From positions 366,298 through 430,297 of the forward strand of contig CAVZBR010000001.1 in assembly GCA_963773585.1 (NCBI GenBank): DNA of 64,000 bases. Direction: 5' to 3'. Origin of the DNA: an uncultured Gammaproteobacteria bacterium (lineage in GTDB: Bacteria; Pseudomonadota; Gammaproteobacteria; JASBUN01). Both the position numbers and the translations under genes were made by a program. The notes under the pieces were generated by a model. The model ran no database searches. It was not told where the DNA came from and saw nothing but the letters and a program-made list of their open reading frames with translations. Of the stretch, positions 1 through 64,000 are shown piece after piece. Position 1 is the first letter of the stretch, and each line of letters opens with the position of its first letter.

Positions 1-356
1 CCTGGGCAACGGATTCGGCACGGTTTGCAGTCAAATGGCCGCGATACCGCGCTATCCGAGTGCAGCAAGCAAACCGGTGTTTCTGTTCGCTGCCGGGGCG
101 CCGGATACCGCGCCTTTCGAAGCGATTGACGTCTGACTGATGCCGGTCTTGCGTCTGCGTGGCGCTCCGCTAGAATTCGGAGCGTCAGGACTGACGCCGC
201 CGACTCTCATCGAGCCCTCCGGGGCCAGCCCTTTTTCAAGGGTGCCGTTGGATCCATACCGTCTGATTCGTTCCCTTTGTCCGCACCCGACGTTTGATGC
301 TTTAGCGCGTTTTGCCAGCGACACCGGCGGCTTTGGGAACGCAGGAGGGACGAGTC

Positions 357-626
357 ATGCTTAAGTTTGCAATCACCATCATCGCACTTTCGTTGCCGAT
401 GGCAGCGTTAGCCGCGGACAACGCAGCCACCAAGGATTCCCAGGCACGGTTCCGCAGTCTGGACAAGGATCACAACGGTTACATCAGTCACGACGAAGCG
501 CGTAACCATCGCGTGTTCGGTTACTACCAGCGCGCCGATCGCAACTCCGATGGTGCCTTGGATCAATCGGAGTTCAGCGCCTTCGAGCAGGAAGTTCCCG
601 GCACAGGACAGTCGCCGCAGAACTGA
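357..626 (+). CDS. secreted EF-hand calcium-binding protein
   Basis: Lies in ORF 312..626. ATG at 357 follows an AGGAGGGA RBS. N-terminal signal peptide MLKFAITIIALSLPMAALA. Two canonical EF-hand loops (DKDHNGYISHDE, DRNSDGALDQSE). Paralogous to 52797..53120 and 53353..53664 (shared ...DQSEFSAFE motif). Confidence 0.7.
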   Translation: MLKFAITIIALSLPMAALAADNAATKDSQARFRSLDKDHNGYISHDEARNHRVFGYYQRADRNSDGALDQSEFSAFEQEVPGTGQSPQN

Positions 627-678
627 GGCGGGATCTGCTCGCAACACGCCCGTTCCGGGCTAAGCAGGGCCGGGCGCC

Positions 679-2118
679 TTAGCGCCCGCGCTTTTTTCCG
701 AGCAGCGATCCCATCAAGCCGCGCACCAGTTGCCGACCGAGGCTGCTGCCGATGGAACGCATGGCACTGCTTGTCATCGCCTCCAGCATCGTCTGACGCT
801 GACCGGCTCGGGCGGTTGGTTGCGGCGCCACTTGCTGAGCGGCGCTCGCGGCCCGGCTCTTGAGCACTTCATAGGCCGACTCCCGGTCCAATGAATTGTC
901 ATAGCGTCCCGCCAAAGGCGAGCGGTGCAAATGTTCGCTGCGCTCCGCGGCGCTCAACGGACCGATACGGGATTCCGGCGGTGCAATCAGTACGCGTTCG
1001 ACCGGCGTCGGCGCGCCTTTCTCATCCAACACTGACACCAAGGCTTCGCCGACGCCGAGTTCGGTGATGACCTGTTCGGTATCCAGCGCCGGATTTTCGC
1101 GAAATGTTTGCGCCGCGGCGCGCACCGCTTTCCGGTCCCGGGGCGTAAACGCGCGCAGCGCGTGCTGCACACGATTGCCCAGTTGTCCCAGTACGCTGTC
1201 GGGTACGTCCAAAGGGTTTTGGGTGACGAAATAAATTCCCACACCTTTGGAACGAATCAAGCGCACGACTTGTTCGATGCGCTCGAGTAGTGCCGCGGGT
1301 GCTTGGTCGAACAACAAATGCGCCTCATCGAAAAAGAACACCAGTCGCGGCTTGTCGGGGTCCCCGATTTCCGGCAGGTCTTCGAACAGCTCGGCGATCA
1401 GCCACAGCAGAAAGATTGCATAGAGCTTCGGGTGCGACATCAAAGCCGTGGCATCGAGAATGCTGATGACGCCATTGCCGGAAAAATCCGTGCGCATCAG
1501 ATCGCCGAGGTCCAACGCCGGTTCGCCGAGGAAGGCTGCGCCGCCTTCCGAGTCCAGGGACAACAGGCCACGCTGGATGGCGCCGACACTGGCATTGCTG
1601 ATATTGCCGTACTCGCCGCTCATTGACTTGGTGTTGTCTCCTACCCAGCTCAGAAGCGCGCGTAGATCTTTGAGATCGAGCAACAGCAATCCCTGATCGT
1701 CGGCGATCCGGAATGCCGCCTGCAGCACGGCGGTCTGAGTAGCGTTGAGTTGCAGCAGGCTTGCGAACAGCAGCGGTCCGACATCGGAGACCGTGGTGCG
1801 CAGTGGGTGTCCCTGTTTCCCGTATAGATCCCAAAGCACCACGGGATAGGCCCGGGGCTGATAGCCGTCCATGGCCAACTGTTCGACGCGCGCATGGATG
1901 CGCTCACCGGCGGCGTTTGCCTGGGCCAGGCCCGAAAGGTCGCCTTTGACATCGGCCATGAATACCGGCACGCCGCTGCGCGAGAACGCCTCTGCCAGCA
2001 CCTGCAAAGTGACTGTTTTGCCGGTGCCGGTGGCGCCCGCGATCAGGCCGTGGCGATTGGCCATCCGCAGGCGCAGTTCCACCTTGCCGCTTTCATTTCC
2101 GCCCAGTGGTAACCCCAT
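679..2118 (-). CDS. HerA-like ATPase, DUF853 family (YjgR-like)
   Basis: ORF 679..2160. Walker A GATGTGKT inside the conserved [22 protein letters not shown] block typical of E. coli YjgR/DUF853. Start probably at MGLPLGG (2118). Confidence 0.75.
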
Positions 2119-2202
2119 ATCGAACGACTCCCGGTTGGCGACGATTCCTTCAACGCGCACGCTTCCGGCAAGCCTAGTCCAAGCGCCCCCGAATCGACGG
2201 GC

Positions 2203-2236
2203 AAAAAAAAGCCCTCCGTCCCGGGGGGCGGAGGGC
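2203..2236 (-). terminator. Rho-independent terminator downstream of the chemoreceptor gene
   Basis: GC-rich hairpin gccctccg(2211-2218)/cggagggc(2229-2236). On the minus strand it is followed by an 8-nt U-run (the A8 run at 2203-2210 on the plus strand). Confidence 0.6.
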
Positions 2237-2253
2237 TTGGTCGGGCCTGGTCG

Positions 2254-3873
2254 TCAGACCTTGAACATGCTCGCCACTTCGTGCAGATGCTGGGCGACAC
2301 CAGCGAGGTTGACACTGCTCTGTGCCGATTCCGCGGAACTGGCAGCGCTCTCCTGACCGATCTGGTTGAGCCGCGCAATATTGTTGCTGATCTCTTCGGC
2401 CACCGCGCTTTGCTCCTCGGTGGCACTGGCGATCTGGGTGTTCATGTCATTGATCTGCTGCACCAGAGTGCGGATCTCGTTCAGTGCCACGGCCACCGAA
2501 TGTACCTGTTGGGCTCCCTGTTGCCCGGACTGCTGGGCGGTGTTCATCGCTTCGACGGCGCTGACCGAGCCGTTTTGCAGTTTCTCGATGATTTCGCGGA
2601 TCTCTTCGGTGGACTGCTGGGTGCGACCTGCGAGCGTGCGCACTTCGTCAGCGACCACGGCGAATCCGCGGCCTTGTTCGCCGGCGCGGGCGGCTTCGAT
2701 CGCCGCGTTCAAGGCCAGCAGGTTGGTCTGTTCCGCGATACCGCGGATGACTTCCAGAACGCTGCCGACCTGATCGGCGTCTTCGTTCAAGCGGTTGATG
2801 ACAGTCGCGGTATCCTCAATGCGGGTGACCAGGGTATTGATGTCCTTGACCGCCTGCTCGGTGGTGGAATGACCGCTTCGGGCCGAATCGTTCGCTTTCT
2901 GCGCCGCCTCGGCGGCGTTGGCTGTATTGCGCGCGACCTCGTGCACCGTGGAGGCCATCTCGGTGATGGCGGCAGCGACCGCACTGGTCTCGTGTTGTTG
3001 ATGCTCGATTCGGGATTCCGACTCCTGCATCATCACCGTCAATTCGCCTGCGGAACCGGAAAGGGTCTGGCTCGACTCGACCATGTCCTGCACCATGGCG
3101 CGCAACTTGCCCGTGAACTGATTGATGCCGGCGAGCAAAGCGGAGATCTCGTCTTGATTCGGCACCGGCAGTTGTACGGTGAGATCGCCTTCGCCACTGG
3201 CCAATTCGCGCATGAGACTGCTGCCATCGCGCAGCGGCTTGATGACCAGCTTGCGGAACAGCAGCATCAGCACGGCGATGACCAGAACCAGGGTCGCAAA
3301 CGCTGCGCTCAGATTGACGAACAGCAATTCGGAACCGACCTGTTCGCGTTTGTGGGTGATATCCGCGGCGAGTTTATCGATTTCGGCTTGGTTGGACTTT
3401 TCAAACGCCTCGTAGTCTGTTTTGGAGATGCCCACCGCGACTTTGCCGATGGTCTTGTCCTTTGATACCACATCGTAAGTCTTCTCGATCGAATTCGAGC
3501 GATCGGGTTGGGAGTCGGATTGCACCAACGGTGTCTTGCCGCCGGCGCCCAGGAACAACACATAGGCGATGCCGTTGGACTTGGCGTTCTTCTGTTGATT
3601 GGCCAACGCATCCTGGTCGTCGAAGAGAATGGGACCGACTGCCGATTTGCTCAGAAACTCGCCGATCAGATCGGCGCGCGCCTGGAGGGAATTCATGCGT
3701 TCCCGCTGCGCCACGATTTGCTCTTCGTGCAGGCGCTGCAAGGTGTCCGCCTGCTGTTCTTCCAGCTTGGCGCCGCTGCGGGAGTGGATCACCAACATGC
3801 CCACGCCCTGCGCGGCGAGCATGATCGCCAGCAATGGAATCATGAATTTGTATGCCAATCCCAGGTTCTTCAT
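2254..3873 (-). CDS. methyl-accepting chemotaxis protein (HAMP + MCP signalling domain)
   Basis: 539 aa. N-terminal TM, periplasmic sensor region, second TM, HAMP, and highly conserved MCP signalling core (..[35 protein letters not shown]..). Confidence 0.9.
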
Positions 3874-4011
3874 GTTTCTATCCTTCGTAGTTCGCTTGTG
3901 GTCCAGCTTCGTGCGCCCCTGCCCGATCAGATTCGCCTGTAGCGTTCGCGATCGGCCCGCCCCATACGCATCCCTGCGGTCAGACCACGCGCCTTGTGTC
4001 GCATCAGCGGA

Positions 4012-4314
4012 TCACTTGGCCGCGAGCTTGCGGCTGCAATATTTGAGCGCTGCCTTGTGCATGGCATCCGGGCTGCTGTACAGACCTTCGTCGACGGCGC
4101 GAATCAACATCGGATAGATGTTCGCTTCGTCGCTCGCGCCCCTCATCGCTTTTTTGGTCGACTCATAAGCCGCTTCGTTTTTTGCTGCTTTGGCGGCATA
4201 AAGGTCGGATGCGCGGTTGGCGGCGGTTTCGCAGTCAATGGCGTGGGCCGCGCCGGCTGCAACTACCATTGCAATGCCGCACGCGAGGTTGGTCAGTGCA
4301 GTGCGAGTCTTCAT
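4012..4314 (-). CDS. small secreted hypothetical protein
   Basis: Internal ATG (MKTRTALTNLACGIAMVVAAGAAHA signal peptide) at 4314, preceded by a GAGGGGGAA RBS. 100 aa. No recognisable family. Confidence 0.5.
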   Translation of the reverse strand: MKTRTALTNLACGIAMVVAAGAAHAIDCETAANRASDLYAAKAAKNEAAYESTKKAMRGASDEANIYPMLIRAVDEGLYSSPDAMHKAALKYCSRKLAAK

Positions 4315-4571
4315 CGCAAGTTCCCCCTCATCAGGTGCCGATTGGTATCGGGCCACTGCCGCCGGACGACGTCCGGCCACCGAACAGCGGCGTTCTGCCC
4401 GACATATCGGCAATTTCCATATTGACTTGAGCGAAACCATGGGGTAGAGCCGCAGCGAGCGGGAACCCAACCATGAGTATTTTCTTATATGCAGCAATGC
4501 TGTTTCGATCTGCTTGCCAGACGACAGTGCGTGCAGCACTATCGAACGCGGTCCGGCAGCGGAGATCACCC

Positions 4572-5000
4572 ATGGAGTTCTATGCCATCGCGCGTGCCGC
4601 CGCGCCGGCGTCGCTCTTGCAGCGCTACGTAACGGTCGGAAATCTTGCGCGTCTGTGCCCATCCATCGACAGGGTGCTGGCCGATGAAGGCGAACGCGGC
4701 GAGATCTATTGCGCCTGGGGTCAGTTCCGGATCACCCGTGAGGTGCTGCGTCACGGCGTGCGGTTTTCCCTGCCAAGCTGCGAGAGCGCACTGCAGTGGA
4801 GCATTACCGCGGCACGTCAGGAGACGGGTTGCGTGTTGGTCCATCTGGTTCTGAACCGCCGCGAGCTCGAGCCGGAATTCATCGAGGTATTGGAGCGGTT
4901 CGTGGACGACTGGCGTCTCGGGTTGGAGACGGAGCTGACCCAGCTGCGGGCCGCTTCCGCGCCGAAGCCGGGTCCGGCATGTATGCCCTGGTACGGATGA
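4572..5000 (+). CDS. hypothetical protein (uncertain)
   Basis: ATG at 4572 with GGAG 8 nt upstream. 142 aa with non-repetitive composition. Overlaps an R-rich antisense ORF judged to be an artefact. Region looks partly degraded. Confidence 0.3.
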   Translation: MEFYAIARAAAPASLLQRYVTVGNLARLCPSIDRVLADEGERGEIYCAWGQFRITREVLRHGVRFSLPSCESALQWSITAARQETGCVLVHLVLNRRELEPEFIEVLERFVDDWRLGLETELTQLRAASAPKPGPACMPWYG

Positions 5001-5035
5001 TCGATCGACATACTTTGCGCTAGCGACGTCCGCCG

Positions 5036-5720
5036 CTACGGCGTAAAGGCGATCCCACGCCGCCCACCTGCGTTTGAGCAATGCTTCTGGTATCCGGTCT
5101 TGGCAATCGAGACGATACCGAGCAATGCCGGCGCGCCAAGTTCGCGCGCTACGCGCAGTTCGGCCGAGATCCACCAGTAACCTCTCCCCGGGGACCTGGA
5201 GCCGGGCGCGCATAGCAGGATGTCTAAGCCGGGACATTGCGGTGACCCATTCCGGTTTAATGGTCTTGCCTCCGCGAACCTCCCACCAGACCAACAATAA
5301 ACCCATTGAATCCAAGCGCATCGACCCACTACGTGCCGCGTCACTAATTTCCCTGAGGCAACCACCTTTACACGCTCGCGCAATCCATATTCGCACAGCT
5401 TGTTCACCAGTAACGGAAAGCTCTCGCGCAAGGGCAAGCCCATATCAGCGACCAGCGGCATAGGGGCGGCGCCGGTGCCGCGGTCGGCACCATCTACGGT
5501 GGCGAAATCCGGGACGGATTCGACGCCGTGCTGGGACCTGATTGCGAGAAAGGCATCCAGTCAGCCGTATGCCACAGCGCGATGGAAGTGTCTTCTACAT
5601 AGATACTTGCGACCAGCGTCCGAAACGGCCCACGGGCTCTTTGTCGCCCGCAGATAGGTAAAAATACCTGGTCGAATAGAACACGTGCCAGTCCGAGATC
5701 CAATCTCCAGCTCTCCAAAT
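5036..5720 (-). pseudogene. remnant of FMN-binding glutamate-synthase-family (GltB domain 2-like) gene, frameshifted and truncated
   Basis: ORF 5036..5461 translates to ..GLPLRESFPLLVNKLCEYGLRERVKVVASGKLVTRHVV.., matching the conserved ..GLPwElGLaEthqtLvenGLRdRVrLrvDGGlkTGrDVv.. block of GltB-like proteins. The upstream motif (reverse complement of 5461-5500 gives DGADRGTGA, cf. GHDGGTGAS) is in a different frame. The downstream CHTNNCPVG region is unrecognisable. Confidence 0.5.
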
Positions 5721-5721
5721 C

Positions 5722-5816
5722 ACGTGTTAACGCGTATTTACGGTTTTATGCAGCAAGAATAGCGTTAAGGGCGAAATCAATTTGACGTTAGTCAGGCGTG
5801 TATTCAGAACGCGTTA
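5722..5816. promoter_or_regulatory. cluster of repeated ACGCGTTA-like motifs / imperfect palindrome upstream of the alkB-like gene
   Basis: acgtgttaacgcgta (5722-5736, palindromic around gttaac), gcgtta (5762-5767), acgtta (5785-5790) and acgcgtta (5809-5816) all fall within 100 bp upstream of the alkB-like start. Confidence 0.3.
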
Positions 5817-5881
5817 TGTCAGAGACCCGTTAGGGCGACTCGAAGCGCTATTCAACATTTGTACGGCTGGAGGTGATCGAC

Positions 5882-7036
5882 ATGAAGAAGTTTCTAGTCA
5901 ACGCGCGGTACTGGTTCGCGCCAATCCTGATCCTTGCATCGATGGTCGGCGTATTGGTAGGCGGCATGTTTTCGTGGTATGGGGTGCTGTTACTTGGCGT
6001 CGGTATCGTGATCGACACATTGCTCCGTTTTCAGACACCCGGGGCCGGTTACGACGATAACGGCGAAACCATGGGTATACCGTGGCTGCAGAATAGCGTC
6101 ATGTACTCGATGCTCGGTGTATTTGTGCTGCTGCAGGTGTCTCTGGCCTGGCGCATTTACCAATATGTCAACGGCGTGCCGATCAGCCAAGGGTTTGACC
6201 ACATGCTGTTCGGCATCCTGCCTTATCAGAACGGAATTTCAGGACTGAACCTGATCGGTGCCACTATATCGACCGGGATCTTCGCCGGTATCGGCATCAT
6301 CTATGGTCATGAACTGGCTCATACCAAAGGCGTTACTTTTGTCATCTCCCGGTGGATGATGGCGCTAAGCGGAAAAGCGCATTTCAGCTACGCGCACGTA
6401 TACAACCACCATCTTGAGCTTGGCCATGAGGACGATCCGGCAACGTCGCCTCGTGGTCGCAGCCTCTGGCAGCACTACCCGCTGGCGGGCATCGGCCAAT
6501 CGCGTTTCCTGTACCGCATGGAAAAGCAACGCCTCGAACGTCGCGGAAAGCCTTTCCTGACTTGGGAAAACCGCTGGCTGCGCGGATATGCCATGAGTTT
6601 GCCGACGCTGTTTTTGTTCTGGTATGCCGGAGCGTGGGTCGGAATCGGATGTCTTGCCATCGTCTGGTTTATCTCCAACTTCGAACTCGAAGCGCTCAAC
6701 TACATGGAGCACTACGGTTTGATCCGGGAAAAAGGTCAGCCCATCGACTACCGGCATTCCTGGGACAATTCCACGGCGTTTACAAGCTGGTTCTTCATCG
6801 AAATCGGTCGTCAGGCGGATCATCACGACCGTGGCGAAACCCACTTTTGGGAATTGGACGAAGTAGGTGCGCCCAACGTCGGTTGGGGCTACTTCACACT
6901 GTTCGCCGTGGCGCTGATGCCGCCGCTTTACCACGCCTACTACAAGAAGGAACTGGCGAGATGGGACGAACAATTTGCATCGGAAGGTGAGCGCCAGATC
7001 GCGGAACGCATCAATCGTCAGGTCGGTTACGCGTAA
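5882..7036 (+). CDS. alkB: AlkB-family integral-membrane di-iron alkane 1-monooxygenase / hydrocarbon hydroxylase
   Basis: ATG 5882 (alternative GTG 5873) with GGAGGTG RBS. Multiple TM helices. Histidine boxes HELAH, HVYNHHLELGHEDDPATSPRG, NYMEHYGL and RQADHH match the AlkB boxes (HELGHK, EHNRGHH..TPEDPATS, NYIEHYGL, LQRHSDHH). Confidence 0.85.
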   Translation: MKKFLVNARYWFAPILILASMVGVLVGGMFSWYGVLLLGVGIVIDTLLRFQTPGAGYDDNGETMGIPWLQNSVMYSMLGVFVLLQVSLAWRIYQYVNGVPISQGFDHMLFGILPYQNGISGLNLIGATISTGIFAGIGIIYGHELAHTKGVTFVISRWMMALSGKAHFSYAHVYNHHLELGHEDDPATSPRGRSLWQHYPLAGIGQSRFLYRMEKQRLERRGKPFLTWENRWLRGYAMSLPTLFLFWYAGAWVGIGCLAIVWFISNFELEALNYMEHYGLIREKGQPIDYRHSWDNSTAFTSWFFIEIGRQADHHDRGETHFWELDEVGAPNVGWGYFTLFAVALMPPLYHAYYKKELARWDEQFASEGERQIAERINRQVGYA

Positions 7037-7137
7037 ACGATCTTGTGTCGTGTGAGTGTACGCAAAGAGGGCGCCCCCTCGGGGAGGGGGCGGCGTTACC
7101 CGGATAGTCAAAGTCTACCCAAAGGAAGCATAAAACA

Positions 7138-7500
7138 ATGAACGAACAGACTCTTTACGAAAGGCTTGGTGGTTCGAAAGGCATTGCCGCAATAACGGAA
7201 GATATATGGTCGAATCATACCCAGAATCCGCTGGTCAGTAACCGATACGTGAATTCAGATCCGGAGAATGTCAAGCGATTGGTGCGTGAGATGTTTTGTG
7301 CGGGTACCGGCGGTACAGAGACATATACCGGCAAAGACATGCTGAGCGCACATACCGGAATGAATATCAACGATCAGGAGTTCAACGCAGTAATCGACGA
7401 TGTTTTAAAAGCGTTGAAATTGAACGATATCGGCAAGCGGGAAAGCGATGAGGTCCTGGCCATCCTGTGGTCGATGAAAGGCGAAATCGTTGGAGTTTGA
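7138..7500 (+). CDS. group-I truncated hemoglobin (trHbN-like)
   Basis: 120 aa beginning MNEQTLYERLGGSKGIAAITEDIWSNH, the typical trHb N-terminus. Length matches 2/2 hemoglobins. AAAGGAAGC RBS region upstream. Confidence 0.75.
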   Translation: MNEQTLYERLGGSKGIAAITEDIWSNHTQNPLVSNRYVNSDPENVKRLVREMFCAGTGGTETYTGKDMLSAHTGMNINDQEFNAVIDDVLKALKLNDIGKRESDEVLAILWSMKGEIVGV

Positions 7501-7543
7501 GAGTATTTGAGTCATCAGCCGATCTAGTGAAGGAGAAAAGGCT

Positions 7544-7726
7544 ATGAAAGTCACTTGGGATGAGAAGGTCTGTATCCATGCCGGGAAGTGTGTGGAAGGA
7601 AGTCCGGAAGTATTCAAAATTGAAAACGGAAAATTCGCGATCCATTTGGACGCCGGTGACGAGAATCAAGTTCGCTCCACGGTAGCGGCCTGTCCATCTG
7701 GTGCGTTGCAGATCCAAGAGCACTGA
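7544..7726 (+). CDS. small mono-cluster ferredoxin (divergent 4Fe-4S/3Fe-4S, Fer4_19-like)
   Basis: 60 aa. Cys at KVCIHAGKC and AACPSG (three Cys). AAGGAGAAAAGGCT RBS. Positioned between the monooxygenase and its reductase. Confidence 0.6.
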   Translation: MKVTWDEKVCIHAGKCVEGSPEVFKIENGKFAIHLDAGDENQVRSTVAACPSGALQIQEH

Positions 7727-7829
7727 ACAGCGCAATGTTCGGAACGTATTAAAGAACGGGTGCAAGCCGGTTTTCGAGCGAAAACAAGCCGGCGATGTAA
7801 CCAGCGAGATCTTGATCGAGGAGAACAGC

Positions 7830-8516
7830 ATGTTAGGCGATCGCTTGCAGAACAAAATGAAACTATACGGCAACCCGGCATGCCTGAATACAGCGAAGTG
7901 CTTGTTCACGGCTGCTGAAAAGGGCGTTGATATTGAGTCCCATTACGTGGGGCCAGACGGTCAGGGGGACGCAGCAGAAGCCGCGGTACTTTCGCCGCAC
8001 GGATCTCTTCCGGTACTCAGAGACGTGGACTTCGTTGTCTATGGTACCAATGCAATCATGTCGTATCTCGATGACAAAGGCTTCGGTCCTTCGCTGATTC
8101 CTCGGAACGCGACGGTGCGTACCGTCATGTATCAGTGGATTCACATCGCGTCTGAGTTGGCACAACCCGACGTCGCAGCCCTTATCAGTGGTGGCGGCAA
8201 TACCGATCTCGTTTCACATTGGTTCAGCGCGCTCAATGCGCACCTCGAGTCTAAGACCAAGGACGTCGCGCTGCGCGGAGACTATATCTGCGGCGCTTTC
8301 AGCCTCGCCGACATTCATTGGGCTGCCCTTGCGCAAGGTTGCGTACTTGCCGGCGCCGTCGACATCTTGAACTCGCAAGCGCAGGTGAAGAATTGGTGGC
8401 GTTTGATCAAAGAACATCCGAGTACGAGCAAAGAGAAAATCACGGCCTATGACATATTGCCAACTGCTAATGACATAAAGGGAAATAATCTTAGAGGCAT
8501 ACAGATAAACGCCTGA
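7830..8516 (+). CDS. glutathione S-transferase-like protein (paralog 1 of 3)
   Basis: GAGGAG RBS then ATG 7830. Thioredoxin-like N-domain (MKLYGNPACLNTAKCLFTAAEKGVDIE.., ..GSLPVLRDVDFVVYGTNAIMSYL) plus a helical C-domain. Paralogous to 9959..10672 and 10732..11523. Confidence 0.75.
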   Translation: MLGDRLQNKMKLYGNPACLNTAKCLFTAAEKGVDIESHYVGPDGQGDAAEAAVLSPHGSLPVLRDVDFVVYGTNAIMSYLDDKGFGPSLIPRNATVRTVMYQWIHIASELAQPDVAALISGGGNTDLVSHWFSALNAHLESKTKDVALRGDYICGAFSLADIHWAALAQGCVLAGAVDILNSQAQVKNWWRLIKEHPSTSKEKITAYDILPTANDIKGNNLRGIQINA

Positions 8517-8559
8517 AGTGTGCAATCGGCCCAGGCCGACCGACAGGAGTGATCGCCGG

Positions 8560-9645
8560 ATGTTCGGAGTATTCAAAAAGACCAAGCAGGCCTGGGCCGC
8601 GGAGGTTACTCCTTCCGGCAAGTCGATCACGGTGAAGGCGGGACAAAATCTGCTGAAGGCCGCATTGGACGCCGGGCTGCGGTGGCCCCACGACTGCCGA
8701 GTCGGCAGCTGCGGAACGTGCCGTTGCAAACTGAAGCAGGGGAAGGTGAAAGAGCTGTCTGACTTCGCTTATGTCCTGTCCCAGGAAGACCTGCAGTCGG
8801 GGATGATCCTTGCTTGTCAGTCTGCTTTGCGCAGCGATGTTTCGGTGGAAGTCGAGTTGCTGGAAGAAACGGCGCAAACCGTCAGCGTCACCTCGCACAA
8901 AGCCGTCATAGAGAGGGTAAACCCATTGACCCACGATATTGTCGAGTTGGTGATCAAGGCCGCTGACCAGTTTCCCCGTACGGCTGTAGCCGGACAATAC
9001 GCAGAACTGGAGATCGACGGTATCGCTGCGCCGAGGTCCTATTCGTTTGCCAAGGCCCCGGAGAACGAGTCCGATCACGAGATCACATTTTTCGTGCGTC
9101 GGGTTCCAGGCGGGGAGTGTACGGAGTGGTTGTTCAGCGAGGACCGGGCTGGAGAGCCCGTGACGGTCACCGGCCCCTACGGATCGTTCTGGTTGCGCCC
9201 TGGGAATTCACCGATCGTTTGCGTCGCAGGTGGCAGCGGCATGGCGCCCATCAAAGCGCTATTGGAAAGTGCGCTCAACAACGGCGCAAACAGGGACGTA
9301 TTGTTTCTGTTCGGGGCGCGCACGCAAAAGGATTTGTACTGTCTGGACGTCATGGACAGGCTACGTCAGGGTTGGAAGGGGAACTTCGAATTTGTGCCAG
9401 TTCTTTCCGAAGAGCCGGAAGACTCCGATTGGACAGGCGCTACGGGCTTTGTCACACACTATTTGGAAAGCGCATATATCGAGACGGGCAAGGTGGACGT
9501 GAAGAAAAGTCAGGGTTATTTGTGCGGGCCGCCGGCAATGGTTGACGCGGGCCAAGCTCTTCTGAGTTCCGCCGGAATGGCGAAGGAAGATATCCACTTC
9601 GACAAGTTTCTGGACGCGGCGACGATGCCCGCAGGCAGGAAATAG
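8560..9645 (+). CDS. XylA-type electron-transfer component: N-terminal plant-type [2Fe-2S] ferredoxin fused to FAD/NAD(P)H ferredoxin reductase
   Basis: ORF 8518..9645. ATG 8560 after CAGGAGTGA. CRVGSCGTCRC...LACQ 2Fe-2S motif, RSYSFA flavin-binding motif and GGSGMAPI NAD-binding motif. Confidence 0.85.
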   Translation: MFGVFKKTKQAWAAEVTPSGKSITVKAGQNLLKAALDAGLRWPHDCRVGSCGTCRCKLKQGKVKELSDFAYVLSQEDLQSGMILACQSALRSDVSVEVELLEETAQTVSVTSHKAVIERVNPLTHDIVELVIKAADQFPRTAVAGQYAELEIDGIAAPRSYSFAKAPENESDHEITFFVRRVPGGECTEWLFSEDRAGEPVTVTGPYGSFWLRPGNSPIVCVAGGSGMAPIKALLESALNNGANRDVLFLFGARTQKDLYCLDVMDRLRQGWKGNFEFVPVLSEEPEDSDWTGATGFVTHYLESAYIETGKVDVKKSQGYLCGPPAMVDAGQALLSSAGMAKEDIHFDKFLDAATMPAGRK

Positions 9646-9729
9646 AGTTTTCAGCAAGACGCGGCATTTGGAGTCTGAGGTCCCGGATGTATTCGGACTA
9701 GCAACGATTGTTTATTAGGAGATCAGAAC

Positions 9730-9939
9730 ATGGCGTCACTCAAGGCAATTTTTCTAATGATCGTATTTTCAGCGGCGGTCGCGTTCGGCATGAATGCGCT
9801 GGGACTTACGGAACACTTCCGCGAACCGGCCTATTCGTTGGCGGGCGCAGTTGTATTGCTCGTCGCGCTTATCGTGAACGTATGGCTCTATCTGAAAATT
9901 GCGGGGGAAACACCGTTTAAATGGTTCAAGGAAGACTAG
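9730..9939 (+). CDS. small two-TM membrane protein
   Basis: 69 aa. TTAGGAGATCAGAAC-ATG RBS. Two hydrophobic helices. Confidence 0.5.
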   Translation: MASLKAIFLMIVFSAAVAFGMNALGLTEHFREPAYSLAGAVVLLVALIVNVWLYLKIAGETPFKWFKED

Positions 9940-9958
9940 CCGACAGAGGAGCAGAGAC

Positions 9959-10672
9959 ATGGGGCTGTTTTCGCGAAAGAAGAAGTCTGGGCGCGGGATT
10001 CATCTGCGGGGGTTCCCCGGCGATTTGGATACATGCAAGTGCTTGTATCTGGCAGCCGAAAAGGGCATTCAAATGGACGTGGAGCTGGTGGACGTGACCG
10101 ACCGGGAACACGAAAATGCGGCGTTCCGCGCCTTGTCCCCCTTCGGGAAAGTTCCCTGCCTGGGTGAAGGCGGTTTAGTGATCTCCGGCGCCGCCGCCAT
10201 CCTGCCCTATCTCGACATCAAGGGTAGTGGTCCATCGCTAACCCCAAAAAAAGCCGCCCGCCTCGGAGACCAAAATTATTGGATTGAAGTCGGGCAATAC
10301 CGCGTGCTACCGCACGTTCACAATCTGGTCGACGAATACGTGCTGAAGCCAATGGTCTCATCGAGCCATACCCCTGATCCGGCGCAGATCGAACAGGCCG
10401 TGAACGCAGTAGAGCCTGTATTCGCGGTTGCAGACGAGTTCTTGGAAGGCAAAAACTATTTTGCGAGCGAATTTTCTTTTGCGGAAATTCACTGGGCGCC
10501 TTACCTGCACTTTTGGGTAATGACGGGCCAGGAGCAACGACTAGACGCGCATCCGAATCTCAAGCGTTGGTTCAGTCGCGTCCAAGCACGACAAAGTCAT
10601 GGCCGAAATACCTATGCGGTGTTACCGAGTCTGAAGCAGATTCAGGGTAAGGAGCTCAGGTATGTGGCCTGA
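9959..10672 (+). CDS. glutathione S-transferase-like protein (paralog 2 of 3)
   Basis: GAGGAGCAGAGAC-ATG. ..LRGFPGDLDTCKCLYLAAEKGIQMDVELVDV.. aligns with paralog 1. Conserved C-terminal ..FAEIHWAPYLHF.. block. Confidence 0.75.
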   Translation: MGLFSRKKKSGRGIHLRGFPGDLDTCKCLYLAAEKGIQMDVELVDVTDREHENAAFRALSPFGKVPCLGEGGLVISGAAAILPYLDIKGSGPSLTPKKAARLGDQNYWIEVGQYRVLPHVHNLVDEYVLKPMVSSSHTPDPAQIEQAVNAVEPVFAVADEFLEGKNYFASEFSFAEIHWAPYLHFWVMTGQEQRLDAHPNLKRWFSRVQARQSHGRNTYAVLPSLKQIQGKELRYVA

Positions 10673-10731
10673 CTTGAGCGGCCAACGGAAGACAGGCGCT
10701 TGCTTGGCGCCTGAAAATAGGGGAACTGACA

Positions 10732-11523
10732 ATGAACGAATTATTTGCGTTTGGTCGGTCTGCAGACGATGGTGCAAAGGACGCCCGCTATGGTTCAGCA
10801 GGAGATTTGAAAAAGACACAGTACGTTCTGCAGCTTTTGGGATTTCCGGCGCACGCGGATACATTGAAATGCCTAATCACCGCAGTCGAAATGGGCATGG
10901 AGACGGACGTCGGCGTGCTGGACATTCTCGAGGGGCAGGACGAAAGCAATGAATACCTGGCAGTGTCCCCGCTGGGTCTCGTGCCAGTGTTAAAAGAGGC
11001 CGAGTATTGCGTGGCGGGCGAAGCGGGAATCATGAGCTACATCGAGGCGCGAGGCCTGGGGAAACGGTTGCCACCGAAAAATGCCGCGCTGCTGGCGGAA
11101 CAGAATTATTGGTCCGATATTGCGTGCACGGAGGTGGGCCCGCACATCAAGGCACTGGTGAAAGAACATATCCTGGCGCCGATGGATGATTCCGTGTACA
11201 TGGTCAAATCGGCGGACATCGAGGCTTCGAGGAAGGCGCTCGCGGCGCCACTGGATGCGTTGAACGCTCAATTGGCAAACAATACGTTCATTATCGGCAA
11301 CTATTCCTTTGCGGATATTCATTGGACCGCTTACGTACATTTGCTGTACGAAGCTGGCGAGGGAGACCTTATAGACCAGCGTCCGAACGTCAAGGCATGG
11401 TTCGATCGGATCCGGACGCACAAGAGTTTCTCGGGGCAGAATATAGTTGCGTACGAGCTCTTGCCGAAGCTCGCGGATATCAAGAAAAAGAAACTTAATT
11501 CAATCGTAATAGACGATTATTGA
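10732..11523 (+). CDS. glutathione S-transferase-like protein (paralog 3 of 3, with 30-aa N-terminal extension)
   Basis: ..LLGFPAHADTLKCLITAVEMGMETDVGVLDI.. and ..FADIHWTAYVHL.. align with the other two paralogs. Confidence 0.7.
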   Translation: MNELFAFGRSADDGAKDARYGSAGDLKKTQYVLQLLGFPAHADTLKCLITAVEMGMETDVGVLDILEGQDESNEYLAVSPLGLVPVLKEAEYCVAGEAGIMSYIEARGLGKRLPPKNAALLAEQNYWSDIACTEVGPHIKALVKEHILAPMDDSVYMVKSADIEASRKALAAPLDALNAQLANNTFIIGNYSFADIHWTAYVHLLYEAGEGDLIDQRPNVKAWFDRIRTHKSFSGQNIVAYELLPKLADIKKKKLNSIVIDDY

Positions 11524-11957
11524 GAAGTGTGCTGGCAGGGAGAAGCGTGATGTTCTGGCGATTGAGTCGATCGGACAGCGAACTGGAAAGGGCAATGTCG
11601 ACATTGAACCCTTTTGTCTCAGACGCCTTGAGCGGGATAGACACACGGGAGCTTGAGCGGGGCGGCGCGCGAATGATGGCGGAGTGCTACGTGTACGGCG
11701 CCGTACGTTACCTGGCATCGTACGACGGCATGAGGGCCACCAATACTGGAATGTTGCTGGAACAAATGCTGGCAACACATTTCAGGGCGGATCACGAAGA
11801 AATCGGCCGCTGTCGGGCGCTATTTTCTGAAGTTGGAGCGAAAGACAGGGAGCAGGTATTCATGACAGAGGGAGCCAGCGCCATACGCCGTTGGCTGGTC
11901 AACGATGACCGGACGGTCGGAAGCCATCTAAAACAGTTGCTTGAGTCGGTGCACTGA
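11520..11957 (+). CDS. hypothetical protein (start uncertain)
   Basis: 145-aa ORF immediately after GST paralog 3. No recognisable domain. Could start at internal ATG 11550. Confidence 0.3.
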   Translation: MRSVLAGRSVMFWRLSRSDSELERAMSTLNPFVSDALSGIDTRELERGGARMMAECYVYGAVRYLASYDGMRATNTGMLLEQMLATHFRADHEEIGRCRALFSEVGAKDREQVFMTEGASAIRRWLVNDDRTVGSHLKQLLESVH

Positions 11958-12057
11958 TAGGCGCGCGGAAAGCGGTTTTGAGCGCAGTTGTCGCTTCAGG
12001 ATGACCAGAGTCGGATCGGCGGACAAACAGAGAGATCAAACGTAGGAGAGTATTAAC

Positions 12058-12171
12058 ATGTCTCAGAGTGGCGGAAACAATGCAATGGTGTTTGTAGGTG
12101 CGATAGCAGTTGGGGTCGCGATTATCGCGGTGACGCTGTATCTATCGGGTGCATTGAACGCGTTGTTTTAA
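12058..12171 (+). CDS. 37-aa hydrophobic micropeptide
   Basis: Not in the ORF track (<60 aa). GTAGGAGAGTATTAAC-ATG RBS. MSQSGGNNAMVFVGAIAVGVAIIAVTLYLSGALNALF, a single TM helix. Confidence 0.35.
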   Translation: MSQSGGNNAMVFVGAIAVGVAIIAVTLYLSGALNALF

Positions 12172-12933
12172 TCGGGTGAACATGATGCAAGAAGTCTAGG
12201 TGATCAGTTTACGGTAGATTTCACCGATGCGAAATGGAGCTTCTCGACCTGGTCTACTACGACAAAGTTATCGTGCCCGAACATATGGGGAAGGTAGTTC
12301 GGCGCATGGTCGTCGATCGTGATGCAAAACGGATGGATCCCCGCCTGGCGCGTCTACATGAGCGCCTTGCGCGTATAGGCACCTTGATAGCCGCTTTCGT
12401 CGTCAGACCGGCCGTCTGACAAGACGACCAATAAACGCTGTACGCGCTTCTCCAGCCAAGAGCTTCGCGCTGTGGTGGCGTATGGCGACTCCCATGCGCG
12501 TGAAGTGCTGCGGCATTGGATTCAGCGGTCACGGTTTGTTCTGTTAAGCGGCACCATCGCTCGCGATAGCATTGGCGCGCCTGATCCCATTCGTCATATG
12601 TAAACTCCGTGTCTGCTGAAGGCGCATCCGGCGTTGCAGGTGTAGGGAGTTCCTCGTCGCGGCTTCCGTGGGCCGCGGGCTCGGGTATCTCCTGAAAATC
12701 CGGAGAACGCATCGCTGTGTCGTGCTGGAGAAGTTTGTCTTGGTTTAATGCATTCAATACGACTGCGGGCTCCAGTGCGCCTTGATATTCGGCGGGAGGG
12801 GGATCGTTGTCCTCAGGATACACGCGTGCCAGCCAGCGCAGACTATCGCTGCTACGTCAAGTAGACGGACTGTTGCTGCCGCGCACCATGAGCGCGCAAA
12901 ACCGCTGTCGGCACTGTTTCATGGCCCGTAACG

Positions 12934-13740
12934 TTATGCGAAATACAGGTTCAGCCAGTACGCGCCCCAACCGAGCAAACCCAGGCCGCTGGCGAACCGA
13001 ACCCGGCGTGAAGCGGGCAAAATCTTTTCCATCAGTACGAATCCGGTGATCAGCGCCACCCAAAGCATATTCATGACACCGACGGCAAACAATATCAGCA
13101 TCAGCGCCCAACAGCAGCCCACGCAATAAATGCCGTGCCGAATCCCCATTAAGAGGGCTCCACGGGCCCCGTCTCTCCATTCCGTCATTAGAAAGCCCAA
13201 TGGACTGCGGCATTTCGTGAGGCAGGCGTCTTTCAGGGGCGTCCACTGGTAAAGCCCCGCCCCGATAAGGACCAAACCGCTCAACAGGTAACTGGCACTG
13301 TTCATCATAGGATTGAGCAAGCCCACTGTATGCAACGGCCACTGAGCGATGGCCGCCAAGACGCTAAATCCCGTCCACGCGATCAAATAACCGGCAACAA
13401 ATATGAAAGTCGGTGTATATGGCTGTTCGCGACGGCGCAGACTTCGGCTTACGGTCGCGAACATCGTCACCATCGGTAGAGACGACGGCGTCATCATGGC
13501 GACCATCATGATCGACCACATCACCAAAAGCATGAAAAAGTCGGTGGGTGACCAAATTGAGGAAGCAGACGGAGGCATCCACATCTCAAGCTGTCCCATG
13601 TTGCCCATGGCCCCCGCCATGTGGAACATGTACCCCCAACCCGCCAGTGTGATGGCAGCCAAACCGCCGCCGACGATCAAATGGTCTCGAGCGCTGAGCC
13701 GTGTGTGCACCGCATCCGGAAATGGAATGGATTTTGACAT
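12934..13740 (-). CDS. DUF2182-family predicted metal-binding integral membrane protein
   Basis: Internal ATG MSKSIPFP at 13740 with GAGAGGG RBS. Polytopic membrane protein rich in Met, His and Cys. Paired with DUF1326 as in other genomes. Confidence 0.6.
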   Translation of the reverse strand: MSKSIPFPDAVHTRLSARDHLIVGGGLAAITLAGWGYMFHMAGAMGNMGQLEMWMPPSASSIWSPTDFFMLLVMWSIMMVAMMTPSSLPMVTMFATVSRSLRRREQPYTPTFIFVAGYLIAWTGFSVLAAIAQWPLHTVGLLNPMMNSASYLLSGLVLIGAGLYQWTPLKDACLTKCRSPLGFLMTEWRDGARGALLMGIRHGIYCVGCCWALMLILFAVGVMNMLWVALITGFVLMEKILPASRRVRFASGLGLLGWGAYWLNLYFA

Positions 13741-14042
13741 AGCCCTCTCTCGTTGGCAGTAACGGTGCGCTCTATCAAAACATTCTGCACGTGGCGTTGC
13801 GCTAGGGAACGATGATGCGCCAGGCGCGCGGCACAGAAAACACGTAGTTTTGCGTATATATGAGGGAAATCCCAATGCCTAGTGTGAGAAGCGCGGATTG
13901 AGTTCCCGTTCGGGGGGTTCAATGCGTAGCGCGACACTTGATGATTAGTACCAGCGGGCCAGTTTGTAGTGAACGAGCATTGTCCTGGCGCGTTTGATGC
14001 TGTCATTTCACCACTCGAATACCAGAACGAGAGGACAAAGCG

Positions 14043-14651
14043 ATGGTGAATGAATCGGATTGGAGCCTTAAGGGTGACTATTTTGAGTCGTGCAACTGCG
14101 ACTTGGTATGTCCTTGTATTTTTTTACGCCCACCCACAGAGGGATTTTGCGAGGCATTCGTAGGGTGGCACGTGGAAAAGGGTCATATGGGCGATGTAAG
14201 CCTGGACGGTCTGAACGTAGCTGCTTGGCTGCACTCGCCGGGCGCGCTGACCGATGGCGGTTGGCGCCTAGCGTTGTACATAGATGAACGGGCTGACGAG
14301 GCACAGACTGCGGCGTTCACAAAGATATTCGGCGGGGAAGTGGGTGGACATCCCGCGGTTTTGGCGAGCTTGGTCGGCGAGCTGATGGGTGTTAAGAATG
14401 TGCCGATCGAATTCAAGAAAGAGAACGGCACACACGTCCTCGATATTCCGGGAATCGGCAAGAACGTGACTGAGGCGGTGGCGGGAGAAGATGGTGGAGC
14501 CGTCATGGTTTCCAACCATCCGCTGGCCGTTTCTCCGGGGAATCCGGTTCGGATTTCGGCTTCGACGCAGGCGCAATTCAAAGATTACGATGTGACTTGG
14601 ACGCAACACGACAAAGTGGGTTTGTCGGCACCATTTTCCTATCACCCGTGA
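14043..14651 (+). CDS. DUF1326-family protein
   Basis: 202 aa with N-terminal YFESCNCDLVCPC cysteine motif characteristic of DUF1326. Divergent from the DUF2182 gene. Confidence 0.65.
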   Translation: MVNESDWSLKGDYFESCNCDLVCPCIFLRPPTEGFCEAFVGWHVEKGHMGDVSLDGLNVAAWLHSPGALTDGGWRLALYIDERADEAQTAAFTKIFGGEVGGHPAVLASLVGELMGVKNVPIEFKKENGTHVLDIPGIGKNVTEAVAGEDGGAVMVSNHPLAVSPGNPVRISASTQAQFKDYDVTWTQHDKVGLSAPFSYHP

Positions 14652-14827
14652 ATTTGCGTGTTTTGGCATTGCGCCGCCAAGCGCACGGCTTACCCGTCAG
14701 GCGCTGAATCGGTACAACAGCCACCGAACGGACGGTGAGAGCGGCCGAGGATGCGGCGCGCAACGGGCTCGCCGCGCAGTGGCCGCCTCGAAAAGCGACG
14801 CGCCGTGCGGGCCGATGACGTAATTCT

Positions 14828-15214
14828 CTAGGCGCCGGAGCAAAAGTTCAGATATTGTTGGGCGTCCATGAGTCCAGCGAAATCGGCGGCGTCGTCCGGT
14901 TGTATTCGAAGCAGCCAACCCGCCTTATACGGGTCGCCATTGATAAGTTCAGGCCTATTCAGAAGTTCAGTATTGGTCGCGACTATCATGCCGCCCAACG
15001 GTAAAACCAATTCACTTACCACTTTGGCGGATTCGATAAGGCCGAACGTTTGACTCTTGGCGACAGTGTCACCGGGATCGGGAATTTCGACAAACAGAAT
15101 GTCACCGAGACTCTCCTGGGCAAAATTCGTGATGGCGATCAGATAGGTGCCTTCCTTGTCTTTTCGACACCCCAGGTGAGATTGGTTGCACAGGTAGCCA
15201 CCAGGGCATTGCAT
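14828..15214 (-). CDS. GcvH-family lipoyl-carrier protein (orphan, no gcvT/gcvP nearby)
   Basis: ..YLIAITNFAQESLGDILFVEIPDPGDTV..LIESAKVVSELVLPLGG..PELINGDPYKAGWL.. matches the GcvH fold, including the lipoyl-lysine in the ESAK motif. Start at MQCPGGY. Confidence 0.7.
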   Translation of the reverse strand: MQCPGGYLCNQSHLGCRKDKEGTYLIAITNFAQESLGDILFVEIPDPGDTVAKSQTFGLIESAKVVSELVLPLGGMIVATNTELLNRPELINGDPYKAGWLLRIQPDDAADFAGLMDAQQYLNFCSGA

Positions 15215-15356
15215 TGAATAGATCCTCACTTCGATAAAGGCGAATGGAGCAATTTCGCCGCCAATACGTATGGCCACGGAAATCCGATATGGGCGACGGG
15301 ACTAAACGGTGGGGCGGCGGCCTGGAATAATGACCAGGCCGCCGCGTTCACGTTGA

Positions 15357-16589
15357 TCAAAACGTCCAGCTCAGACCGGCGCCGAATTGCCAAGCGCTGG
15401 CTTCGACTTTTGTGCCGCCGATCTGTTCGCTTTCTTCCAAGGCGGTGGCAGCGTGAATGTCGATGCGAAAGTTGTTATTCACAGCATACCCAAGGCCTGC
15501 CGTGACTTGGTGCTTCCAGATAACCTCTGCATTGGTGGCTTGCAGATAGCGTACCAATGTCGGGTTGAGTTGCACGGTAGAGCCGCCAGCAACGAGGGAA
15601 GTGGCCTCACCGACACTTGAGCCGACGTTGCCTTTGATGGGGCTGTCGGCGTAGCTATAGCCTAACCGCCATTTGAATTTCCCTTGGGTGAGTTGCGCGC
15701 CCAGGCCAAAGACCGTCTGATTGTCATATATGTCCTGGTAGAAGTCGGCCTGTCCCCAGTTCTTCCAGGTGACATCGCCTTCGATCAGCAGATTGCCGCC
15801 CATTAGGGATGAGTTCGCGATGCCCAGCGCGAGTTCTTGCGGCTGCTCGACGGTAAGGTCATAGAAACCCGTGGCGGAATATTTGGTCGCGTTGTCGTAT
15901 TTGATGGAAAGCGGGCTGCGGTAATAGGCGCCAAAGGTGGTTGGACCAAGTTCATAGGTCGTGCCGAGGGTGGCACGTATCCCGTATCCGTGCACGGAGG
16001 AGCCGTTTTCCAGCAGACCGAGCTGTAGGTAACCGCTTCCGAGAGTCACCATGCCGCCCACATTCCAGTGGTCGTTGAGTTTGTACGCGAGCCCTGCGTT
16101 GGCGCCGAAGAGGATCAGCTCCGCCGTTGGACTCAGGCTTCCCGGTACCGACCGGAAATCGGATCCGATACCCGATACGGGTGTCAAGCCGACGCCGAGC
16201 GTCAGGCCATTGCCGAGAGGTTGGATAATGCTGACGTTCGGCAGCAGGTAATCACTCGCGTCGGAGTCGGCGGACCACGCCGTACCGGTTGCACTTCCAT
16301 CGTGGGTATCGGTGACCGCTGGGTGATAAAACGTGGCGCCGAACAGGAAATGCGTGCCGTAGTCATACTGACTCAGGGTGGCGGGGTTGCCGAATACTGC
16401 AGCGGAAGTGTCCTGCGGCCGTGCGATACCGACACCACCCATTCCGCCGGCGGCAGGCATCATGGTGAGGTTCAGGTCGGTCCCGTAGTTGGCCGCCTGG
16501 GCGCTCCCGGCTAATAGCGTCATCAAAGTTGCGTACAACACGCGCACTTTTGACCGTCCTGTGATGTGATGACTCAATGGATTGTTCAT
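15357..16589 (-). CDS. FadL/TodX/XylN-family outer-membrane hydrophobic-compound channel
   Basis: 410 aa. Signal peptide ending ..AGSAQA. Gly/Ser/Thr/Tyr-rich beta-barrel composition. C-terminal ..GLSWTF aromatic terminus typical of the FadL family. Confidence 0.75.
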   Translation of the reverse strand: MNNPLSHHITGRSKVRVLYATLMTLLAGSAQAANYGTDLNLTMMPAAGGMGGVGIARPQDTSAAVFGNPATLSQYDYGTHFLFGATFYHPAVTDTHDGSATGTAWSADSDASDYLLPNVSIIQPLGNGLTLGVGLTPVSGIGSDFRSVPGSLSPTAELILFGANAGLAYKLNDHWNVGGMVTLGSGYLQLGLLENGSSVHGYGIRATLGTTYELGPTTFGAYYRSPLSIKYDNATKYSATGFYDLTVEQPQELALGIANSSLMGGNLLIEGDVTWKNWGQADFYQDIYDNQTVFGLGAQLTQGKFKWRLGYSYADSPIKGNVGSSVGEATSLVAGGSTVQLNPTLVRYLQATNAEVIWKHQVTAGLGYAVNNNFRIDIHAATALEESEQIGGTKVEASAWQFGAGLSWTF

Positions 16590-16675
16590 CTCTTATCCTA
16601 TCTTGTTGCGGGGCCGAAAAGAGTGGCTCCCTGATCGTCCAGGTGGCGGCAAAAACCACCAGCCGACTGCGAGTG

Positions 16676-17230
16676 TCAGAGTTTTTCGCCGTTGAGCGTG
16701 ACGTTTCCGGTGACGGTCACTGCGCGGCAGATGGTATCCAGCACCGGACAGTGCGATTCGACGGTCTCAGCGAGTTTGCGAATGGTTTCGGCATCTGCCG
16801 GGCTGTCGATGAAAGTCTCATAACGAACGTTGTCGTATCCGGCAGGAATATTTTCGTCCATAGCGAACAAACCACGCAGGTCCAGATATCCTTTGACAGC
16901 GACTTTTACGCTGGTGAGCTCGACTCCCATTACTGACGCGTAAGCGGAGTACATGATCTCCTGGCACGTGCCGAGGGCGGCAAGAACGAGCTCGACCGGG
17001 TTCATACCGGCGTCTTCGCCGCCCAGCTCCGGCGGCTCGTCGATTGTCAGGAGCGGGAATTCGCGCACTTTCGCCGTGCAACGCACCCCGCTTTGGAGTT
17101 CGGTTTCCGAGCGGAATACCAGCTTGGCCGCCTGGGGGTTGGCCTGGATTCGTCCCATTGTCTTGGTCAGGGCGGCTTTGACACGATCGTTCGCGGAAGT
17201 TTGTGTTGTGCTCTCTGGCGTAGCGCTCAT
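16676..17230 (-). CDS. OsmC/Ohr-family peroxiredoxin-like protein
   Basis: 184 aa with ..GGEDAGMNPVELVLAALGTCQ.. and ..HCPV.. motifs of OsmC. Confidence 0.75.
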   Translation of the reverse strand: MSATPESTTQTSANDRVKAALTKTMGRIQANPQAAKLVFRSETELQSGVRCTAKVREFPLLTIDEPPELGGEDAGMNPVELVLAALGTCQEIMYSAYASVMGVELTSVKVAVKGYLDLRGLFAMDENIPAGYDNVRYETFIDSPADAETIRKLAETVESHCPVLDTICRAVTVTGNVTLNGEKL

Positions 17231-18004
17231 TGGTGACTCCTCGACTCGGGCAAGTATTGGATTGATTTCCCCGTTCGGCCTTCAGTGCCGGGCTTGGGTA
17301 TGCAGACAAGAGCAGGCTGCATGCCAGGCTGTGCAGCAGGGACGTTCGAGTTGCGTTGGCCGCAGTGTGTTCTGTTCAGGCTGAACCGTAACGGGATGAT
17401 TGTCCGCTGTTTTTTCAGTCGAATAAGCGATTTTAACAAGCCAATATTCGGACAGGGCGCAGTTTTTCGATTCAAGAAGCGCGCCCGTAGATGTCACGTG
17501 GATAGCTCACGATGTGACAACGCAGTTGCAGGAGATGAACACTGGAGGGGGTAACCGGCGAAATCGTTTCTATGTCGAGCGATTACAACGTACCGCAGGT
17601 CAGAATAGGCGTTGATCGCCGACGTCGATATCCACGCGGAGCACCATGTGCGGGCACCTGGAAGCGACGGATCTTTCAAATCGTTGAGATGGGATGTATT
17701 CGAAACAGGCGCAATATTCCGGCGTTGGTACGGTTTGGTCCGCGGCGCACGTGCCTGCCGCGATACCGAAGAGCCTAAGACGGAGCGCTGTACTGTGATA
17801 TTCGATCTGCGGTAGGGATTGTTGCGGTTATCTATGGACCGGCGATCGGTATCGCAGTGCATGATGTGCGCCGGCTCATTCGTAGCCCTCGATGCGCCGC
17901 TTTGTCCCCGTCTCCTCACGCGATCGAGCGACCTTCAATGGGTTCGGTGCGGATACCAGCACCGGTGCGATTCCCAGTTAAGATGGGAGGCCGGAAGCAG
18001 ATCT

Positions 18005-18535
18005 ATGCCACACGCGATCAACGTCCTGCTACTGAGTTTCGTACGCTATGGCCTCGGGGGGAACGCCCGTGCCGAGGTGCCCATGGTGCCGGTGCCCGGC
18101 AATCCACCGGCACCCGCTTTCAACCCACCGGGCGCTGACGGACAACGCCACGACCTGGCGGAATACGGGGGACGTTTGGTGCTGGTGAATTTCTGGGCCG
18201 ACTGGTGTGTGCCCTGTCGTCGCGAAATGGCCTCGCTGCAGCGATTGTACGATCGGCTGCAGACCGAAGGACTGGCAGTCGTGGCAATCCATGCGGGCCC
18301 GGTCAGCGATCAGCGCGCCGAGGTCGTGCGAATCAACGAATTGAGTTTTCCATTGCTGGTGGATGACAAGCTGGCCGTGGGTGACTGGCAGGTAAGCCGC
18401 CTACCTACCAGCGTGTTGGTGGACGCGCACGGCCGCATGATCTACCGCACCGCGGCACCTCGCAACTGGAACAGCTCGCAAATGTTCAAGTTTGTGCGCA
18501 GCCGATTACTGCCAACGGATGCTCCTTTACAATAA
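18005..18535 (+). CDS. TlpA-like periplasmic thiol:disulfide oxidoreductase
   Basis: Internal ATG 18005 (signal peptide MPHAINVLLLSFVRYGLGGNARA). WADWCVPC redoxin motif. Confidence 0.75.
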   Translation: MPHAINVLLLSFVRYGLGGNARAEVPMVPVPGNPPAPAFNPPGADGQRHDLAEYGGRLVLVNFWADWCVPCRREMASLQRLYDRLQTEGLAVVAIHAGPVSDQRAEVVRINELSFPLLVDDKLAVGDWQVSRLPTSVLVDAHGRMIYRTAAPRNWNSSQMFKFVRSRLLPTDAPLQ

Positions 18536-18760
18536 GGGGTCCCGACGCTGGCCGGCGCATTTGCGCAACGCATATCCTTTCTCGTCTTCGTAGCCGATGC
18601 GCGCCGATTGCCACGTTCTGCTACCGTGGACATAGGTAGTTTTACGTATGTACCGCCGCGCGACGTGTGTGTCATACGCATAGGCCAGCTATAGTTAAAA
18701 ATATCAGGGCCATGCCGCGCCCCGGGGCATGGAGTAAAACGCGTCCTGCGCGGCGGCACC

Positions 18761-19975
18761 ATGGGGGGCTATCAGATGAATGGTTCGGAGCGAGAAGCGC
18801 GCTTATCCGATCAATTACCTCGAGACCTGGACAGCATTTTGCGACGCACGCACCAGGTGGCCACCGAGATAGTTGCGCCAGACAGCGAACAGGTCGACCG
18901 TGAAGCCCGTTGGCCCCGAGAAGGTTTGCAGGCGTTGCAGGCGGCCGGTCTGGCAGGGTTGGTGATACCCGAATCAGCGGGCGGTCTCGGCCAAGGCCTG
19001 TACGCACTCGCACAAGTCTGTGAAATCCTCGGGCAGGAATGCGCCTCGACCGCTATGTGTTTCGGCATGCACTGCGTCGGCGCGGCGGTTCTGGCGGCCA
19101 AAGCAACGCCGGATCAGCAACGTCGCTACCTTGAGCCCATTGTCCAGGGACGTCATTTAACCACGCTGTCGCTGAGCGAACCGGGAACCGGCACCCATTT
19201 TTATCTTCCCCAGACCGAACTCCGTTCGCTCGGACCCGATCGCTATCAAGTCACAGGTACCAAGGCCTTCGTGACCAATGGTGGATGTGCCGATTCCTAT
19301 GTCGTCTCGGCGGTGGCGGCCGACGCCGGAGCGCCGCCAGGACAGTTCTCCTGTGTGGTGGTGCCGCAGGATGCCCCCGGTCTGAAATGGGGGGCGCCTT
19401 GGGACGGTATGGGTTTGCGCGGCAATTCCTCGCGGAGTCTGGAGCTGCAGGCGGTAGCGGTACCTCACCAGGACTTGCTGGGCGAAGAGGGCGATCAAAT
19501 CTGGTATGTATTCAATGTCATTACACCTTATTTTCTAACTGCGATGGCCGGCAGCTATCTGGGTGTGGCCAGCGCTGCCATTAACCAGGCGCGTGAGTGG
19601 ATGGTCCGTCGGCACTACACCAACAGCGGCTCATCACTGGCGCAACTCCCGGTGCTGCAGCATCAACTTGGTACGCTTTGGGGCGTTTTGGAAAGGACGC
19701 GGCGTCTGGTCTACTATGCCGCGCGCAGTTTTGATGCCGACGAGCCCGATGGTCTGGCCAGCCTGTTCACCGCAAAAGCGGAAATGGCTGATTGCGTCGT
19801 GCACGTGGTCAACGAAGCCATGACGCTTACTGGCGGCAGCGCGTACCGCAACAATTCTTTATTACACCGATTGATGCGCGATGCGCGCGCGGCCCATGTA
19901 ATGTCGCCGACCACCGATCTGCTGCGCATTTGGACCGGCCGCGCATTACTCGGCCAGCCTATTCTGGGTGACTGA
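18761..19975 (+). CDS. acyl-CoA dehydrogenase-family flavoprotein
   Basis: 404 aa with the ACAD N-terminal alpha-domain, middle beta-domain (..LSEPGTGTHF..) and C-terminal alpha-domain. Stop TGA at 19973-75 lies 2 nt before the kinase start. Confidence 0.8.
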   Translation: MGGYQMNGSEREARLSDQLPRDLDSILRRTHQVATEIVAPDSEQVDREARWPREGLQALQAAGLAGLVIPESAGGLGQGLYALAQVCEILGQECASTAMCFGMHCVGAAVLAAKATPDQQRRYLEPIVQGRHLTTLSLSEPGTGTHFYLPQTELRSLGPDRYQVTGTKAFVTNGGCADSYVVSAVAADAGAPPGQFSCVVVPQDAPGLKWGAPWDGMGLRGNSSRSLELQAVAVPHQDLLGEEGDQIWYVFNVITPYFLTAMAGSYLGVASAAINQAREWMVRRHYTNSGSSLAQLPVLQHQLGTLWGVLERTRRLVYYAARSFDADEPDGLASLFTAKAEMADCVVHVVNEAMTLTGGSAYRNNSLLHRLMRDARAAHVMSPTTDLLRIWTGRALLGQPILGD

Positions 19976-19977
19976 GA

Positions 19978-22275
19978 ATGGGCGGGCACGTCACCCTGGT
20001 GCGTGTGGACAACACCGTCTCTGACGTATTGTTGCGTGAACTCGAACAGGAGTTGAGTTTTCAAGGTGCGCTGCGCGAGGACGAGATGTTGTCGGTCCTA
20101 GCCCGCAATACACTCGATACCGACGCCATTGTGCTTGGCACGCGGCTCGAAAGGCCGGTGCAGTTCGCGCAGCAGATCTATTCGCTGGGCAAGGATTTGC
20201 CGATACTGATTCTAAGCCCGCAAGAGCGATTCGAGCAGTTGCGCAAGGCGGTGCAGTTCTCGCCTTTTCTGGGTAGTGAGACCCGGCCGTGGCCGGCTTC
20301 CGATGTTGAGGAATTGGCGCTCGAGTTACGCGAGTGCGTGACCCGTACGCAGCAACGGCGTCGCTACCGGGGAGCCATGGCTGCCGTGCAGGCGCGGCTG
20401 AATGGCGCGCCGCCAACGCGCCCCCAGGTCAGCCATTATCTGGACAGCTTGTTGGATCGCGCTCCGATCGGCGTGCTCAACCTGGATCCGCACGGCCGAA
20501 TCCTGACGCTCAACCGGCGTGCAGCGGCGATTCTGCAGCGCACCGGGCAGGCTATCGCTGGCACCAACTTTCTCAATTTATTCAATTCACCGGAACGAGA
20601 ACGCATCGATACGATGCTACGTCAATGCGTTCCGCCGTCCCGCGAACGGGCGCCGATGGTAGTGGAGATTCCGGGCGTCGAAAGAACTTATGCCGACATG
20701 ACCGCAGCCGCATTGGTTGACCCCACGGGTGAGTTGGTTACGACGGTAATTCTGCAGGACGTCACCGAGCACGTACGCGCCGAAGGCGAGCGCAAACGCG
20801 CCGAGCAGGATCTGTTGGCCAGCGAGCGTCGCTACCGCGAACTGCTGCTCACCATGAACGAGGCCGTGGCTGTGCTCGACGAGCGCTACGTTATAACCTA
20901 TGTCAACCGTCGCTTTTGTGACATATTCGGCTACCGGCAAGACGAGATCCTGGGACGAGCGCTTATCGAGTTCGTGCACGAAGACGACCGCGATCTGGTC
21001 AGCTCTCACATGGGCACCGTCCGGTGGGGTCAGCCGGTACGTTTTGAAAACGCATGGATTACGAAGTCGGGCGCTACGATCCATACGCTCACCTCACCCA
21101 AGCTGATCTTCGACGAGAAAGGCAACCATCGCGCTTGCCTGGGCGTATTCACCGACATTACCGAGCGTCGCCAGGCAGAGGAGGCCGTTCGCCAGAGCGA
21201 GAAGCAACTGCGATTGATTACAGAGGCCATTCCCGAGCTGGTCGGTTACCTGGACACGGACGGCCGCTATCGGTTCTGCAATAAGGCCTTTGAAACGTGG
21301 TTCGGCTGCAGCCGCACGGAGATACAGGACCTGAAGGTCGAGGACGTCATTGGCGCCGAAGCCTATCGTACGATCAAGCCCTATCTCGATGAGGGATTCG
21401 GGGGCGAAACCGCGCACTTCGAGGGTACGATCCCTTATGCCCGGGGTGGTCCCCGCTATTGTCGCGCCAGCTACATACCCGATCACGGTCCGGACGGCCG
21501 TGTACGCGGGCTGTTCCTACTGGTCGCCGATATCAGCCAGCACAAAGAAGCAGAAGAGCGCCAGCGTCAGCGTTTAATTGATCTATGCCATGCTTCACGC
21601 CTGACCACCCTGGGCGAGCTGAGCTCCCAGCTAGCACACGAACTTGCCCAGCCGCTGGCATCCATCGCTACTCATGCCCACGCTTGCGCGCGGCTCATGG
21701 ACCGGGGCGGCGATTTGACAAATATTCGCGACTCGTTGATCGACATAACCGACCAGGCACTTCGCGCCCGCGAAATCATGTCCCGTCTGCGTAAGCTCGC
21801 TCGCAAGGACTTCAGCCGTGGCAGATTGGACTTCAACGCACTGATCGATTCGGTACTGCACCTTACCGAGTCTCAAGCGCGAATGCAGAACGTTCACGTG
21901 GAGGTCGACCTGGGGCCCGATCTGCCGCCGCTGTTAGGTGATCAGATCCTGATCGAGCAGGCGCTGTTGAACCTGGTGCTCAATGCGATCGATGCGCTCG
22001 GTGGCGTATCGAGCGTGCAGCGCAGTCTCTCTGTCAGGACTTGCGAGCAGCCGGAAGGGGCGGTCCGCGTCGAAGTCTGCGACAACGGGCCGGGGCTCGA
22101 CAAGGAGCTGGAGCACCGGATCTTTGAACCTTTCTTCAGCACCAAAAGCGAAGGTATGGGTATGGGCCTTGCTATCACGAAATCGATTGTCGACAACCAT
22201 GGCGGCCGTATCGGTGCCGAGAACCTCAAGCCAGCGGGAACCCGCTTTTGGTTTTCTCTGCCGGCGGCCGACTGA
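19978..22275 (+). CDS. multi-PAS sensor histidine kinase with N-terminal pseudo-receiver-like domain
   Basis: 765 aa. Three PAS/PAC-like segments. HisKA H-box ..LSSQLAHELAQPL... HATPase N/G boxes ..LNLVLNAIDAL.., DNGPGL, GMGMGL. Confidence 0.85.
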   Translation: MGGHVTLVRVDNTVSDVLLRELEQELSFQGALREDEMLSVLARNTLDTDAIVLGTRLERPVQFAQQIYSLGKDLPILILSPQERFEQLRKAVQFSPFLGSETRPWPASDVEELALELRECVTRTQQRRRYRGAMAAVQARLNGAPPTRPQVSHYLDSLLDRAPIGVLNLDPHGRILTLNRRAAAILQRTGQAIAGTNFLNLFNSPERERIDTMLRQCVPPSRERAPMVVEIPGVERTYADMTAAALVDPTGELVTTVILQDVTEHVRAEGERKRAEQDLLASERRYRELLLTMNEAVAVLDERYVITYVNRRFCDIFGYRQDEILGRALIEFVHEDDRDLVSSHMGTVRWGQPVRFENAWITKSGATIHTLTSPKLIFDEKGNHRACLGVFTDITERRQAEEAVRQSEKQLRLITEAIPELVGYLDTDGRYRFCNKAFETWFGCSRTEIQDLKVEDVIGAEAYRTIKPYLDEGFGGETAHFEGTIPYARGGPRYCRASYIPDHGPDGRVRGLFLLVADISQHKEAEERQRQRLIDLCHASRLTTLGELSSQLAHELAQPLASIATHAHACARLMDRGGDLTNIRDSLIDITDQALRAREIMSRLRKLARKDFSRGRLDFNALIDSVLHLTESQARMQNVHVEVDLGPDLPPLLGDQILIEQALLNLVLNAIDALGGVSSVQRSLSVRTCEQPEGAVRVEVCDNGPGLDKELEHRIFEPFFSTKSEGMGMGLAITKSIVDNHGGRIGAENLKPAGTRFWFSLPAAD

Positions 22276-22284
22276 GGAGGCGCG

Positions 22285-22941
22285 GTGATGATGGACGGTC
22301 CGGTTTATATTGTGGACGACGAGGAGACCATGCGTCGTGCACTGAGCGTATTGCTGTGTTCGGCGGACATTCGCTGCCGCGACTTCGATTCTGCCAAGGC
22401 ATTTCTAGAGGCGCTGGACGAATTGGAACCCGGCTGCTTACTGCTCGATCTCTATATGGCTGGAATGACAGGTCTTGAACTGCAGGAAAAGCTTATAGAG
22501 CGCCAGTTCTCTATGCCAATTATCGTCATTACCGGTCACGGGGAGGTGGAAACTGCCGTACGAGCAATGAAACGCGGTGCGGTAGACTTCGTCCAAAAGC
22601 CATTCGATCCGGCTGAGTTGTTGGACCGGCTGCACCATAGCATGGTGGCATTTCACGCTCAGCGGGATGTGAACGAGGCGGCCGACAGAGCACTCGAGCG
22701 GGTCGCGATTTTGACGCCAAGAGAGCGCGAGATTGCCAATCAGTTTCTCGCGGGGAAACGTAACAAACAAGTCGCGCATGCCCTGTCCATTAGCGTTCGG
22801 ACGGTGGAGTTGCATAGAGCCAGCATTATTCGAAAACTGGATGCTAAAAGCATTGCGGACGCCGTGCACACCATTACCTTGGCCGAGAGCGCGGCCGGCG
22901 ATGCGGTCAACGGGAAAAGTACGCCACCTGGGAAGCGCTGA
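22285..22941 (+). CDS. FixJ/LuxR-family response regulator
   Basis: GGAGG RBS. REC domain (IVDDEE..D..MAGMTGLEL..) plus C-terminal LuxR-type HTH (..LTPREREIANQFLAGKRNKQVAHALSISVRTVELHR..). Confidence 0.85.
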   Translation: MMMDGPVYIVDDEETMRRALSVLLCSADIRCRDFDSAKAFLEALDELEPGCLLLDLYMAGMTGLELQEKLIERQFSMPIIVITGHGEVETAVRAMKRGAVDFVQKPFDPAELLDRLHHSMVAFHAQRDVNEAADRALERVAILTPREREIANQFLAGKRNKQVAHALSISVRTVELHRASIIRKLDAKSIADAVHTITLAESAAGDAVNGKSTPPGKR

Positions 22942-23460
22942 ACATGCATTTGGCACGTACGTAGAACTACGTGGTCGCCCGATGCCCCAGCGCATCACGG
23001 GACTGACATACCGGATTCACTGCTCCGTCATGCTCCGAATCCTCCTGCTTTAGCTCGCTAGCCCCTGGTTGCCGTGGACCCCTGACTTTACCGAAGCACG
23101 CATATTTGCGTATTTACCTACCCACTAGCCAGGTCTAAGTTTATTCGTTACTCGTGGCTCGCAACGCGCCTGACCTTTGCGTAACCGCGTTGCATATATC
23201 CAACGCCGTTGAGAAGTCGCGTGTTGGTCGCGCCAATCTGCGGGGGACTAAGACGCGTCTTCATGGGGAAACGCCAGATGGTTTGTAAGAGGTCTTGCGT
23301 TATCTCCGTTTGCGCGGCCCAGTGACCGACGGCTATCCGAGAAATCCAAGGCGACCGGGCACTTGGAAGACGACGGGATTGATCACGTCGTCCACCATGG
23401 AAACTTATCGTGCTCACGATGGGCGCACTGACCAGTAATGACATGGGGGATCGTGCGTTG

Positions 23461-25413
23461 ATGCATCAGCTGACAGTATCGGAACACGCTCGCTTGGTTT
23501 ATTCCGCGCTGGAAAAGCCCGATGCGATCACGAATGATGTTTCTCCTGAGGTGGCCCGCTCCTGGCGTCGATGCCTAATCGACTATCAGCTTGACCCTGT
23601 TCGCCGAGCAGAGCCAGCGGTAGTCGAAAGGACCGATTTACGGCAGCGCCAGGAGCAGCTGGCGCCCTTGCTTGAATTCGCCAAATCCGAGATGACCAGC
23701 CTCTATCAACAGGTCGCTGGATCCGGATACGCCATTCTGCTCACCGACATGGACGGGGTGATCTTGAACTACGTCGGAGATCCACAGTTCACCGACGCGG
23801 CGATGCGCAGCGGGCTGCACAACGGCTCGGTCTGGAGTGAGGCCGCTCAAGGCACCAACGGCATGGGGACTTGCATCGCCATGAAGAAGCCGCTGGTCGT
23901 ACATCAGCACGAGCACTTCCTCAGCCGCCACACCGGGTTGACATGTTCCGCGGCACCGATCCGGGACCCCAGTGGAGAAATGATGGCGGTGCTCGACGCC
24001 TCATCTGAATCGCGCCTGGCACAGCAACACACCATGGTATTGGTCAACATGGCGGCGCAAACGATTGAGAATCGCATGTTCTTGGCTGCCTTCCGGGAAC
24101 ATTTCTTGATCCGATTCCATTCGCGCCCGGAGTTTGTCAGTACACTGGGCGAAGGCGCTATCGCCCTCGACGAAATCGGCATCATCTGTGGCGCGAACCG
24201 CAGCGCGCTGTTTCAGCTCGGTATACGCTTGGACAACCTGATCGGCTGCCCGGTCGAGAAGGTATTCGACGGCTCAATGAACACCCTGATCAAGAGTGCT
24301 CGCAAGCATGCCTACCATCCGATGGCGATCCGCAGCGCTTGTGATGGGCGACGTTTTTACGGGGCTGTACAACCACCTATCGACATTCCTTGTAAGACGG
24401 GTTTAAGACGTTTGTGGCGAAACCCGATCCGTACGGACCGCGAGCCATATGGCGAATGCAGGCTCCAGCGTCTGGATCTTGGTGATCCTGCTATGGCGCG
24501 CAACGTCGATTGCGCGCGCAAACTGCTGAACCGCAATATACCGTTGCTGTTATATGGCGAGACCGGCACCGGAAAGGGGATATTCGCTAAGGCACTTCAC
24601 GATGAAAGCGAACGTTCCTCAAAGCCATTTGTGGCAGTAAACTGCGCCGCGATTCCAGAGGCGCTGATCGAGAGCGAATTGTTCGGATATCGGCCAGGTG
24701 CATTCACTGGCGCAAACCGAAACGGCAGCCGGGGGAAAATTTTGCAGGCGGATGGCGGTACGTTGTTTTTGGATGAGATTGGGGATATGTCTTTGCATCT
24801 GCAAGCTCGATTATTGCGTGTTCTGGAGGAAAAGGAGGTAGTTCCGCTCGGTGGAGAGTCACCCGAAAAAGTGAACTTGGCCGTAATTAGCGCCACACAT
24901 CGTGAGCTTACCACGTTGATTTCGGACGGCCGGTTTCGAGAAGACCTTTATTATCGCTTGCACGGCATGGCGCTGACGATGCCTCCGTTGCGAGAGCGGC
25001 AGGACCGAAGAGCACTAATGCATGCGATTGCGCAAAATGAAGCCGGTAACGAGGAAATAGAACTAAGCGAAGAGGCCCTGGATATCCTGGAAAGTCAGGC
25101 TTGGCCGGGAAACATCCGGCAATTGTGCAATACGCTGCGTACGGTCTTGGCTTTTTGCGATGGCGACGTGATCAAAGCGGATGATCTCCCGGATGACCTG
25201 TGTCATGGTCCATCCGGACGCAATGCCGCCGAGAATTCAACTGCGTCCCAAGGGCAATTACTCGATCCGCTCGCCGCGGCTGAGTGCCGCGCGCTGCTCA
25301 GAGAGCTCAACAAAACGCGTTGGAATGTGGCGCAGCTGGCTCGAAACCTCAATATCAGCCGCAATACGCTATATAGAAAAATGCGGCGTCATGGCATTTG
25401 TCCGCCGCGATGA
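23461..25413 (+). CDS. sigma-54-dependent transcriptional activator, AcoR-type (GAF sensor + AAA+ sigma-54 interaction + Fis-type HTH), copy A
   Basis: ORF 23410..25413. GAF-like N-domain. GAFTGA, Walker A GETGTGKG and ESELFGY motifs. C-terminal HTH ..ISRNTLYRKMRRHGI... Start probably MHQL at 23461. Confidence 0.85.
   Translation: MHQLTVSEHARLVYSALEKPDAITNDVSPEVARSWRRCLIDYQLDPVRRAEPAVVERTDLRQRQEQLAPLLEFAKSEMTSLYQQVAGSGYAILLTDMDGVILNYVGDPQFTDAAMRSGLHNGSVWSEAAQGTNGMGTCIAMKKPLVVHQHEHFLSRHTGLTCSAAPIRDPSGEMMAVLDASSESRLAQQHTMVLVNMAAQTIENRMFLAAFREHFLIRFHSRPEFVSTLGEGAIALDEIGIICGANRSALFQLGIRLDNLIGCPVEKVFDGSMNTLIKSARKHAYHPMAIRSACDGRRFYGAVQPPIDIPCKTGLRRLWRNPIRTDREPYGECRLQRLDLGDPAMARNVDCARKLLNRNIPLLLYGETGTGKGIFAKALHDESERSSKPFVAVNCAAIPEALIESELFGYRPGAFTGANRNGSRGKILQADGGTLFLDEIGDMSLHLQARLLRVLEEKEVVPLGGESPEKVNLAVISATHRELTTLISDGRFREDLYYRLHGMALTMPPLRERQDRRALMHAIAQNEAGNEEIELSEEALDILESQAWPGNIRQLCNTLRTVLAFCDGDVIKADDLPDDLCHGPSGRNAAENSTASQGQLLDPLAAAECRALLRELNKTRWNVAQLARNLNISRNTLYRKMRRHGICPPR
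23515..24310. repeat. about 0.8-kb segment near-identical (inverted) to 28607..29415
   Basis: The reverse complement of 29341-29415 and of ORFs 28747..29028 and 29001..29294 is identical or near-identical at the DNA and protein level to 23515-23590 and ORFs 23904..24185 and 23638..23931. Encoded residues 20-290 of the two activators differ at only about 4 positions. Confidence 0.8.
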
Positions 25414-25804
25414 GTACTGAGGGCATCTCGTTATCGATGAGCGTGGGCTGGAAATCGACAGATCTGGCGCGCCAGCACATCTAACTGTGTTCGATAGTGG
25501 GACGGGCGCCATTTTTGGCGACCGGAAATTCGGCTGCCGCAATGGCCCGGAAATCCTTCCCGTCCGCCGGGCAGTTCCACCCAGGTGGGCGTTCCCGCGG
25601 GCAAGAAAACGCCACGGACGCACGCCCGGTCACGTTACCTGCCGGTTTTCCCGGCCGACCGGCCGGAGGCGTCTTTGCAAAGGCCATCCAGAAAACAGAG
25701 TGACACTTTGTCCGCAATGCCCCAGGTTTGGCGCACCGGCAAAACCCTAGGGCGAGCCAAGGGCTGACGGGTCGTGCATTCACGCCCAGCAGTGCAATGG
25801 CACA

Positions 25805-25819
25805 CTAGTTGCTCATCTG
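25805..25819 (+). promoter_or_regulatory. sigma-54 (-24/-12) promoter
   Basis: TGGCAC-ACTAG-TTGCT is a near-perfect match to the TGGCACG-N4-TTGCW consensus. Oriented toward the ATP-grasp gene about 440 nt downstream. Confidence 0.6.
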
Positions 25820-26254
25820 AAGCCACGGATGTCTGCGGCCGTGCAAGCAGGCGCGGAGGGCGGTCCAAAGGTGAAGGTGCTCGCCAGGATCTCTTGCCAC
25901 TCAGCGGAGCTGTGCAGGCCGCTACGTAGGTGTTGATCTCATGCCGGGCGAGCCGCCGACAGGGTGGTTGGCCCTGGCGTGGAGAACGCGAAGTTGACTG
26001 GATGGAACCGCAACATCTAAAAATGGCCACGAATCTGAGTTGGGAATTGATTGTGCCGTGGAATCCGTCCGTTCATAACGGATCCGGTGGTGCAAGGCAG
26101 CGTCTTTGCCGCTTTTTTGCAGTTGCTGCGGAAGATAGGGCGTCGAAGCAGGTATCTGAACACATTTTCGAGTTCCGTCCATGGTGTCGCTAGGCGGCGG
26201 GTGCCGGTTGTTGCGTCGTACAAGCTTGACGGGAAACGACCTGGAGGTGCGTTC

Positions 26255-27268
26255 GTGCGAATCTTGGTGTTCGAGTATGAGACTGGCGGTGGGTTGCTCG
26301 GTAAACCATTGCATCCGGCTTTGGTTCAAGAGGGCGAACTCATGCTACACGCGCTGCTGCGCGACCTCGTTGAACTGCAAGAGATCGAAATCCTGAGCTT
26401 GCGCGACGGCCGACTTCCGCGTCTGGCGTTTCCGGCCAAGGTGCGCCAGTTGTATCACAGCCGCGAATTGGGGGCCCAGTTCAAGCGTGGTCTGGCGGAA
26501 TGTGACGCCGTGTGGCCGGTGGCACCGGACAGCAACGGAACCCTTGAACGGCTGTCCATCGAGACGTTGGAACACCATCGGGTGCTGATTGGCAGCCGTC
26601 CCGATGCGATTGCCGTCGCGGCGAGCGTACTGCGTACCGCTCGAACGCTGGAGCGGCACGGGATACCGGTAGTGCCCGCCGTAAGTGGTGCCGACGTACT
26701 TGCCGGGGCGGCACTCCAAGATCCGCCATGGCTCGTCAAGCCCGACGCCGGGACCAGTTACACGGGCGCGCGCCTTGTGCGCGGTGAACGGGAACTACTC
26801 GAGTTCCTGCAACAATCCCGTAACGCTGAAGAGTTGGTGGTGCAGCCCTACGTGGTCGGTACCCATGCCAGTTTGTCGGTACTGGCGGGAAATGGGATGT
26901 GCCAACTGCTCGCTTGCAACGCGCAGCGTATGGTTGTGGTGAATGATGAATTTCGGCTCGCCCGTTGCGTGGTGAACGGCATACAGTCCGATCGTCTGCA
27001 GTTCGAGGAACTAGCGCGCGCCGTTTCTTCCGTACTGCCCGGCTTGTGGGGCTACTTCGGAATCGACCTCATGCTGACGGAGGCTGGTCCCCGGATATTG
27101 GGCGTAAGTGCGCGCCTGAATACCTGCTACGCAGGAATCACACACGCGTTGGATCTCAATGTCGCCGGAGTGGTGCTTGGATTGTTGAAGGACAATGCGC
27201 AGGCGCCACACATCACGCAGTCCGCCCAGACGGTTGCGCTGGACATGGAGGCTGTGGATTTCGCGTGA
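26255..27268 (+). CDS. ATP-grasp domain protein (ATP-grasp_3/MfnD-like predicted carboligase)
   Basis: GTG 26255 follows a GGAGGTG RBS. N-terminal MRILVFEYETGGGL.. motif typical of this ATP-grasp subfamily. About 338 aa. The upstream part of ORF 26051.. lacks coding character. Confidence 0.55.
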   Translation: MRILVFEYETGGGLLGKPLHPALVQEGELMLHALLRDLVELQEIEILSLRDGRLPRLAFPAKVRQLYHSRELGAQFKRGLAECDAVWPVAPDSNGTLERLSIETLEHHRVLIGSRPDAIAVAASVLRTARTLERHGIPVVPAVSGADVLAGAALQDPPWLVKPDAGTSYTGARLVRGERELLEFLQQSRNAEELVVQPYVVGTHASLSVLAGNGMCQLLACNAQRMVVVNDEFRLARCVVNGIQSDRLQFEELARAVSSVLPGLWGYFGIDLMLTEAGPRILGVSARLNTCYAGITHALDLNVAGVVLGLLKDNAQAPHITQSAQTVALDMEAVDFA

Positions 27269-27506
27269 CACCGGCGGGTGGTCGGCTGGCGTGCGCCAGC
27301 ATGCCTCATGCGGTGAGCAGCGCTCTGGGAAGGATGCCAAGTGGATGCGCGGTCAACGTCGTGGCGATGACCGGAGAACTCGTGCGTCCGCTCGCCAGTC
27401 GAATGCGCGCCCATTCTGAATGCGGGTGAGTCTCAATCTTCGAACGTGCCGCTTCGTTGAGGCGACCACGCATTTCCGAGGCTCAGCGCTACGGTTGCAA
27501 GGACAT

Positions 27507-29471
27507 TCACCGTGGTGGTTGGATGTCGTAGCGCTTCATCTTGCGGTAGAGCGTATTACGGCTTAGGTTGAGTGCGCGCGCGACCTTCGCCACGTTCCAG
27601 CGCATCGTCTCAAGTTCATGCAGGAGCGCCGCGCGCTCGGCTTTTGCAAGCGGATCGCATGTGTGGGGCAGGGACGCGCCTTCCCCCGCCGCTGGCAACG
27701 TGGCAATTCTGCCCCTGCGGAACTCGTCGGGCAGGTCATCAACCTCGATGATCGTACGTTCGGACAGGGCCACTAGGGTGCGCAGCGTGTTGCAAAGTTG
27801 GCGTATGTTCCCCGGCCACTCGTATTGGCAAAGTAGATCGAGCGCTTCGTCACTTAGCTGGACATTTGGGCCATCGCGTGTTTCTTGTCGAACGATTTCG
27901 TGTATCAGTGTCCGACAGTCGCGGCGTTCGCGCAAAGGGGGAATGGTGATCGCGACACCGTGCAACCGGTAATAAAGATCGTCTCTAAAGTGGCCCTCGG
28001 CACTCAGCTGGGTAAGATTTTGGTGCGTGGCACTGATTACCGCGATGTCCACCTTTTCAGGAGTCTCCCCGCCAAGCGGAACCACCTCCTTTTCTTCCAG
28101 GACACGCAGCAAGCGCGCCTGCAGATGCAGGGGCATGTCGCCAATCTCGTCCAGGAACAAAGTGCCGCCATCAGCTTGTAGTATCTTTCCACGGCTGCCG
28201 CGCCGGTTTGCGCCAGTGAAGGCGCCGGGACGGTAGCCGAAGAGTTCGCTTTCAATCAGCGTCTCGGGGATTGAGGCGCAATTGACCGCGACGAAAGGTT
28301 TCGTGGCGCGCTCGCCGGCATCGTGAAAGGCTTTAGCGAAAACCCCTTTTCCGGTTCCGGTCTCACCGTACAGCAGCAACGGAATATTGCGATTCAACAG
28401 CTTGTGCGCGCGATGAATATTGCGCGCCATGGTCGGGTCTCCGAGATCAAGACGACTCAGGCGGCTGTGATCTGGAGCCGTACTACCGTCGGAGTTCGGC
28501 GTCGGGCGCGGCCTAATGGAAACGATTTTTCGAGTAACCTCCTCGGCGTGGGCGGGTAGTTGCACTACGGCGAAGAATCGTCTGCCATCAACGGCTCCGT
28601 GCAACGGCATAGGATGAAAACAATGCTTGCGAGCACTCTTGATCAGGGTGTTCATTGAGCCGTCGAATACCTTCTCGACCGGGCAGCCGATCAGGTTGTC
28701 CAAGCGTATACCGAGCTGAAACAGCGCGCTGCGGTTCGCGCCACAGATGATGCCGGTTTCGTCGAGGGCGATAGCGCCTTCGCCCAGTGTACTGACAAAC
28801 TCCGGGCGCGAATGGAATCGGATCAAGAAATGTTCCCGGAAGGCAGCCAAGAACATGCGATTCTCAATCGTTTGCGCCGCCATGTTGACCAATACTATGG
28901 TGTGTTGCTGTGCCAGGCGCGATTCGGATGAGGCGTCGAGCACCGCCATCATTTCTCCACTGGGGCCCCGGATCGGTGCCGCGGAACATGTCAACCCGGT
29001 GTGGCGGCTGAGGAAGTGCTCGTGCTGATGTACGACCAGCGGCTTCTTCATGGCGATGCAAGTCCCCATGCCGTTGGTGCCTTGAGCGGCCTCACTCCAG
29101 ACCGAGCCGTTGTGCAGCCCGCTGCGCATCGCCGCGTCGGTGAACTGTGGATCTCCGACGTAGTTCAAGATCACCCCGTCCATGTCGGTGAGCAGAATGG
29201 CGTATCCGGATCCAGCGACCTGTTGATAGAGGCTGGTCATCTCGGATTTGGCGAATTCAAGCAAGGGCGCCAGCTGCTCCTGGCGCTGCCGTAAATCGGT
29301 CCTTTCGACTACCGCTGGCTCTGCTCGGCGAACAGGGTCAAGCTGATAGTCGATTAGGCATCGACGCCAGGAGCGGGCCACCTCAGGAGAAACATCATTC
29401 GTGATCGCATCGGGCTTTTCCACGACCGACTGAACCAGTCGGGCATGTTCGGACGCTGTCGAATCGCGCAT
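27507..29471 (-). CDS. sigma-54-dependent transcriptional activator, AcoR-type, copy B
   Basis: 654 aa with the same architecture as copy A. The N-terminal roughly 290 aa are near-identical to copy A. The AAA+/HTH part is about 80-85% identical at the protein level, with many synonymous differences. Confidence 0.85.
   Translation of the reverse strand: MRDSTASEHARLVQSVVEKPDAITNDVSPEVARSWRRCLIDYQLDPVRRAEPAVVERTDLRQRQEQLAPLLEFAKSEMTSLYQQVAGSGYAILLTDMDGVILNYVGDPQFTDAAMRSGLHNGSVWSEAAQGTNGMGTCIAMKKPLVVHQHEHFLSRHTGLTCSAAPIRGPSGEMMAVLDASSESRLAQQHTIVLVNMAAQTIENRMFLAAFREHFLIRFHSRPEFVSTLGEGAIALDETGIICGANRSALFQLGIRLDNLIGCPVEKVFDGSMNTLIKSARKHCFHPMPLHGAVDGRRFFAVVQLPAHAEEVTRKIVSIRPRPTPNSDGSTAPDHSRLSRLDLGDPTMARNIHRAHKLLNRNIPLLLYGETGTGKGVFAKAFHDAGERATKPFVAVNCASIPETLIESELFGYRPGAFTGANRRGSRGKILQADGGTLFLDEIGDMPLHLQARLLRVLEEKEVVPLGGETPEKVDIAVISATHQNLTQLSAEGHFRDDLYYRLHGVAITIPPLRERRDCRTLIHEIVRQETRDGPNVQLSDEALDLLCQYEWPGNIRQLCNTLRTLVALSERTIIEVDDLPDEFRRGRIATLPAAGEGASLPHTCDPLAKAERAALLHELETMRWNVAKVARALNLSRNTLYRKMKRYDIQPPR
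28607..29415. repeat. inverted copy of 23515..24310
   Basis: See the partner repeat. Identity ends abruptly at ..cgcaagcat (24308 / 28611). Confidence 0.8.
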
Positions 29472-29799
29472 CGAGAATTCCCCCCTTCCGAGAGTGGAAC
29501 CGGCATTCTAGTTCTATAGCCACATGACCATACGTTCGGTGCGATGTCAAGCACCGCTGGTGACCTGATCGGCGGGAAATTTTCTCCGGAGATGTCCTCT
29601 GCCTTCAGTGAAAACTACGGAACGATGCCGGGAAAACGCTTCCAAGTACGTATCTTAAAGGCCAGTCTTGTACGCTCTGCCAGGCGCCCTTGTCTCCGCA
29701 GCTTGTCCCACGTGTTCTTGCGCTTTCAGCGGCGTTTGATTGACGCTGCTGTCCTTCACCGTTTTTTGCTGCAATGGGAGCGAGGCTCTGATATAAAAT

Positions 29800-29817
29800 C
29801 TAGAATACGGCTTCTAG
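29800..29817. promoter_or_regulatory. palindromic operator-like site CTAGAA-N6-TTCTAG upstream of the tetR-family gene
   Basis: Perfect 6-bp inverted repeat 14 nt upstream of ATG 29832. Adjacent tataaaat -10-like hexamer at 29792-29799. Confidence 0.45.
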
Positions 29818-29831
29818 TAGGATGAACGCAC

Positions 29832-30422
29832 ATGGGCATGGCGAGCGCAAAACAACGCAGGCCGAACACGCAGGATTTGATCCTGAATGCGGCTTTGCAT
29901 CTATTCACAGAGAGGGGTTACTTCAACACTTCGGTGCAGGATGTCGCGCGGGTCTCGGGCGCGAGCATCGGTTCCATTTATCACCACTTCAAAGACAAAG
30001 AAGATATCGCCCGCGCGCTGTATCAACATCACCTGGACTTCATGTCGGAAGCGATCGAAACGATCATCATTCGTCATGGCAGCGTGCAGGAGCGTTGTCG
30101 TGCAATTATGGCGATGTTATTCGAATTTACCGAGCGGCAACCGGCAGCGATGGCATTCATGCTCTATGCAAAGCACCGGGAGTTCCTGCCGGGCGCCCGG
30201 CCCGTGTGCTCATCGCGACCGTTCGAGCTCATGCGCAAGATCGTGGCCATGGGTATTGAAACCGGTGAGATTCGGGCGTTAGATCCGGTGATCGCTTCAT
30301 CTGCGATGTTCGGGGGTGCGCTGCGCCTCATCGCCGCGCGACTGGACGATGTTATCGATTGGCCGCTCGACGAACGCATCGACGAGGTGTGGTCATGCGC
30401 ATGGCGAGGAATAGAAGCCTGA
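29832..30422 (+). CDS. TetR/AcrR-family transcriptional regulator
   Basis: N-terminal HTH ..LILNAALHLFTERGYFNTSVQDVARVSGASIGSIYHHFKDKEDI.. 196 aa. Confidence 0.85.
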   Translation: MGMASAKQRRPNTQDLILNAALHLFTERGYFNTSVQDVARVSGASIGSIYHHFKDKEDIARALYQHHLDFMSEAIETIIIRHGSVQERCRAIMAMLFEFTERQPAAMAFMLYAKHREFLPGARPVCSSRPFELMRKIVAMGIETGEIRALDPVIASSAMFGGALRLIAARLDDVIDWPLDERIDEVWSCAWRGIEA

Positions 30423-30460
30423 TCCGCGAAAATGGCGCTATTCGGCCTATCTCTCCCGAT

Positions 30461-30988
30461 TCAGTTGTTAACGATGATTTTCTTGAGTTCGCGCCTGAAG
30501 TCCGCATCGTCCCAATCGCGTCCGCCATTGATTCTGTGTGTAATCCGGCCATTTTCGTCGATCAGAAACGTAGTAGGTAACCCGAGGACCTTCCAGCGTT
30601 CAATGGCGTTTGAATCCTGATCGAGCAATACGGGGAACTTGATGTCGAAGTTCTCCAGAAACGGGGCTACGGTGTCCCAGTTTTCCCCGACGTTGACGGC
30701 GAGGATCTCGAGTCCATCATTGTGCAACGCGTGGTAGGTATGCTGCATGGACGGTAGTTCTTTTCTGCACGGCGGGCACCATGTTGCCCAGAAATTGACT
30801 GCTACGACCTTGCCTTTGTAGTCGGATAAACGTTGCTGCTTGCCATCCAGGTCCTGCAGTACGAGCTCGGGTGCGTCGACGTTCGGTACGGCGGGTTGAA
30901 TCGTCTGCGGTGCACTGATCGACTTTGTCAGCGGCAGAGCGGCAAGTACTGCGGCGAGGCCGAGTACCGTCAAGCGTCGTCCAAGCAT
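30461..30988 (-). CDS. TlpA/ResA-like periplasmic thioredoxin-family protein
   Basis: Signal peptide. WATWCPPC motif. 175 aa. Confidence 0.8.
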   Translation of the reverse strand: MLGRRLTVLGLAAVLAALPLTKSISAPQTIQPAVPNVDAPELVLQDLDGKQQRLSDYKGKVVAVNFWATWCPPCRKELPSMQHTYHALHNDGLEILAVNVGENWDTVAPFLENFDIKFPVLLDQDSNAIERWKVLGLPTTFLIDENGRITHRINGGRDWDDADFRRELKKIIVNN

Positions 30989-30998
30989 GGGATTCTCC

Positions 30999-31652
30999 TT
31001 ATTTTATGAGCGTTCGATCGCGCGCGCATTGCAGATTACGCGCCATTGCCGTGTGCTGTTTACCGCCCTCGCGCCAGTGAATCACCAGATCGAATTTTGA
31101 CGTTGGCGGCACTTCGGCGGCGATCATGCCCTGGAACCAGTCTCCAGGAGCGTGATGCTGTACCGTGGGAAACTGCGACCATCGAAACGCGATGCGCGCG
31201 GTTTTCGAGACGCCGGAGGTTTTCCAACGGTCCAGCCATTGCTCGGTGAGCGTCAGCGGCCGTGTCGTACCATTTGCGCGGACTTTCCAGTCTTTCAGAT
31301 CGATCGAAAGCTCATGGTCTTGGCTACCATTTTTGACAATAGTCTGAAAGACGCAGGCAGTTGCGTAGCGGTCAGCCGTTTCTGCAGAGAAACCGCGGGC
31401 TAGATAAAAGGATCGGGTCTGGTCCGGGACCCGTTGAATGAACTCAAAGGTGACCCCGCTGGGGGCTTCGAGTGTCCAGTGATAGCTGCCGACGGCATCT
31501 TGCTGTTGGCTGCGGGTTTGCACCATGGGCGTATTGGCGTGCACCTCCGATATGACAAACATCTGAAATGCACACCATAGCGCCACCAGGGTCTTCACGG
31601 GCACACGAAATCGCTCGGCATGCCGGACGTTTCGTGACTGAAGCATAAACAT
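30999..31652 (-). CDS. secreted hypothetical protein
   Basis: 217 aa with an N-terminal hydrophobic signal-like segment. No recognisable family. Co-oriented and tightly spaced with its flanking genes. Confidence 0.45.
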   Translation of the reverse strand: MFMLQSRNVRHAERFRVPVKTLVALWCAFQMFVISEVHANTPMVQTRSQQQDAVGSYHWTLEAPSGVTFEFIQRVPDQTRSFYLARGFSAETADRYATACVFQTIVKNGSQDHELSIDLKDWKVRANGTTRPLTLTEQWLDRWKTSGVSKTARIAFRWSQFPTVQHHAPGDWFQGMIAAEVPPTSKFDLVIHWREGGKQHTAMARNLQCARDRTLIK

Positions 31653-31686
31653 GCGCGACGTTCCGTTTGTTTCTTGGCTTTCGATT

Positions 31687-32199
31687 CTAGCGTACCGGGA
31701 TCAGCGCATAGCCACGGTTTTGGTAACCCATGAGCGATATCCAGCTGTTTCCAACAACCTTTACGCCAGGATGTATCGTGTCGGGTTGGACGTGCAACAT
31801 CTTGGCGGCGACTCCGCACTGTTCGAGCGTGACATTGTTCATCTTGGACAGCTTGTCCAACACTTGTCCTATCTGGACTGAGACTTGCTTCTGCTCCGGG
31901 TTCAGTGCACTTCGATCCGTTGATATATACGGGGTCGCGGGGCCCCGGAATGCCAGCACGAATACCGGTTTGACGCCTTGCGACTGCACCGATTCCGCGG
32001 TTTCGGCTATCAAGTTGAGGTAAAACTTGAGTTTCTGCGGGTTTCCTGTGGTGATGTCAAAAACGGCGTGCGTTTCCGTCAGGCGGGTAAGTGCAGCGTG
32101 ATCATCTGCGGGAGCGTTCGCTGCCGATATGGTATGTACGAAACTTAAGCACGCCAACGCTACCACCGTATGGACGTATCGGATGGGCGATCGAAACAT
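31687..32199 (-). CDS. DsrE/DsrF/YchN-like (COG1416) periplasmic protein
   Basis: Signal peptide ..LACLSFVHTISA. C-terminal ..LEQCGVAAKMLHV..GVKVVGNSWISLMGYQNRGYALIPV resembles the COG1416 DsrE-like C-terminus. Confidence 0.5.
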   Translation of the reverse strand: MFRSPIRYVHTVVALACLSFVHTISAANAPADDHAALTRLTETHAVFDITTGNPQKLKFYLNLIAETAESVQSQGVKPVFVLAFRGPATPYISTDRSALNPEQKQVSVQIGQVLDKLSKMNNVTLEQCGVAAKMLHVQPDTIHPGVKVVGNSWISLMGYQNRGYALIPVR

Positions 32200-32794
32200 G
32201 GTGGCACCTCCAGAGGCTTATATTATTTTTGTGTACTAAAGGTCGAGCAATATCCGTGCCTGACGGGCGCGTTGGGGCTCGAGTGCCACGGGTAAGGCCG
32301 ATCGCCGGGCGCGTGCTGGAATTGCCGTTTTGGGTGTGCGTGTCAGCGGTCGCTAGGCGTTGCACGCATGTGTCGTTGTGTCCTATGAATGGCACATATC
32401 TCGCGTGACGCCGCGCCCGCAACAGTGGTGTCGGATGCTACTTGGACGGTTGCGCTATACGTCAGACGCGAAGCTGTAAGAGCGCTGGAACCGGCGCCAG
32501 CGCTATGGGTTCATCGATCGCGCAGCAAACGATTCGCACGAATGGTACCGGATGGCGAAAGAAGGGCCTTCCGGCACCAGGCCTGTCCCTATGCGACTCC
32601 TTGGGTGCAGGCATGGTCTGATTCGCAGCCCTCATCAGGCTGTATTTTCCCGGTCGTGTTCCACCGGCAGACTCTCTCGTTCCCACTCTGGATACCCATC
32701 GTGGAGGCGAGTGGCCTGACGGCCGTGGGCGCAAAGTGCGGCGACCGCATAATACTGGCTTCAGACTCTTCATCCCGGGCATCGGAGTAGAATT

Positions 32795-33010
32795 ATGGAC
32801 GGACCGACGGTCGGTAAGCTGGCAAAGCAGACCGGTGTGGCGGTCGAGACGCTACACTACTACGAGCGACGCGACCTGCTGCCCAGCGCAGCGCTTCGGG
32901 CTATCGCCTGTTCAAGCCGGACACGGCAGGACGCGGGTGGGGGTATTGCTCCATTCATCGCCGGTGCAAACTGCTGCATTGCTCTACACTGGCACGGCAA
33001 GGAGGAGTCA
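32795..33010 (+). pseudogene. remnant of MerR-family regulator (N-terminal HTH only, frameshifted, truncated by glgC)
   Basis: MDGPTVGKLAKQTGVAVETLHYYERRDLLP matches the MerR HTH. After a frameshift near 32890 the +2 frame reads ..RSASGYRLFKPD.. (the MerR ..SGYRLY.. signature) then terminates. Confidence 0.45.
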
Positions 33011-33011
33011 C

Positions 33012-34280
33012 ATGAAGGAGCGCAGACACGCCGAGCGCGTTGTTGCTTTTGTCATGGCGGGCGGCGAAGGTTCGCGCCTGCGGCCATTGACACTGGAGAG
33101 ATGCAAACCCGCGGTGCCGTTTGGCGCGCGCTATCGCATCGTCGATTTTGTCCTCAGTAACCTGGTCAATTCGGGCATTCGCTCGATTTACTTGTTGGTG
33201 CAGTACAAACCCCAGTCTCTGATCGAGCACGTGCGCAAAGCGTGGGTGGTGTCGCCGTTGCTACCGGACCAATTCGTAACCGTGGTGCCGCCGCAAATGC
33301 ACGAAGGCGCTTGGGCCTTTCAGGGTACTGCCGACGCGGTTTATCAAAGTCTGCGGCTGATTGAAATGCACCGCGCCGATATGGTGGTGGTGTTCGGCGC
33401 CGACCACGTGTACCGCATGGATGTGCGGCAAATGATTTGGCATCACCGTGAACACGGGGCCGATGTCACCGTGGCGGCGTTGCCCGTACCGTTACAGCAA
33501 GCCTCGGACTTCGGTGTGCTGGTCACGGATGACAACGGCCGTATCCGCGAATTCCAGGAAAAGCCGGACCAGCCCAAATCCATGCCTACCGACCCGACGC
33601 GGGCCTATGCGTCGATGGGCAATTATTTGTTCAACGCCGATGTTCTGGTGGAGGCCCTGCGCGAGGCGCAGGATAGCGGCGAAACCGATTTCGGCCACCA
33701 TGTGTTGCCCCGACTGGCAGCGACACACGACGTATTCGCCTACGACTTCGCCACCAACGATGTTCCGGGCATCAAAGAATACGAAGAGCCCGCATACTGG
33801 CGCGACGTCGGCAGCGTTGACGCCTATTTCGATGCGCACGGGGACGTACTCGGAGAACAACCGCGTTTCGATGCTTTCAATCCTCAATGGCCTATTTTTT
33901 CCAGCAATTATCAAGGACCGACGGCAAAGATTCTGGGCGGCGAAATCGAAAACAGCTTGTTCGGTGCGGCATGCATCGTCGAACGGGGCGCGCGATTGCG
34001 CAATTGTATCGTGCGTCGGGAGGCGGTGATCAGGGCCGGCGCGGAACTCGAAGACTGCGTAGTCATGGATTACACCTGCGTCGGGGAGAATGCAAAGCTG
34101 CGCAACGCCATAGTCGATCGCCACAATCATATTCCTAATGGGGCCGTGATCGGCCATGATCGAGGCGACGACCAAAGCAGGTTCACGGTCACGCCCGGCG
34201 GCCGGGTGGTGGTGCCCCGCGGGCTTGAAACGTTCTTCGCCCGTGATTCCCGCGGGGCCGGGACCGGCTACAATGAGTAG
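33012..34280 (+). CDS. glgC: glucose-1-phosphate adenylyltransferase
   Basis: GGAGGA RBS at 33001-33006, ATG 33012. VMAGGEGSRLRPLTLERCKPAVPFGARYRIVDFVLSNLVNSGI is the GlgC signature. 422 aa. Confidence 0.9.
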   Translation: MKERRHAERVVAFVMAGGEGSRLRPLTLERCKPAVPFGARYRIVDFVLSNLVNSGIRSIYLLVQYKPQSLIEHVRKAWVVSPLLPDQFVTVVPPQMHEGAWAFQGTADAVYQSLRLIEMHRADMVVVFGADHVYRMDVRQMIWHHREHGADVTVAALPVPLQQASDFGVLVTDDNGRIREFQEKPDQPKSMPTDPTRAYASMGNYLFNADVLVEALREAQDSGETDFGHHVLPRLAATHDVFAYDFATNDVPGIKEYEEPAYWRDVGSVDAYFDAHGDVLGEQPRFDAFNPQWPIFSSNYQGPTAKILGGEIENSLFGAACIVERGARLRNCIVRREAVIRAGAELEDCVVMDYTCVGENAKLRNAIVDRHNHIPNGAVIGHDRGDDQSRFTVTPGGRVVVPRGLETFFARDSRGAGTGYNE

Positions 34281-34337
34281 CGCGAGAGGTCTGCAGTCGG
34301 AGCAATTGTTGATCCATCCGCGCATGGAAAGTCGAGG

Positions 34338-34478
34338 ATGAAACGGTCCAAGCAAAATACACAGCCGGGCGGTCGCTTCATCGGCGGTATGAGCCGCTTG
34401 ATGGTGTCGCTGATGTGGGGGATCTTATTGGTCGTGGTGATTGCGGTGGTGATCCTGGCAACGCGGTTCTACGCGTAA
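34338..34478 (+). CDS. small single-TM membrane protein
   Basis: 46 aa (MKRSKQNTQPGGRFIGGMSRLMVSLMWGILLVVVIAVVILATRFYA). GAGG RBS. Not in the ORF track. Confidence 0.35.
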   Translation: MKRSKQNTQPGGRFIGGMSRLMVSLMWGILLVVVIAVVILATRFYA

Positions 34479-34481
34479 CGT

Positions 34482-35600
34482 TTACAGCGATTCACCCCCG
34501 ATGCGCGAACTGAAACTGAACGCCGGACCCAGCAAGGCGGCCACTGCAGCACATTCGATTCCGAACGGCAGATAGCCGGCATAACCCAGCAGCGGCATTT
34601 CGAATATCGTGTAGCGATGCACGTAGGGAATGCTGTAGATCCATTTGGCGCCGGCGTAGAAGTTCCACATCTCCCAGAACACGCCGCATTGCAGCGCTGC
34701 GAGCGCCGGCAGGTAGAGTTCCCGCCAGTCGCCGCGCGCCAGACCCTGCAAAATGGTCGGTTCTCCCGCGCTGCCTTGTAGTCCCAGCAGCAACAGCAAT
34801 GGCGCAACCCACAGCAGGCTGTAGAGTTCGTTCGGCCATACTCCTACGACGGCCAACGCGCCGCTTGCGGCTACCAGCGCCGCGGCCGCCATGGCGCGGC
34901 CTGACGGCCGCCGCACGTGCAGCGTTGCGCCACTGGACCCGGGCAGTAGCAGCGCATACAACCATTCGCTGGTACTGACCACCGCCGGCAGTACCGTTGC
35001 GTAGGCGAGGCTGGCGTGGAGCACGTAGGCAGCGCCGCTGAGATCGGTGATTCCCACGTAATGCCAGTTTTCGACGAAGCGGTTGAGATATTCGAAATAC
35101 CACCAGAACAGCGCGCTCAGCGGAAACAGTCCGAAAAAAAATCGCGGCCTCTGTACCAGCGGTGCGTGCCCGCCCAAAGCGTGGGTCATACCGTTGATGC
35201 TGATCACGTAGCCGAGCCATAGCGGCGGGAATATGAATTGCCGGATCGGAGCGAGCCACGGGATGTCGCTCCAGGCGATCGTCCAGCTGCCAAAAGTCAG
35301 CAACAACCCGAGCCAGCCCCACCACGGGAAGCGGCGTTGCGCCGCCGCTGGGTCGCGCCTGGCGAGTCCTTTGCCGAGCAGCGTGGTCGGGATTGCCAGC
35401 GCCACCGCTGCCAGCACGCTCAGAAAAGCGAACGCGGCCGGAGAAAACCCGGCGTGCCGCACCAGGCCGTGAACGGGTGGCATGTGTAGATAGGGCGCCG
35501 GCGATATCCCCGCGATCAGCAGGCCCAGTAAAGGCAGCGCGAGCAGGAGTACGCTCAACATCGCGAGTTTGGGCAGCAGCCGTGTCATCCGGCTCAGCAT
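34482..35600 (-). CDS. polytopic integral membrane protein, unknown function
   Basis: 372 aa with about 10 predicted TM segments, rich in Trp, Tyr and Leu. No recognised motif. Alternative-frame ORFs on the same strand were rejected. Confidence 0.55.
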   Translation of the reverse strand: MLSRMTRLLPKLAMLSVLLLALPLLGLLIAGISPAPYLHMPPVHGLVRHAGFSPAAFAFLSVLAAVALAIPTTLLGKGLARRDPAAAQRRFPWWGWLGLLLTFGSWTIAWSDIPWLAPIRQFIFPPLWLGYVISINGMTHALGGHAPLVQRPRFFFGLFPLSALFWWYFEYLNRFVENWHYVGITDLSGAAYVLHASLAYATVLPAVVSTSEWLYALLLPGSSGATLHVRRPSGRAMAAAALVAASGALAVVGVWPNELYSLLWVAPLLLLLGLQGSAGEPTILQGLARGDWRELYLPALAALQCGVFWEMWNFYAGAKWIYSIPYVHRYTIFEMPLLGYAGYLPFGIECAAVAALLGPAFSFSSRIGGESL

Positions 35601-35967
35601 GGTTGCAACGGCTGGCTGTTCAAACGCCGGGCCATAGCGGCGTTGTACTAAAGTTTCCCATGGCGGATGTCGTCAACATGTTTAGGCGTCAAGAGGAGGG
35701 CTTTCGCATGCACTATGTGTATCCCGAACCAGACGACGTAGGCGTGGAAATCCCGCCGAATCTCATCGAGGCGCGCTTCCGATCAGGATTTCTGCACGCG
35801 CTGCAGGGCGGCCAGATCACGCGCGCCGAGCAGTTGCGGAAATCGTTTCGCTTCGGTTTCCGGGCCGGCAAATTGCTTTGCCGCGATCTGCGCCGGCGTC
35901 AAGGCGTGAGCAATTTTCCGATGCAAGGGCGCGTACGAATCCGCACGCCACGCTAAGGCGGGCGGTA

Positions 35968-36543
35968 TCAGTCGTCCTCGGAGGACTCGTCGCGCAACAC
36001 GGGTGCCGCGCTGAGCCGTTGCGCGGGTAGCGCCACATATTGCCGCGGCCCGACGCCGAGCGCAGCCTCACCGGTATTGATGGGGCGGCGTCCTCGCTTG
36101 GGGCGCATCAAAACGACTTCGCTGGGGCGGGTGATGTCGATGTCGTGTTGCGTCAGCAAGTTACGGTGACGCCGATACACTTCTTCACCCTCGCGCCGCA
36201 GAAGGGCCGGAACGTCTTTGCCGCGCAGCCAATTGTATGCACTGCGGCGATAGGGCTGCGGAATCTCCATGATGCGCTCGATGAGTCGGTGCAGTCCCTC
36301 GCTGGCACCCGTTTCGCGGCTTTCCCGACTGCACAACTGGATCAGCCAGCGGTAACTTCCGGTATCGTGTTCCGCTGTATAACGCTCCGCTTGTTCCAGC
36401 GTGTCGAAGCGCAATGCGGAAGTCAGGGGGCCGAGCGCCCCGCCCGGATTGACGAAGCCGCCGGCGGCGCGGTCGTCTCCCCGCGGCACCCGGTCGCGCG
36501 ACTCCGCGCGCAGGATGTAGAATTCCTCGATATCGCTGCTCAT
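35968..36543 (-). CDS. hypothetical protein
   Basis: Internal ATG MSSDIEEFYIL.. at 36543. 191 aa. No recognised domain. Confidence 0.35.
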   Translation of the reverse strand: MSSDIEEFYILRAESRDRVPRGDDRAAGGFVNPGGALGPLTSALRFDTLEQAERYTAEHDTGSYRWLIQLCSRESRETGASEGLHRLIERIMEIPQPYRRSAYNWLRGKDVPALLRREGEEVYRRHRNLLTQHDIDITRPSEVVLMRPKRGRRPINTGEAALGVGPRQYVALPAQRLSAAPVLRDESSEDD

Positions 36544-36677
36544 AACTCTCAGTTGCACATAGTTTTTTTCAGGGATTTGGCTACGAAGACCAATTTTCCT
36601 ATAATAACGAGTCCTTCCGTCGGCGCATTCCACCCCGCGCCTCGTAAATGTCCTCACCAGAATAAATGTTGATTGTT

Positions 36678-36706
36678 TTGCTCAGGTATATAAAATAGCT
36701 GAGCAA
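36678..36706. promoter_or_regulatory. perfect 8-bp inverted repeat TTGCTCAG-N13-CTGAGCAA upstream of sufB
   Basis: ttgctcag(36678-85)-gtatataaaatag-ctgagcaa(36699-706). Contains a tataaaat -10-like hexamer. Sits about 95 bp upstream of sufB ATG 36800. Confidence 0.45.
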
Positions 36707-36799
36707 TGAAGTCGGGTATAGCCCGCAAGCGCGTTCCGACGCGATCTGCATGGTTTTCCAGGTTGGCGACCCGCCGCCTGCACAGGTTGGAGTGATTTC

Positions 36800-38245
36800 A
36801 TGAGTGCGACACCTGAAAATGTCGACAAACTGATCCGAGGCGGATACGAGCACGGGTTCGTGACCAATATCGAATCCGAGGTGGTGCCTCCCGGCCTCAA
36901 CGAAGACGTGGTCCGTCTGATCTCGGAGAAGAAAAACGAGCCCGAGTGGATGCTTGAGTTACGCCTGAAGGCGTTCAAGCACTGGCTGACCATGGCCGAA
37001 CCGGACTGGGCGAAGGTTCAGCATCCGCCGTTGGACTTCCAGTCCATCTCCTATTATGCGGCGCCGAAGAAAAAGAAACAGCTCAAGAGCCTGGACGAGG
37101 TGGATCCGGAATTGCTGGATACCTACAACAAGCTCGGCATCCCGCTGGAAGAGCAGAAAGCACTCGCCGGCGTGGCAGTCGATGCAGTGTTCGATAGCGT
37201 GTCCGTGGCGACCACGTTTCGGAAGCAGCTGGCGGAGGCGGGAGTCATATTCTGTTCCATTTCCGAGGCCGTGCACGACCACCCGGAGTTGGTGAAGCAG
37301 TACCTGGGTTCCGTGGTGCCGCACACCGATAATTTCTTTGCGTCGCTGAATGCGGCGGTGTTTTCCGACGGCACCTTCGTGTACATCCCCAAAGGGGTGC
37401 GCTGTCCGATGGAGCTGTCGACCTATTTCCGCATCAATGCCGCGAATACGGGGCAGTTCGAGCGCACCTTGATCGTCGCCGAGGAAGGCAGTTACGTGAG
37501 TTATCTGGAAGGCTGCACGGCGCCCATGCGCGATGAAAACCAGTTGCACGCCGCAGTCGTCGAACTGGTGGCCATGGACGATGCGCAGATCAAGTATTCC
37601 ACCGTGCAGAACTGGTACCCGGGCGACGCCGAGGGCCGCGGCGGCATTTACAACTTCGTCACCAAACGCGGTGACTGCCGTGGCGCGCGTTCGCACATTT
37701 CCTGGACCCAGGTGGAGACCGGTTCCGCGATCACGTGGAAATATCCGAGCTGCATCCTGCGCGGCGACGATTCCGTGGGCGAGTTCTATTCCGTGGCGGT
37801 GACCAAGGGTCGGCAGCAAGCCGACACCGGTACCAAGATGATTCACATCGGCCGCAACACGCGCTCGACCATCGTCTCCAAAGGTATCTCCGCGCAACGC
37901 GGCACCAACGCTTATCGCGGTCTGGTGCGCATCGCCCAGCGGGCCGAGAACGCGCGCAACCACACGCAATGCGACTCGCTGTTGATCGGCGACCGGTGTG
38001 CGGCGCATACCTACCCGTATATCGAAGTCAAGAACCCGACCGCCAAAGTCGAGCATGAGGCGACCACGTCGAAAGTCGGCGACGACCAGCTGTTCTACTG
38101 TCGCCAGCGCGGCATGTCGGAAGAGGACGCCGTGTCCATGATCGTCAACGGTTTCTGTAAGGAAGTGTTCAAGGAACTGCCGATGGAGTTTGCGGTCGAG
38201 GCGCAGAAACTGCTTTCCGTCAGTCTCGAAGGTGCGGTGGGCTGA
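36800..38245 (+). CDS. sufB: Fe-S cluster assembly protein SufB
   Basis: 481 aa with a typical SufB sequence throughout. Confidence 0.95.
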
Positions 38246-38269
38246 TTGCCGAACATTGATGCTTGAGGA

Positions 38270-39027
<758 letters not shown>

Positions 39028-39031
<4 letters not shown>

Positions 39032-40374
39032 GTTCAGCGGCCGGCAACTCGCCCGCTGCGGTCGAGCGCTACCAGGCGCTGATTCGCGATGCGCATGCCG
39101 GGCTTCCGGCCACCGATCAGGCGTGGCTGGAACAGAAGCGCAACAGCGCCAGCGAAGCGATGGCTCGCGGTGGATTCCCGAGCAAGAAGTCCGAGGCTTG
39201 GCGCTATACCGGGCTCGACTCGTTGCTGCAGACTGATTTCAACGTCAATCTGGAGCCGTTCACGGCGTTGATCCCGTCCGACCTCGACGACGTCACCATT
39301 GAGGGACTGGACGCCTATCGCCTGGTGTTCGCAAACGGCCGCTTGGTCGAGGCCTTGTCGCAGTTGGAAGGTTTGCCGGAGGGCGTACGTGTGCAGAGCC
39401 TGCGCGCGCTACTGGAGTCGGAACCGGAGCAGGCGGCGCAATGGCTGCACTCGGCTGCGAGCGACGAAGGCCATGTGTTCAACAATCTCAATACTGCGTT
39501 GATCAACGACGGTCTGGTGGTCATCATTCCGCGCGACATGCAGCTCGACAAGCCGATCGAAGCGCTGTTTCTCAGTGAAGGGCTCGAGGACGCCATCGTC
39601 GCTCAGCCGCGCAATCTCGTCGTCCTGGAAGAGGGTGCGCGGGCGACTCTGATTGAGCGGCAGGCGAGTTTCGGCCAGTCCATGTATTTCAACAACAGTG
39701 TCAGCGAGTTGTTGCTGGCGCCGCGGGCCGAGCTTACGCACTATCGGCTTCAGGAAGAAAGCACTGGCGCTTTCCACCTGAGCAGTTTGTTTCTGCGCCA
39801 GCAGGCCGGCAGCGTCTACCGTTCGACCAGCATCGCATTGGGCGGCGCGTGGTCGCGGACCGACTTCAATGTCGACTTCCAAGGCGAAGGCGCTAATTGC
39901 GAACTGGACGGACTGTATCTTGCCGGAGACCGGCAGCTGGTGGACTTCCATCTGAATGTCATGCACCACGTTCCCGGCTGCACCAGCCGCGAAAATTTCC
40001 GCGGAATTTTGCACGGCAAGGGACGGGCGGTATTCGACGGACGCATACTCGTCTCACAGGACGCGCAAAAGACCGATGCGCAACTGTCCAACAACAATCT
40101 GCTGTTGACGAGAAGTGCGGAAGTGGACACCAAGCCGCAACTGGAGATTTACGCGGACGACGTCAAGTGCAGCCATGGCACCACCGTCGGACAGCTCGAC
40201 CCGCAGCATCTGTTCTATCTGCGTTCGCGCGGCATCGAGGCGGGCGAGGCGCGCAAAATACTGTGCCTGGGTTTCGCCCGGGAGATTTTCGACAGCTGCG
40301 ACATCGAAGGCGTCCGCGAACGCGCTGAACGTCGTTTGCACGATGCACTTGAACATGTGGCGGTCGATATCTGA
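39028..40374 (+). CDS. sufD: Fe-S cluster assembly protein SufD
   Basis: 448 aa. Overlaps the sufC stop (ATGA). SufB/SufD-family C-terminus. Confidence 0.9.
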
Positions 40375-40758
40375 GTGGCACGGATCATGAGCAGCAGCAA
40401 ACCGGTCAATTTTCAACCCGATCTCAACCGCCCCGATGCGGCCGCGGAAGGCGGCACGCTGAAGGAACGGGTAATCGCGGCGTTGAAAACGGTTTACGAT
40501 CCGGAATTGCCGGTGAACATCTACGACTTGGGTTTGATCTACGAAACCGATGTCGATAATGAAACCGGCCGGGTCGAGATCAAAATGACCCTGACCGCTC
40601 CGGCCTGTCCGGTGGCCGGCACCATGCCCGGCATGGTGGCGCAGACGGTACGCAAAGTGGAAGGTGTGGCTGATGCCGACGTGGAACTGGTATGGGACCC
40701 GCCCTGGACCCAGGACCGGATGTCCGACGAAGCGCGGTTCATGCTGGATATGTTTTGA
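40375..40758 (+). CDS. DUF59/MIP18-family Fe-S assembly protein (SufT-like)
   Basis: ..VIAALKTVYDPELPVNIYDLGLIYE..LTAPACPVAG.. matches DUF59. GTG 40375 lies immediately after the sufD stop (alternative ATG 40386). Confidence 0.8.
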   Translation: MARIMSSSKPVNFQPDLNRPDAAAEGGTLKERVIAALKTVYDPELPVNIYDLGLIYETDVDNETGRVEIKMTLTAPACPVAGTMPGMVAQTVRKVEGVADADVELVWDPPWTQDRMSDEARFMLDMF

Positions 40759-40774
40759 TTGCAGGAGGTTTTGG

Positions 40775-41101
40775 ATGGCCATTCAGTTGACGGAAAACGC
40801 AGCCAACCACATTCAGCGCATGCTGGCAAAGCGCGGCAGCGGTATCGGGCTGCGCCTGGGCACGAAGAAAAGCGGCTGCAGCGGATTTGCCTATCTCGTG
40901 GATTATGCCGACGAGGTGGGTGAACAGGATGTGGTGTTCGAAGAGCACGGCGTCAAGGTGGTGGTCGACCGCGACAGCTTGCCGCGCCTCGACGGCATGG
41001 AACTCGATTACGTCAAGAGCAATATTCTCAACGAGGGTTTCGAATTTCGTAATCCCAACGTCAAGGATTCCTGCGGCTGCGGCGAGTCTTTCAGCGTGTA
41101 G
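40775..41101 (+). CDS. A-type Fe-S carrier (SufA/IscA/ErpA family)
   Basis: 108 aa with C..CGCG C-terminal motif (..KDSCGCGESFSV). Confidence 0.85.
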   Translation: MAIQLTENAANHIQRMLAKRGSGIGLRLGTKKSGCSGFAYLVDYADEVGEQDVVFEEHGVKVVVDRDSLPRLDGMELDYVKSNILNEGFEFRNPNVKDSCGCGESFSV

Positions 41102-41136
41102 TCAGCGCACTGCCTCAGGCTGCTGGAGAAGAACGG

Positions 41137-41571
41137 ATGCGAGAGTTGGACGAAATCGTCGAAACCTTCGACCTGCTGGGCGACTGGGACGCACGGTACC
41201 AGTATCTGGTGGAGTTGGGTGAACAAATGGAGCCCATGCCGGATGAGGAGAAATCCGAACGCAACCGGGTAAAGGGCTGTATGAGCCAGGTGTGGGTGCA
41301 GGCGTTCGTCGATTCCGCCGACCGCACCAAGCTGCGCTACCATGGCGATTGCGATACTGCGGTGATCAAGGGTGTGCTTGCACTGTTGATCAAGATGGCA
41401 TCGGGCAAGAGCATGCGGGACGTGGAAGCGCTCGACGTCGACGAGGTATTCGAGCGGCTCAATCTCGATGAGCATTTGTCGCCCAATCGACACGTTGGCG
41501 TATACGCGATCGTAGAACTGATGAAATCCCAGGCCCGGGAATTAGCGCGAAAACAATCCCAAGTCGCGTGA
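41137..41571 (+). CDS. sufE: SufE-like sulfur acceptor
   Basis: ..VKGCMSQVWV.. conserved Cys loop. 144 aa. Confidence 0.85.
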   Translation: MRELDEIVETFDLLGDWDARYQYLVELGEQMEPMPDEEKSERNRVKGCMSQVWVQAFVDSADRTKLRYHGDCDTAVIKGVLALLIKMASGKSMRDVEALDVDEVFERLNLDEHLSPNRHVGVYAIVELMKSQARELARKQSQVA

Positions 41572-41575
41572 ATCG

Positions 41576-42394
41576 TCAGGGCATCGCCCGTTTCTGGCTG
41601 GTAGTCTCTTCTTGACGAAGTCGTTCGAAGGCTGCCTGCACGGGGCCGCTGCCGTATTTGCGTTCCAGGCGCCTGATTGTGAAGTGGCCGCGGGCCACGT
41701 CCTGAAAGTGATCCAGGAACAAGACGTTCAACGCGGCGCCGGTTACGGCTCCGGCGACGGGCACTAGTTGCGCCGCTGCCTTATTTGAAACCACTACGCC
41801 ATAGCGCGCGGCCACGCTGCGCAGAAAATTGCTGGCTGCTGGTACGCCGAACCCGCCTCCGGATTTGATCACGTTGGTCAACTGCATGCTCAACGCCAGG
41901 CGCAGGCCGTAGTAACCGGATTCGGTGGCATCGTCATCGTGGGTGCGGCCGCCGAGGGCGAACACTTCCACGCACGCCATTCGCGCCTCCAGGCTGTCGA
42001 GATTCTCGCCCTGACAGCGGGCGACGTCGGCAATGGAGCGCAACATCAACCCTGTGGTGATCGGCAACTCAGCTGCCAGACCCATGGCGCCGAAGAACCC
42101 GCCCAGGGCGCCGCTACCGCCGGCAAGCAGCTTGTGTAAGCGGTCCTTGGGTTCGCCTTCGTAGGAAGGCGGCAGGGAACGGATGGCGGTTTCGGTGATG
42201 CGTCGCAGGCTGGATTCCGTCGCGCTCTGCACCACCTTTCTCCATTTTTCCGGCAGCATCCCCACGGCTTGTTCCATCGGAACTCCGATCAGGCTGCTCA
42301 GTTTTGCCGCGAAGGAAGGGTTTTCGAGATAGCGATACGCCCAGCGCAAATCGGCCAGGTCCCGGTCGTCCCAAGGTTTGGCGGCTGATTCCAT
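41576..42394 (-). CDS. EcsC-family protein
   Basis: About 272 aa. Gly-rich central segment ..LLAGGSGALGGFFGAMGLAAELPITTGLMLRSIADVA.. resembles EcsC-family proteins. Convergent with sufE with 4 bp between the stops. Confidence 0.45.
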   Translation of the reverse strand: MESAAKPWDDRDLADLRWAYRYLENPSFAAKLSSLIGVPMEQAVGMLPEKWRKVVQSATESSLRRITETAIRSLPPSYEGEPKDRLHKLLAGGSGALGGFFGAMGLAAELPITTGLMLRSIADVARCQGENLDSLEARMACVEVFALGGRTHDDDATESGYYGLRLALSMQLTNVIKSGGGFGVPAASNFLRSVAARYGVVVSNKAAAQLVPVAGAVTGAALNVLFLDHFQDVARGHFTIRRLERKYGSGPVQAAFERLRQEETTSQKRAMP

Positions 42395-42448
42395 GGCATT
42401 CCTGTGGGTGAGCACGTCGTCCCAGCTTAGAACAAGGTCGGCGGGCTG

Positions 42449-43798
42449 TCAGACCGGAAACATTTCCTCGTTGCCGAGCAGTTCCCGAATCAGGCGGTCG
42501 CGGTCCAGGTTGCGGCCGGTGTGGGCCGTGACCGACAGCGCGTCGCGATAGGCATTGCCCAGGCAGGTGGAGGCGCCCGGCGACGGGGTGAGATTGAAGA
42601 TGACGCCGGTGCCCGGGTTGATCGAGGCTTCGCCCAATTGCAGACGGGCGTTTTCCCGGTCGATGACCTGGGGCCGCAGACCGCCGTAACCCTTGGCGAA
42701 TTCCAGCTCCTGCAGGGTCAGTGACGGAATGATTTTGCGCACGTCCTTGAGGAACAATCGCCGCCGCACCAGCGGTACTTCGAACAGAATATTGCGCACG
42801 ATGTAATTGCGGATATCCCGATCCTTCAACAGATCCCAGAACACCCGTGCGACGCCCATGTCCGGCTTCAACACCTTGAAAAACTCACCGTAAGTGCCCG
42901 GGCGGTAGCGTTCCATCTTCGGCAACAGCAATGCCGTGGGACCGATCCGGGTGCGGTCCGGAATCGTCAGATCGGGGTCGGCATGCAGCGCCGCGAACGG
43001 CAGCTTCGGATTCTGCACCGTATACACTTTGCCATTGATGCGTTTAGGCACGAAATAGAAGCTGCCGGCCATCGGCAGAATGGAATACTGCAGGCCGTAG
43101 CCCATACGATGGGCGTAGAGCAGGCTGTGGGGTCCGGCGGAAATTACCAGCGAGCGTGCCTGCACCGAGCCGCGGTCAGTGGTGAGCAGAAATTCCCCGT
43201 CCCGCTCGACGATGGACTGCACTTTGGTGCCCAGGTGCAGATCGGTATGCTTGTTTTCGGCTTCGGCGTTGCGGACGAACGAACTCGATAACTTGCCGTA
43301 GTCCACGGCGCACACTTCGGTGGTCGTGCCGCTGGCGATAATGGGTTCCGGCCGCAGGCGTCCGTCCACCAGCGCCACTGCCGGTTCGAGTTCGGCGATG
43401 TGCTGCGCATTCCAAAGTTCCATGTAGGGGAACGCGTCTGCGAATTCGCCGTGCCGCCGGCGCATGGTTTCCACTTCCTGCTCGCCGACACCCAGCACCA
43501 TTTTCGGATACACGCGCATCGCTTCGCGGGCGTCGGGCATCAGTTCGCCGTAGCGCAATATCATGCCGGCAATCTGTTTGACTCTAATGGCCTTCTCGAG
43601 CGTGTAATTGGTCTCGATATCGCCGCAGTGCAACGTCTGGCTGTTCGCGCGCGCGCTTGAATTCAGCGGCGCAATGCTGTCGTATTTTTCGAACAACGCC
43701 ACCGACGCCACGTCGCTGTAGCGCGCCAAAGTAAAAAACAACGCGCAACCGGAAATGCCGCCGCCAATGATTGCTACTTCGTAGCGTCGGGGGCTCAT
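42449..43798 (-). CDS. FAD-dependent malate:quinone oxidoreductase (Mqo)-family protein
   Basis: N-terminal dinucleotide fold VAIIGGGISG. ..NSSARANSQTLHCGDIETNYT.. aligns with the Mqo NNAGTGHSALCELNYT signature. 449 aa. Confidence 0.5.
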   Translation of the reverse strand: MSPRRYEVAIIGGGISGCALFFTLARYSDVASVALFEKYDSIAPLNSSARANSQTLHCGDIETNYTLEKAIRVKQIAGMILRYGELMPDAREAMRVYPKMVLGVGEQEVETMRRRHGEFADAFPYMELWNAQHIAELEPAVALVDGRLRPEPIIASGTTTEVCAVDYGKLSSSFVRNAEAENKHTDLHLGTKVQSIVERDGEFLLTTDRGSVQARSLVISAGPHSLLYAHRMGYGLQYSILPMAGSFYFVPKRINGKVYTVQNPKLPFAALHADPDLTIPDRTRIGPTALLLPKMERYRPGTYGEFFKVLKPDMGVARVFWDLLKDRDIRNYIVRNILFEVPLVRRRLFLKDVRKIIPSLTLQELEFAKGYGGLRPQVIDRENARLQLGEASINPGTGVIFNLTPSPGASTCLGNAYRDALSVTAHTGRNLDRDRLIRELLGNEEMFPV

Positions 43799-43963
43799 GA
43801 AGGGATCAAATGGAATGGCTGCCGAGCGAGGAACATGTGGCTCGCGAGGTTACCGGAACCGCACAGATGATGCCATAGCCACGCCGCAGCGCGGTGCCAC
43901 GGCGCGCGTCCGATTAGCTGAATTTCCATGACTCGCTGGGCGTTGGATGCGGCACTGCCCGCG

Positions 43964-46900
43964 TCAATTGCGCCAGCCCCGTTCGTTGAGAAATTCTTTC
44001 AGGATGCGGGCGGTATGGGACTTCGACTTCGACGCCGCAACCTGCTCCGGCGGACCCTGCGCAACGATACGTCCGCCACCGTCGCCGCCCTCCGGTCCCA
44101 GATCGATCAGCCAGTCGGCTTCCGCCAGGACATCGAGGTTGTGTTCGATCACCACTACCGAGTGCCCGGCGTCCACCAGCCGGTGCAGCACCCGTATCAG
44201 CTTTTCCACATCGGCCATGTGCAGGCCCACGGTCGGTTCGTCCAGCACATACAACGTTTGCCGTCCGCTGCGCGGTTGCGCGTCGCCGGCGGCACGGGCA
44301 TCGTCCACCGGACGCGCTTTGGCAAGTTCGGTGACCAGCTTGATGCGTTGCGCTTCACCGCCGGACAAGGTCGGGCTCGGTTGGCCGAGGGTCAGATAGC
44401 CAAGGCCCACGTCCTGCAACAAGCGCAGTGAATGATGAATCGCCGGATGGGCCTGGAAAAAGGTCACCGCGTCGTCCACGTCCATGGCCAGCACTTCGGC
44501 AACGTTCTGGTCCTTATAGGTCACCGTCATGGTTTCGGCATTGAAACGCGCGCCGCCGCACACTTCGCAGGGCACCTTCACATCCGGCAGGAAACTCATT
44601 TCGATTTTCTTGAAGCCCTGACCTTCGCAGCCTTCACAGCGACCGCCGGAAGTGTTGAACGAGAAACGGCCGGGGCCGTAGGCGCGGATGCGCGCTTCCG
44701 GGGTCGCCGCGAACAACTTGCGCACCCGGTCCCAGATGCCGATGTAGGTGGCCGGGCAGGAGCGCGGCGTTTTGCCGATCGGCGTCTGGTCCACTTCCAG
44801 CACCCGATCAATATGTTCCGCACCCAGTAATTCACGACAACCGTGGAGTGCCGCGCGTTTTCGCCGCCTGCGCGCCACCTGTTGCTGCACGTTGTCGCGC
44901 AGCACGTCGCGCACCAGGGAACTTTTGCCGCTGCCGGACACGCCGCTGACGCATACCAGTCGCTGCAGTGGAAACTTGGCGTTGACGTTTTTCAGGTTGT
45001 GGAGGCTGGCGCCCACCACCGAGAGCGTGTCCACTGCGGCGGGTGCGGACTTCGCGCGCAACGAGGTCGGCCGCCGCGGCAGCATTGGATGCTGCAGGGG
45101 CTTGGCGAGGGCGCGGCCGGTGACCGAGTCGCGCGCCTGCATCAATTGGTGCACCGTGCCTTCCGCGACCACCCGACCGCCCTGTACGCCGGCGCCGGGT
45201 CCCAGGTCGACCACATGCTGGGCGCTGCGAATGGTGTCTTCGTCGTGTTCCACCACCACCACCGTATTGCCCTTGTCCTCCAGCTTGCGCAGGGTATCGA
45301 GCAGCATCCGGTTGTCCCGCGGATGCAGGCCAATGGTGGGTTCGTCGAGGATGTAACACACGCCGCGCAAGTTGGAACCCAATTGCGATGCGAGCCGGAT
45401 GCGTTGGGCTTCGCCGCCGGACAAGGTCGGTGCGGCGCGGTCCAGGCCCAGATACCCCAAGCCGACTTCATTCAAAAAACGCAACCGCGCCCGCAATTCC
45501 GCCAGCAAATCCCGGGCGATGTCGGCGTCCCGGCCGCGCAGACGCAGTTTGTCGAAATGTTTTTCCGCGGCAGCCACCGGCAGAGCTGCGTATTCGGCAA
45601 TGGAGCGGTCATGAAAGCGCACCGCAAGAGCTTCCGGCCGCAGGCGCCGGCCTTCGCACTCGGGACAGACATGCTCGGCGCCTTCGTACCAGTCGTTCCA
45701 CCAGATTTCCTCGCCGGTCTGCTCCTCGTCGAAATCCTGCAGTTCCATGCCGGTGCCGAAACACGACGGGCACCAGCCGTGCTTGGAGTTGTAGGAAAAC
45801 ATGCGCGGGTCCAGCTCGTCGAAGCTGGTGCCGCAACTGGGGCAGGCGCGCTCGGTGGAGAAGATGGTTTCCTTGTGTTTGCCTTTGCCCGTGGTCGCCA
45901 CCTGCACTCGGCCATTGCCGTATTCGAGCGCCTTGCGCAGCGCGTCGCGCAGCACTGTTTCATTGCGGCTTTGCACGCGCACTTCGCCCAAGGGCAGATC
46001 GATATTGTGTTCGGCGAAACGATCCAGCCTGGGCCACGGTTCGGTGGGCAGCAGTTCGCCGTCCACACGAAGCTGTTGGAAACCCTTGGCCGCAGCCCAT
46101 TTCGCCAGATCGGTGTAATACCCTTTGCGCGCCACTACCAGGGGTGCATACAACTGCACGGTGCGCTCGCGGAAGTTGCGCTGCAGTTGGGCGACGATCG
46201 CTTCCAGGGTCTGGGGCTCGATGGGTACGTCGCATTCAGGACAGTACTGGGTGCCGAGCTTGACGAACAGCAAGCGCAGGAAGTGATAGATCTCGGTCAT
46301 GGTGGCGACGGTGCTCTTGCGTCCGCCGCGGCTGGTGCGCTGCTCGATGGCGACCGTTGGCGGAATGCCGTACACGGCGTCCACATCGGGCCGCGCCGAC
46401 GGCTGCACGAACTGGCGCGCGTAGGCGTTCAACGACTCCAGATACCGGCGCTGACCTTCGTTGAACAGGATGTCGAAGGCCACGGTGCTTTTGCCGGAAC
46501 CGGAAACACCGGTGATCACCGTGAACTTGTCGCGGGGAATGCGGATGTCGACATTGCGCAGGTTGTGTTCGCGGGCGTGACGAATCTCGATCGCATCGTG
46601 GGCTTTCACTTTCTCGCGTGCGGCCGGTGCCGGCAGCAGTGCCTGCTGGCGCAGCGCGGCATTGTTGGCGGCGTAGTCGCGCAATGCTTTGCCGGTATGG
46701 CTCCCGCTATCGGCGGCGACCTGGGCCGGGGCGCCCGTGCACAAAATACGCCCGCCGCCGTCGCCGCCCTCGGGCCCCAGATCGATGATCCAGTCGCTGG
46801 CGGCGATGACGTCGAGGTTATGTTCGATCACTACCAGCGAGTGGCCTTCGGTCAACAATGCGCGGAAGGCGCGCAGCAAGGTCGCGATATCGTCGAAGTG

Positions 46901-49534
46901 CAATCCGGTGGTGGGCTCGTCGAACAGGAACAGGCGTGGACCGGACAGCGCGTTCTTACCGCTGCTCTTGGCTTTGGCGAGAAACCCGGCCAGCTTCAGA
47001 CGCTGCGCTTCGCCACCGGAAAGGGTCGGTACGGGTTGTCCCAGGCGCAGATAGCGCAGTCCCACCGCGGCCAAAGGCTCCAGGGCCGTCAGCACATCGC
47101 TTTGGCCGGCGAAGAAGTCGACGGCCTCCGACACCGTCATCGCCAGCACGTCGGCGATGGACTTGCCCGGCAGCAGTTTCACTTCCAGCACTTCCGGGCG
47201 ATAGCGCTTACCGTCGCAGTCCGGACAGCGGATGTAGACATCGGACAGGAATTGCATTTCCACGTGTTCGAAACCGGACCCGTTGCAGGTCGGGCAGCGG
47301 CCGGTGCCGGAATTGAAGCTGAACGTGCCTGGCGTGTAGCCCCGTTCCTTCGCCAGCGGCTCGGCGGCGAACAGTTTGCGGATGCCGTCGAAGGCGCCGA
47401 CATAGCTGGCGGGATTGGAGCGCGCCGTCTTGCCGATGGGCGATTGATCCACCAGCACCACGTCGTCGATGTATTGATCGCCGAAGATCGCATCGTGCTC
47501 GCCCGGTTGTTCCACCGGCTTGCCTTTGCGTTTGCGCAAGGCGTTGTAGAGTACGTCCTGGATCAGAGTGGATTTGCCCGAGCCGGACACGCCGGTGATT
47601 GCCACCAGGCGTTGCAGCGGAATCGCGGCATCGACGCTCTGCAGGTTATGTTCCCGCGCGCCCTTGATTTCCAGCCAACGGCTGTCGGCGTCGGGCGGAT
47701 TGGGCTGCGCGTCTTCGGCCACTGTCACATCGCCGCGCAGATAACGTGCGGTCAGCGAGCGCTTGTGGCCCAGCAGTTTCTGCGGCGTGCCGAAGAACAT
47801 CTTTTTGCCACCCCGTTCGCCCGGACCCGGACCGATGTCGAGAATGCGGTCGGCGGCCAGCATCACCTGGGGATCGTGCTCCACCACCAGCAGAGAGTTG
47901 CCGGCATCGCGCAGCTTGTGCATGACGCCGATCACCCGGTGCATGTCGCGCGGGTGCAGGCCGATGGACGGCTCGTCCAGCACGAACAAGGTATTCACCA
48001 GCGAAGTGCCGAGCGCCGTGGTGAGATTGATGCGCTGTACTTCACCGCCGGACAGGGTGCGCGACTGGCGGTCCAGGGTCAGGTAACCAAGGCCGACATC
48101 GGTGAGGTAACGCAGGCGGCTGCGAATCTCGCCCAGCAACAGGTCGGTGGCCTGGTCCAACGGTTGGGGCAAGTGCAGTTGATCGAACAATGCGCGGCAG
48201 CGATCCAGCGGCAGCAGCATCACATCGTGGATGGTCAGCCCGGGCAGGGCAGTGAAGGTCGCCTGATCCAGCTGCATGCGCGGCGGTCGGAAACGCTGCG
48301 TTTCGGGCAGGGCCTGCAAGGCATCGTTGCGGCTGCCCAGGCGCCACCACAAGGCTTCGTCCTTGAGCCGTGCGCCTTCGCAGTCGGGACAACGGTCGTA
48401 GGAGCGGTACTTGGATAGCAGCACGCGGATGTGCATCTTGTAGCTCTTGGATTCGAGCCAGTCGAAGAAGCGGCGCACGCCATACCAGACTTTTTCGTCC
48501 CAACCGCCGTCGCCTTCGATCACCCAGCGCCGTTGGCTTTCGTTCAGCTTGCGCCATGGCACGTCGGTGGGGATGCCGCGCTTGCGCGCATAGCGCATCA
48601 GATCGCCTTGCGACTCGATGTAGCTGTCGGTCTGGAACGGCTTCACCGCGCCTTCGGCCAGAGTCTTGCTCGGATCCGGGATCACCAGGTCGTAGTCGAT
48701 GCCCATGACCCGGCCGAAGCCGCGGCAGGTGTCGCACGCGCCCATCGGAGAATTGAACGAGAACAGATTGGGCAGCGGTTCGCGGTATTCGATGTCGCAT
48801 TCGGCGCAGTGCAGATGCGAAGAGAAACGCCATTGGCGTTTCGGCGCGCGTTGGTCATCGAGTTCGATGACACGCACGTGGCCGTCGCCGGTCTTCAGGG
48901 CGATCTCCAACGCTTCAGTGATGCGCGGGCGATTGTCATCGCTGAGGCGCAGCCGGTCCTGCACCACTTCCAGGGTGCCTTCGTGCTCGCTGTGAATGCG
49001 GGTGTAGCCTTGCTTTTCCAGCAACCTGCGTACTTCTTCGCTGCTGAAGTTGTGGGGCACCGACACCGGAAACACGATCAACGCCCGCGCGCCGGATTCG
49101 GCACGCTGCAACAGCGTCTGCAAGATGCTCTGCGCATCGTCCCGACGCACCGGCTCGCCGCAGCCGCGACAGTGCAGGGCGGCGGCGCGAGCGAACAGCA
49201 GTTTCAGATGATCGTTGAGCTCGGTCATGGTGCCGACCGTGGAGCGCGAGGTGCGCACGGGATTGGTCTGATCGATGGCGATGGCGGGCGGGATGCCGTC
49301 GATGCGATCCACCTGGGGCTTGTCCATTCGATCCAGGAACTGGCGCGCATAGGGCGAGAACGTTTCGACGTAGCGGCGCTGGCCCTCGGCATAGACTGTG
49401 TCGAACGCCAGGGACGACTTGCCGGAACCGGACACGCCGGTCACGACGATCAGTTCGTACAGCGGTAATTTCAGGGACAGGTCCTGCAGATTGTTCTGCC
49501 GGGCGCCCTCCACCAATATGCGGTCGTTGGCCAT
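43964..49534 (-). CDS. tandem-duplicated UvrA-like ABC ATPase (two complete UvrA units fused, four ABC cassettes)
   Basis: Single uninterrupted 1912-aa ORF (43964..49702). Likely start MANDRILVEGARQNNLQDL at 49534. Four Walker A GVSGSGKSS/T sites, each followed by an ABC signature LSGGE (first unit ..TLSGGEVQR.. / ..TLSGGEAQR..; second unit ..TLSGGEAQRI.. twice). UvrA Zn-module cysteine pairs are present in both halves. Confidence 0.85.
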   Translation of the reverse strand: MANDRILVEGARQNNLQDLSLKLPLYELIVVTGVSGSGKSSLAFDTVYAEGQRRYVETFSPYARQFLDRMDKPQVDRIDGIPPAIAIDQTNPVRTSRSTVGTMTELNDHLKLLFARAAALHCRGCGEPVRRDDAQSILQTLLQRAESGARALIVFPVSVPHNFSSEEVRRLLEKQGYTRIHSEHEGTLEVVQDRLRLSDDNRPRITEALEIALKTGDGHVRVIELDDQRAPKRQWRFSSHLHCAECDIEYREPLPNLFSFNSPMGACDTCRGFGRVMGIDYDLVIPDPSKTLAEGAVKPFQTDSYIESQGDLMRYARKRGIPTDVPWRKLNESQRRWVIEGDGGWDEKVWYGVRRFFDWLESKSYKMHIRVLLSKYRSYDRCPDCEGARLKDEALWWRLGSRNDALQALPETQRFRPPRMQLDQATFTALPGLTIHDVMLLPLDRCRALFDQLHLPQPLDQATDLLLGEIRSRLRYLTDVGLGYLTLDRQSRTLSGGEVQRINLTTALGTSLVNTLFVLDEPSIGLHPRDMHRVIGVMHKLRDAGNSLLVVEHDPQVMLAADRILDIGPGPGERGGKKMFFGTPQKLLGHKRSLTARYLRGDVTVAEDAQPNPPDADSRWLEIKGAREHNLQSVDAAIPLQRLVAITGVSGSGKSTLIQDVLYNALRKRKGKPVEQPGEHDAIFGDQYIDDVVLVDQSPIGKTARSNPASYVGAFDGIRKLFAAEPLAKERGYTPGTFSFNSGTGRCPTCNGSGFEHVEMQFLSDVYIRCPDCDGKRYRPEVLEVKLLPGKSIADVLAMTVSEAVDFFAGQSDVLTALEPLAAVGLRYLRLGQPVPTLSGGEAQRLKLAGFLAKAKSSGKNALSGPRLFLFDEPTTGLHFDDIATLLRAFRALLTEGHSLVVIEHNLDVIAASDWIIDLGPEGGDGGGRILCTGAPAQVAADSGSHTGKALRDYAANNAALRQQALLPAPAAREKVKAHDAIEIRHAREHNLRNVDIRIPRDKFTVITGVSGSGKSTVAFDILFNEGQRRYLESLNAYARQFVQPSARPDVDAVYGIPPTVAIEQRTSRGGRKSTVATMTEIYHFLRLLFVKLGTQYCPECDVPIEPQTLEAIVAQLQRNFRERTVQLYAPLVVARKGYYTDLAKWAAAKGFQQLRVDGELLPTEPWPRLDRFAEHNIDLPLGEVRVQSRNETVLRDALRKALEYGNGRVQVATTGKGKHKETIFSTERACPSCGTSFDELDPRMFSYNSKHGWCPSCFGTGMELQDFDEEQTGEEIWWNDWYEGAEHVCPECEGRRLRPEALAVRFHDRSIAEYAALPVAAAEKHFDKLRLRGRDADIARDLLAELRARLRFLNEVGLGYLGLDRAAPTLSGGEAQRIRLASQLGSNLRGVCYILDEPTIGLHPRDNRMLLDTLRKLEDKGNTVVVVEHDEDTIRSAQHVVDLGPGAGVQGGRVVAEGTVHQLMQARDSVTGRALAKPLQHPMLPRRPTSLRAKSAPAAVDTLSVVGASLHNLKNVNAKFPLQRLVCVSGVSGSGKSSLVRDVLRDNVQQQVARRRRKRAALHGCRELLGAEHIDRVLEVDQTPIGKTPRSCPATYIGIWDRVRKLFAATPEARIRAYGPGRFSFNTSGGRCEGCEGQGFKKIEMSFLPDVKVPCEVCGGARFNAETMTVTYKDQNVAEVLAMDVDDAVTFFQAHPAIHHSLRLLQDVGLGYLTLGQPSPTLSGGEAQRIKLVTELAKARPVDDARAAGDAQPRSGRQTLYVLDEPTVGLHMADVEKLIRVLHRLVDAGHSVVVIEHNLDVLAEADWLIDLGPEGGDGGGRIVAQGPPEQVAASKSKSHTARILKEFLNERGWRN

Positions 49535-49544
49535 AGGAACCGTA

Positions 49545-49562
49545 CGCGACCCGGTCGGGTCG
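49545..49562. promoter_or_regulatory. GC-rich palindrome GCGACCCG-GT-CGGGTCGC in the 5' leader of the uvrA-like gene
   Basis: 8-bp perfect arms lying 11-28 nt upstream of the proposed start codon (minus-strand gene). Confidence 0.35.
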
Positions 49563-49623
49563 CGATCAAAGAGATTGGCTACAGGAAGCCGGCATTTTAC
49601 CCTAAGCCGCCCTTTGGTTTCTG

Positions 49624-49692
49624 CCGCGGGCGCGGTATGGATATCATGGGCGGTGGCGCCGGCCCGGGGATATTCCCGCGGGCGCGGTATGG
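49624..49692. repeat. two direct copies of CCGCGGGCGCGGTATGG, 52 bp apart, upstream of the uvrA-like gene
   Basis: Exact 17-nt repeat at 49624-49640 and 49676-49692, each followed by G(G/T)ATAT-like sequence. Confidence 0.4.
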
Positions 49693-49715
49693 TCGAAGCC
49701 AACGAGAGGATTTGT

Positions 49716-49931
49716 ATGCGCTATCGTATTGATCAGGCGGCCCAACAGGCTGCTGGTACCAGCACCGAGTCGTTCGTTGTCGGATCGGTCTTTCTGGGTC
49801 TGATCATCGGCGTCATACTGGTGTTGGTAGGTATGCGTGGCCGACAATACTGGATCGCTGTTTGGGGCGGTTCACTGGTGGTCGCCAGCGTTTTGTACCT
49901 GGGGGCCGCCGCATTGGGACTTACTGGCTGA
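49716..49931 (+). CDS. small two-TM membrane protein
   Basis: GAGAGGA RBS then ATG 49716. 71 aa (MRYRIDQAAQQAAGTSTESFVVGSVFLGLIIGVILVLVGMRGRQYWIAVWGGSLVVASVLYLGAAALGLTG). Confidence 0.4.
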   Translation: MRYRIDQAAQQAAGTSTESFVVGSVFLGLIIGVILVLVGMRGRQYWIAVWGGSLVVASVLYLGAAALGLTG

Positions 49932-49946
49932 CGAGCGAGGTGCGCT

Positions 49947-50327
49947 ATGGTCGATCAACTCGCGTGTTGGAAATGCGGCAATACGCTGGCGTTCCTGTCC
50001 TTGGCGCTGCGCGACGAATGTCCCGCCTGCGCCGCCGAACTGCACGTATGCCGCATGTGCCGGTTCTACGATCCCCGAGTCTCGCAGGCGTGCACCGAGC
50101 CGGTTGCCGAACCGGTGCTGGACAAGGAGCGGGCGAACTTTTGCGGCTACTTTGAACCGACCCCGAATGCCTTCAGGCCGGAGGACCAAGCGGCATTGCG
50201 CGCCCGGCGGGAACTCGAGGCGTTGTTCGGTCCTGCATCCGGCGGAGACTCGAGCCTGGCCAACACTTCGGACAGCGCCCGGGAGGCACTCGACAGCTTG
50301 TTCGGCGCCCCCGGTTCCAAGCCGTGA
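49947..50327 (+). CDS. small Cys-rich (zinc-ribbon-like) protein
   Basis: 126 aa with CWKC..CPAC..CRMC..C cysteine pairs. Confidence 0.45.
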   Translation: MVDQLACWKCGNTLAFLSLALRDECPACAAELHVCRMCRFYDPRVSQACTEPVAEPVLDKERANFCGYFEPTPNAFRPEDQAALRARRELEALFGPASGGDSSLANTSDSAREALDSLFGAPGSKP

Positions 50328-50351
50328 TGGAATCGACCATCGTGCCAGTGC

Positions 50352-51127
50352 TCAGACAAGCAGCCGCCGCCGCACCATGACCACGGCTAAGTAGTAGCTG
50401 ACGACCGCGTACGCCGCGAGTACTCCGACGTGCAGCAAAGGTTGCGTCAACGGCAGTCCCGCAAGCAACGGGCGGCACAGTGCTACGGCGTGGGTGAGGG
50501 GCAGCACCTGCACCACACCTTGAACCACGGCCGGAAGGGTTGAGATGGGATAGAACACGCCCGAAAGCAGCAGCATGGGTGTGATCACCAGGACGAAGTA
50601 GTAGTTGAAGAAATCATAGTTCGAAGCCACCGCGCTCATGATCATCGCCGGTCCGGCGAAACAAAGCCCGGTGAGAAACACCGCCGGCAATACCCACAAC
50701 GCCTGCCAGCCATGTACCACCCCCAGGATGCTGGCGACGATATAAATCGCAATACCGCTGAACAGGCTCTTGGTGGCGCACCAGACCATTTCGCCGGCGA
50801 GAATGTCATCCACTTCGATTGGAGTTGCGAGCAGCGCCTCATAGGTGCGCTGGGGCACCATGCGCGTGAACACGGAGTACATGCCCTCGAAGGTCGCCGT
50901 GGTCATGGCCGAGGAAGCGATGATGCCGGAGGCGAGGAATGTCAGGTAGGGCATCTCCCCCATGGTGCGAATGAAGAAGCCGAGCCCGTAGCCGAGTCCC
51001 AGCAGGTACAGAGTCGGCTCGCCGAAGTTCATGACGATCGCCGGGCCCAGCAATTTGCGCCACACGCGCACATTGCGATGCCAGACGGCGAAAGCGCCGC
51101 GCCTGGCCCGCGGTAAGCGCCACCGGT

Positions 51128-51131
<4 letters not shown>
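50352..51131 (-). CDS. ABC-2 type transporter permease (NodJ-like)
   Basis: Six-TM ABC-2 permease sequence (..FGEPTLYLLGLGYGLG..). Start uncertain, probably TTG 51131 overlapping the ATPase stop. ORF-track N-terminal extension to 51437 rejected. Confidence 0.7.
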
Positions 51132-52078
<947 letters not shown>

Positions 52079-52087
52079 CGCCGGCCC

Positions 52088-52651
52088 TCAAACACGGGAA
52101 ATGAATTCGCCGGTGAGGGTGTTGACCTTGACCTGCTCCCCGGCTGCCAGGTATTCAGGCACCTGCACCACCAGACCGGTGTTGAGCGTGGCCGGCTTGT
52201 TGCGGGCGGAAGCGGTTGCGCCTTTCATGGCCGGCGACGTGTCGACGACTTCCAGGATCACGGTAGCGGGCAGTTCGATGCCAAGCACGACGCCATCGGC
52301 GATCAAGGCGTAAATGTTTTCGAGGCCGTCGACCAGGTAAGGACGTTCGTCGGCCACGGCGTCGTCAGCGAGACTGTACTGCTCGTAGGTCTCGGCATCC
52401 ATAAACGTACAGCCGTCGGTATCCTGAAACAGATATTGCACCGGCCGGCGTTCGAACTCCACCGACTGCAGCATGTCGTCGCCCTTGAAGCTGCGCTCGA
52501 ATTTCTGCTTGCTGGCGACATCCTGGCCGCGGGCCTTGTACAAGGTATTGCCACTGCGGGAGGAAGCGGTTTGCACTTGCACTTCTTTGATGTAGATGCT
52601 GCGGCCGTCGAGCTGGATTACGTGGCCTTTTTTCAATTCACTGGCTTTCAT
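52088..52651 (-). CDS. efpL: elongation factor P-like protein EfpL (YeiP family)
   Basis: ..[26 protein letters not shown].. is near-identical to E. coli YeiP ..[26 protein letters not shown]... 187 aa. Confidence 0.85.
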   Translation of the reverse strand: [187 protein letters not shown]

Positions 52652-52745
52652 GGGATGGTTGCCGCTGGGCGTTGGGGAACAGGGTCGCTATTGTAGCGGC
52701 TGGGGCAAACGGCGGCCACGAACCATGATCGGTGAACGAAAAAAA

Positions 52746-52765
52746 GCCCGGCCGAAGGCCGGGCT
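52746..52765 (-). terminator. Rho-independent terminator after EF-hand gene 52797..53120
   Basis: gcccggcc-gaag-ggccgggc hairpin followed on the minus strand by a U7 run (plus-strand A7 at 52739-52745). Confidence 0.6.
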
Positions 52766-52796
52766 CTGCGGTCAACACCGGCCGATTAGAGCGACA

Positions 52797-53120
52797 TCAA
52801 TCGCTGCCGGCTTTGGCAGGTTTGTCGCTCGGCGCGGAACTCGAGTGCGACATACTCGACTTCTTGGTGTGGCGCCCAACCTCGAAAGCGCTGAATTCGG
52901 ACTTGGTGATCGTGCCGTCGCTGTCGGCGTCCGCGGCGCTCCAGTCTTTCTTCAGAGTCTTGTTGGCTTTGGCTTCGTCCTTGCTGATCTTGCCGTCGTG
53001 GTTCTTATCCAATTTGTTGAACTGTTTGTCGTACTTCGTGCTGCTGTCCATGCTGTCTGCGGCGACCGATGCAGTCGCAAACACACTGGCCGCGATCAAA
53101 ACCATCAAACGCTTGTTCAT
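52797..53120 (-). CDS. secreted EF-hand calcium-binding protein
   Basis: ATG 53120 after a GGAGGA RBS. Signal peptide MNKRLMVLIAASVFATASVAA. EF loops DKNHDGKISKDE and DADSDGTITKSE. Confidence 0.7.
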   Translation of the reverse strand: MNKRLMVLIAASVFATASVAADSMDSSTKYDKQFNKLDKNHDGKISKDEAKANKTLKKDWSAADADSDGTITKSEFSAFEVGRHTKKSSMSHSSSAPSDKPAKAGSD

Positions 53121-53303
53121 TACTGTTTCCTCCGCGGAGAAAAAATGGTCACGGGCCGGAGCCCTGAAGCTTCTGTCCGCCGACTTTGCGACGGTGGCGA
53201 CAGTGTAGTCTTTCGCCGTCCGTGGACTAGTGGCGCGCACGCGATTCTACGTCGTCTTTTGACGTCATCGTTTTCAACGTCGTAAAAGGATCAAAAGCCG
53301 AAT

Positions 53304-53329
53304 GCGCGGGACCCGTAGCGGGTCCCGCG
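53304..53329 (-). terminator. putative terminator hairpin after EF-hand gene 53353..53664
   Basis: Perfect 11-bp stem gcgcgggaccc/gggtcccgcgc with U-rich sequence a few nt downstream on the minus strand. Confidence 0.4.
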
Positions 53330-53352
53330 AACCGTATCGAGACTTGCAGTTT

Positions 53353-53664
53353 CTACTTTTCGCCGGAAGCGTCGCCGCCGCTAGCCGGCGCAGCGGCGCC
53401 CGGGTTTTCAGCTTCGAATGCGCTGAACTCGGATTGGTCGATACTGCCGTCGGCATTGGCGTCGGCCTTGCTCCAGTTGGCCTTCAATTCGCCCTGTGCT
53501 TCCTCTTTGCTGATCTTGCCGTCACCGTTGCTGTCCAGGCTGCTGAACTGGTCGCCGCTGTTTCCCATAGCCGAGCCCGAACCGGTATCCTTCGACATGC
53601 CGGCCGCGCCGGCGCTGGCGGCGAACGCCGTGGCGGCAAGAAATACGAAGATTCGCTTGTCCAT
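53353..53664 (-). CDS. secreted EF-hand calcium-binding protein
   Basis: Signal peptide MDKRIFVFLAATAFAASAGAA. EF loops DSNGDGKISKEE and DANADGSIDQSE. Confidence 0.7.
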   Translation of the reverse strand: MDKRIFVFLAATAFAASAGAAGMSKDTGSGSAMGNSGDQFSSLDSNGDGKISKEEAQGELKANWSKADANADGSIDQSEFSAFEAENPGAAAPASGGDASGEK

Positions 53665-53965
53665 AGCTACAACTCCTCACGTGGAGAATGATGTTGGCCC
53701 CAGCGCGCCGAAACGCGTCGTGGCGGCCCTCTTGCCCGCCGTAGGAATGTCGGCGGTGGAGGAAGTGTAGGGGAGCCGTGATAGCCTGCAAGGACGCCTA
53801 AGTTGCCTCCCGGCTTGGCCCGGTTTAGCGTGACGGGAGTGTTACTGCTGATGCATTCGGCCCATGCAATGAACATATTTTCAACGCCCCAAAACGGTGA
53901 TGATCGGACACGACCTTGCGGATGATTGCGATGACAGAATGGTGCAGTGCAATCGGCGGCGAGCC

Positions 53966-54517
53966 ATGTTGATTGCGGGCATGGTGTTGTTTTTCGCGAC
54001 GCACATGTTGCCCTGGTTGCCGCCGTTGCGGGCCGCAATGATCCGGGGCCTGGGGGAGCGCGCCTATCAAGGCGCGTTTGCGCTGCTATCGCTGGCGGGA
54101 TTCGTGATGATGATCGCCGGTTTCGGCCGCGCGCCTTTCGTACCGGTGTACGCGCCACCGCCTTGGGGCGCGCATCTGGCGTTGGCGCTGATGTTGCCGG
54201 CATCGGTTTTATTGGCCGCGGCCTATGCTCCGGGCAACGTACGCCGTTTCACGCGCCACCCGATGCTGTGGGGTGTCACGTTGTGGGCGCTGGCGCATCT
54301 GCTCGCCAACGGCGATCGCGCCGCGCTGTTGTTGTTCGGCGGCTTTGGGGTCTACGCCTTGCTGGACATGTTGTCGGCGAATTTACGCGGCACTCAGAAA
54401 TCCACAGCGCACGTCCCATGGTCGCGGGACGCATTCAACGTGATCATCGGTCTCGTGGTCTATGGCGGTCTGCTGCGTTTGCATCCGATTTTGTTCGGCG
54501 TGTCGCCATTGCATTGA
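53966..54517 (+). CDS. NnrU-family membrane protein
   Basis: Start MLIAGMVLFFATHMLPW... About 183 aa with 5-6 TM segments and an NnrU-like pattern of conserved His and Trp. Stop overlaps the start of the downstream ABC ATPase. Confidence 0.5.
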   Translation: MLIAGMVLFFATHMLPWLPPLRAAMIRGLGERAYQGAFALLSLAGFVMMIAGFGRAPFVPVYAPPPWGAHLALALMLPASVLLAAAYAPGNVRRFTRHPMLWGVTLWALAHLLANGDRAALLLFGGFGVYALLDMLSANLRGTQKSTAHVPWSRDAFNVIIGLVVYGGLLRLHPILFGVSPLH

Positions 54518-55236
54518 ACGTGGATACGCTTCCGCCGGAAACCGAGTCTCCGCTGCTGCAGGTGCGCGACCTGCAGCGTGCGTTTCGAGAGGGCGACCGT
54601 ACGCGCAGCGTCCTGCGCGGTGTCGACCTGCAAGTGCAGCGTGGCCGGATCGTCGCCCTGTTGGGACGCAGCGGCTCTGGTAAATCCACGCTCCTCAATC
54701 TGCTCAGCGGCATCGATTACCCCGACGAAGGTTCGATTCATATCGACGGTATCGAGATCAGCGCATTATCGGAGCGCGAGCGCACTTTGTTCCGGCGCCG
54801 TCACATCGGGTTCATCTATCAGTTCTTCAATCTGATCCCGACCCTGAGCGTGGTCGAGAACGTGCGCCTGCCGCTGGAACTCATCGGCCGACGCCGGGAC
54901 TCGGCAGCCGAAGCACTGCGGTTGCTGGCCGAAGTGGCGTTGGCCGATCGCGCCGACGCGTTTCCGGACCGCCTGTCCGGCGGCGAACAACAACGGGTCG
55001 CCATTGCCCGGGCACTGGTGCATGAACCGGTCCTGGTGCTCGCGGACGAACCCACCGGTAACTTGGATGCCGAAAGCGGTCGCCGGGTGCTGGCGCTGCT
55101 GCAACGTCTGGTTCGGGAGCGCGGCCAGACGTTGATCGTGGTCACCCATTCCAGGGAAGTGGCGGCGATCGCCGACCAAGTGCTGGTGTTGCAGGACGGC
55201 CGTCCTGCAGGCATGGAGGAACAGCAGGGATGGTGA
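54514..55236 (+). CDS. ABC transporter ATP-binding protein (LolD/MacB-type, AttE-like)
   Basis: Walker A GRSGSGKST. Signature LSGGEQQRVAIARAL. TTG 54514 or GTG 54520 start. Confidence 0.85.
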   Translation: MNVDTLPPETESPLLQVRDLQRAFREGDRTRSVLRGVDLQVQRGRIVALLGRSGSGKSTLLNLLSGIDYPDEGSIHIDGIEISALSERERTLFRRRHIGFIYQFFNLIPTLSVVENVRLPLELIGRRRDSAAEALRLLAEVALADRADAFPDRLSGGEQQRVAIARALVHEPVLVLADEPTGNLDAESGRRVLALLQRLVRERGQTLIVVTHSREVAAIADQVLVLQDGRPAGMEEQQGW

Positions 55237-57767
55237 GTCTCGCCCAGCGCGCCGGTTGGCGATTCCTGTGGCGCCATCCCTGGCAGGTGGCGCTGGCGGT
55301 GCTGGGGGTGGCGCTCGGGGTAGCGGTGGTGGTGGCCGTGGATCTGGCCAATACCAGCGCCGCACGCGCCTTCGACCTTTCCATGTCCGAACTGTATGGT
55401 CACGCGAGCGATCAAATCCTGGGCGGACCGGCGGGCGTCGACGAGCAGCTTTATGTGCGTTTGCAGCGCCGGGCCGGCGCACCGCCTGCCGCGCCCGTGG
55501 TGGAAGCCTATGGAACATTGGACCAACAGCCGGTGCATCTGCTGGGCGTCGATCCGTTTGCCGAGCGCCGTTTTCGCGATCTGCTGGCGGACACCGCCGC
55601 CGCTGATCGCGGCGCGCAGGCCGCACGCCTTTTGACCGAGGCCAATGCCGTGCTGTTGGCGGCGCCGACCGCACAGCGTCTCGGTCTGCGCACCGGCGAC
55701 GACGCCGGTCTGATGATCGGCGGTCGTCAGCGACAAGTACATATCGTCGGCCTGCTCCATGCTGGCAGCGGCGGCGCGGCCGCTGTGGAAGGGCTGGTGG
55801 TGGCCGACATCGCCACGGCCCAGGAATTGGCGGGCATGGTCGGGCGCCTGAGCCGTATCGATTTGATTTTGACCCCGGCACAGCGCATGCAGCTGGCGAA
55901 AGACCTGCCTGCGGACGTGCAACTGCTGAGCGCGGCAGGACGCAGCCGTACCACCGAGCAGATGACCGATGCATTCACCACCAACCTCACCGCCATGAGC
56001 TTGCTGGCGATGGTGGTGGCCATGTTCCTGATCTACAACAGCGTCACTTTCATGGTGCTGCAGCGGCGTCGGCTGCTGGGTACGTTACGGGCTCTGGGCG
56101 TCACCGGTGCCGAGGCGTTCCGGCTGGTGCTGATCGAAGCGCTGGCGCTCGGCATTGTCGGCACCTTGTTCGGTCTGGTGGCCGGCACGTTGCTGGGCGA
56201 AGCGCTGTTGCAGCTGGTGACCCGTACCATCAATGACCACTATTTCGTGCTCACCGTGACCGAGTATCTGCTGACACCGGCGCCGTTGTGGAAGGGCGCA
56301 CTGCTGGGCCTGGGCGCGACCTTGCTGGCGGCGACTGCGCCGGCGTTGGAAGCGGCCAACACCTCACCCCATGCCGCCTTGCAACGCTCGCAACTGGAGG
56401 CGCGCAGTCATTGGCTGGCGCCCCGGCTGGCATTTCTTGGCTTGCTGCTGGCGGGCGCCGGACTGGCGCTGTTGTGGGCGAGTGAACGCAGTCTGCTGGC
56501 GGGATTCGGCGCCTTGTTTCTGTTGCTGGTCGGCATTGCCGCGGCAACGCCCTATGCGGTGTATTGGATGGTGCGTGTGACCGCGCCGCTGGCGTCGCAC
56601 CTTGGCATCGAAGCGCGTTTGCTGTTGCAGGGAATCGCCGCGTCCCTGAGCCGGACCGGTGTGGCCATCGCCGCATTGACCCTGGCGGTCGCCACGACCG
56701 TCGGCGTCGGCGTCATGGTGGAAAGTTTTCGCGACAGCGTCGCCCGCTGGCTGGAGACAAGCCTGCAGGCGGACATCTACGTCTCGGTGAACACTTTACG
56801 CGCCGGCCACAGTCGCGGCGATCTGCCGCCGCCATTGATCGACGAACTGGCGGCACTACCGGGCGTGTCCGGAATTTCGCGGGGCAGGAGCGTAACCCTG
56901 ACCACGTCCGAGGGCCTGACGGACGTGTTTGCCCTTGGACTGAGCGATCATCTGACGCCCCGTTATCCGCTGGTGCAGGGGGAACCCGACGCGGTCTGGC
57001 AGCGCTTTCGCAGCGGTGACGCCGTACTGGTGTCGGAGCCGTTGGCCTGGCGGCGCAAACTGCATGCAGGCGATACCGTCAGCTTGCCGACCGAGCGCGG
57101 ACCGCAGTCATTTGCGATCGCGGCAGTGTATTACGACTATGGTTCCGAACAAGGCGAAGTGCTGATGTCGCGGCAATTGTACTTGCGCTATTTCGACGAT
57201 CCCGGCGTCGGCGGCATCGGCTTGTATCTGGCACCGAAGGCGTCGTTAGAGGACATGCTGACACAAGTGCGCGCCCGAGTGGCCCAGTGGGCGCCGAAGC
57301 AGGCCATCGTGATTCGCTCCAACGCCCAGCTGCGGGCTTTGTCTCTCGATATTTTCGACCGTACCTTCGTCATCACCAACGTGTTGCGCACCCTTGCCGT
57401 GCTGGTTGCATTCGTCGGCATTCTCAGCGCGCTGATGGCGCTGCAATTGGAGCGGGCGAAGGAAATGGCGGTGCTGCGCGCCACCGGCTTCACCCCCGGT
57501 CAGGTGTTGACCATGGTGACCGCGCAGACCGGGTGCATGGGGTTGGCGGCGGGTGTCCTGGCGGTGCCGACGGGACTGGTGCTGGCGGCATTGCTGACAC
57601 ACGTCATCAATCGCCGCGCCTTCGGCTGGTCCATGGACATGGCGATCGAACCGCACCTGTTGTTGCAGGGTGTGGGGCTGGCGCTGCTGGCGGCGTTGCT
57701 GGCCGGCCTCTGGCCCGGCTGGCGCATGGCGCGCACTTCGCCGGCGGCCGCGTTGCGCGAAGAATGA
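55230..57767 (+). CDS. FtsX-family ABC permease with duplicated FtsX domains (AttF/AttG-like)
   Basis: 845 aa. Two 4-TM FtsX modules, each preceded by a large periplasmic domain. Start overlaps the ATPase stop. Confidence 0.85.
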   Translation: MVSLAQRAGWRFLWRHPWQVALAVLGVALGVAVVVAVDLANTSAARAFDLSMSELYGHASDQILGGPAGVDEQLYVRLQRRAGAPPAAPVVEAYGTLDQQPVHLLGVDPFAERRFRDLLADTAAADRGAQAARLLTEANAVLLAAPTAQRLGLRTGDDAGLMIGGRQRQVHIVGLLHAGSGGAAAVEGLVVADIATAQELAGMVGRLSRIDLILTPAQRMQLAKDLPADVQLLSAAGRSRTTEQMTDAFTTNLTAMSLLAMVVAMFLIYNSVTFMVLQRRRLLGTLRALGVTGAEAFRLVLIEALALGIVGTLFGLVAGTLLGEALLQLVTRTINDHYFVLTVTEYLLTPAPLWKGALLGLGATLLAATAPALEAANTSPHAALQRSQLEARSHWLAPRLAFLGLLLAGAGLALLWASERSLLAGFGALFLLLVGIAAATPYAVYWMVRVTAPLASHLGIEARLLLQGIAASLSRTGVAIAALTLAVATTVGVGVMVESFRDSVARWLETSLQADIYVSVNTLRAGHSRGDLPPPLIDELAALPGVSGISRGRSVTLTTSEGLTDVFALGLSDHLTPRYPLVQGEPDAVWQRFRSGDAVLVSEPLAWRRKLHAGDTVSLPTERGPQSFAIAAVYYDYGSEQGEVLMSRQLYLRYFDDPGVGGIGLYLAPKASLEDMLTQVRARVAQWAPKQAIVIRSNAQLRALSLDIFDRTFVITNVLRTLAVLVAFVGILSALMALQLERAKEMAVLRATGFTPGQVLTMVTAQTGCMGLAAGVLAVPTGLVLAALLTHVINRRAFGWSMDMAIEPHLLLQGVGLALLAALLAGLWPGWRMARTSPAAALREE

Positions 57768-58894
57768 ACCGCTACCTCGTTGCGCTCTCGGTGTCGTTGG
57801 CGGTCTTGCTCGGCGCCTGCGATCAGCCGCAGTCCGCACCACAGGCGAAGGCGCTGCGACTCGGTGACGTATTGGGCGAAACGTCGGCAACAGGCTTCGC
57901 TCGCGCAGAGCGGGTACGCACATTCGAGTTTCCCGCCGATCACGGACCGCATCCGCGCTTTCGCAGCGAGTGGTGGTATTTCACCGGCAATCTGCAAACC
58001 GCCGATGGCCGGCACTTCGGTTATCAATGGACTTTGTTTCGCTTCGCATTGGCGCCGCAACGGCCGCAACGCGCTTCCAATTGGGCAACCAACCAAATGT
58101 ACATGGCGCACTTCACCATTACCGACGCGCAGGCGCAGCGGTTTCAGTGGTCCGAAAAAGTCGAGCGCGGCGCATTGGGACTGGCCGGCGCCGAAGGGCA
58201 GCCGTTGCGCTTGTGGATCGACGACTGGAAACTGGATTCCGCGGGCGGGTACTGGAAACTACATGCCCAAGGCGATGACGGCAGCCGCCTCGATCTGTCG
58301 CTGACGCCAGTCAAACCCATCGTTCTGCAGGGCGATGCGGGCCTGAGCCGCAAAAGCGATGCTCCGGGCAACGCATCGTATTACTACTCCATTCCGCGGT
58401 TGCGCAGCAAAGGCGAATTGACCATCGGCGGCCAGCGCTATGCGGTGCAGGGCGATTCGTGGATGGATCGGGAATGGAGTACCAGCGCCCTCGGTCCGCA
58501 ACAAAGCGGTTGGGACTGGTTCTCGCTGCATCTGGACGACGGTTACGATCTCATGTTCTATCGATTGCGGCGCGAGGACGGCACCGTCGACGCGCATAGC
58601 AACGGCACGCTGATCGATGCCCAGGGCGACGTGGTGCACCTGAATCGCGAACAGGTGCGGACCGAAGTGCTCAGCCACTGGCGTAGTTCGGATGGCGTCG
58701 ATTATCCTGCGCGATGGCGCATTAAAATTCCAAGCGCACAACTCGACGTGCAGGTGCAGCCGACCGTTGCAGATCAGGAGTTGCACGGTTCCGTGCGCTA
58801 TTGGGAAGGCGCAGTAGAAGTACAGGGCAGGCATCGCGGACAAAGCGTGCAAGGCCGCGGCTATATGGAGTTGGCCGGTTACGACAAAGACTGA
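57764..58894 (+). CDS. AttH-like lipoprotein (lipocalin-like / CrtC hydroxyneurosporene-synthase-like domain)
   Basis: ATG overlaps the permease stop (ATGA). Lipobox LAVLLGAC. ..HGPHPRFRSEWWYFTGNL.. and W-rich beta-barrel core typical of the CrtC/AttH family. Confidence 0.7.
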   Translation: MNRYLVALSVSLAVLLGACDQPQSAPQAKALRLGDVLGETSATGFARAERVRTFEFPADHGPHPRFRSEWWYFTGNLQTADGRHFGYQWTLFRFALAPQRPQRASNWATNQMYMAHFTITDAQAQRFQWSEKVERGALGLAGAEGQPLRLWIDDWKLDSAGGYWKLHAQGDDGSRLDLSLTPVKPIVLQGDAGLSRKSDAPGNASYYYSIPRLRSKGELTIGGQRYAVQGDSWMDREWSTSALGPQQSGWDWFSLHLDDGYDLMFYRLRREDGTVDAHSNGTLIDAQGDVVHLNREQVRTEVLSHWRSSDGVDYPARWRIKIPSAQLDVQVQPTVADQELHGSVRYWEGAVEVQGRHRGQSVQGRGYMELAGYDKD

Positions 58895-59084
58895 CGGATC
58901 GGTCTATTGGCCGCCGTGTCGGGCATAGCCCGACCGATGTAACCAGAGACGTGTGGGCCGCTTCGCCAACCGGCGACCAGCAACCGTTTGCACGCGTTGA
59001 CCCAACGTGGATGAATGGTGGCTCTTCGCTCGGACGTCTCCATAGGTCGGCCTGTTGGCCGACTTTGCCAGCCGATCGCCGGCC

Positions 59085-59420
59085 TCAGCGCAGTGGACAT
59101 ACTTCGCGCCCCGCCTGCTCCGCCTGCACGGTGCGAATATCGGCATTGCGGCGCAGCCGTTCGACCACGCCCGTATACGCCGCCGGCGTGACCGACTCGG
59201 CGAACTTGATCACCACGACACCGTTCTTATGCACGCGATACGACGCGCGTTGGGTCAGATCCTCTTCAAACAGAATCGACGCTACCTGGTTGTCCGCGGC
59301 GCTCTGCAATTGCCGTTCCCGTTCCGTCAGTGTGTTTTCCGGCGTACACGCGCCCGCAAACAACAATGCGCAGATGCTCAATGTCGACATGGTTCGCAAC
59401 ACAATGTGTTTCTTCATCAC
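59085..59420 (-). CDS. small lipoprotein, unknown function
   Basis: MMKKHIVLRTMSTLSICALLFAGAC lipobox. 111 aa. Confidence 0.45.
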   Translation of the reverse strand: MMKKHIVLRTMSTLSICALLFAGACTPENTLTERERQLQSAADNQVASILFEEDLTQRASYRVHKNGVVVIKFAESVTPAAYTGVVERLRRNADIRTVQAEQAGREVCPLR

Positions 59421-59517
59421 CTTGCTGGCCCCCTGCTTGATCGGCGAATGCCGGAGCCACCTGCGACCGCTGCTTTCGCACCCGCAGCCACGGATGCAAG
59501 TTTCAACTGCGCTGCGG

Positions 59518-61278
59518 TTACAACCGATAGCCGCGCTCGATATCCTCGTTCAACAACACACCGTATACGCGCACCACCCCCGGTACAGTATGGCGCGTCA
59601 CGTACAATGCTTCCGCCCCCGTCTCCTGCATGACCTGACGCGCCTCCTGCAGATTCGCCTGCATATCGATGGGCGCAGCCTGCAGCCGCGCGCCGGGAAG
59701 TTCACGTAGATCGAAAGACGCGTCGTCGGGATTTTCCTTCAATGCGCGCACCAGATCCACCGCGGCCAGAAGCACGTCCGGCTGGTCCGGATCGCGCACC
59801 AGCAGCCATTTTTGATTGTCTGCCAGGCTCTGCTCGGCCCGCGCCCGCTCGACTTGGCCCGACAAGGTGGCGACTCCGCGTTCCATGACCCCGGCGACGC
59901 CGACCCGGCGCAGACTTTGGGCGAGCGCGTCATTGCGGTAGTCGATGCCGCGGATGTGCATGCCCGTGCGGAATATTGACTCGCGCCGAAACAACATGCC
60001 GTAGGCGATGGTCGCCGTGATCACAGCCAGCATGCCCGGCAGCAGCACCTGCGGATGGCCGGTGAGTTCGAGCATGGCGACCAGCCCCGTCAGCGGTGCC
60101 TGCAAGGTTCCAGCCATCATCGCGCCCATGCCGATCAAGGCATACATGCCGACTGCGCCCGGCGGCGCGAGGCCGGCCGCGGCCGCCGACGCCCCCAGCA
60201 AGGCCCCGGTAGCTGCGCCCAACACCAGGCTCGGACCGATTACGCCGCCGGGAATGCCCAGCCCCAAGGCGGCGCTGCTGGCGATGAACTTGAGTGCAAG
60301 CAGGGTGAGCAGGAACACGATTTCCAGATGCCCGTCGAGGGCACGGGTGATAGCCTGGTCGCCAATGCCGAGCACTGCAGGTTGCAGCAGGCCGCAGATG
60401 CCGACGATCAGGCCCGCCAGACTCAGGCCCAGCCATACCGGTATGCGCATCCCGGCGCGCGCCAGCAGTTCCATGACCCGTCCAAATCCCGCGCCCAACG
60501 CGCCCACCGCGATGCCCAGCACAACGATGTACGGCAATTGCAGCAACGAACCCAGTTGCAGCAGCGGGACTTGAAAGGCCAGGTTCTCGCCGAACACCAA
60601 CCGCGTGAGGAAAGTTGCGCTCACCGAAGCCAGGATCACCGGCGCGAATCCGGCGACGGTGTATTCCATCATCAACACTTCCATGGCGAACACGGTGCCT
60701 GCCAACGGGATGTTGAACGACGCGGCAATTCCGGCTGCGGCGCCGCACGCAAGCATGACCCGCAAACTGTTGTTGGGTAGTTGCAGCGCCTGGGCGGGTA
60801 GGTTGCTGCTGGCGGCGCCCAGATGCGCACTCGGACCTTCACGGCCGATGGATTGGCCGCTGACGATGGCCGCGACGCCACCGAGAAACTGCGCCAGTGC
60901 ATTGCGCCACGGCAAGTGGCCCTGGTGATAGGCCAAGCGCTCCATGATGTGCAAGACGCCGACCCGGCGTTGGCCGTCGGAAAGAAACTGAAACCCTACA
61001 CCCAACAGCACGCCGCCGCCCAAAGGCAGCAGCAGCCGCCACAGCGCGGGCATCTGTTCGTAGTGTTCGACGCCGAAGCCGGCGCCCGGCACCCAAGCAA
61101 TCCGGATCCACTGCACCGTGAGCCGAAAGGCGATGATGGTCAGGCCCGCGAGCACGCCGCTGATCACGCCCAGCAGCGCCAGTTGCGGCAGGGCGTCCGG
61201 GCGCGAGACCCGAAGCCGGAAATTGTCCAGGGCGCGCACCCAGGCGATGCGCCAGCGATGGCCGAAAGATCGTTGCAT
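59518..61278 (-). CDS. ClC-family chloride channel / H+-Cl- antiporter with C-terminal CBS pair
   Basis: GREGP, GIPGG and GxFxP-type selectivity motifs (..QSIGREGPSAHLGA.., ..GLGIPGGVIGPSLVLGA..). C-terminal CBS domains. Start codon uncertain (61278 chosen). Confidence 0.85.
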   Translation of the reverse strand: MQRSFGHRWRIAWVRALDNFRLRVSRPDALPQLALLGVISGVLAGLTIIAFRLTVQWIRIAWVPGAGFGVEHYEQMPALWRLLLPLGGGVLLGVGFQFLSDGQRRVGVLHIMERLAYHQGHLPWRNALAQFLGGVAAIVSGQSIGREGPSAHLGAASSNLPAQALQLPNNSLRVMLACGAAAGIAASFNIPLAGTVFAMEVLMMEYTVAGFAPVILASVSATFLTRLVFGENLAFQVPLLQLGSLLQLPYIVVLGIAVGALGAGFGRVMELLARAGMRIPVWLGLSLAGLIVGICGLLQPAVLGIGDQAITRALDGHLEIVFLLTLLALKFIASSAALGLGIPGGVIGPSLVLGAATGALLGASAAAAGLAPPGAVGMYALIGMGAMMAGTLQAPLTGLVAMLELTGHPQVLLPGMLAVITATIAYGMLFRRESIFRTGMHIRGIDYRNDALAQSLRRVGVAGVMERGVATLSGQVERARAEQSLADNQKWLLVRDPDQPDVLLAAVDLVRALKENPDDASFDLRELPGARLQAAPIDMQANLQEARQVMQETGAEALYVTRHTVPGVVRVYGVLLNEDIERGYRL

Positions 61279-61649
61279 GGCGTCAGATAGCGATGCGTAC
61301 ATGCGGAATGATTGGCCCATAGTACGGCGCGCGGCGACAGTAATCGACCGTCGGCGCTTGCGCGCGCCAGCCCGGACGCCGAGCCACGACCGCGCGATAC
61401 CAAGTGATAGCAATCGATCGATCGGGCGGGCTATTTGCCCGCCGTCGCGATGATTCGGCCTCCACGCAGGGGTTCACCTGAGGGGCACATAGGGCGGACT
61501 GTTTGCCCGCCGCAGTATGAAACCGTGTCGGCGCGCAAAACGCCCCCTATGATGCGCTGGGAAGGTCAGCCGTAGGGCGGTCTGCCGGCCGCCGTGCACC
61601 GCAGCCGCGCCCTGCATACAGTGATGCCGCGAGCCGTCTCATCCCAGTC

Positions 61650-61961
61650 TCAACCGAGATGCCCGGTTTCCAACACCGGTGTGATCCAATAGCGGACCGG
61701 TGCGCGCGGGAACGCTCGGCGCAATTGCGCGCACACATCTCGGGCGTCTTCCACCGACAATTGCACCTGTACCGATAATCGCTGTTGCCGGCCGGTGACC
61801 TGCTCGGCGGTATCCAACTGCGTATGCGACAGGCCGTGGCAGCTCACCGGTTGGCTGGTAAACACCAGTTCGGCGTGGTAATCGAGCAGCCAATCGGTGA
61901 GCGCGTCTTCGATCTCCCGCAACACGATCAGCGTCAGTACGCATTCATTCATGTTGGCCAC
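61650..61961 (-). CDS. DUF3240-family protein (commonly downstream of czcA-type genes)
   Basis: About 100 aa. Overlaps the stop of the upstream RND gene. Confidence 0.5.
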   Translation of the reverse strand: MANMNECVLTLIVLREIEDALTDWLLDYHAELVFTSQPVSCHGLSHTQLDTAEQVTGRQQRLSVQVQLSVEDARDVCAQLRRAFPRAPVRYWITPVLETGHLG

Positions 61962-64000
61962 CTTCGCGGTTGGTTCCCGCTTCGCCGAAACGTCGATAGA
62001 GTACCGGCAGCAGTACCAGGGTCAGCAGAGTAGAGGTCACCAGCCCGCCGATCACCACCACTGCCAGCGGCCGCTGGATCTCGGAACCTGGTCCACTGGC
62101 GAACAGCAAGGGCACCAGGCCAAAGGCGGCGATGCTGGCGGTCATCATCACCGGCCGCAGGCGGCGCTTCGCGCCTTCGACGACGACTTCCGCCAATGGC
62201 ATCCCAAACGCCCGCAGCTGATTGAAGTAGGTCAACATGACCACGCCATTGAGCACCGCGATGCCGAGCAGCGCAATGAAGCCCACCGACGCCGGCACGG
62301 ACAGGTATTCGCCGGAAATCCACAACGCGAACACTCCGCCGATCATTGCGAAGGGAATGTTCAGCAGCACCAAGACCGCCTGCGTCACCGACCGGAAAGT
62401 GGTGAACAGCAGCAGAAAGATCAGTCCAATCGACACGGGTACGACAATGGACAGTCGTTTTGCGGCGCGCTGCTGGTTTTCGAACTCGCCGCTCCATTCC
62501 AGGTAGTAGCCCGCTGGGAGCTTGAGTTGTTCGGCAGCCTTGCGCTGGGCTTCTTCGACGAAACCGACCAAATCCCGGCCGCCGACATTGGCTGCGACCA
62601 CTGCCATGCGCTGGGCGAGTTCACGCTCTACTTTTACCTCTTCTTCCACACGCTGCAATTTCGCGACCGCGCGCACGGGCAGCAGGCCGCCGTTGTCCAG
62701 CGGGATGCGCAAGGATGCGAATTCGCTGGGGGAACGTCGTAGCACGTCGGAGCCACGAATCAGCAAGGGCGTCCGCCGAATGCCTTCGTAGACGGTGCCG
62801 CCAGCAGTGCCCTCGAGCTGGGCGCGCAGCATTTCTTCCAGTGTGTCCACCGACAGGCCAACTCGACCTGCGGCGAGGCGGTCGATATCGACCTTGAGAT
62901 ACTGCACCCCTTCATTCCGCGTATAGATGACTTCCTGGGCGCCGTCGATGGACTCCAGCAACGTCGCGAGCTCCGTCGCCTGTGCGTTGAGGGCGTTCAA
63001 ATCCGTGCCGATGATTTTCACAGCGACGTCGCCGCGAACGCCGGTAAGCATTTCCGAAACGCGCATCTGAATCGGTTGCGTGAACGCGAAATTTACGCCG
63101 GCAAAACCTTGCATGACCTTGCGCAATGAAGTCAGTAGCTCTTCCTTGCTTTTTGCCTGCCACTGGTCCCGCGGTTTGAGGCGCAGAAACATATCGGTCT
63201 CGTTCAGGCCCATGGGATCCATGCCGAGTTCGTCCGACCCGGTGCGCGCGACAATATCCTCGACGTCCGGCACCGCAGCTTTCAGCGCGGCGGCGATGCG
63301 TTGGTCGATTGCCAGGGATTCCTCGAGGCTGATCGAGGGCAGCTTTTCGGTCTGGATCACCACCGTGCCTTCATCCATGGTCGGCATAAAAGTTTTGCCG
63401 ATCTGGGTGAACACGACGCCGGTGGCGACCAGTGCCACTACGGCTATCACGATCACCGTGCGCCCGTGGGCAAGACTCCAGCTCAGGGCCGGTTCGTAGA
63501 CCCGGCGTATGGCCCGCACGGTGATCGGCTCTTTGTGGCTCACCTTGCCGATCAGGATGCTGGACAGTACCGGGATCGCCGTCAAAGACAACAGCAACGA
63601 TCCAGCCAGCGCGAACACGATGGTCAGCGCCACCGGGATGAACAACTTTCCTTCCAGCCCCTGCAGGGTCAGCAGCGGCAGGAACACGATGATGATGATC
63701 AGGATGCCCGAGGTGACCGGCACCGCCACCTCCCGTACGGCCCGCTGGATGATATGCAGGCGCGGCAGGCGGCTGCCGCCGGCGGCCTCCAGCTGGGCGA
63801 CGACGTTCTCCACCACCACCACCGCGGCGTCCACCAGCATGCCGATGGCGATGGCCAGCCCGCCGAGGCTCATCAGATTGGCGGACAGCCCGAACTGGCG
63901 CATCAGGATGAAGGTGATCAACGCCGAGAACGGCAGAATCAGTGCGACGGTCAGCGCCGCGCGCAGATTGCCGAGCAGCAGCACCAGCAGTATCAGCACC
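61945..64000 (-). CDS. CusA/CzcA-family heavy-metal efflux RND transporter (C-terminal about 684 aa; N-terminus lies beyond the window)
   Basis: ORF open to the window edge. RND TM7-12 and periplasmic-loop sequence. Overlap with the DUF3240 gene is typical of HME-RND loci. Confidence 0.85.
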   Translation of the reverse strand, partial: VLILLVLLLGNLRAALTVALILPFSALITFILMRQFGLSANLMSLGGLAIAIGMLVDAAVVVVENVVAQLEAAGGSRLPRLHIIQRAVREVAVPVTSGILIIIIVFLPLLTLQGLEGKLFIPVALTIVFALAGSLLLSLTAIPVLSSILIGKVSHKEPITVRAIRRVYEPALSWSLAHGRTVIVIAVVALVATGVVFTQIGKTFMPTMDEGTVVIQTEKLPSISLEESLAIDQRIAAALKAAVPDVEDIVARTGSDELGMDPMGLNETDMFLRLKPRDQWQAKSKEELLTSLRKVMQGFAGVNFAFTQPIQMRVSEMLTGVRGDVAVKIIGTDLNALNAQATELATLLESIDGAQEVIYTRNEGVQYLKVDIDRLAAGRVGLSVDTLEEMLRAQLEGTAGGTVYEGIRRTPLLIRGSDVLRRSPSEFASLRIPLDNGGLLPVRAVAKLQRVEEEVKVERELAQRMAVVAANVGGRDLVGFVEEAQRKAAEQLKLPAGYYLEWSGEFENQQRAAKRLSIVVPVSIGLIFLLLFTTFRSVTQAVLVLLNIPFAMIGGVFALWISGEYLSVPASVGFIALLGIAVLNGVVMLTYFNQLRAFGMPLAEVVVEGAKRRLRPVMMTASIAAFGLVPLLFASGPGSEIQRPLAVVVIGGLVTSTLLTLVLLPVLYRRFGEAGTNREGGQHE

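Follow-up and report, generated by a model that had tools for sequence, protein, structure and literature searches.

Two convergent genes for sigma-54 enhancer-binding proteins, A and B, lie in the 64,000-nt stretch of DNA analysed here (the window; from an uncultured Gammaproteobacteria bacterium), and are best explained as a whole, with a probability of roughly 0.85, as old diverged paralogs or xenologs whose sensor-coding DNA is kept alike by recurrent gene conversion. As an instance of concerted evolution confined to one part of a gene, the pair is clear but ordinary.

Gene A (23419-25413, plus strand) encodes a protein of 664 aa identical to P0122; its start was assigned to the ATG at 23419, with alternatives at GTG 23410 and at ATG 23461, the latter aligning with the start of B. 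Gene B (27507-29471, minus strand) encodes a protein of 654 aa identical to P0121. In both proteins a MimR_N/GAF/PAS-like sensor is followed by an AAA+ sigma-54 domain and a Fis-type helix-turn-helix (HTH). Pfam searches of both proteins returned GAF (2.9e-13 for A and 1.2e-12 for B), Sigma54_activat (6.7e-64 and 2.3e-63), AAA_lid_14 and HTH_8 (1.4e-10 and 3.1e-11), and PF26965 (MimR_N) is annotated on the orthologs and on every close homolog. The Walker A (GETGTGK), GAFTGA and Walker B (FLDEIGD) motifs are intact in both, and a Fis-type HTH is accompanied by a nearby sigma-54 promoter, which identifies the two proteins at the sequence level as bacterial enhancer-binding proteins. The fold order in the AlphaFold (AF2) model was helices, GAF and PAS-like, and the N-terminal architecture is of the AcoR/MimR/DhaR type.

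The near-identical core is formed by two inverted arms, 23511-24309 in A (plus strand, codons 32-297) and 28623-29421 in B (minus strand, codons 18-283), with 4 mismatches in 799 bp. A repeat search of the window delimited inverted arms at 23472-24377 and 28555-29460 (906 nt at 95%), BLASTN between the copies gave a hit of 98.1% over 839 bp, and a BLASTN search of the window with the A core gave 99.5% across 799 bp, with only two copies in the window. If the core diverged like the AAA+ domain (24%), the chance of 4 or fewer mismatches would be P = 1e-87. The left edge falls at the same codon in both genes (EKPDAIT; residue 32 of A and 18 of B), as does the right edge (ARKH; residue 297 of A and 283 of B), and within 1-2 bp outside either edge the identity drops, with about 50% left in the linker and about 76% in the AAA+ domain; beyond the core, the longest unbroken match of A with B measures 17 bp. 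The sequence-only reading of this DNA had described near-identical sensor DNA in opposite orientation that ends abruptly at one codon, and self-BLASTN and the collapse of identity after ARKH bore out both points. Its 0.8-kb arm length also stood, as did, approximately, its A arm (23515-24310), whereas the B arm (given as 28607-29415) had to be moved to 28623-29421, and the enclosed segment (24310-28622), set at 3.3 kb, measures 4,313 bp by the arm geometry; this segment holds both output halves, a sigma-54 promoter, a leader and an ATP-grasp gene. The description of the repeat unit as the ligand-sensing module was right for most of the sensor but not for its exact limits. According to the AF2 model, the A arm spans the GAF domain together with most MimR_N helices and roughly three quarters of the PAS-like sub-domain, and the tract is predicted to start past the first helix and to stop before the last two strands of the PAS-like sub-domain, which differ between A and B. 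Because the right edge falls inside this predicted fold, the tract would not be a clean functional module.

The linker, AAA+ domain and HTH of A (24310-25413, plus strand) are A-specific and anciently diverged from B, with dS saturated. A and B share about 76% of their nucleotides in the AAA+ domain and about 60% in the C-terminal part, and the output halves are 70% identical in amino acids, all lower than the 80-85% first estimated for the AAA+ and HTH domains; the more frequent A/T-ending codons noted in the distal half of A were confirmed (GC3 of 0.56, against 0.64 in the distal half of B).

In a related genome, L081, a 14-kb block keeps the gene order of the window (about 87% identity over window positions 18630-32750), and the A+B pair is carried by these two genomes only. 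When the four copies were compared, 51 of the 57 variable sites in the core were genome-specific, that is, alike in both copies of one genome and different between genomes, six were singletons and none was paralog-specific, whereas the AAA+/HTH part had 1 genome-specific site against 207 paralog-specific sites (Fisher P = 1e-53 for the contrast). The genome-specific sites range from 23523 to 24303, i.e., over the whole core. The two core copies differ at 4 positions in the window and at 2 in L081, with a core dS of 0.005 within a genome and 0.27 between orthologs (omega, 0.07), while in the AAA+ domain dS for A against B is saturated; A and B are under purifying selection in both genomes. In trees, the bootstrap value of the A+B clade was 100% for the core and 0% for the output domains. 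These site patterns, dS values and discordant trees support the interpretation that the copies were homogenised after the lineage split in both lineages, by concerted evolution and not by one event. Judged from the sequences, the pair shows the hallmarks of concerted evolution, namely paralogs within a genome closer than orthologs, synonymous sites included, and phylogenetic discordance. The sequence-only reading had favoured gene conversion or domain swapping over simple whole-gene duplication, and this preference was upheld by the site counts, by the per-domain dN/dS comparison (within-genome dS of 0.005 in the core, saturated in AAA+) and by the orthologous locus in L081, where both lineages appear homogenised between the same edges.

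The repeat, its edges and the concerted pattern point to recombination as the mechanism. A and B would be old paralogs or xenologs of the AcoR/MimR/DhaR-like type with saturated output halves, and recurrent intrachromosomal homologous recombination (non-reciprocal gene conversion during repair) would keep the 799-bp stretches near-identical. Since A and B have no unbroken match above 17 bp in the flanks, conversion would be stopped by heterology and confined to the block, and so the block would be self-maintaining and its edges equal across lineages; the edges in the window and in L081 indeed coincide to within 1-2 bp. The term recurrent would here denote at least one event per lineage together with identical edges. 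One recent domain replacement per lineage, or one in the ancestor and one later, with no sustained process, is unlikely, although data from two genomes strictly call for no more than one full-length conversion in each lineage after they parted, and the low within-genome divergence (4 and 2 differences) fits one recent event each. Independent events would need endpoints that agree to within 1-2 bp at both edges in both lineages, a coincidence that is improbable for one-off events unless the block pre-existed and that is expected under repeated conversion limited by heterology.

Crossing-over between the arms would invert the 4,313-bp segment, which is plausible and mechanistically reasonable. 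The second orientation was not observed, the window and L081 being arranged alike, and with two genomes only this is weak evidence, as the same arrangement in both is expected half the time even with free flipping. Slightly less likely than a single replacement is a sensor cassette that acts both as a homogeniser and as a reversible recombinational switch, by which the output modules are swapped between the 5' ends; if so, a population would carry two regulatory wirings of one sensor, and selection for rewiring, or for strictly matched ligand specificity, would preserve the repeat. Less probable again is a programmed or selected inversion switch, in which the arms exist so that the 4.3-kb segment flips and the output halves change places between the 5' ends. 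A flip would disrupt neither of the two genes, nor the promoter, nor the ATP-grasp gene, and A and B have unrelated upstream regions with different conserved palindromes, as such a switch would have it; but no site-specific recombinase gene was found among the genes at 17.8-32.2 kb (the 14-kb block), and no chimeric protein with the tail of A and the output half of B, or the reverse, was found, clusters at 90% identity comprising the two expected members each. Arms of 0.8 kb of coding sequence also typify general recombination and not dedicated switches, and the features of Hin/Fim/shufflon-type systems, a nearby recombinase with short specific repeats and the presence of both orientations, were not seen in the window or L081.

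An artefact of assembly or polishing, by which truly different sensor regions were collapsed to one consensus, is very improbable: the source and L081 look, by contig names and an ERZ accession, like metagenome-type assemblies and multi-mapping reads can homogenise repeats, but two independent assemblies have the same pattern and the same edges, the copies still differ (at 4 positions in the window and at 2 in L081), A and B are intact genes that stay in frame through the junctions and evolve under purifying selection, contigs of 945 kb and 199 kb run through both arms, and an artefact would not put the edges exactly where true homology falls to stretches no longer than 17 bp. Extreme purifying selection acting on the DNA sequence itself (an embedded RNA or overlapping gene) without recombination, for which nothing speaks beyond the likeness of the copies itself and long antisense ORFs over the core, common in GC-rich DNA, was refuted, with no Rfam match in the core and with orthologous cores about as diverged (dS = 0.27) as the remainder of the gene, so that the core is free to change and both copies change together.

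The likely consequence of homogenisation would be that one sensory input reaches two different outputs. Because only 3 amino acids separate the two cores of the window and none those of L081, A and B can fairly be expected to sense the same signal, and would answer to one common ligand or partner protein. Where they diverge is in the N-terminal tail, linker, ATPase and DNA-binding domain, and their unrelated upstream regions adjoin a two-component system (A) and a TetR gene (B). The HTH recognition helices are identical across SRNTLYRKM, and for this reason A and B may bind the same sites, which would weaken the notion of two outputs.

The operon upstream of A (18761-22941, plus strand), part of the 14-kb block syntenic with L081, encodes by Pfam an acyl-CoA-dehydrogenase-fold protein, a PAS histidine kinase and a LuxR-type response regulator, and the palindrome ACGCATATTTGCGT at 23098, between this operon and gene A, is conserved in L081. 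Divergent from B is a gene for a TetR-family regulator (29832-30422, plus strand; Pfam TetR_N), and the B/TetR intergenic region contains the palindrome CTAGAATACGGCTTCTAG from 29800, also conserved in L081. The TlpA-like/TetR/enhancer-binding protein neighbourhood is kept in the single-copy relatives L086, L088 and L089, and B is on this account the syntenic, ancestral-type copy; gene A is the extra copy, present only in the window genome and L081. Single-copy relatives adjoin tetrahydromethanopterin/methanofuran biosynthesis genes with sigma-54-like promoters, and the genomic context suggests C1-cofactor, thiol-redox and organosulfur functions and not acetoin, acetone or dihydroxyacetone.

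The likely targets of the two regulators would be two conserved sigma-54 promoters, one at 25798, ahead of the leader and the ATP-grasp gene, and one at 32261, ahead of the 170-aa, 217-aa and TlpA-like genes, and the pairing of each protein with the promoter that it activates is presumptive. These are the two closest consensus matches in the window (1 mismatch each). The first, TGGCACACTAGTTGCT (25798-25813, plus strand; -24/-12 elements), was detected by a consensus scan, is identical in L081 and sits in about 50 nt of perfect conservation with that genome. Alignment with L081 also revealed a conserved non-coding block at 25687-25745 (plus strand), containing GTGACACTTTGTCCGCAATG, as a candidate enhancer (UAS), 55-110 nt upstream of the -24 element and forming a conservation island in a poorly conserved spacer. 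Downstream of this promoter lies a non-coding leader of about 440 nt (25814-26254, plus strand), in which substitutions by codon position were 7/12/12, with no third-position bias, against 17/18/63 in the ATP-grasp gene. The leader contains a terminator-like hairpin with a T-run at 26092-26118, of which one stem pair is altered on both sides in L081 (G.T to C-G), and its fold z-score was -2.2. The following gene (26255-27268, plus strand; Pfam preATP-grasp_3 and ATP-grasp_3) encodes an ATP-grasp ligase of 337 aa, identical to P0124 and weakly similar to MfnD (NCBIfam MfnD_Meth, 49.8 bits, far under the cutoff of 400). The second promoter, AGGCACGGATATTGCT (32246-32261, minus strand; consensus scan), is conserved in L081 as AGGCATGGATATTGCT, and downstream of it lies, on the minus strand, an operon of the 170-aa gene (31687-32199), the 217-aa gene (30999-31652) and the TlpA/ResA-like gene (30461-30988).

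The locus offers a clean natural example in which conversion on part of a gene keeps the input modules of activators identical while the outputs diverge completely. It is a natural test of sensor/output combinability in enhancer-binding proteins and of what bounds conversion tracts, heterology or selection, and a practical warning that trees and ortholog calls from whole-length sequences of such regulators would mislead. If the segment also inverts, it would be a simple case of regulatory rewiring through general recombination. The association of the regulator clade with genes for tetrahydromethanopterin/methanofuran biosynthesis offers a way into a so far unstudied sigma-54 regulon.

Among known systems, A and B resemble AcoR, MimR and DhaR in combining MimR_N and GAF(-PAS) with an AAA+ sigma-54 domain and a Fis-type HTH, and a weak similarity to the solved DhaR N-terminal domain was found (4LRX, E = 0.0015). 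Assignment to a characterised regulator (AcoR, DhaR, PrdR or others) was rejected, as all NCBIfam equivalog scores were well below the cutoffs (DhaR, 289 vs 551; PrdR, 316 vs 795). [quoted passage not shown] They are near-identical over the full length, with nine differences in the C-terminal domain, whereas the output halves of A and B are only 70% identical and so lack this whole-protein likeness; concerted evolution was analysed for A and B and not for RedR.

The criterion of within-species paralogs closer than orthologs, synonymous sites included, is shared with the survey of Wang and Chen 2018 (PMC6053082), in the main text of which long-lasting prokaryotic concerted evolution is attributed to recurrent gene conversion and only 26 genes, mostly for subunits of stable complexes, are reported. 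That main text describes no signal-sensing transcription factor and no part-gene tract, glnB (P-II) being the only regulatory protein noticed there, and relative to the cases it presents the time depth of A and B is shallow (ortholog dS of about 0.27). In the 'flip/flop' of yeast chromosome XIV (PMC9731477), inverted, recurrently homogenised paralogs also bracket a segment able to invert, but that system is eukaryotic and 24 kb in size, with observed polymorphism, against one orientation in two genomes here. The tufA/tufB genes of Salmonella and E. coli (PMC5485169, PMC6735719) differ in being highly expressed housekeeping genes and not regulators, far apart and homogenised over their whole length, whereas in A and B homogenisation covers 799 bp out of about 2 kb, differences have reached saturation in the remainder, and 4.3 kb separates the arms. 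They are nevertheless alike in being two inverted copies on one chromosome, near-identical including synonymous sites, with general recombination as the cause and inversion of the intervening segment as an expected by-product, and in Salmonella the inversely oriented tuf genes undergo RecA-type gene conversion, often with inversion (PMC5485169).

Two long open reading frames, gene A (23410/23419-25413, forward strand) and gene B (27507-29471, reverse strand, convergent with A), were each predicted to encode a sigma-54 enhancer-binding protein with GAF, Sigma54_activat, AAA_lid_14 and HTH_8 domains, and the GETGTGK, GAFTGA and FLDEIGD motifs were intact in both. A repeat search of the window returned inverted arms at 23472-24377 and 28555-29460 (906 nt, 95%), and BLASTN aligned 839 bp at 98.1% together with a separate AAA+ match of 497 bp at 75.9%. 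By column-by-column alignment, a core was delimited to 23511-24309 and 28623-29421 (799 bp, 4 mismatches), of which only these two copies were present in the window; identity dropped within 1-2 bp at its edges, on the right directly after the ..ARKH codon and on the left before EKPDAIT. If the core had diverged by 24% like the adjoining AAA+ region, the probability of four or fewer mismatches in 799 bp would be about 1e-87. Self-alignment of the window therefore upheld the sequence-only reading in its claim of an inverted repeat near-identical at the DNA level, and the distal half of A was indeed richer in A/T-ending codons than that of B (GC3, 0.56 vs 0.64; core, 0.72). Two of its figures were corrected: the arms are separated by 4,313 bp, not 3.3 kb, and the AAA+ and HTH domains, taken there to be 80-85% identical, belong to output halves (linker, AAA+ and HTH) with 70% protein identity, with DNA identity of about 76% in the AAA+ region and about 60% in the C-terminal part. 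Three of the four arm differences were B-specific and lay within 71 bp (A coordinates 23966, 24006 and 24036), two of them altering amino acids (D169G and M192I, B numbering); this cluster may reflect a mutation of several bases at once or the import of a short patch.

The best relative in the GTDB representative genomes had only 49% identity. In the protein search, P0001 (93% identical to B) and P0003 (A-type) were found to be encoded on the same 199-kb contig, at a locus of a related genome designated L081, where the gene order was that of the window: TlpA-like, TetR, B, ATP-grasp, A, LuxR-type response regulator, PAS histidine kinase and acyl-CoA-dehydrogenase-fold. Window 18630-32750 was collinear with L081 6737-20894 at 86-88% identity over about 14 kb, from the acyl-CoA-dehydrogenase-fold gene to a 170-aa gene, and the outer flanks of this block differed. 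The L081 flank beside the dehydrogenase-fold gene carried an SBP56 (methanethiol-oxidase family) gene and the other flank rhodanese and radical-SAM genes; the flanking context in the window comprised a TlpA-like gene and glgC/suf genes. Farther along the window, a very long ORF (43964-49702, reverse strand, 1,912 aa) lay in a higher-GC stretch (63-65%).

A four-way alignment showed the L081 copies to be likewise near-identical over exactly the same tract. Sites were scored as genome-specific when the two copies in one genome were alike and the genomes differed. The core held 51 genome-specific, 0 paralog-specific and 6 singleton sites, against 1, 207 and 93, respectively, in the AAA+/HTH region (P = 1e-53, Fisher's exact test), and the 51 sites ranged from 23523 to 24303, covering the whole core. 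Synonymous divergence (dS) in the core was 0.005 between A and B of one genome and 0.27 between orthologs (omega 0.07); in the AAA+ region it was 0.22-0.35 between orthologs and saturated between A and B. In NJ bootstraps, the clade of A and B was supported at 100% by the core and at 0% by the output domains, the latter placing B with the single-copy relatives P0002, P0004, P0005 and P0006 at 56%. These site patterns, dS values and bootstraps argue that substitutions younger than the lineage split were copied between the arms in each lineage. We infer from this comparison that the A/B core is undergoing concerted evolution by gene conversion; gene conversion or domain swapping was the earlier proposal for the sensor, and the site counts and the per-domain dS both bear it out. 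Among the 89 loci fetched, a repeat of this kind was found in L081 only, and a degenerate core pattern had no match in JGI metagenome DNA. Neither distances nor NJ bootstraps distinguished A or B as the core donor. A third paralog (P0014), encoded on the source 945-kb contig outside the window, shared about 60% identity with A and B but not their homogenised core.

An assembly collapse could also produce near-identical arms, but several points argue against it: the same edges were present in two independent assemblies (the 945-kb contig with the window proteins and the 199-kb contig of the relative), the arms were nearly but not wholly identical, reading frames were intact across the core junctions, and both copies were under purifying selection. 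Selection on the nucleotide sequence itself was excluded as the cause of the likeness, because the orthologous cores vary freely at synonymous sites. GC bias in the gene conversion is not claimed; the apparently single-copy P0004 showed a similar GC3 excess (0.74 vs 0.65).

The single-copy relatives P0002, P0006 and P0007 had a TlpA-like/TetR/enhancer-binding protein neighbourhood in common with B, and this synteny indicates that B is the resident copy. Apart from the window genome, only L081 was found to encode an A-type output half; used as a query, that of A retrieved nothing nearer than B-type proteins (best, P0006 at 68%) in a non-exhaustive list that lacked the known A ortholog.

Beyond the core edges, A and B shared no identical run longer than 17 bp, and in RecA-dependent recombination with mismatch-repair editing, runs this short should not sustain strand exchange. 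A core flanked by heterology would be a self-limiting homogenised block, which would account for the same edges in both lineages. In an AlphaFold2 model of B (mean pLDDT 80.8), N-terminal helices preceded a GAF fold (about residues 90-210), a PAS-like sub-domain (about 213-304) and a disordered linker (312-333), followed by the AAA+ domain. The core corresponds to B residues 18-283, beginning past the first helix and ending ahead of the final two PAS-like strands; as modelled, it would thus comprise most of the sensor and no clean structural domain, and its extent fits a DNA-level limit better than one imposed by the modules of the protein. At its N-terminus the sequence was similar to DhaR (4LRX, E = 0.0015), and neither A nor B reached the threshold of a characterised equivalog.

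A crossover between the arms would invert 24310-28622, leaving all genes intact and swapping the output halves between the 5' ends, and inversion isomers are likely to arise at this locus. None was found: the window and L081 had the same orientation, which says little either way, since two genomes with a freely flipping segment would agree half the time, and the protein clusters contained no chimeras. No site-specific recombinase was encoded in the 14-kb block, which makes a dedicated inversion switch unlikely.

With a homogenised sensor, both activators may respond to one signal, either a partner protein or a small metabolite of the C1 or aldehyde type, and would differ from each other in how they are expressed and in their N-terminal tails, linkers, ATPases and DNA-binding domains. 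Because their HTH recognition helices were identical over SRNTLYRKM, A and B may bind common sites. The sequences upstream of the two genes were unrelated. Conserved palindromes, ACGCATATTTGCGT (23098-23111, upstream of A and beside the two-component operon with the LuxR-type response regulator gene) and CTAGAATACGGCTTCTAG (29800-29820, between the TetR gene and B), are candidate operators, and as such would give A and B different expression inputs.

A and B would activate the pair of nearby sigma-54 promoters, and perhaps others at 13986 and 17326. The first promoter (25798-25813, consensus, ahead of the ATP-grasp gene) was perfectly conserved in L081, and so was a block lying 55-110 nt further upstream. 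The ATP-grasp ligase, weakly similar to MfnD, was the only such cofactor-type gene between A and B. The leader from this promoter to the ATP-grasp start GTG at 26255 was non-coding (about 440 nt), with its last 200 nt about 85-88% conserved in L081, and contained a terminator-like hairpin and T-run (26092-26118), in which one stem pair was altered on both sides in L081; it may function as an attenuator or as a small RNA dependent on sigma-54. The second promoter (32261-32246, reverse strand), also conserved in L081, heads an operon beside B (30461-32199, reverse strand) of the 170-aa gene, a 217-aa gene, neither with a family match, and a TlpA/ResA-like thiol-disulfide oxidoreductase gene. Rfam on 22-31 kb gave two sub-threshold, chance-level hits only, and a scan for sigma-70 promoters and terminators gave sites no commoner than in shuffled sequence. 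TGACAC-like elements occurred near promoters in the window and relatives, but are no more than a tentative shared enhancer motif, as the region showed no enrichment of the hexamer (4 and 6 occurrences vs about 7 expected). Elsewhere, 5873-17326 contained genes for a fatty-acid-desaturase-like membrane di-iron protein, a 2Fe-2S/FAD/NAD reductase, three GST-like proteins, a PpoB2 copper chaperone, DUF1326, FadL/TodX and OsmC, with sigma-54-like elements at 13986 (forward) and 17326 (reverse), and may represent a sigma-54-controlled island for oxidation or detoxification.

In the relatives P0004, P0006 and P0007, the regulator gene was followed by genes for PTPS, a flavoprotein, DUF6513/pterin-binding, DUF447, 4HFCP_synth (MfnB) and AA_kinase, a set that we take to be typical of tetrahydromethanopterin and methanofuran biosynthesis; on the short contig of P0002, only the AA_kinase gene was visible downstream. 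The spacers between regulator and cofactor genes in apparently single-copy relatives were short (L083, 2276-2375; L086, 7468-7560; L089, 3663-3759), and those of L083 and L086 held a sigma-54-like -24/-12 element. This arrangement points to a putative, as yet undescribed sigma-54 regulon for C1-cofactor synthesis.

In the literature, of which coverage was partial and absence is unproven, no report was found of sensor-limited conversion in two otherwise saturated enhancer-binding proteins. Conversion of the A/B sensor is well supported as a kind of process already known: concerted evolution is documented for the inverted bacterial paralogs tufA/tufB (PMC5485169), and one survey describes it as rare in prokaryotes, mostly affecting subunits of complexes (PMC6053082). 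The twin enhancer-binding proteins RedR1/RedR2 have identical GAF-PAS sensors, and their likeness extends along the full protein (PMC10084136), whereas A and B are near-identical in the core only.

Follow-up and report, generated by a model that had tools for sequence, protein, structure and literature searches.

AcoR, MimR and AcxR control acetoin, acetone or propane genes, and each is encoded beside its sigma-54 promoter, with a palindromic site about 80 nt upstream. MfnD, the tyramine–L-glutamate ligase of methanofuran biosynthesis, is known from M. jannaschii (MJ0815); its homologues belong to methylofuran biosynthesis (PMC8141765), and the methylofuran side-chain glutamate ligases MyfA (OrfY) and MyfB (Orf5) are members of the same superfamily encoded in the same gene clusters (PMC8141765). 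Bacterial relatives of MfnD include Mfla_1650 ('orf1') of methylotrophs. A case of paired activators comes from Aromatoleum anaerobium, where RedR1 and RedR2 are described as two near-identical sigma-54 activators that share one locus, control several sigma-54 promoters and differ solely in the N-terminal tail (PMC10084136). Here we analyzed a 64,000-nt stretch of DNA from an uncultured Gammaproteobacteria bacterium (hereafter the window), in which an MfnD-like ATP-grasp gene stands between two activators of the MimR/AcoR type. We put the probability at roughly 0.6 that the locus combines a functional sigma-54 promoter of a one-carbon (C1) regulon with a crippled MfnD-like gene, that it is the stump of an H4MPT/methylofuran cluster, and that the long leader joining promoter and gene is a rearrangement scar.

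A conserved sigma-54 promoter and enhancer site

Two elements lie upstream of the ATP-grasp gene:

25798–25813, + strand: sigma-54 −24/−12 promoter P1, TGGCACactagTTGCT (consensus match, conserved in the related genome L001)
25718–25735, + strand: putative palindromic upstream activator site, TGCCCCAggttTGGCGCA (consensus TGCGCCA-N4-TGGCGCA; same palindrome in L001, L002 and L004)

P1 matches the consensus TGGCACN5TTGCW at 11 of 11 positions, with the GG and GC doublets spaced exactly 10 nt apart, and a motif scan found it to be the sole exact match in the window. Shuffled sequence yields 0.13 exact matches per window, with a match present in 13 of 100 shuffles; the motif by itself is only modestly significant, as chance alone would give a match in about 13% of stretches this long. 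P1 is credible more for its conservation in L001, the sole syntenic relative, than for the motif match alone. The 16-mer and about 40 nt 5′ of it are 100% identical between the two genomes, positions 25790–25819 are 97% identical, and the block that spans enhancer and promoter (25681–25825) is 88% identical, compared to 58–71% for other intergenic DNA. The original prediction of a near-consensus promoter aimed at the ATP-grasp gene is borne out by this conservation and by the palindrome upstream; the predicted motif TGGCAC-N5-TTGCT does exist on the + strand, and it lies at 25798–25813, 7 nt to the left of the 25805–25819 first given. Taking the C of the −12 GC (25812) as −12 would set the transcription start near 25824 and give a leader of about 431 nt. 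P1 is an ordinary member of a well-known promoter class, and both it and its activator are of known kinds.

The candidate enhancer palindrome starts 80 nt 5′ of the −24 element, and the distance between palindrome and promoter is constant at 80–81 nt in the window, L001, L002 and L004. In relatives this spacing recurs at the head of the H4MPT operon, and in L002 that operon is headed by a promoter, TGGCACgctagTTGCT, near-identical to P1. Distant MimR/AcoR-like activators in L093 and L095 have the same geometry next to them; the 40%-identical family members beside which it is found govern alcohol dehydrogenase, SDR and monooxygenase genes. Since L093 and L095 show the arrangement to be a general trait of the activator family, it is not on its own proof of descent from the mptG promoter. 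A start-codon resemblance in L001 (MDIR/MEIR), noted in connection with such descent, spans four residues only.

Two flanking activators share a sensor and differ in their DNA-binding domains

The ATP-grasp gene is flanked by two enhancer-binding proteins, and a second promoter lies farther downstream:

23410–25413, + strand: activator 1, MimR_N-GAF-AAA+(GAFTGA)-HTH_8 enhancer-binding protein (Pfam/NCBIfam; MimR_N annotated on the L001 orthologue)
27507–29471, − strand: activator 2, built like activator 1 and facing the ATP-grasp gene in convergent orientation (Pfam, alignment, HTH comparison)
23472–24377 (left arm) and 28555–29460 (right arm): 906-nt inverted repeat, 95% identical, in the sensor-coding halves of both activators
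32246–32261, − strand: second sigma-54-like promoter P2, AGGCACggataTTGCT (motif; conserved in L001 inside a diverged intergenic region)

Both genes match Pfam GAF, Sigma54_activat and HTH_8, both proteins contain the motif GYRPGAFTGA, and DhaR is among the top NCBIfam matches of each. The likeness to AcoR, MimR and AcxR extends to an identical domain architecture ending in a Fis-type HTH, an activator gene beside its sigma-54 promoter and a palindrome about 80 nt upstream. The window departs from these systems in having two paralogues, which combine a gene-converted common sensor with different DNA-binding domains. Four-way site patterns identify positions 51–831 of the repeat arms as a gene-conversion tract, in which 51 sites group the paralogues within a genome and 0 group the orthologues. 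Compared to these near-identical sensors, the AAA+ and HTH halves have diverged to 74% nucleotide identity, a combination that suggests one signal routed to different promoters. The pattern differs from RedR1/RedR2, since here it is the sensors that are near-identical and the AAA+ and HTH regions that have diverged.

Comparison of the HTH regions separates the two activators. Identity to the activator of the L003 cluster is 73% for activator 2 and 58% for activator 1; by this comparison, activator 1 is a diverged duplicate with an HTH unlike those of canonical cluster regulators. Because the HTH of activator 2 is closest to those of activators beside canonical H4MPT clusters, activator 2 is the probable binder of the P1 enhancer site. 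Control of the gene by two GAF/sigma-54 regulators, as originally proposed, thus stands to the extent that two GAF activators flank it; the part that weakens is activator 1, as only activator 2 has an HTH resembling canonical cluster regulators. Activator 2 is further flanked by TetR and redoxin neighbors, as in L089. The other activator has a possible target in P2, which lies about 45 nt 5′ of a DsrE-like/hypothetical/TlpA-like redoxin operon; no enhancer motif common to P1 and P2 was found.

The genomic neighborhoods of related activators point to C1 metabolism. The closest relatives, P0101 and P0104 (74% and 67% identity), are encoded directly 5′ of PTPS-flavoprotein-DUF6513-DUF447-MfnB-AA_kinase genes, and sigma-54 promoters stand at the head of PTPS-type operons and of the mptG-mtdB-...-fae operon. 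In this locus, as in its closest relatives, the target genes belong to C1 metabolism, unlike the acetoin, acetone or propane genes of AcoR, MimR and AcxR, and they comprise H4MPT/methylofuran cofactor genes, PQQ dehydrogenase and glutathione-type formaldehyde dehydrogenase. From these contexts, a MimR/AcoR-type subfamily appears to control H4MPT/methylofuran and other formaldehyde/methanol oxidation genes through sigma-54. Among the papers searched, none described sigma-54 regulation of H4MPT genes or a role for MimR-type regulators in C1 pathways; if confirmed, such control would offer a handle on C1-oxidation switching in non-model Gamma- and Betaproteobacteria.

We propose that P1 and its enhancer form part of a one-carbon regulon (formaldehyde/methanol oxidation, H4MPT/methylofuran) under MimR/AcoR-type GAF activators. 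The palindrome would be bound by one of the flanking activators, most likely activator 2. Occupancy of the MimR_N-GAF sensor, putatively by a C1 alcohol or aldehyde, would lead to remodelling of sigma-54 RNA polymerase at P1, and the transcript would cross the leader of about 431 nt into the ATP-grasp open reading frame.

The ATP-grasp gene is a displaced relative of cofactor-cluster genes

The gene and a short downstream remnant are:

26255–27268, + strand: MfnD-like ATP-grasp protein, 337 aa (Pfam, NCBIfam, AF2)
27301–27402, + strand: putative pseudogene remnant of a Hydantoinase_A-type gene, the usual next gene after an MfnD-like gene (tblastn, blastn)

The N-terminus MRILVFEYETGGG aligns with homologues from the GTG at 26255. 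The HMM check suggested in the original prediction returned a match to PF02655 (E = 3e-21), along with PF18301 (E = 3e-14), together a preATP-grasp_3 plus ATP-grasp_3 arrangement that the protein shares with MfnD. MfnD_Meth (NF040722) is the top NCBIfam match at 49.8 bits, below its cut-off of 400, and canonical bacterial MfnD-like homologues likewise fall below that cut-off (77.5 and 85.9 bits). Homologues of about 60% identity sit between the His_biosynth and Hydantoinase_A genes of H4MPT clusters (L002–L004), and in 75 of the 80 best genome loci the MfnD-like gene lies inside an H4MPT/methylofuran cluster. The protein is distinct from the two other ligases of these clusters: its similarity to the gene in the MyfA position is not meaningful (E = 0.016 over 38 residues), and MyfB is a RimK/MptN-like paralogue. 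By homology and gene order, the ATP-grasp gene comes from the MfnD-like family that bacteria encode in H4MPT/methylofuran clusters, and it has been displaced from that setting.

Unlike its cluster-encoded relatives, the gene lies outside any cofactor cluster in the window. Neither H4MPT genes nor other partner enzymes were found among the open reading frames scanned across the window, in agreement with the earlier observation that none are nearby, and the 80 best loci include no canonical MfnD-like copy from the L001 genome. A trace of the usual neighbor remains. The remnant aligns with residues 44–78 of the L002/L003 Hydantoinase_A-type protein by tblastn (E = 0.004 when the window and L001 are searched together, 1e-5 when the search is confined to intergenic DNA), and with the L003 Hydantoinase_A gene by blastn (E = 7e-4).

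Loss of metal ligands under purifying selection

The AF2 model of the protein is a confident ATP-grasp fold (pLDDT 89, pTM 0.89), and the top Foldseek matches, each with probability 1.0, are 3DF7, PylC, biotin carboxylases and Ddl. We mapped the Mg2+ ligands by profile alignment to the D-Ala-D-Ala ligase 3R23, in which the family Asp, Glu and Asn align with the Asp, Glu and Asn of that enzyme. Asp271 is retained, Glu is replaced by Gly283 and Asn by Ser285 ('ILGVSARLNT'); the L001 orthologue has Glu, Gly and Ile at the corresponding sites. The three-ligand ATP-grasp signature (Asp, Glu and Asn, with Glu-x-Asn on the last core strand) is therefore absent, and the replacements further set the protein apart from MfnD. 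Across the family, the Asn column is Asn in 93 of 95 homologues and the Glu column Glu/Asp in 91 of 95, and Gly together with Ser or Ile at the Glu and Asn positions occurs in the window and L001 only. The invariant Lys162 and Gln197 are retained. With two of three Mg2+ ligands replaced, ligase activity is doubtful, and the protein is probably no longer a tyramine/tyrosine-glutamate ligase.

The gene has nonetheless been maintained. It is a 1,014-nt open reading frame free of stops and indels in both genomes over a dS of 0.27, compared to about 10 indels in the adjacent 840-nt intergenic region, and dN/dS between the window and L001 is 0.21, the second-highest of ten syntenic genes compared. 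Judged by these rates, the protein is under purifying selection and still matters. Since selection persists despite the loss of ligands, the most likely role is a non-catalytic or altered one tied to the regulon.

These features bear on two other accounts of the gene. The original prediction saw an orphan amide ligase of unknown substrate, active within a self-contained small-molecule system under GAF/sigma-54 control. Such an enzyme would fit the intact reading frame, good ribosome-binding site, confident fold and purifying selection, as well as a Shine–Dalgarno region left accessible by local folding (z = +1.2 to +1.6) and the presence of all catalytic residues in some activator-linked relatives (L091). 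We consider it improbable given the replacement of Glu and Asn, near-invariant in the 95 homologues, the lack of partner enzymes nearby and the normal setting of the family, which is methylofuran/H4MPT biosynthesis and not a stand-alone system; the remnant of the neighboring gene likewise speaks against it. The second account holds promoter, leader and ATP-grasp gene to be decaying leftovers of a lost H4MPT cluster that are now functionless. Decay would explain the Hydantoinase_A remnant, the junk-like 5′ leader, the lost catalytic residues, the relatively high rank of dN/dS and the lack of a canonical copy from the L001 genome among the 80 best loci. It is an unlikely account of a reading frame kept intact in two genomes, a dN/dS far below 1, a promoter/enhancer block conserved well above neutral and a gene arrangement that recurs in other lineages. 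We thus favor a functional promoter driving a catalytically compromised protein that remains under selection.

The long leader as a probable rearrangement scar

Between P1 and the start codon lie:

25824–26254, + strand: predicted 5′ leader, about 431 nt, non-coding and without a known RNA family
26243–26247, + strand: Shine–Dalgarno sequence GGAGG, 7 nt 5′ of the GTG (sequence; conserved in L001)

The GTG start, ribosome-binding site and leader of about 430 nt agree with the original prediction, as does its statement that no credible open reading frame occupies 25414–26254. All reading frames of at least 20 aa in that interval were listed and none matches Pfam; the leader alignment between the window and L001 contains seven indels, six of them not multiples of 3, plus in-frame stops. 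We rejected a small protein in the leader, as every reading frame of this size is broken by indels or stops in L001. A degraded H4MPT-cluster gene was also rejected, since queries with every cluster gene (mptG, His_biosynth and others), run by tblastn and by sensitive blastn, gave no match in the leader and detected only the Hydantoinase_A remnant downstream, as was a repeat or mobile element, which has no second copy within the window.

Conservation of the leader rises toward the gene. Identity to L001 by thirds, 5′ to 3′, is 0.59, 0.78 and 0.83, compared to 0.58–0.71 in other intergenic regions; the 5′-most 150 nt show no constraint, and conservation of the last 200 nt is mild (78–87% identity). 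These tests compare a single pair, the window and L001, at a dS of about 0.27, a yardstick by which the 3′ leader appears slightly above neutral, yet not clearly neutral.

The mild 3′ conservation is the first of three observations that would fit an RNA element, either a riboswitch or attenuator or a sigma-54-dependent sRNA ending at 26092–26118, with the ATP-grasp gene then read through anti-termination or from a second promoter. The others are terminator-like sites at 26092–26110 and two compensatory pairs in a consensus fold built from two sequences, too few for covariation to be informative. A weak hairpin with a U-run at 26092–26118 has a single compensatory substitution (G·U to C-G), and the tccgtt-cat-aacgga hairpin named in the original prediction is present at 26068–26082. 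The riboswitch or sRNA suggested there found no counterpart among covariance models: the whole window has no Rfam match at gathering thresholds, and permissive searching of 25300–26400 (E up to 5) gave nothing credible, with one spurious snoRNA match at E = 3.2. Folding of the whole leader (z = −0.78) and of local segments (z = −1.15, −1.07, +1.64 and +1.16) is no more stable than that of shuffled sequence, and the window and L001 adopt different minimum-energy structures; a structured RNA was rejected on these two grounds. The terminator stem has only 5–6 bp, and chance alone predicts 2.2 sites of this kind in the region. No sigma-70-like promoter was found downstream or near the ATP-grasp gene. 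In four other activator-linked MfnD-like loci the promoter lies 25–50 nt from the start codon, and a leader element is therefore not needed by the family. An RNA element is, on this balance, highly improbable.

Given that Rfam yields no match, that folding is no more stable than in shuffled sequence and that the 5′ half is free of constraint, the leader is probably the scar of a rearrangement, and any cis-regulatory content would be weak. The layout of the locus fits the same reading, as the canonical gene order, after two deletions, would look exactly like this. A promoter of the mptG-operon type would have been joined through non-homologous junk to the mfnD-like gene, which would be followed by a fragment of its old neighbor and then by the convergent cluster activator. 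Fusion of an operon promoter to a distal gene by deletion can thus leave a long leader behind as its scar, and not every long 5′ UTR should be taken for a riboswitch.

A recurrent pairing of MfnD-like proteins and MimR-type activators

The module of sigma-54 promoter, MfnD-like gene and adjacent MimR-type activator recurs at no fewer than five loci, spread over two classes of proteobacteria:

Window/L001
L016
L059
L091
L092

Among the 80 best genome loci, the D-E-N-R tetrad is broken in all three activator-adjacent copies and in none of the 77 others. Independent origins number at least two, and the replacement residues are themselves conserved, with DGYR retained in seven proteins down to 68% identity. 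This recurrent pairing of activators with degenerate MfnD-like proteins appears to be undescribed.

One speculative explanation is that the degenerate protein is a pseudoenzyme that binds ATP and/or a methylofuran-pathway or C1 ligand and modulates the MimR-type activators; as its own gene is under the same enhancer and promoter, this would create a feedback loop. In E. coli, DhaK and DhaL act on DhaR and are enzyme-derived co-regulators of a sigma-54-type activator, and they are active enzymes, with DhaR working with sigma-70. They offer a possible analogy, in that an enzyme-fold protein is encoded beside an activator with a GAF-like sensor. The recurrence of the module, the restriction of broken tetrads to activator-adjacent copies, the separate origins and the retained DGYR residues would all fit such a role, as would a dN/dS of 0.21 in a protein that keeps its fold, Lys162 and Gln197. 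Against this, physical interaction with the activators is hypothetical, and degeneration might just follow the loss of partner enzymes. L091 has the same module with an intact tetrad, and catalysis is therefore not always lost in it; L016 and L059 are sister lineages, which reduces the independent events to about two. With these points weighed, we raise only tentatively the broader proposal that MfnD-like proteins beside MimR-type activators form a recurrent class in which Mg2+ ligands are repeatedly lost and whose members would sense a ligand or ATP and co-regulate, or counteract, the C1 activators, with the window lineage as one independent instance. In any case, a methylofuran-pathway ligase homologue has come to lie beside these activators on two or more occasions, with a tendency to lose metal ligands while it stays under selection, which makes it a candidate pseudoenzyme.

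A degenerate MfnD-like protein between two sigma-54 activators

The gene between the two activators encodes a preATP-grasp_3 plus ATP-grasp_3 protein, as the HMM search proposed in the original prediction was expected to find, and its anticipated GTG start is upheld by a well-placed GGAGG and by an N-terminus, MRILVFEYETGGG, that aligns with those of homologues.

Features of the locus (window coordinates)
23410-25413, + strand: activator 1
25718-25735: palindrome TGCCCCAggttTGGCGCA (consensus TGCGCCA-N4-TGGCGCA), starting 80 nt upstream of the TGGCAC of P1
25798-25813, + strand: P1, sigma-54 consensus match TGGCACactagTTGCT
26255-27268, + strand: ATP-grasp gene, GTG start at 26255, 7 nt after GGAGG at 26243-26247
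27301-27402, + strand: fragment of a Hydantoinase_A-type gene (HydA), about 35 codons, with 'VVAMTGELV', directly after the ATP-grasp stop codon
27507-29471, - strand: activator 2
About 23522-24302 and 28630-29410: gene-conversion tract, delimited by informative-site grouping
32246-32261, - strand: P2, sigma-54-like site AGGCACggataTTGCT (AGGCATggataTTGCT in L001), about 45 nt before a DsrE-like / hypothetical / TlpA-like redoxin operon

The proposal of a stand-alone biosynthetic ligase of unknown substrate gives way to a family assignment, in which sequence comparison places the protein among MfnD-like proteins. Its best NCBIfam match is MfnD_Meth (tyramine-L-glutamate ligase) at 49.8 bits, canonical bacterial homologues score 77-86 bits against this model, and all of them fall far below its archaeal equivalog cut-off of 400. 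At the paralogue level the window protein is unrelated both to the RimK/MptN-like MyfB (Orf5) and to the gene occupying the place of MyfA (OrfY). Elongation of the methylofuran polyglutamate chain was shown to be the work of MyfA and MyfB, and several methylotrophs carry a separate MfnD homologue such as Mfla_1650 (Hemmann et al., PMC8141765). Homologues with 55-61% identity (P0003, P0004 and P0008) are encoded inside H4MPT/methylofuran C1-transfer clusters, flanked by a divergent His_biosynth-type gene on one side and an overlapping Hydantoinase_A-type gene on the other, and near mptG (GHMP kinase), mtdB, mch, fae, pabB and genes for a RimK-type ligase, CitG, PTPS, AA_kinase and 4HFCP synthase. 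Neighbours of this type occur at 75 of the 80 best loci (one genome per species), and no other H4MPT genes were found among the scanned window ORFs.

When the family profile is aligned to D-Ala-D-Ala ligase, the family positions Asp271, Glu283 and Asn285 fall on the D/E/N of that enzyme, the three residues with which it binds Mg2+-ATP, as is established for the ATP-grasp superfamily. The window protein (GIDLM...ILGVSARLNT) keeps the Asp and has Gly for Glu and Ser for Asn, and in the 88%-identical protein of L001, the one syntenic locus (also L005; Gammaproteobacteria MAG MFD01721.bin.1.106), the three positions read Glu, Gly and Ile. The Asn occurs in 93 of 95 full-length homologues and Glu/Asp in 91, and the combination of Gly with Ser/Ile occurs only in these two proteins. 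Lys162 and Gln197, invariant in the family, are retained, and a confident AF2 model (pLDDT 89, pTM 0.89) matches the ATP-grasp structures 3DF7, PylC, biotin carboxylases and Ddl. For the window/L001 pair the gene's dN/dS is 0.21 (neighbouring genes mostly 0.05 to 0.17, one hypothetical gene 0.24), and its 1014-nt ORF contains no indel or stop, against about ten indels in the adjoining intergenic region; this constraint and the intact frame argue that the protein has been kept, though probably not as a normal ligase.

Promoter and enhancer geometry

Both flanking genes encode GAF, Sigma54_activat, AAA_lid_14 and HTH_8 domains in a MimR_N-GAF-AAA+(GAFTGA)-HTH architecture, in agreement with their earlier description as GAF-type sigma-54 activators. 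The promoter predicted ahead of the ATP-grasp gene is present, about 7 nt to the left of the interval first assigned to it (25805-25819). It is the only exact TGGCACN5TTGCW match in the 64-kb window; dinucleotide shuffles yield 0.13 such matches, and because 13 of 100 shuffles carry one the motif taken alone is only suggestive. From the -12 GC at 25811-25812, transcription would be expected to start near 25824.

Compared with L001, coding regions are 84-93% identical and other intergenic regions 58-71%; block 25681-25825 reaches 88%, the 30 nt around P1 97%, and the P1 16-mer is identical. In L001 and two loci with an mptG operon (L002 and L004), the palindrome (at most two arm mismatches) precedes a sigma-54 consensus by 81 nt, with no further occurrence in the intergenic DNA of these loci. 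Scanning public metagenome contigs for a palindrome-N60-65-promoter arrangement returned three loci. In two of these (L093 4201-4296 and L095 5255-5350) the match directly follows the gene of a MimR/AcoR-like activator of 40% identity; the palindrome precedes TGGCAC-N5-TTGCT by 62-63 nt, and the promoter faces SDR, Zn-alcohol dehydrogenase and flavin monooxygenase genes. Recurrence of the spacing beside such distant activators makes the palindrome look like a family-wide enhancer geometry of MimR/AcoR-like activators; P1 has the same geometry, and we consider it a genuine sigma-54 promoter, pointing toward the ATP-grasp gene and probably placing it under GAF/sigma-54 control as originally proposed.

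Activators and C1 cofactor operons

The closest activator relatives outside the lineage, P0101 (74%) and P0104 (67%), were obtained from the sample series that also yielded the canonical ATP-grasp homologues; their genes stand right upstream of the PTPS-flavoprotein-DUF6513-DUF447-MfnB-AA_kinase arm in these H4MPT/methylofuran clusters. Sigma-54 sites are found 12 nt before mptG in L002 (TGGCACgctagTTGCT, one spacer base off P1), at the equivalent position in L004, and between the activator gene and PTPS in L086-L090. This adjacency to sigma-54-headed operons in the nearest relatives suggests that the activator subfamily controls C1 cofactor operons. The promoter of the mptG operon ends about 12 nt before the annotated ATG (L002 1545-1575, L004 2539-2570); either the mptG mRNA is near-leaderless in these relatives or the annotated start is wrong.

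In the 60 C-terminal residues, identity to the L003 cluster activator is 73% for the activator 2 HTH (WNVAKVARALNLSRNTLYRKMKR) and 58% for that of activator 1; TetR and AhpC/TSA-redoxin genes flank activator 2, as they do the L089 activator. Activator 2 is probably orthologous to the cluster regulator and is likely to bind the P1 palindrome; activator 1 is a diverged duplicate. A probable third paralogue in the source genome, P0116 (657 aa), shares 58% identity. The first ~300 residues of activators 1 and 2 are ~99% identical and their coding DNA forms a 906-nt inverted repeat (23472-24377 / 28555-29460) with 95% identity (96% in L001); DNA identity between the C-terminal halves is 74%. Of the informative sites, the 51 within arm positions 51-831 all unite paralogues from a single genome, and the 27 at the arm edges all unite orthologues. 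This pattern marks a gene-conversion tract with sharp limits that has operated separately in the two lineages, window and L001. Through it, two proteins whose DNA-binding domains differ keep a single sensor specificity.

Origin of the locus and its leader

In H4MPT clusters HydA overlaps MfnD-like genes at their 3' end, and its fragment in the window is matched by tblastn at E = 0.004 (window plus L001) or 1e-5 (intergenic DNA only) and by blastn at E = 7e-4; none was detected in the equivalent L001 spacer. Survival of this fragment after the ATP-grasp stop argues that the window gene derives from an H4MPT/methylofuran cluster. The canonical order, assembled from L002, L003, L086 and L089, is a sigma-54 promoter and mptG-mtdB-myfA-mch-myfB-citG-fae-PTPS rightward; His_biosynth leftward; mfnD-like, HydA, pabB and AA_kinase rightward; mfnB, DUF447, DUF6513, flavoprotein and PTPS leftward; then another sigma-54 promoter and, beyond it, the activator gene leftward. 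Two deletions, one from just after the mptG start to His_biosynth and one from inside HydA to the second PTPS, would produce the exact window order of sigma-54 promoter, non-homologous DNA, mfnD-like gene, HydA fragment and convergent activator. As a small hint in further support of deletion, L001 keeps ATG-GAT-ATC-CGC (MDIR) where L002 MptG starts ATG-GAA-ATT-CGC (MEIR), and in the window this ATG has become ACG. The L001 codons (9454-9500) stand at the mptG-start register with no mptG behind them.

The leader, foreseen at about 430 nt, measures ~431 nt from the predicted start to the GTG and contains the small hairpin tccgtt-cat-aacgga (26068-26082). No cluster gene shows detectable homology to it at the protein or DNA level, and it has no copy elsewhere in the window. 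In a comparison of two sequences, the window and L001 as sole relative sharing the leader, the first 150 nt appear unconstrained because they are 59% identical with several non-triplet indels, and the last 200 nt are 78-83% identical, slightly above the ~77% expected from a dS of ~0.27. The suspected riboswitch or sRNA finds no backing: Rfam returned no family for the leader, predicted structures differ between the two genomes, and folding is no more stable than in shuffled sequence, with z = -0.78 over the full leader and -1.1 around the hairpin. The 100 nt next to the SD score +1.2 to +1.6, which in these models would mean an open ribosome-binding site. A weak attenuator is conceivable at a hairpin with a U-run (26092-26118), in which one G·U to C-G change separates the two sequences. 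Four other activator-linked loci have their promoter only 25-50 nt ahead of the start codon. Given these short gaps, the missing homology, the unconstrained 5' part and the lack of Rfam or folding signal, we read the leader as a rearrangement scar.

A recurrent activator-linked module

Across the 80 genome loci, the catalytic D-E-N-R tetrad is intact at 77; the three where it is broken are precisely those with a MimR-type activator no more than 6 kb away and without H4MPT neighbours.

Tetrads of activator-linked MfnD-like proteins
L005 (= locus L001): EGIR
L016, Noviherbaspirillum malthae: DGYR
L059, Janthinobacterium MAG: NENQ
L091 (Glaciimonas): intact; sigma-54 promoter, MfnD-like gene, convergent MimR-type activator
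L092: ERSR; same arrangement as L091

The chance of this 3-versus-77 split is 1 in C(80,3), ~1e-5, but L016 and L059 are sister lineages, which brings the independent events down to roughly two. A distance tree groups the window lineage with intact gammaproteobacterial copies and puts L016/L059 near Burkholderiales copies, which points to at least two origins of activator-linked degenerate copies. A search seeded with the L016 protein gave 119 Oxalobacteraceae-type relatives (P0219-P0337), 40 of them with non-canonical tetrads such as DGYR, DGCR, DAHR, ERSR and DENQ, among others (32 without conservative D/E swaps). Conservation of the DGYR group down to 68% identity suggests selection on the replacement residues and not random decay. 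In the Oxalobacteraceae-type loci L016, L059, L091 and L092, the module sits within islands variously carrying PQQ alcohol dehydrogenase, pqqABCDE, Zn-dependent (glutathione-type) dehydrogenase and esterase D genes, several of which have sigma-54 consensus sites ahead.

From these comparisons we regard the window locus as one instance of a recurrent module joining this activator family to an MfnD-like protein prone to losing catalytic residues. That the degenerate protein has become a sensor or co-regulator of the activators is an attractive but improbable extension. The promoter and activator pair is an already known kind of system; its connection with C1 cofactor genes and the recurrent MfnD-like partner with a degenerate active site appear undescribed, and the paper searches turned up nothing on either.

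Other sigma-54-like sites

P2, upstream of gene 31687-32199 (-) in an operon whose hypothetical protein has 217 aa, is conserved in L001 amid intergenic DNA that has otherwise diverged, and may be a target of the other activator; no enhancer motif common to P1 and P2 was found. A third sigma-54-like site, TGGCATgcagcCTGCT at 17311-17326 (-), lies about 80 nt before an OsmC-like gene (16676-17230, -) that is followed by a FadL/TodX-type outer-membrane protein gene, and resembles sites ahead of PQQ dehydrogenase genes in L016, L059 and L092 (TGGCA[CT]GCTAA[AC]TGCT). In L001 an SBP56-family gene of the methanethiol-oxidase type and one for glycine-cleavage H protein (480-1853) lie just upstream of an acyl-CoA dehydrogenase / FixL-FixJ-like block common to the window, which at that position has redoxin, OsmC-like and FadL-like genes instead.

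Follow-up and report, generated by a model that had tools for sequence, protein, structure and literature searches.

The window—the whole 64-kb stretch of DNA that was analysed—holds a gene made of two UvrA modules in one chain, with an unconserved linker of about 26 aa between them. On balance, we favour the view that its product is a single-chain, "dimeric-form" UvrA: an asymmetric pseudo-dimer that serves as an NER damage sensor and recruits one UvrB or Mfd. Fused UvrAs are a widespread kind of protein and are already labelled as UvrA; what we infer is their function, namely intramolecular dimerisation, UvrB binding by module 1, a stoichiometry of one UvrB, and a role in repair.

Gene structure and upstream region

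The mechanical open reading frame covers positions 43964-49702 on the minus strand and runs for 1,912 codons from a TTG at 49702. The ATG at 49534 is the likely start of the fused uvrA, because a gene call and the family alignment agree on it—in the relative L083, which is more than 90% identical, the gene caller picked the equivalent start, and the N-termini of the family align at this ATG. The extension from the TTG to the ATG is probably untranslated. An earlier, sequence-only reading of this DNA had reported one long ORF of 1,912 codons with a product of 1,857 aa; the single ORF stands, and the ATG gives a product of 1,856 aa. Feature coordinates are collected in Table 1.

A stop or frameshift that would split the gene into two ordinary ones was looked for; the frame is free of internal stops and is equally continuous in 71 full-length orthologues, which come from several phyla. 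Modules 1 and 2 share only 32-43% identity, so the fusion is an old one, and neither recent duplication nor faulty assembly accounts for it. The linker varies in length across the family—between the end of the SHTG motif in module 1 and the start of the AREHNL motif in module 2, a span wider than the 26-aa linker itself, 46 relatives have 33-82 aa.

Table 1. Features of the fused uvrA gene and its upstream region (positions in the window; aa, residues of the 1,856-aa product)
Feature	Position	Strand	Basis or remark
Fused uvrA CDS	43964-49534	minus	1,856 aa plus stop; ATG at 49534
Module 1 (aa 1-953)	46676-49534	minus	end-to-end alignment with B. stearothermophilus UvrA 2r6f
Walker A motif 1 (aa 33-40)	49415-49438	minus	motif scan
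UvrB-binding-like domain, module 1 (aa 126-242)	48809-49159	minus	PF17760 partial match, aa 176-224, 34 bits
Insertion (DNA-binding) domain, module 1 (aa 271-381)	48392-48724	minus	PF17755, aa 280-349, 51 bits
Walker A motifs 2-4	47570-47593, 46487-46510, 44921-44944	minus	motif scan
Inter-module linker (aa 954-979)	46598-46675	minus	mean column conservation 0.28
Module 2 (aa 980-1856)	43967-46597	minus	aligns to UvrA 9gxk at 24-305 and 411-960
UvrB-binding-domain fold, module 2 (aa 1102-1230)	45845-46231	minus	PF17760 full-length match, 89 bits
Insertion-domain remnant, module 2 (aa 1259-1289)	45668-45760	minus	sits between the Zn2 cysteine pairs
Divergent intergenic region	49535-49715		between fused uvrA (minus) and a 71-aa membrane ORF (plus)
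8-bp GC hairpin	49545-49564		within the divergent intergenic region
TAAAAT, conserved	49594-49599		within the divergent intergenic region
17-nt exact direct repeat, two copies	49624-49640, 49676-49692		CCGCGGGCGCGGTATGG

The leader had been read as containing a GC palindrome and exact direct repeats, and from these a dedicated regulation had been proposed. Both elements are there, as the 8-bp hairpin and the 17-nt repeat, and the case for regulation built on them is weak: the repeat is poorly conserved, its distal copy differing at 4 positions in the closest relative, and comparison with shuffled sequences gives the hairpin no significance (z of -1.96 for the window, +0.55 for the relative). 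The 17-mer is found at the two upstream sites only, and a dispersed repeat element was rejected. The SOS box reported as missing is indeed so—a scan for LexA-type boxes (gamma/beta, Gram-positive, alpha, delta, Xanthomonas and cyanobacterial types, with up to one mismatch) found none of these common types upstream, the sole exceptions being chance-level alpha-type matches that overlap the start codon or coding sequence. The upstream region holds no match to the sigma-70 consensus, and Rfam and tRNA scans of the window gave no matches.

Shared core and differing losses in the two modules

Both modules carry the full set of UvrA ATPase and Zn-binding motifs. The motif scan placed four Walker A motifs (GVSGSGKS) at aa 33, 648, 1009, and 1531 and four LSGGE signatures at aa 494, 838, 1371, and 1723, together with four Walker B and four H-loop motifs; twelve CxxC motifs make up three Zn modules per unit, and residue mapping puts a Cys at every E. 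coli Zn ligand position in both modules. At each of the four sites the Walker A lysine, the Walker B glutamate, and the H-loop histidine are the same in 71 of 71 relatives; Zn2 and Zn3 are invariant across the family, and Zn1 is gone in roughly 10-14 of the 71. A single polypeptide with four ABC cassettes, two Walker A sites per unit, and Zn-module cysteines in each is what the sequence-only reading had described, and the scan bears this out; its one LSGGE signature per unit is present but proves to be two. A loss of catalytic motifs from the halves was also looked for, and all four ATPase sites are intact.

Profile scores place the protein in the UvrA superfamily. Against TIGR00630 (UvrA; cutoff 729.8 bits) the full chain reaches 2001.8 bits, and the units taken singly still pass, module 1 with 969.2 and module 2 with 1039.8; each unit also holds two cassettes and three Zn modules. 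With NF001503 (cutoff 1147 bits) the single units reach 984.9 and 1087.5 bits for modules 1 and 2, and the whole protein, at 2064.7 bits, passes only by summing the two units.

Each module resembles class I UvrA (E. coli; B. stearothermophilus 2R6F, 3UWX) in its two cassettes, three Zn modules, and UvrB-binding fold, and each is 44-49% identical to E. coli UvrA. The AF2 models (pLDDT 84.6 for module 1 and 81.4 for module 2) likewise find their best fold matches among class I UvrAs, 3uwx_A and 2r6f_A; the top match of module 1 is 3uwx_A, with a TMq of 0.85. The fused protein differs from class I in joining two modules in one 1,856-aa chain, class I UvrA being a homodimer of chains of about 940-1000 aa, in that a single unit falls below the NF001503 cutoff, in having one insertion domain per protein where class I has one in every protomer, and in carrying equivalents of R216 and E222 in one UvrB-binding domain only.

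The two units had been called complete. Both are UvrA units, but different parts are missing from each: a UvrB-binding fold is modelled in both halves, and an insertion domain is found in module 1 only. Module 1 is class-I-like: it has two ATPase sites, Zn1-Zn3, an insertion domain, and a UvrB-binding domain of reduced length, and an extra insert of about 31 aa follows Zn2. Its insertion domain is the sole one in the protein—C270 and C382 span 112 aa, compared with 126 in E. coli. Module 2 holds two ATPase sites and Zn1-Zn3 but is without the insertion domain of about 105 aa, which shows as a gap in the 9gxk alignment; its C1258-C1290 span measures 32 aa against the same 126. Module 2 keeps the equivalents of all four E. 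coli DNA-binding arginines tested in signature-II (R712, R722, R724, and R730); in module 1, 57 of 71 sequences have Thr at the R730 position, and the R722 position is variable.

The UvrB interaction surface of E. coli UvrA includes R216 and E222 (PMC3025350). Sequence-alignment mapping gives R204 and E210 as their equivalents in module 1; R204 is kept in 71 of 71 family members, and the E210 position is Glu in 63 and Asp in 7. In module 2 the equivalents are V1194 and R1200, and both positions vary in the family. The domains and the contact residues are thus at odds—module 1 keeps the residues with a partial PF17760 match, in a domain about 15 aa shorter than that of E. coli (model pLDDT about 90-95), and module 2 has the full match with the residues lost. 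Contact with UvrB via module 1 would depend on these two residues, as traced by alignment. Conservation of the domain's N-terminal block is strong in module 2 and exceeds that in module 1, so module 2 may have kept the ability to bind UvrB, or some other partner; the idea of a single site would then lose force.

Relatives, gene context, and other possible roles

Double-length UvrAs had been described as rare, a claim that the distribution contradicts. A genome scan of species representatives returned at least 600 stretches, and 598 of the 600 listed encode a relative, so that at least 598 do so in all; two-module UvrAs account for 122 of the best 150 cluster representatives (clustered at 50% identity). 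Full-length genome relatives were retained at 80 loci and cover roughly aa 1-1850 at 57-71% identity, the nearest species representatives being Manganitrophaceae and Gammaproteobacteria MAGs (68-71%). Fusions are known in both module orders, a split two-gene version also exists, and 143 plasmid or chromid records carry the fused gene. Databases annotate the protein as "excinuclease ABC subunit A"; the fuller "Excinuclease ABC subunit A, dimeric form" is the wording of one RAST record. Duplicated UvrA may also be classed separately, as class III.

The "dimeric form" describes the gene well: it is a single ORF of two units with full-length orthology. Among its full-length orthologues, at about 57-60% identity over aa 1-1850, is uvrA_2 of Ralstonia solanacearum, which lies on the megaplasmid (tblastn, aa 1-1855, 59.6% identity) and, like the fused uvrA of the window, is a stand-alone gene. 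Homologues are also found on secondary replicons of Cupriavidus, Caballeronia, Mycetohabitans, and Burkholderia—in the last case on accessory replicons of 0.55-1.4 Mb. Acidovorax sp. GW101-3H11 has an orthologue as well (L071). Hosts of the Ralstonia and Burkholderia type belong to a different lineage from that of the window, and no published function for these homologues was found in the literature searched. The name uvrA_2 implies a second uvrA in the Ralstonia genomes; C. metallidurans CH34 has uvrA1 and uvrA2 with a single uvrB and a single uvrC, its uvrA2 being a candidate for the double-length type. Full-text literature searches turned up no experimental study of a fused or double-length UvrA, in keeping with the earlier statement that the form has no established role.

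The fused gene stands alone amid housekeeping genes (Suf, EF-P, transporters), and no canonical uvrA, uvrB, or uvrC lies within the window. There is no conserved operon partner, the top neighbour family occurring in 8 of 81 loci; uvrB adjoins the fused gene in one Nitrospirota MAG (1 of 85 sources). No biosynthetic, resistance, or defence context was found around it.

This setting bears on the suggestion that the protein acts independently of UvrB, in drug or toxin resistance. A UvrB-independent DNA-binding ATPase of the class II type, which removes or tolerates intercalators or DNA-bound toxins without excision, strikes us as unlikely. The class offers a clear precedent in Ecm16, which gives echinomycin resistance without UvrA, UvrB, UvrC, or UvrD, and its members are without the UvrB-binding domain and Zn1 (PMC9328131). 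The fused protein shares with class II (D. radiodurans UvrA2 2VF7, DrrC, Ecm16 7SH1) an ABC ATPase core with an insertion domain, here in module 1, and occurrence as a paralogue beside canonical UvrA in some genomes; co-occurrence with canonical uvrA in Ralstonia suggests a non-redundant role, and the loss of the R216/E222 contacts in module 2 and the truncated UvrB-binding domain of module 1 can be read in the same direction. However, class II is defined by the absence of the UvrB-binding fold and Zn1, and both modules have them, as a folded domain of 118-130 aa between intact Zn1 Cys pairs. R204 and E210 are nearly invariant, and similarity to class II is lower in sequence and in fold, with TMq of 0.59-0.67 compared with 0.84-0.85 for class I. 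Resistance also fits poorly with surroundings that offer neither a resistance context nor a cluster for antibiotic biosynthesis, and no neighbour is conserved across the 81 loci. Independence from UvrB is disfavoured because the pseudo-dimer would keep one intact UvrB-loading site; the UvrB-binding fold is present in both units, and the R216/E222 equivalents are near-invariant in unit 1.

The fused protein could also be a housekeeping UvrA, possibly the sole one as in Chlamydiae, with an asymmetry that reflects neutral decay after fusion and no specialised mechanism; we consider this improbable as well. To our knowledge, the double-length protein is the only UvrA form in Chlamydia. NCBIfam curates a double-length UvrA equivalog for this group (NF001885/PRK00635; profile of 1,809 positions), and a housekeeping role would agree with a gene that stands alone amid housekeeping genes, with high conservation across phyla (57-75% identity in the relatives compared), and with retention of the gene in the leaf-nodule symbiont Candidatus Burkholderia brachyanthoides (L068). 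In a rough tree, several fused lineages, with the modules in one order or the other, each seem to have lost one insertion domain on their own, and such repeated loss could be the product of relaxed selection on a redundant copy. The chlamydial equivalog itself was rejected, with 1195.3 bits against a cutoff of 3054; the best match, aa 424-1133 to profile positions 410-1093, crosses the module junction, and none of five divergent double-length representatives tested reaches the cutoff. Apart from this score, the housekeeping explanation has against it that the gene is a paralogue in Ralstonia (megaplasmid uvrA_2) and Burkholderia (accessory replicons).

PADLOC profiles for the MADS system match the protein (mad3, 493.5 bits; mad8, 210.5 bits), and an anti-phage defence ATPase is an explanation to which we give almost no credence. 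E. coli UvrA, used as a control, reaches 341.9 bits with mad3 and outscores either module (220.6 and 280.5 bits), so the match reflects generic UvrA homology. With no methyltransferase or other MADS genes nearby and no conserved neighbourhood, a MADS identity is effectively refuted.

A proposed asymmetric pseudo-dimer

In the single-chain pseudo-dimer that we favour, the two modules would fold back on each other via the flexible linker and so mimic the head-to-head arrangement of a UvrA2 dimer; all four ATPase sites would be active. The sequence-only reading had raised an intramolecular "dimer" as one option, and we judge it the most plausible arrangement; both fusion orders and the split two-gene version fit a unit built of two modules. 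Module 1 would supply the only insertion (DNA-clamping) domain and the only UvrB-binding domain with UvrB/Mfd contact residues, and module 2 would contribute the better-conserved signature-II DNA-binding surface. Because UvrB touches the binding domain of one protomer and the signature-II of the other (PMC12796330), one of the two UvrB-loading sites in the pseudo-dimer would be intact and the other decayed. The fused UvrA would then serve as an NER damage sensor, each molecule of it recruiting a single UvrB (or Mfd), and may work alongside canonical uvrA in at least some lineages.

The canonical UvrA2 itself works asymmetrically: one of its insertion domains is a recognition-ID and the other a support-ID, and its complexes with UvrB are first A2B1, then A2B2 (PMC11985968). 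It is possible, though we put this forward tentatively and with real doubt, that fused UvrAs are a hard-wired form of this asymmetry, with one UvrB-loading site, formed by the UvrB-binding domain of module 1 and the signature-II domain of module 2, one insertion domain, and a single UvrB per lesion. If so, they would bear on the debate between A2B1 and A2B2, and mechanistic studies would have an asymmetric UvrA at hand. Should the insertion-domain losses be independent, one insertion domain per dimer would suffice for function.

The gene belongs to a very widespread family and is ordinary as such—its interest lies in the pattern of differing losses in the two units, whose surviving parts correspond, taken together, to a single complete UvrB-loading site in the canonical dimer. 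A natural single-chain UvrA could help to test how many UvrBs and insertion domains a damage sensor needs, and could help to explain the retention of the fused form beside canonical uvrA in many bacteria.

Gene, reading frame and surroundings

The sequence-only reading described one giant ORF holding two UvrA units with four ABC sites, and this is borne out by a motif scan, which also found four Walker B motifs, four H-loops and 12 CxxC pairs, together with the intact frame of its relatives. A stop or frameshift splitting the gene in two had been considered; the frame is uninterrupted in 71 full-length relatives from several phyla. The start is likely the ATG at 49534, giving 1,856 aa, because the same start is called in L083 (a close relative's locus, with a >90% identical fused UvrA) and homologue N-termini coincide with it in alignments. 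Module 1 (aa 1–953) and module 2 (aa 980–1856) are only 32–43% identical, so the fusion is ancient and neither a recent duplication nor a mis-assembly. Antisense to the gene lies a 1,191-aa ORF; since just 6 of 81 related loci have anything comparable, it most likely arises from GC-rich codon usage and is no gene.

Two leader elements had been proposed upstream. The direct repeat is real—17 nt, exact, restricted to that intergenic region, and in the closest relative carrying one mismatch in the proximal copy and four in the distal—whereas the GC palindrome, an 8-bp hairpin, does not differ significantly from shuffled sequences. Some 60 nt before the ATG is a conserved TAAAAT, and a scan of six LexA-type motif classes found no box upstream, in line with the earlier report of no SOS box.

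The fused uvrA is a lone gene, flanked to one side by an FAD oxidoreductase, an EcsC-family protein and Suf genes and to the other by a membrane ORF, a Cys-rich ORF, an ABC-2 transporter and EF-P. Comparison of 81 loci revealed no conserved neighbour family; within its 64 kb the window has no uvrB, uvrC, second uvrA or tRNA gene, and no Rfam match at gathering thresholds. Among 85 sources searched, uvrB adjoins a fused uvrA only in the Nitrospirota locus L002, about 0.8 kb upstream and encoding a protein 59% identical to E. coli UvrB. The two small ORFs, divergent from uvrA, have no Pfam or PADLOC matches; both are called and conserved in L083. The Suf iron-sulfur assembly locus, a few kb downstream, is syntenic between the window (SufB, SufC and SufD by Pfam) and L083, which additionally has SufE, an Fe-S_biosyn (PF01521) protein and an FeS_assembly_P protein.

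Coordinates of the fused uvrA, its motifs and associated loci
Feature	Position	Strand	Remarks
Fused uvrA ORF	window 43964..49702	-	1,912 codons counted from TTG
Walker A (four)	aa 33, 648, 1009, 1531	-	motif scan
LSGGE signature (four)	aa 494, 838, 1371, 1723	-	motif scan
mad3/mad8 matches	window 43967-49534		PADLOC; generic
Antisense ORF	window 44843-48418	+	1,191 aa
Predicted membrane protein	window 49716-49931	+	71 aa
Cys-rich protein	window 49947-50327	+	126 aa; several CxxC pairs
Suf cluster	window 36800-41500; L083:19035-23805
Adjacent small proteins	L083:5873-6739		103 and 108 aa; upstream of EF-P; weak or faint EF-hand Pfam matches only
uvrB + fused uvrA	L002:7065-15608	same strand	Nitrospirota MAG JBMOMC010000001.1
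P0253 locus	L085:1-2991		JGI metagenome 3300017929 contig

Two dissimilar modules

The whole protein and each module pass the TIGR00630 UvrA family cutoff, while each module taken singly falls slightly under the cutoff of the stricter NF001503 equivalog. We rejected assignment to NF001885, the chlamydial double-length equivalog, on which the protein scores 1,195 bits where 3,054 are required. Both modules were aligned with E. coli UvrA and with PDB UvrAs. Module 1 aligns with class I UvrAs end to end, PF17755 insertion domain included, although about 15 aa are missing from its UvrB-binding domain, which matches PF17760 only in part; module 2 matches PF17760 over its full length and has no insertion domain, its Zn2 cysteine pairs being separated by 32 residues where those of E. 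coli UvrA are separated by 126. The claim of two complete UvrA units holds for the four ATPase sites, but neither module is a full copy, each having lost a different part. In E. coli the insertion domain spans residues 290–400, and its deletion impairs damage discrimination, affecting global NER more than transcription-coupled repair (PMC3025350). Confident AlphaFold2 models were obtained for module 1 (pLDDT 84.6) and module 2 (pLDDT 81.4), with the UvrB-binding-domain regions at about 90 and secondary-structure order matching; Foldseek ranks class I UvrAs (3UWX_A, 2R6F_A) first, with class II UvrA2 and Ecm16 below.

Functional residues were mapped through E. coli UvrA onto a 71-sequence family alignment. 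Neither half lacks its catalytic motifs: the Walker A Lys, Walker B Glu and H-loop His are invariant in both. In E. coli, R216 and E222 form the UvrB interaction surface, and R712, R722, R724 and R730 bind DNA (PMC3025350). The first pair, conserved also in B. stearothermophilus, M. tuberculosis and C. thermocellum UvrAs (PDB alignments), is kept in module 1 as R204 (71/71) and E210 (63 Glu, 7 Asp); the module 2 equivalents, V1194 and R1200, are variable. At the DNA-binding positions, module 1 keeps R712 and R724, varies at R722 and has Thr at R730 in 57 of 71 sequences; module 2 has R712 and R730 invariant, Arg at R724 in 66 of 71, and Arg (58) or Lys (12) at R722. The N-terminal block of the module 2 UvrB-binding domain is very strongly conserved, so this domain still has some role, a caveat to the reading below of a single UvrB-loading site.

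Resistance to drugs or toxins independently of UvrB was one option first raised; such a role, which would be class-II-like, is disfavoured: both modules keep UvrB-binding domains, R204 and E210 are conserved in module 1, and there is no biosynthetic context. We also rejected a MADS defence component. Any UvrA gives strong matches to PADLOC mad3 and mad8; the mad3 score of E. coli UvrA, 342 bits, exceeds that of either module, so the matches reflect generic homology, and on their own they can make an ordinary uvrA look like part of a defence system.

Distribution and architectures

The fused uvrA is of a known kind that is widespread and has already been annotated. The top 120 protein matches, all 1,823–2,021 aa at 67–75% identity and named "excinuclease ABC subunit A/UvrA", come from Gammaproteobacteria, Thiohalobacter, Thiogranum, Manganitrophus, Geobacter metallireducens and one Bacteroidota MAG. 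A scan of one genome per species gave at least 600 stretches, 598 of those listed encoding a relative; the best 80 of these at least 598 cover aa ~1–1850 at 57–71% identity and include Bordetella, Achromobacter, Pandoraea, Acidovorax, Rubrivivax, Thiomonas and Aromatoleum, as well as Steroidobacteraceae, Ectothiorhodospiraceae, Nitrospirota, Thermodesulfobacteriota, Verrucomicrobiia and Spirochaetaceae. Within a plasmid collection it is present, at ≥80% coverage, in 143 records, which comprise the Ralstonia solanacearum megaplasmid together with secondary replicons of Burkholderia, Cupriavidus, Caballeronia and Mycetohabitans, and an exhaustive module 2 search found two-module UvrAs of ≥1,500 aa in 122 of the 150 best cluster representatives (50% identity). 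With such counts the earlier description as rare falls away.

A single RAST entry calls it "Excinuclease ABC subunit A, dimeric form"; several Ralstonia records use uvrA_2, which implies that those genomes also hold a uvrA_1. For C. metallidurans CH34, the genome paper reports uvrA1 on chromosome 1, uvrA2 on chromosome 2, one uvrB and one uvrC; this uvrA2 may be of the double-length type. The window's protein may be a plain housekeeping UvrA, or the sole UvrA of its source organism.

Approximate pairwise mapping of the representatives (P0133–P0282) gave four architectures: an insertion domain confined to the first module (about 45 clusters, the window protein's included), one in each module, reversed order with the domain-less module first (e.g., P0157, P0166, P0222), and double class-II-like forms of about 1,600 aa without UvrB-binding domains. 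Module-1-type and module-2-type units form separate clades in a rough neighbour-joining tree without support values, which suggests independent loss of one insertion domain in several fused lineages. P0253 is a stand-alone 944-aa module-2-type UvrA without insertion domain, 57% identical to the window's module 2; its start follows, after 2 nt, the stop of another ORF whose product has a UvrA C-terminal motif at its end (…ERSHTGHFLRELV…). The arrangement is either the fused protein split over two genes or the outcome of a nonsense mutation within the linker.

A proposed asymmetric pseudo-dimer

The sequence-only interpretation is supported in part, and we found no experimental characterisation of a fused UvrA in the literature searched. 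UvrB touches the binding domain of one UvrA protomer and signature-II of the other (PMC12796330). In the fused protein, the module 1 contact helix and module 2 signature-II, both conserved, would make one composite UvrB-loading site, and the degenerate elements would make the other. From the complementary decay of the two modules, the most useful result of this analysis, we predict an asymmetric UvrA in one chain that has one site for loading UvrB. Such a hard-wired version is plausible because canonical UvrA2 is already asymmetric, with a recognition-ID and a support-ID, and forms A2B1 and then A2B2 complexes (PMC11985968).
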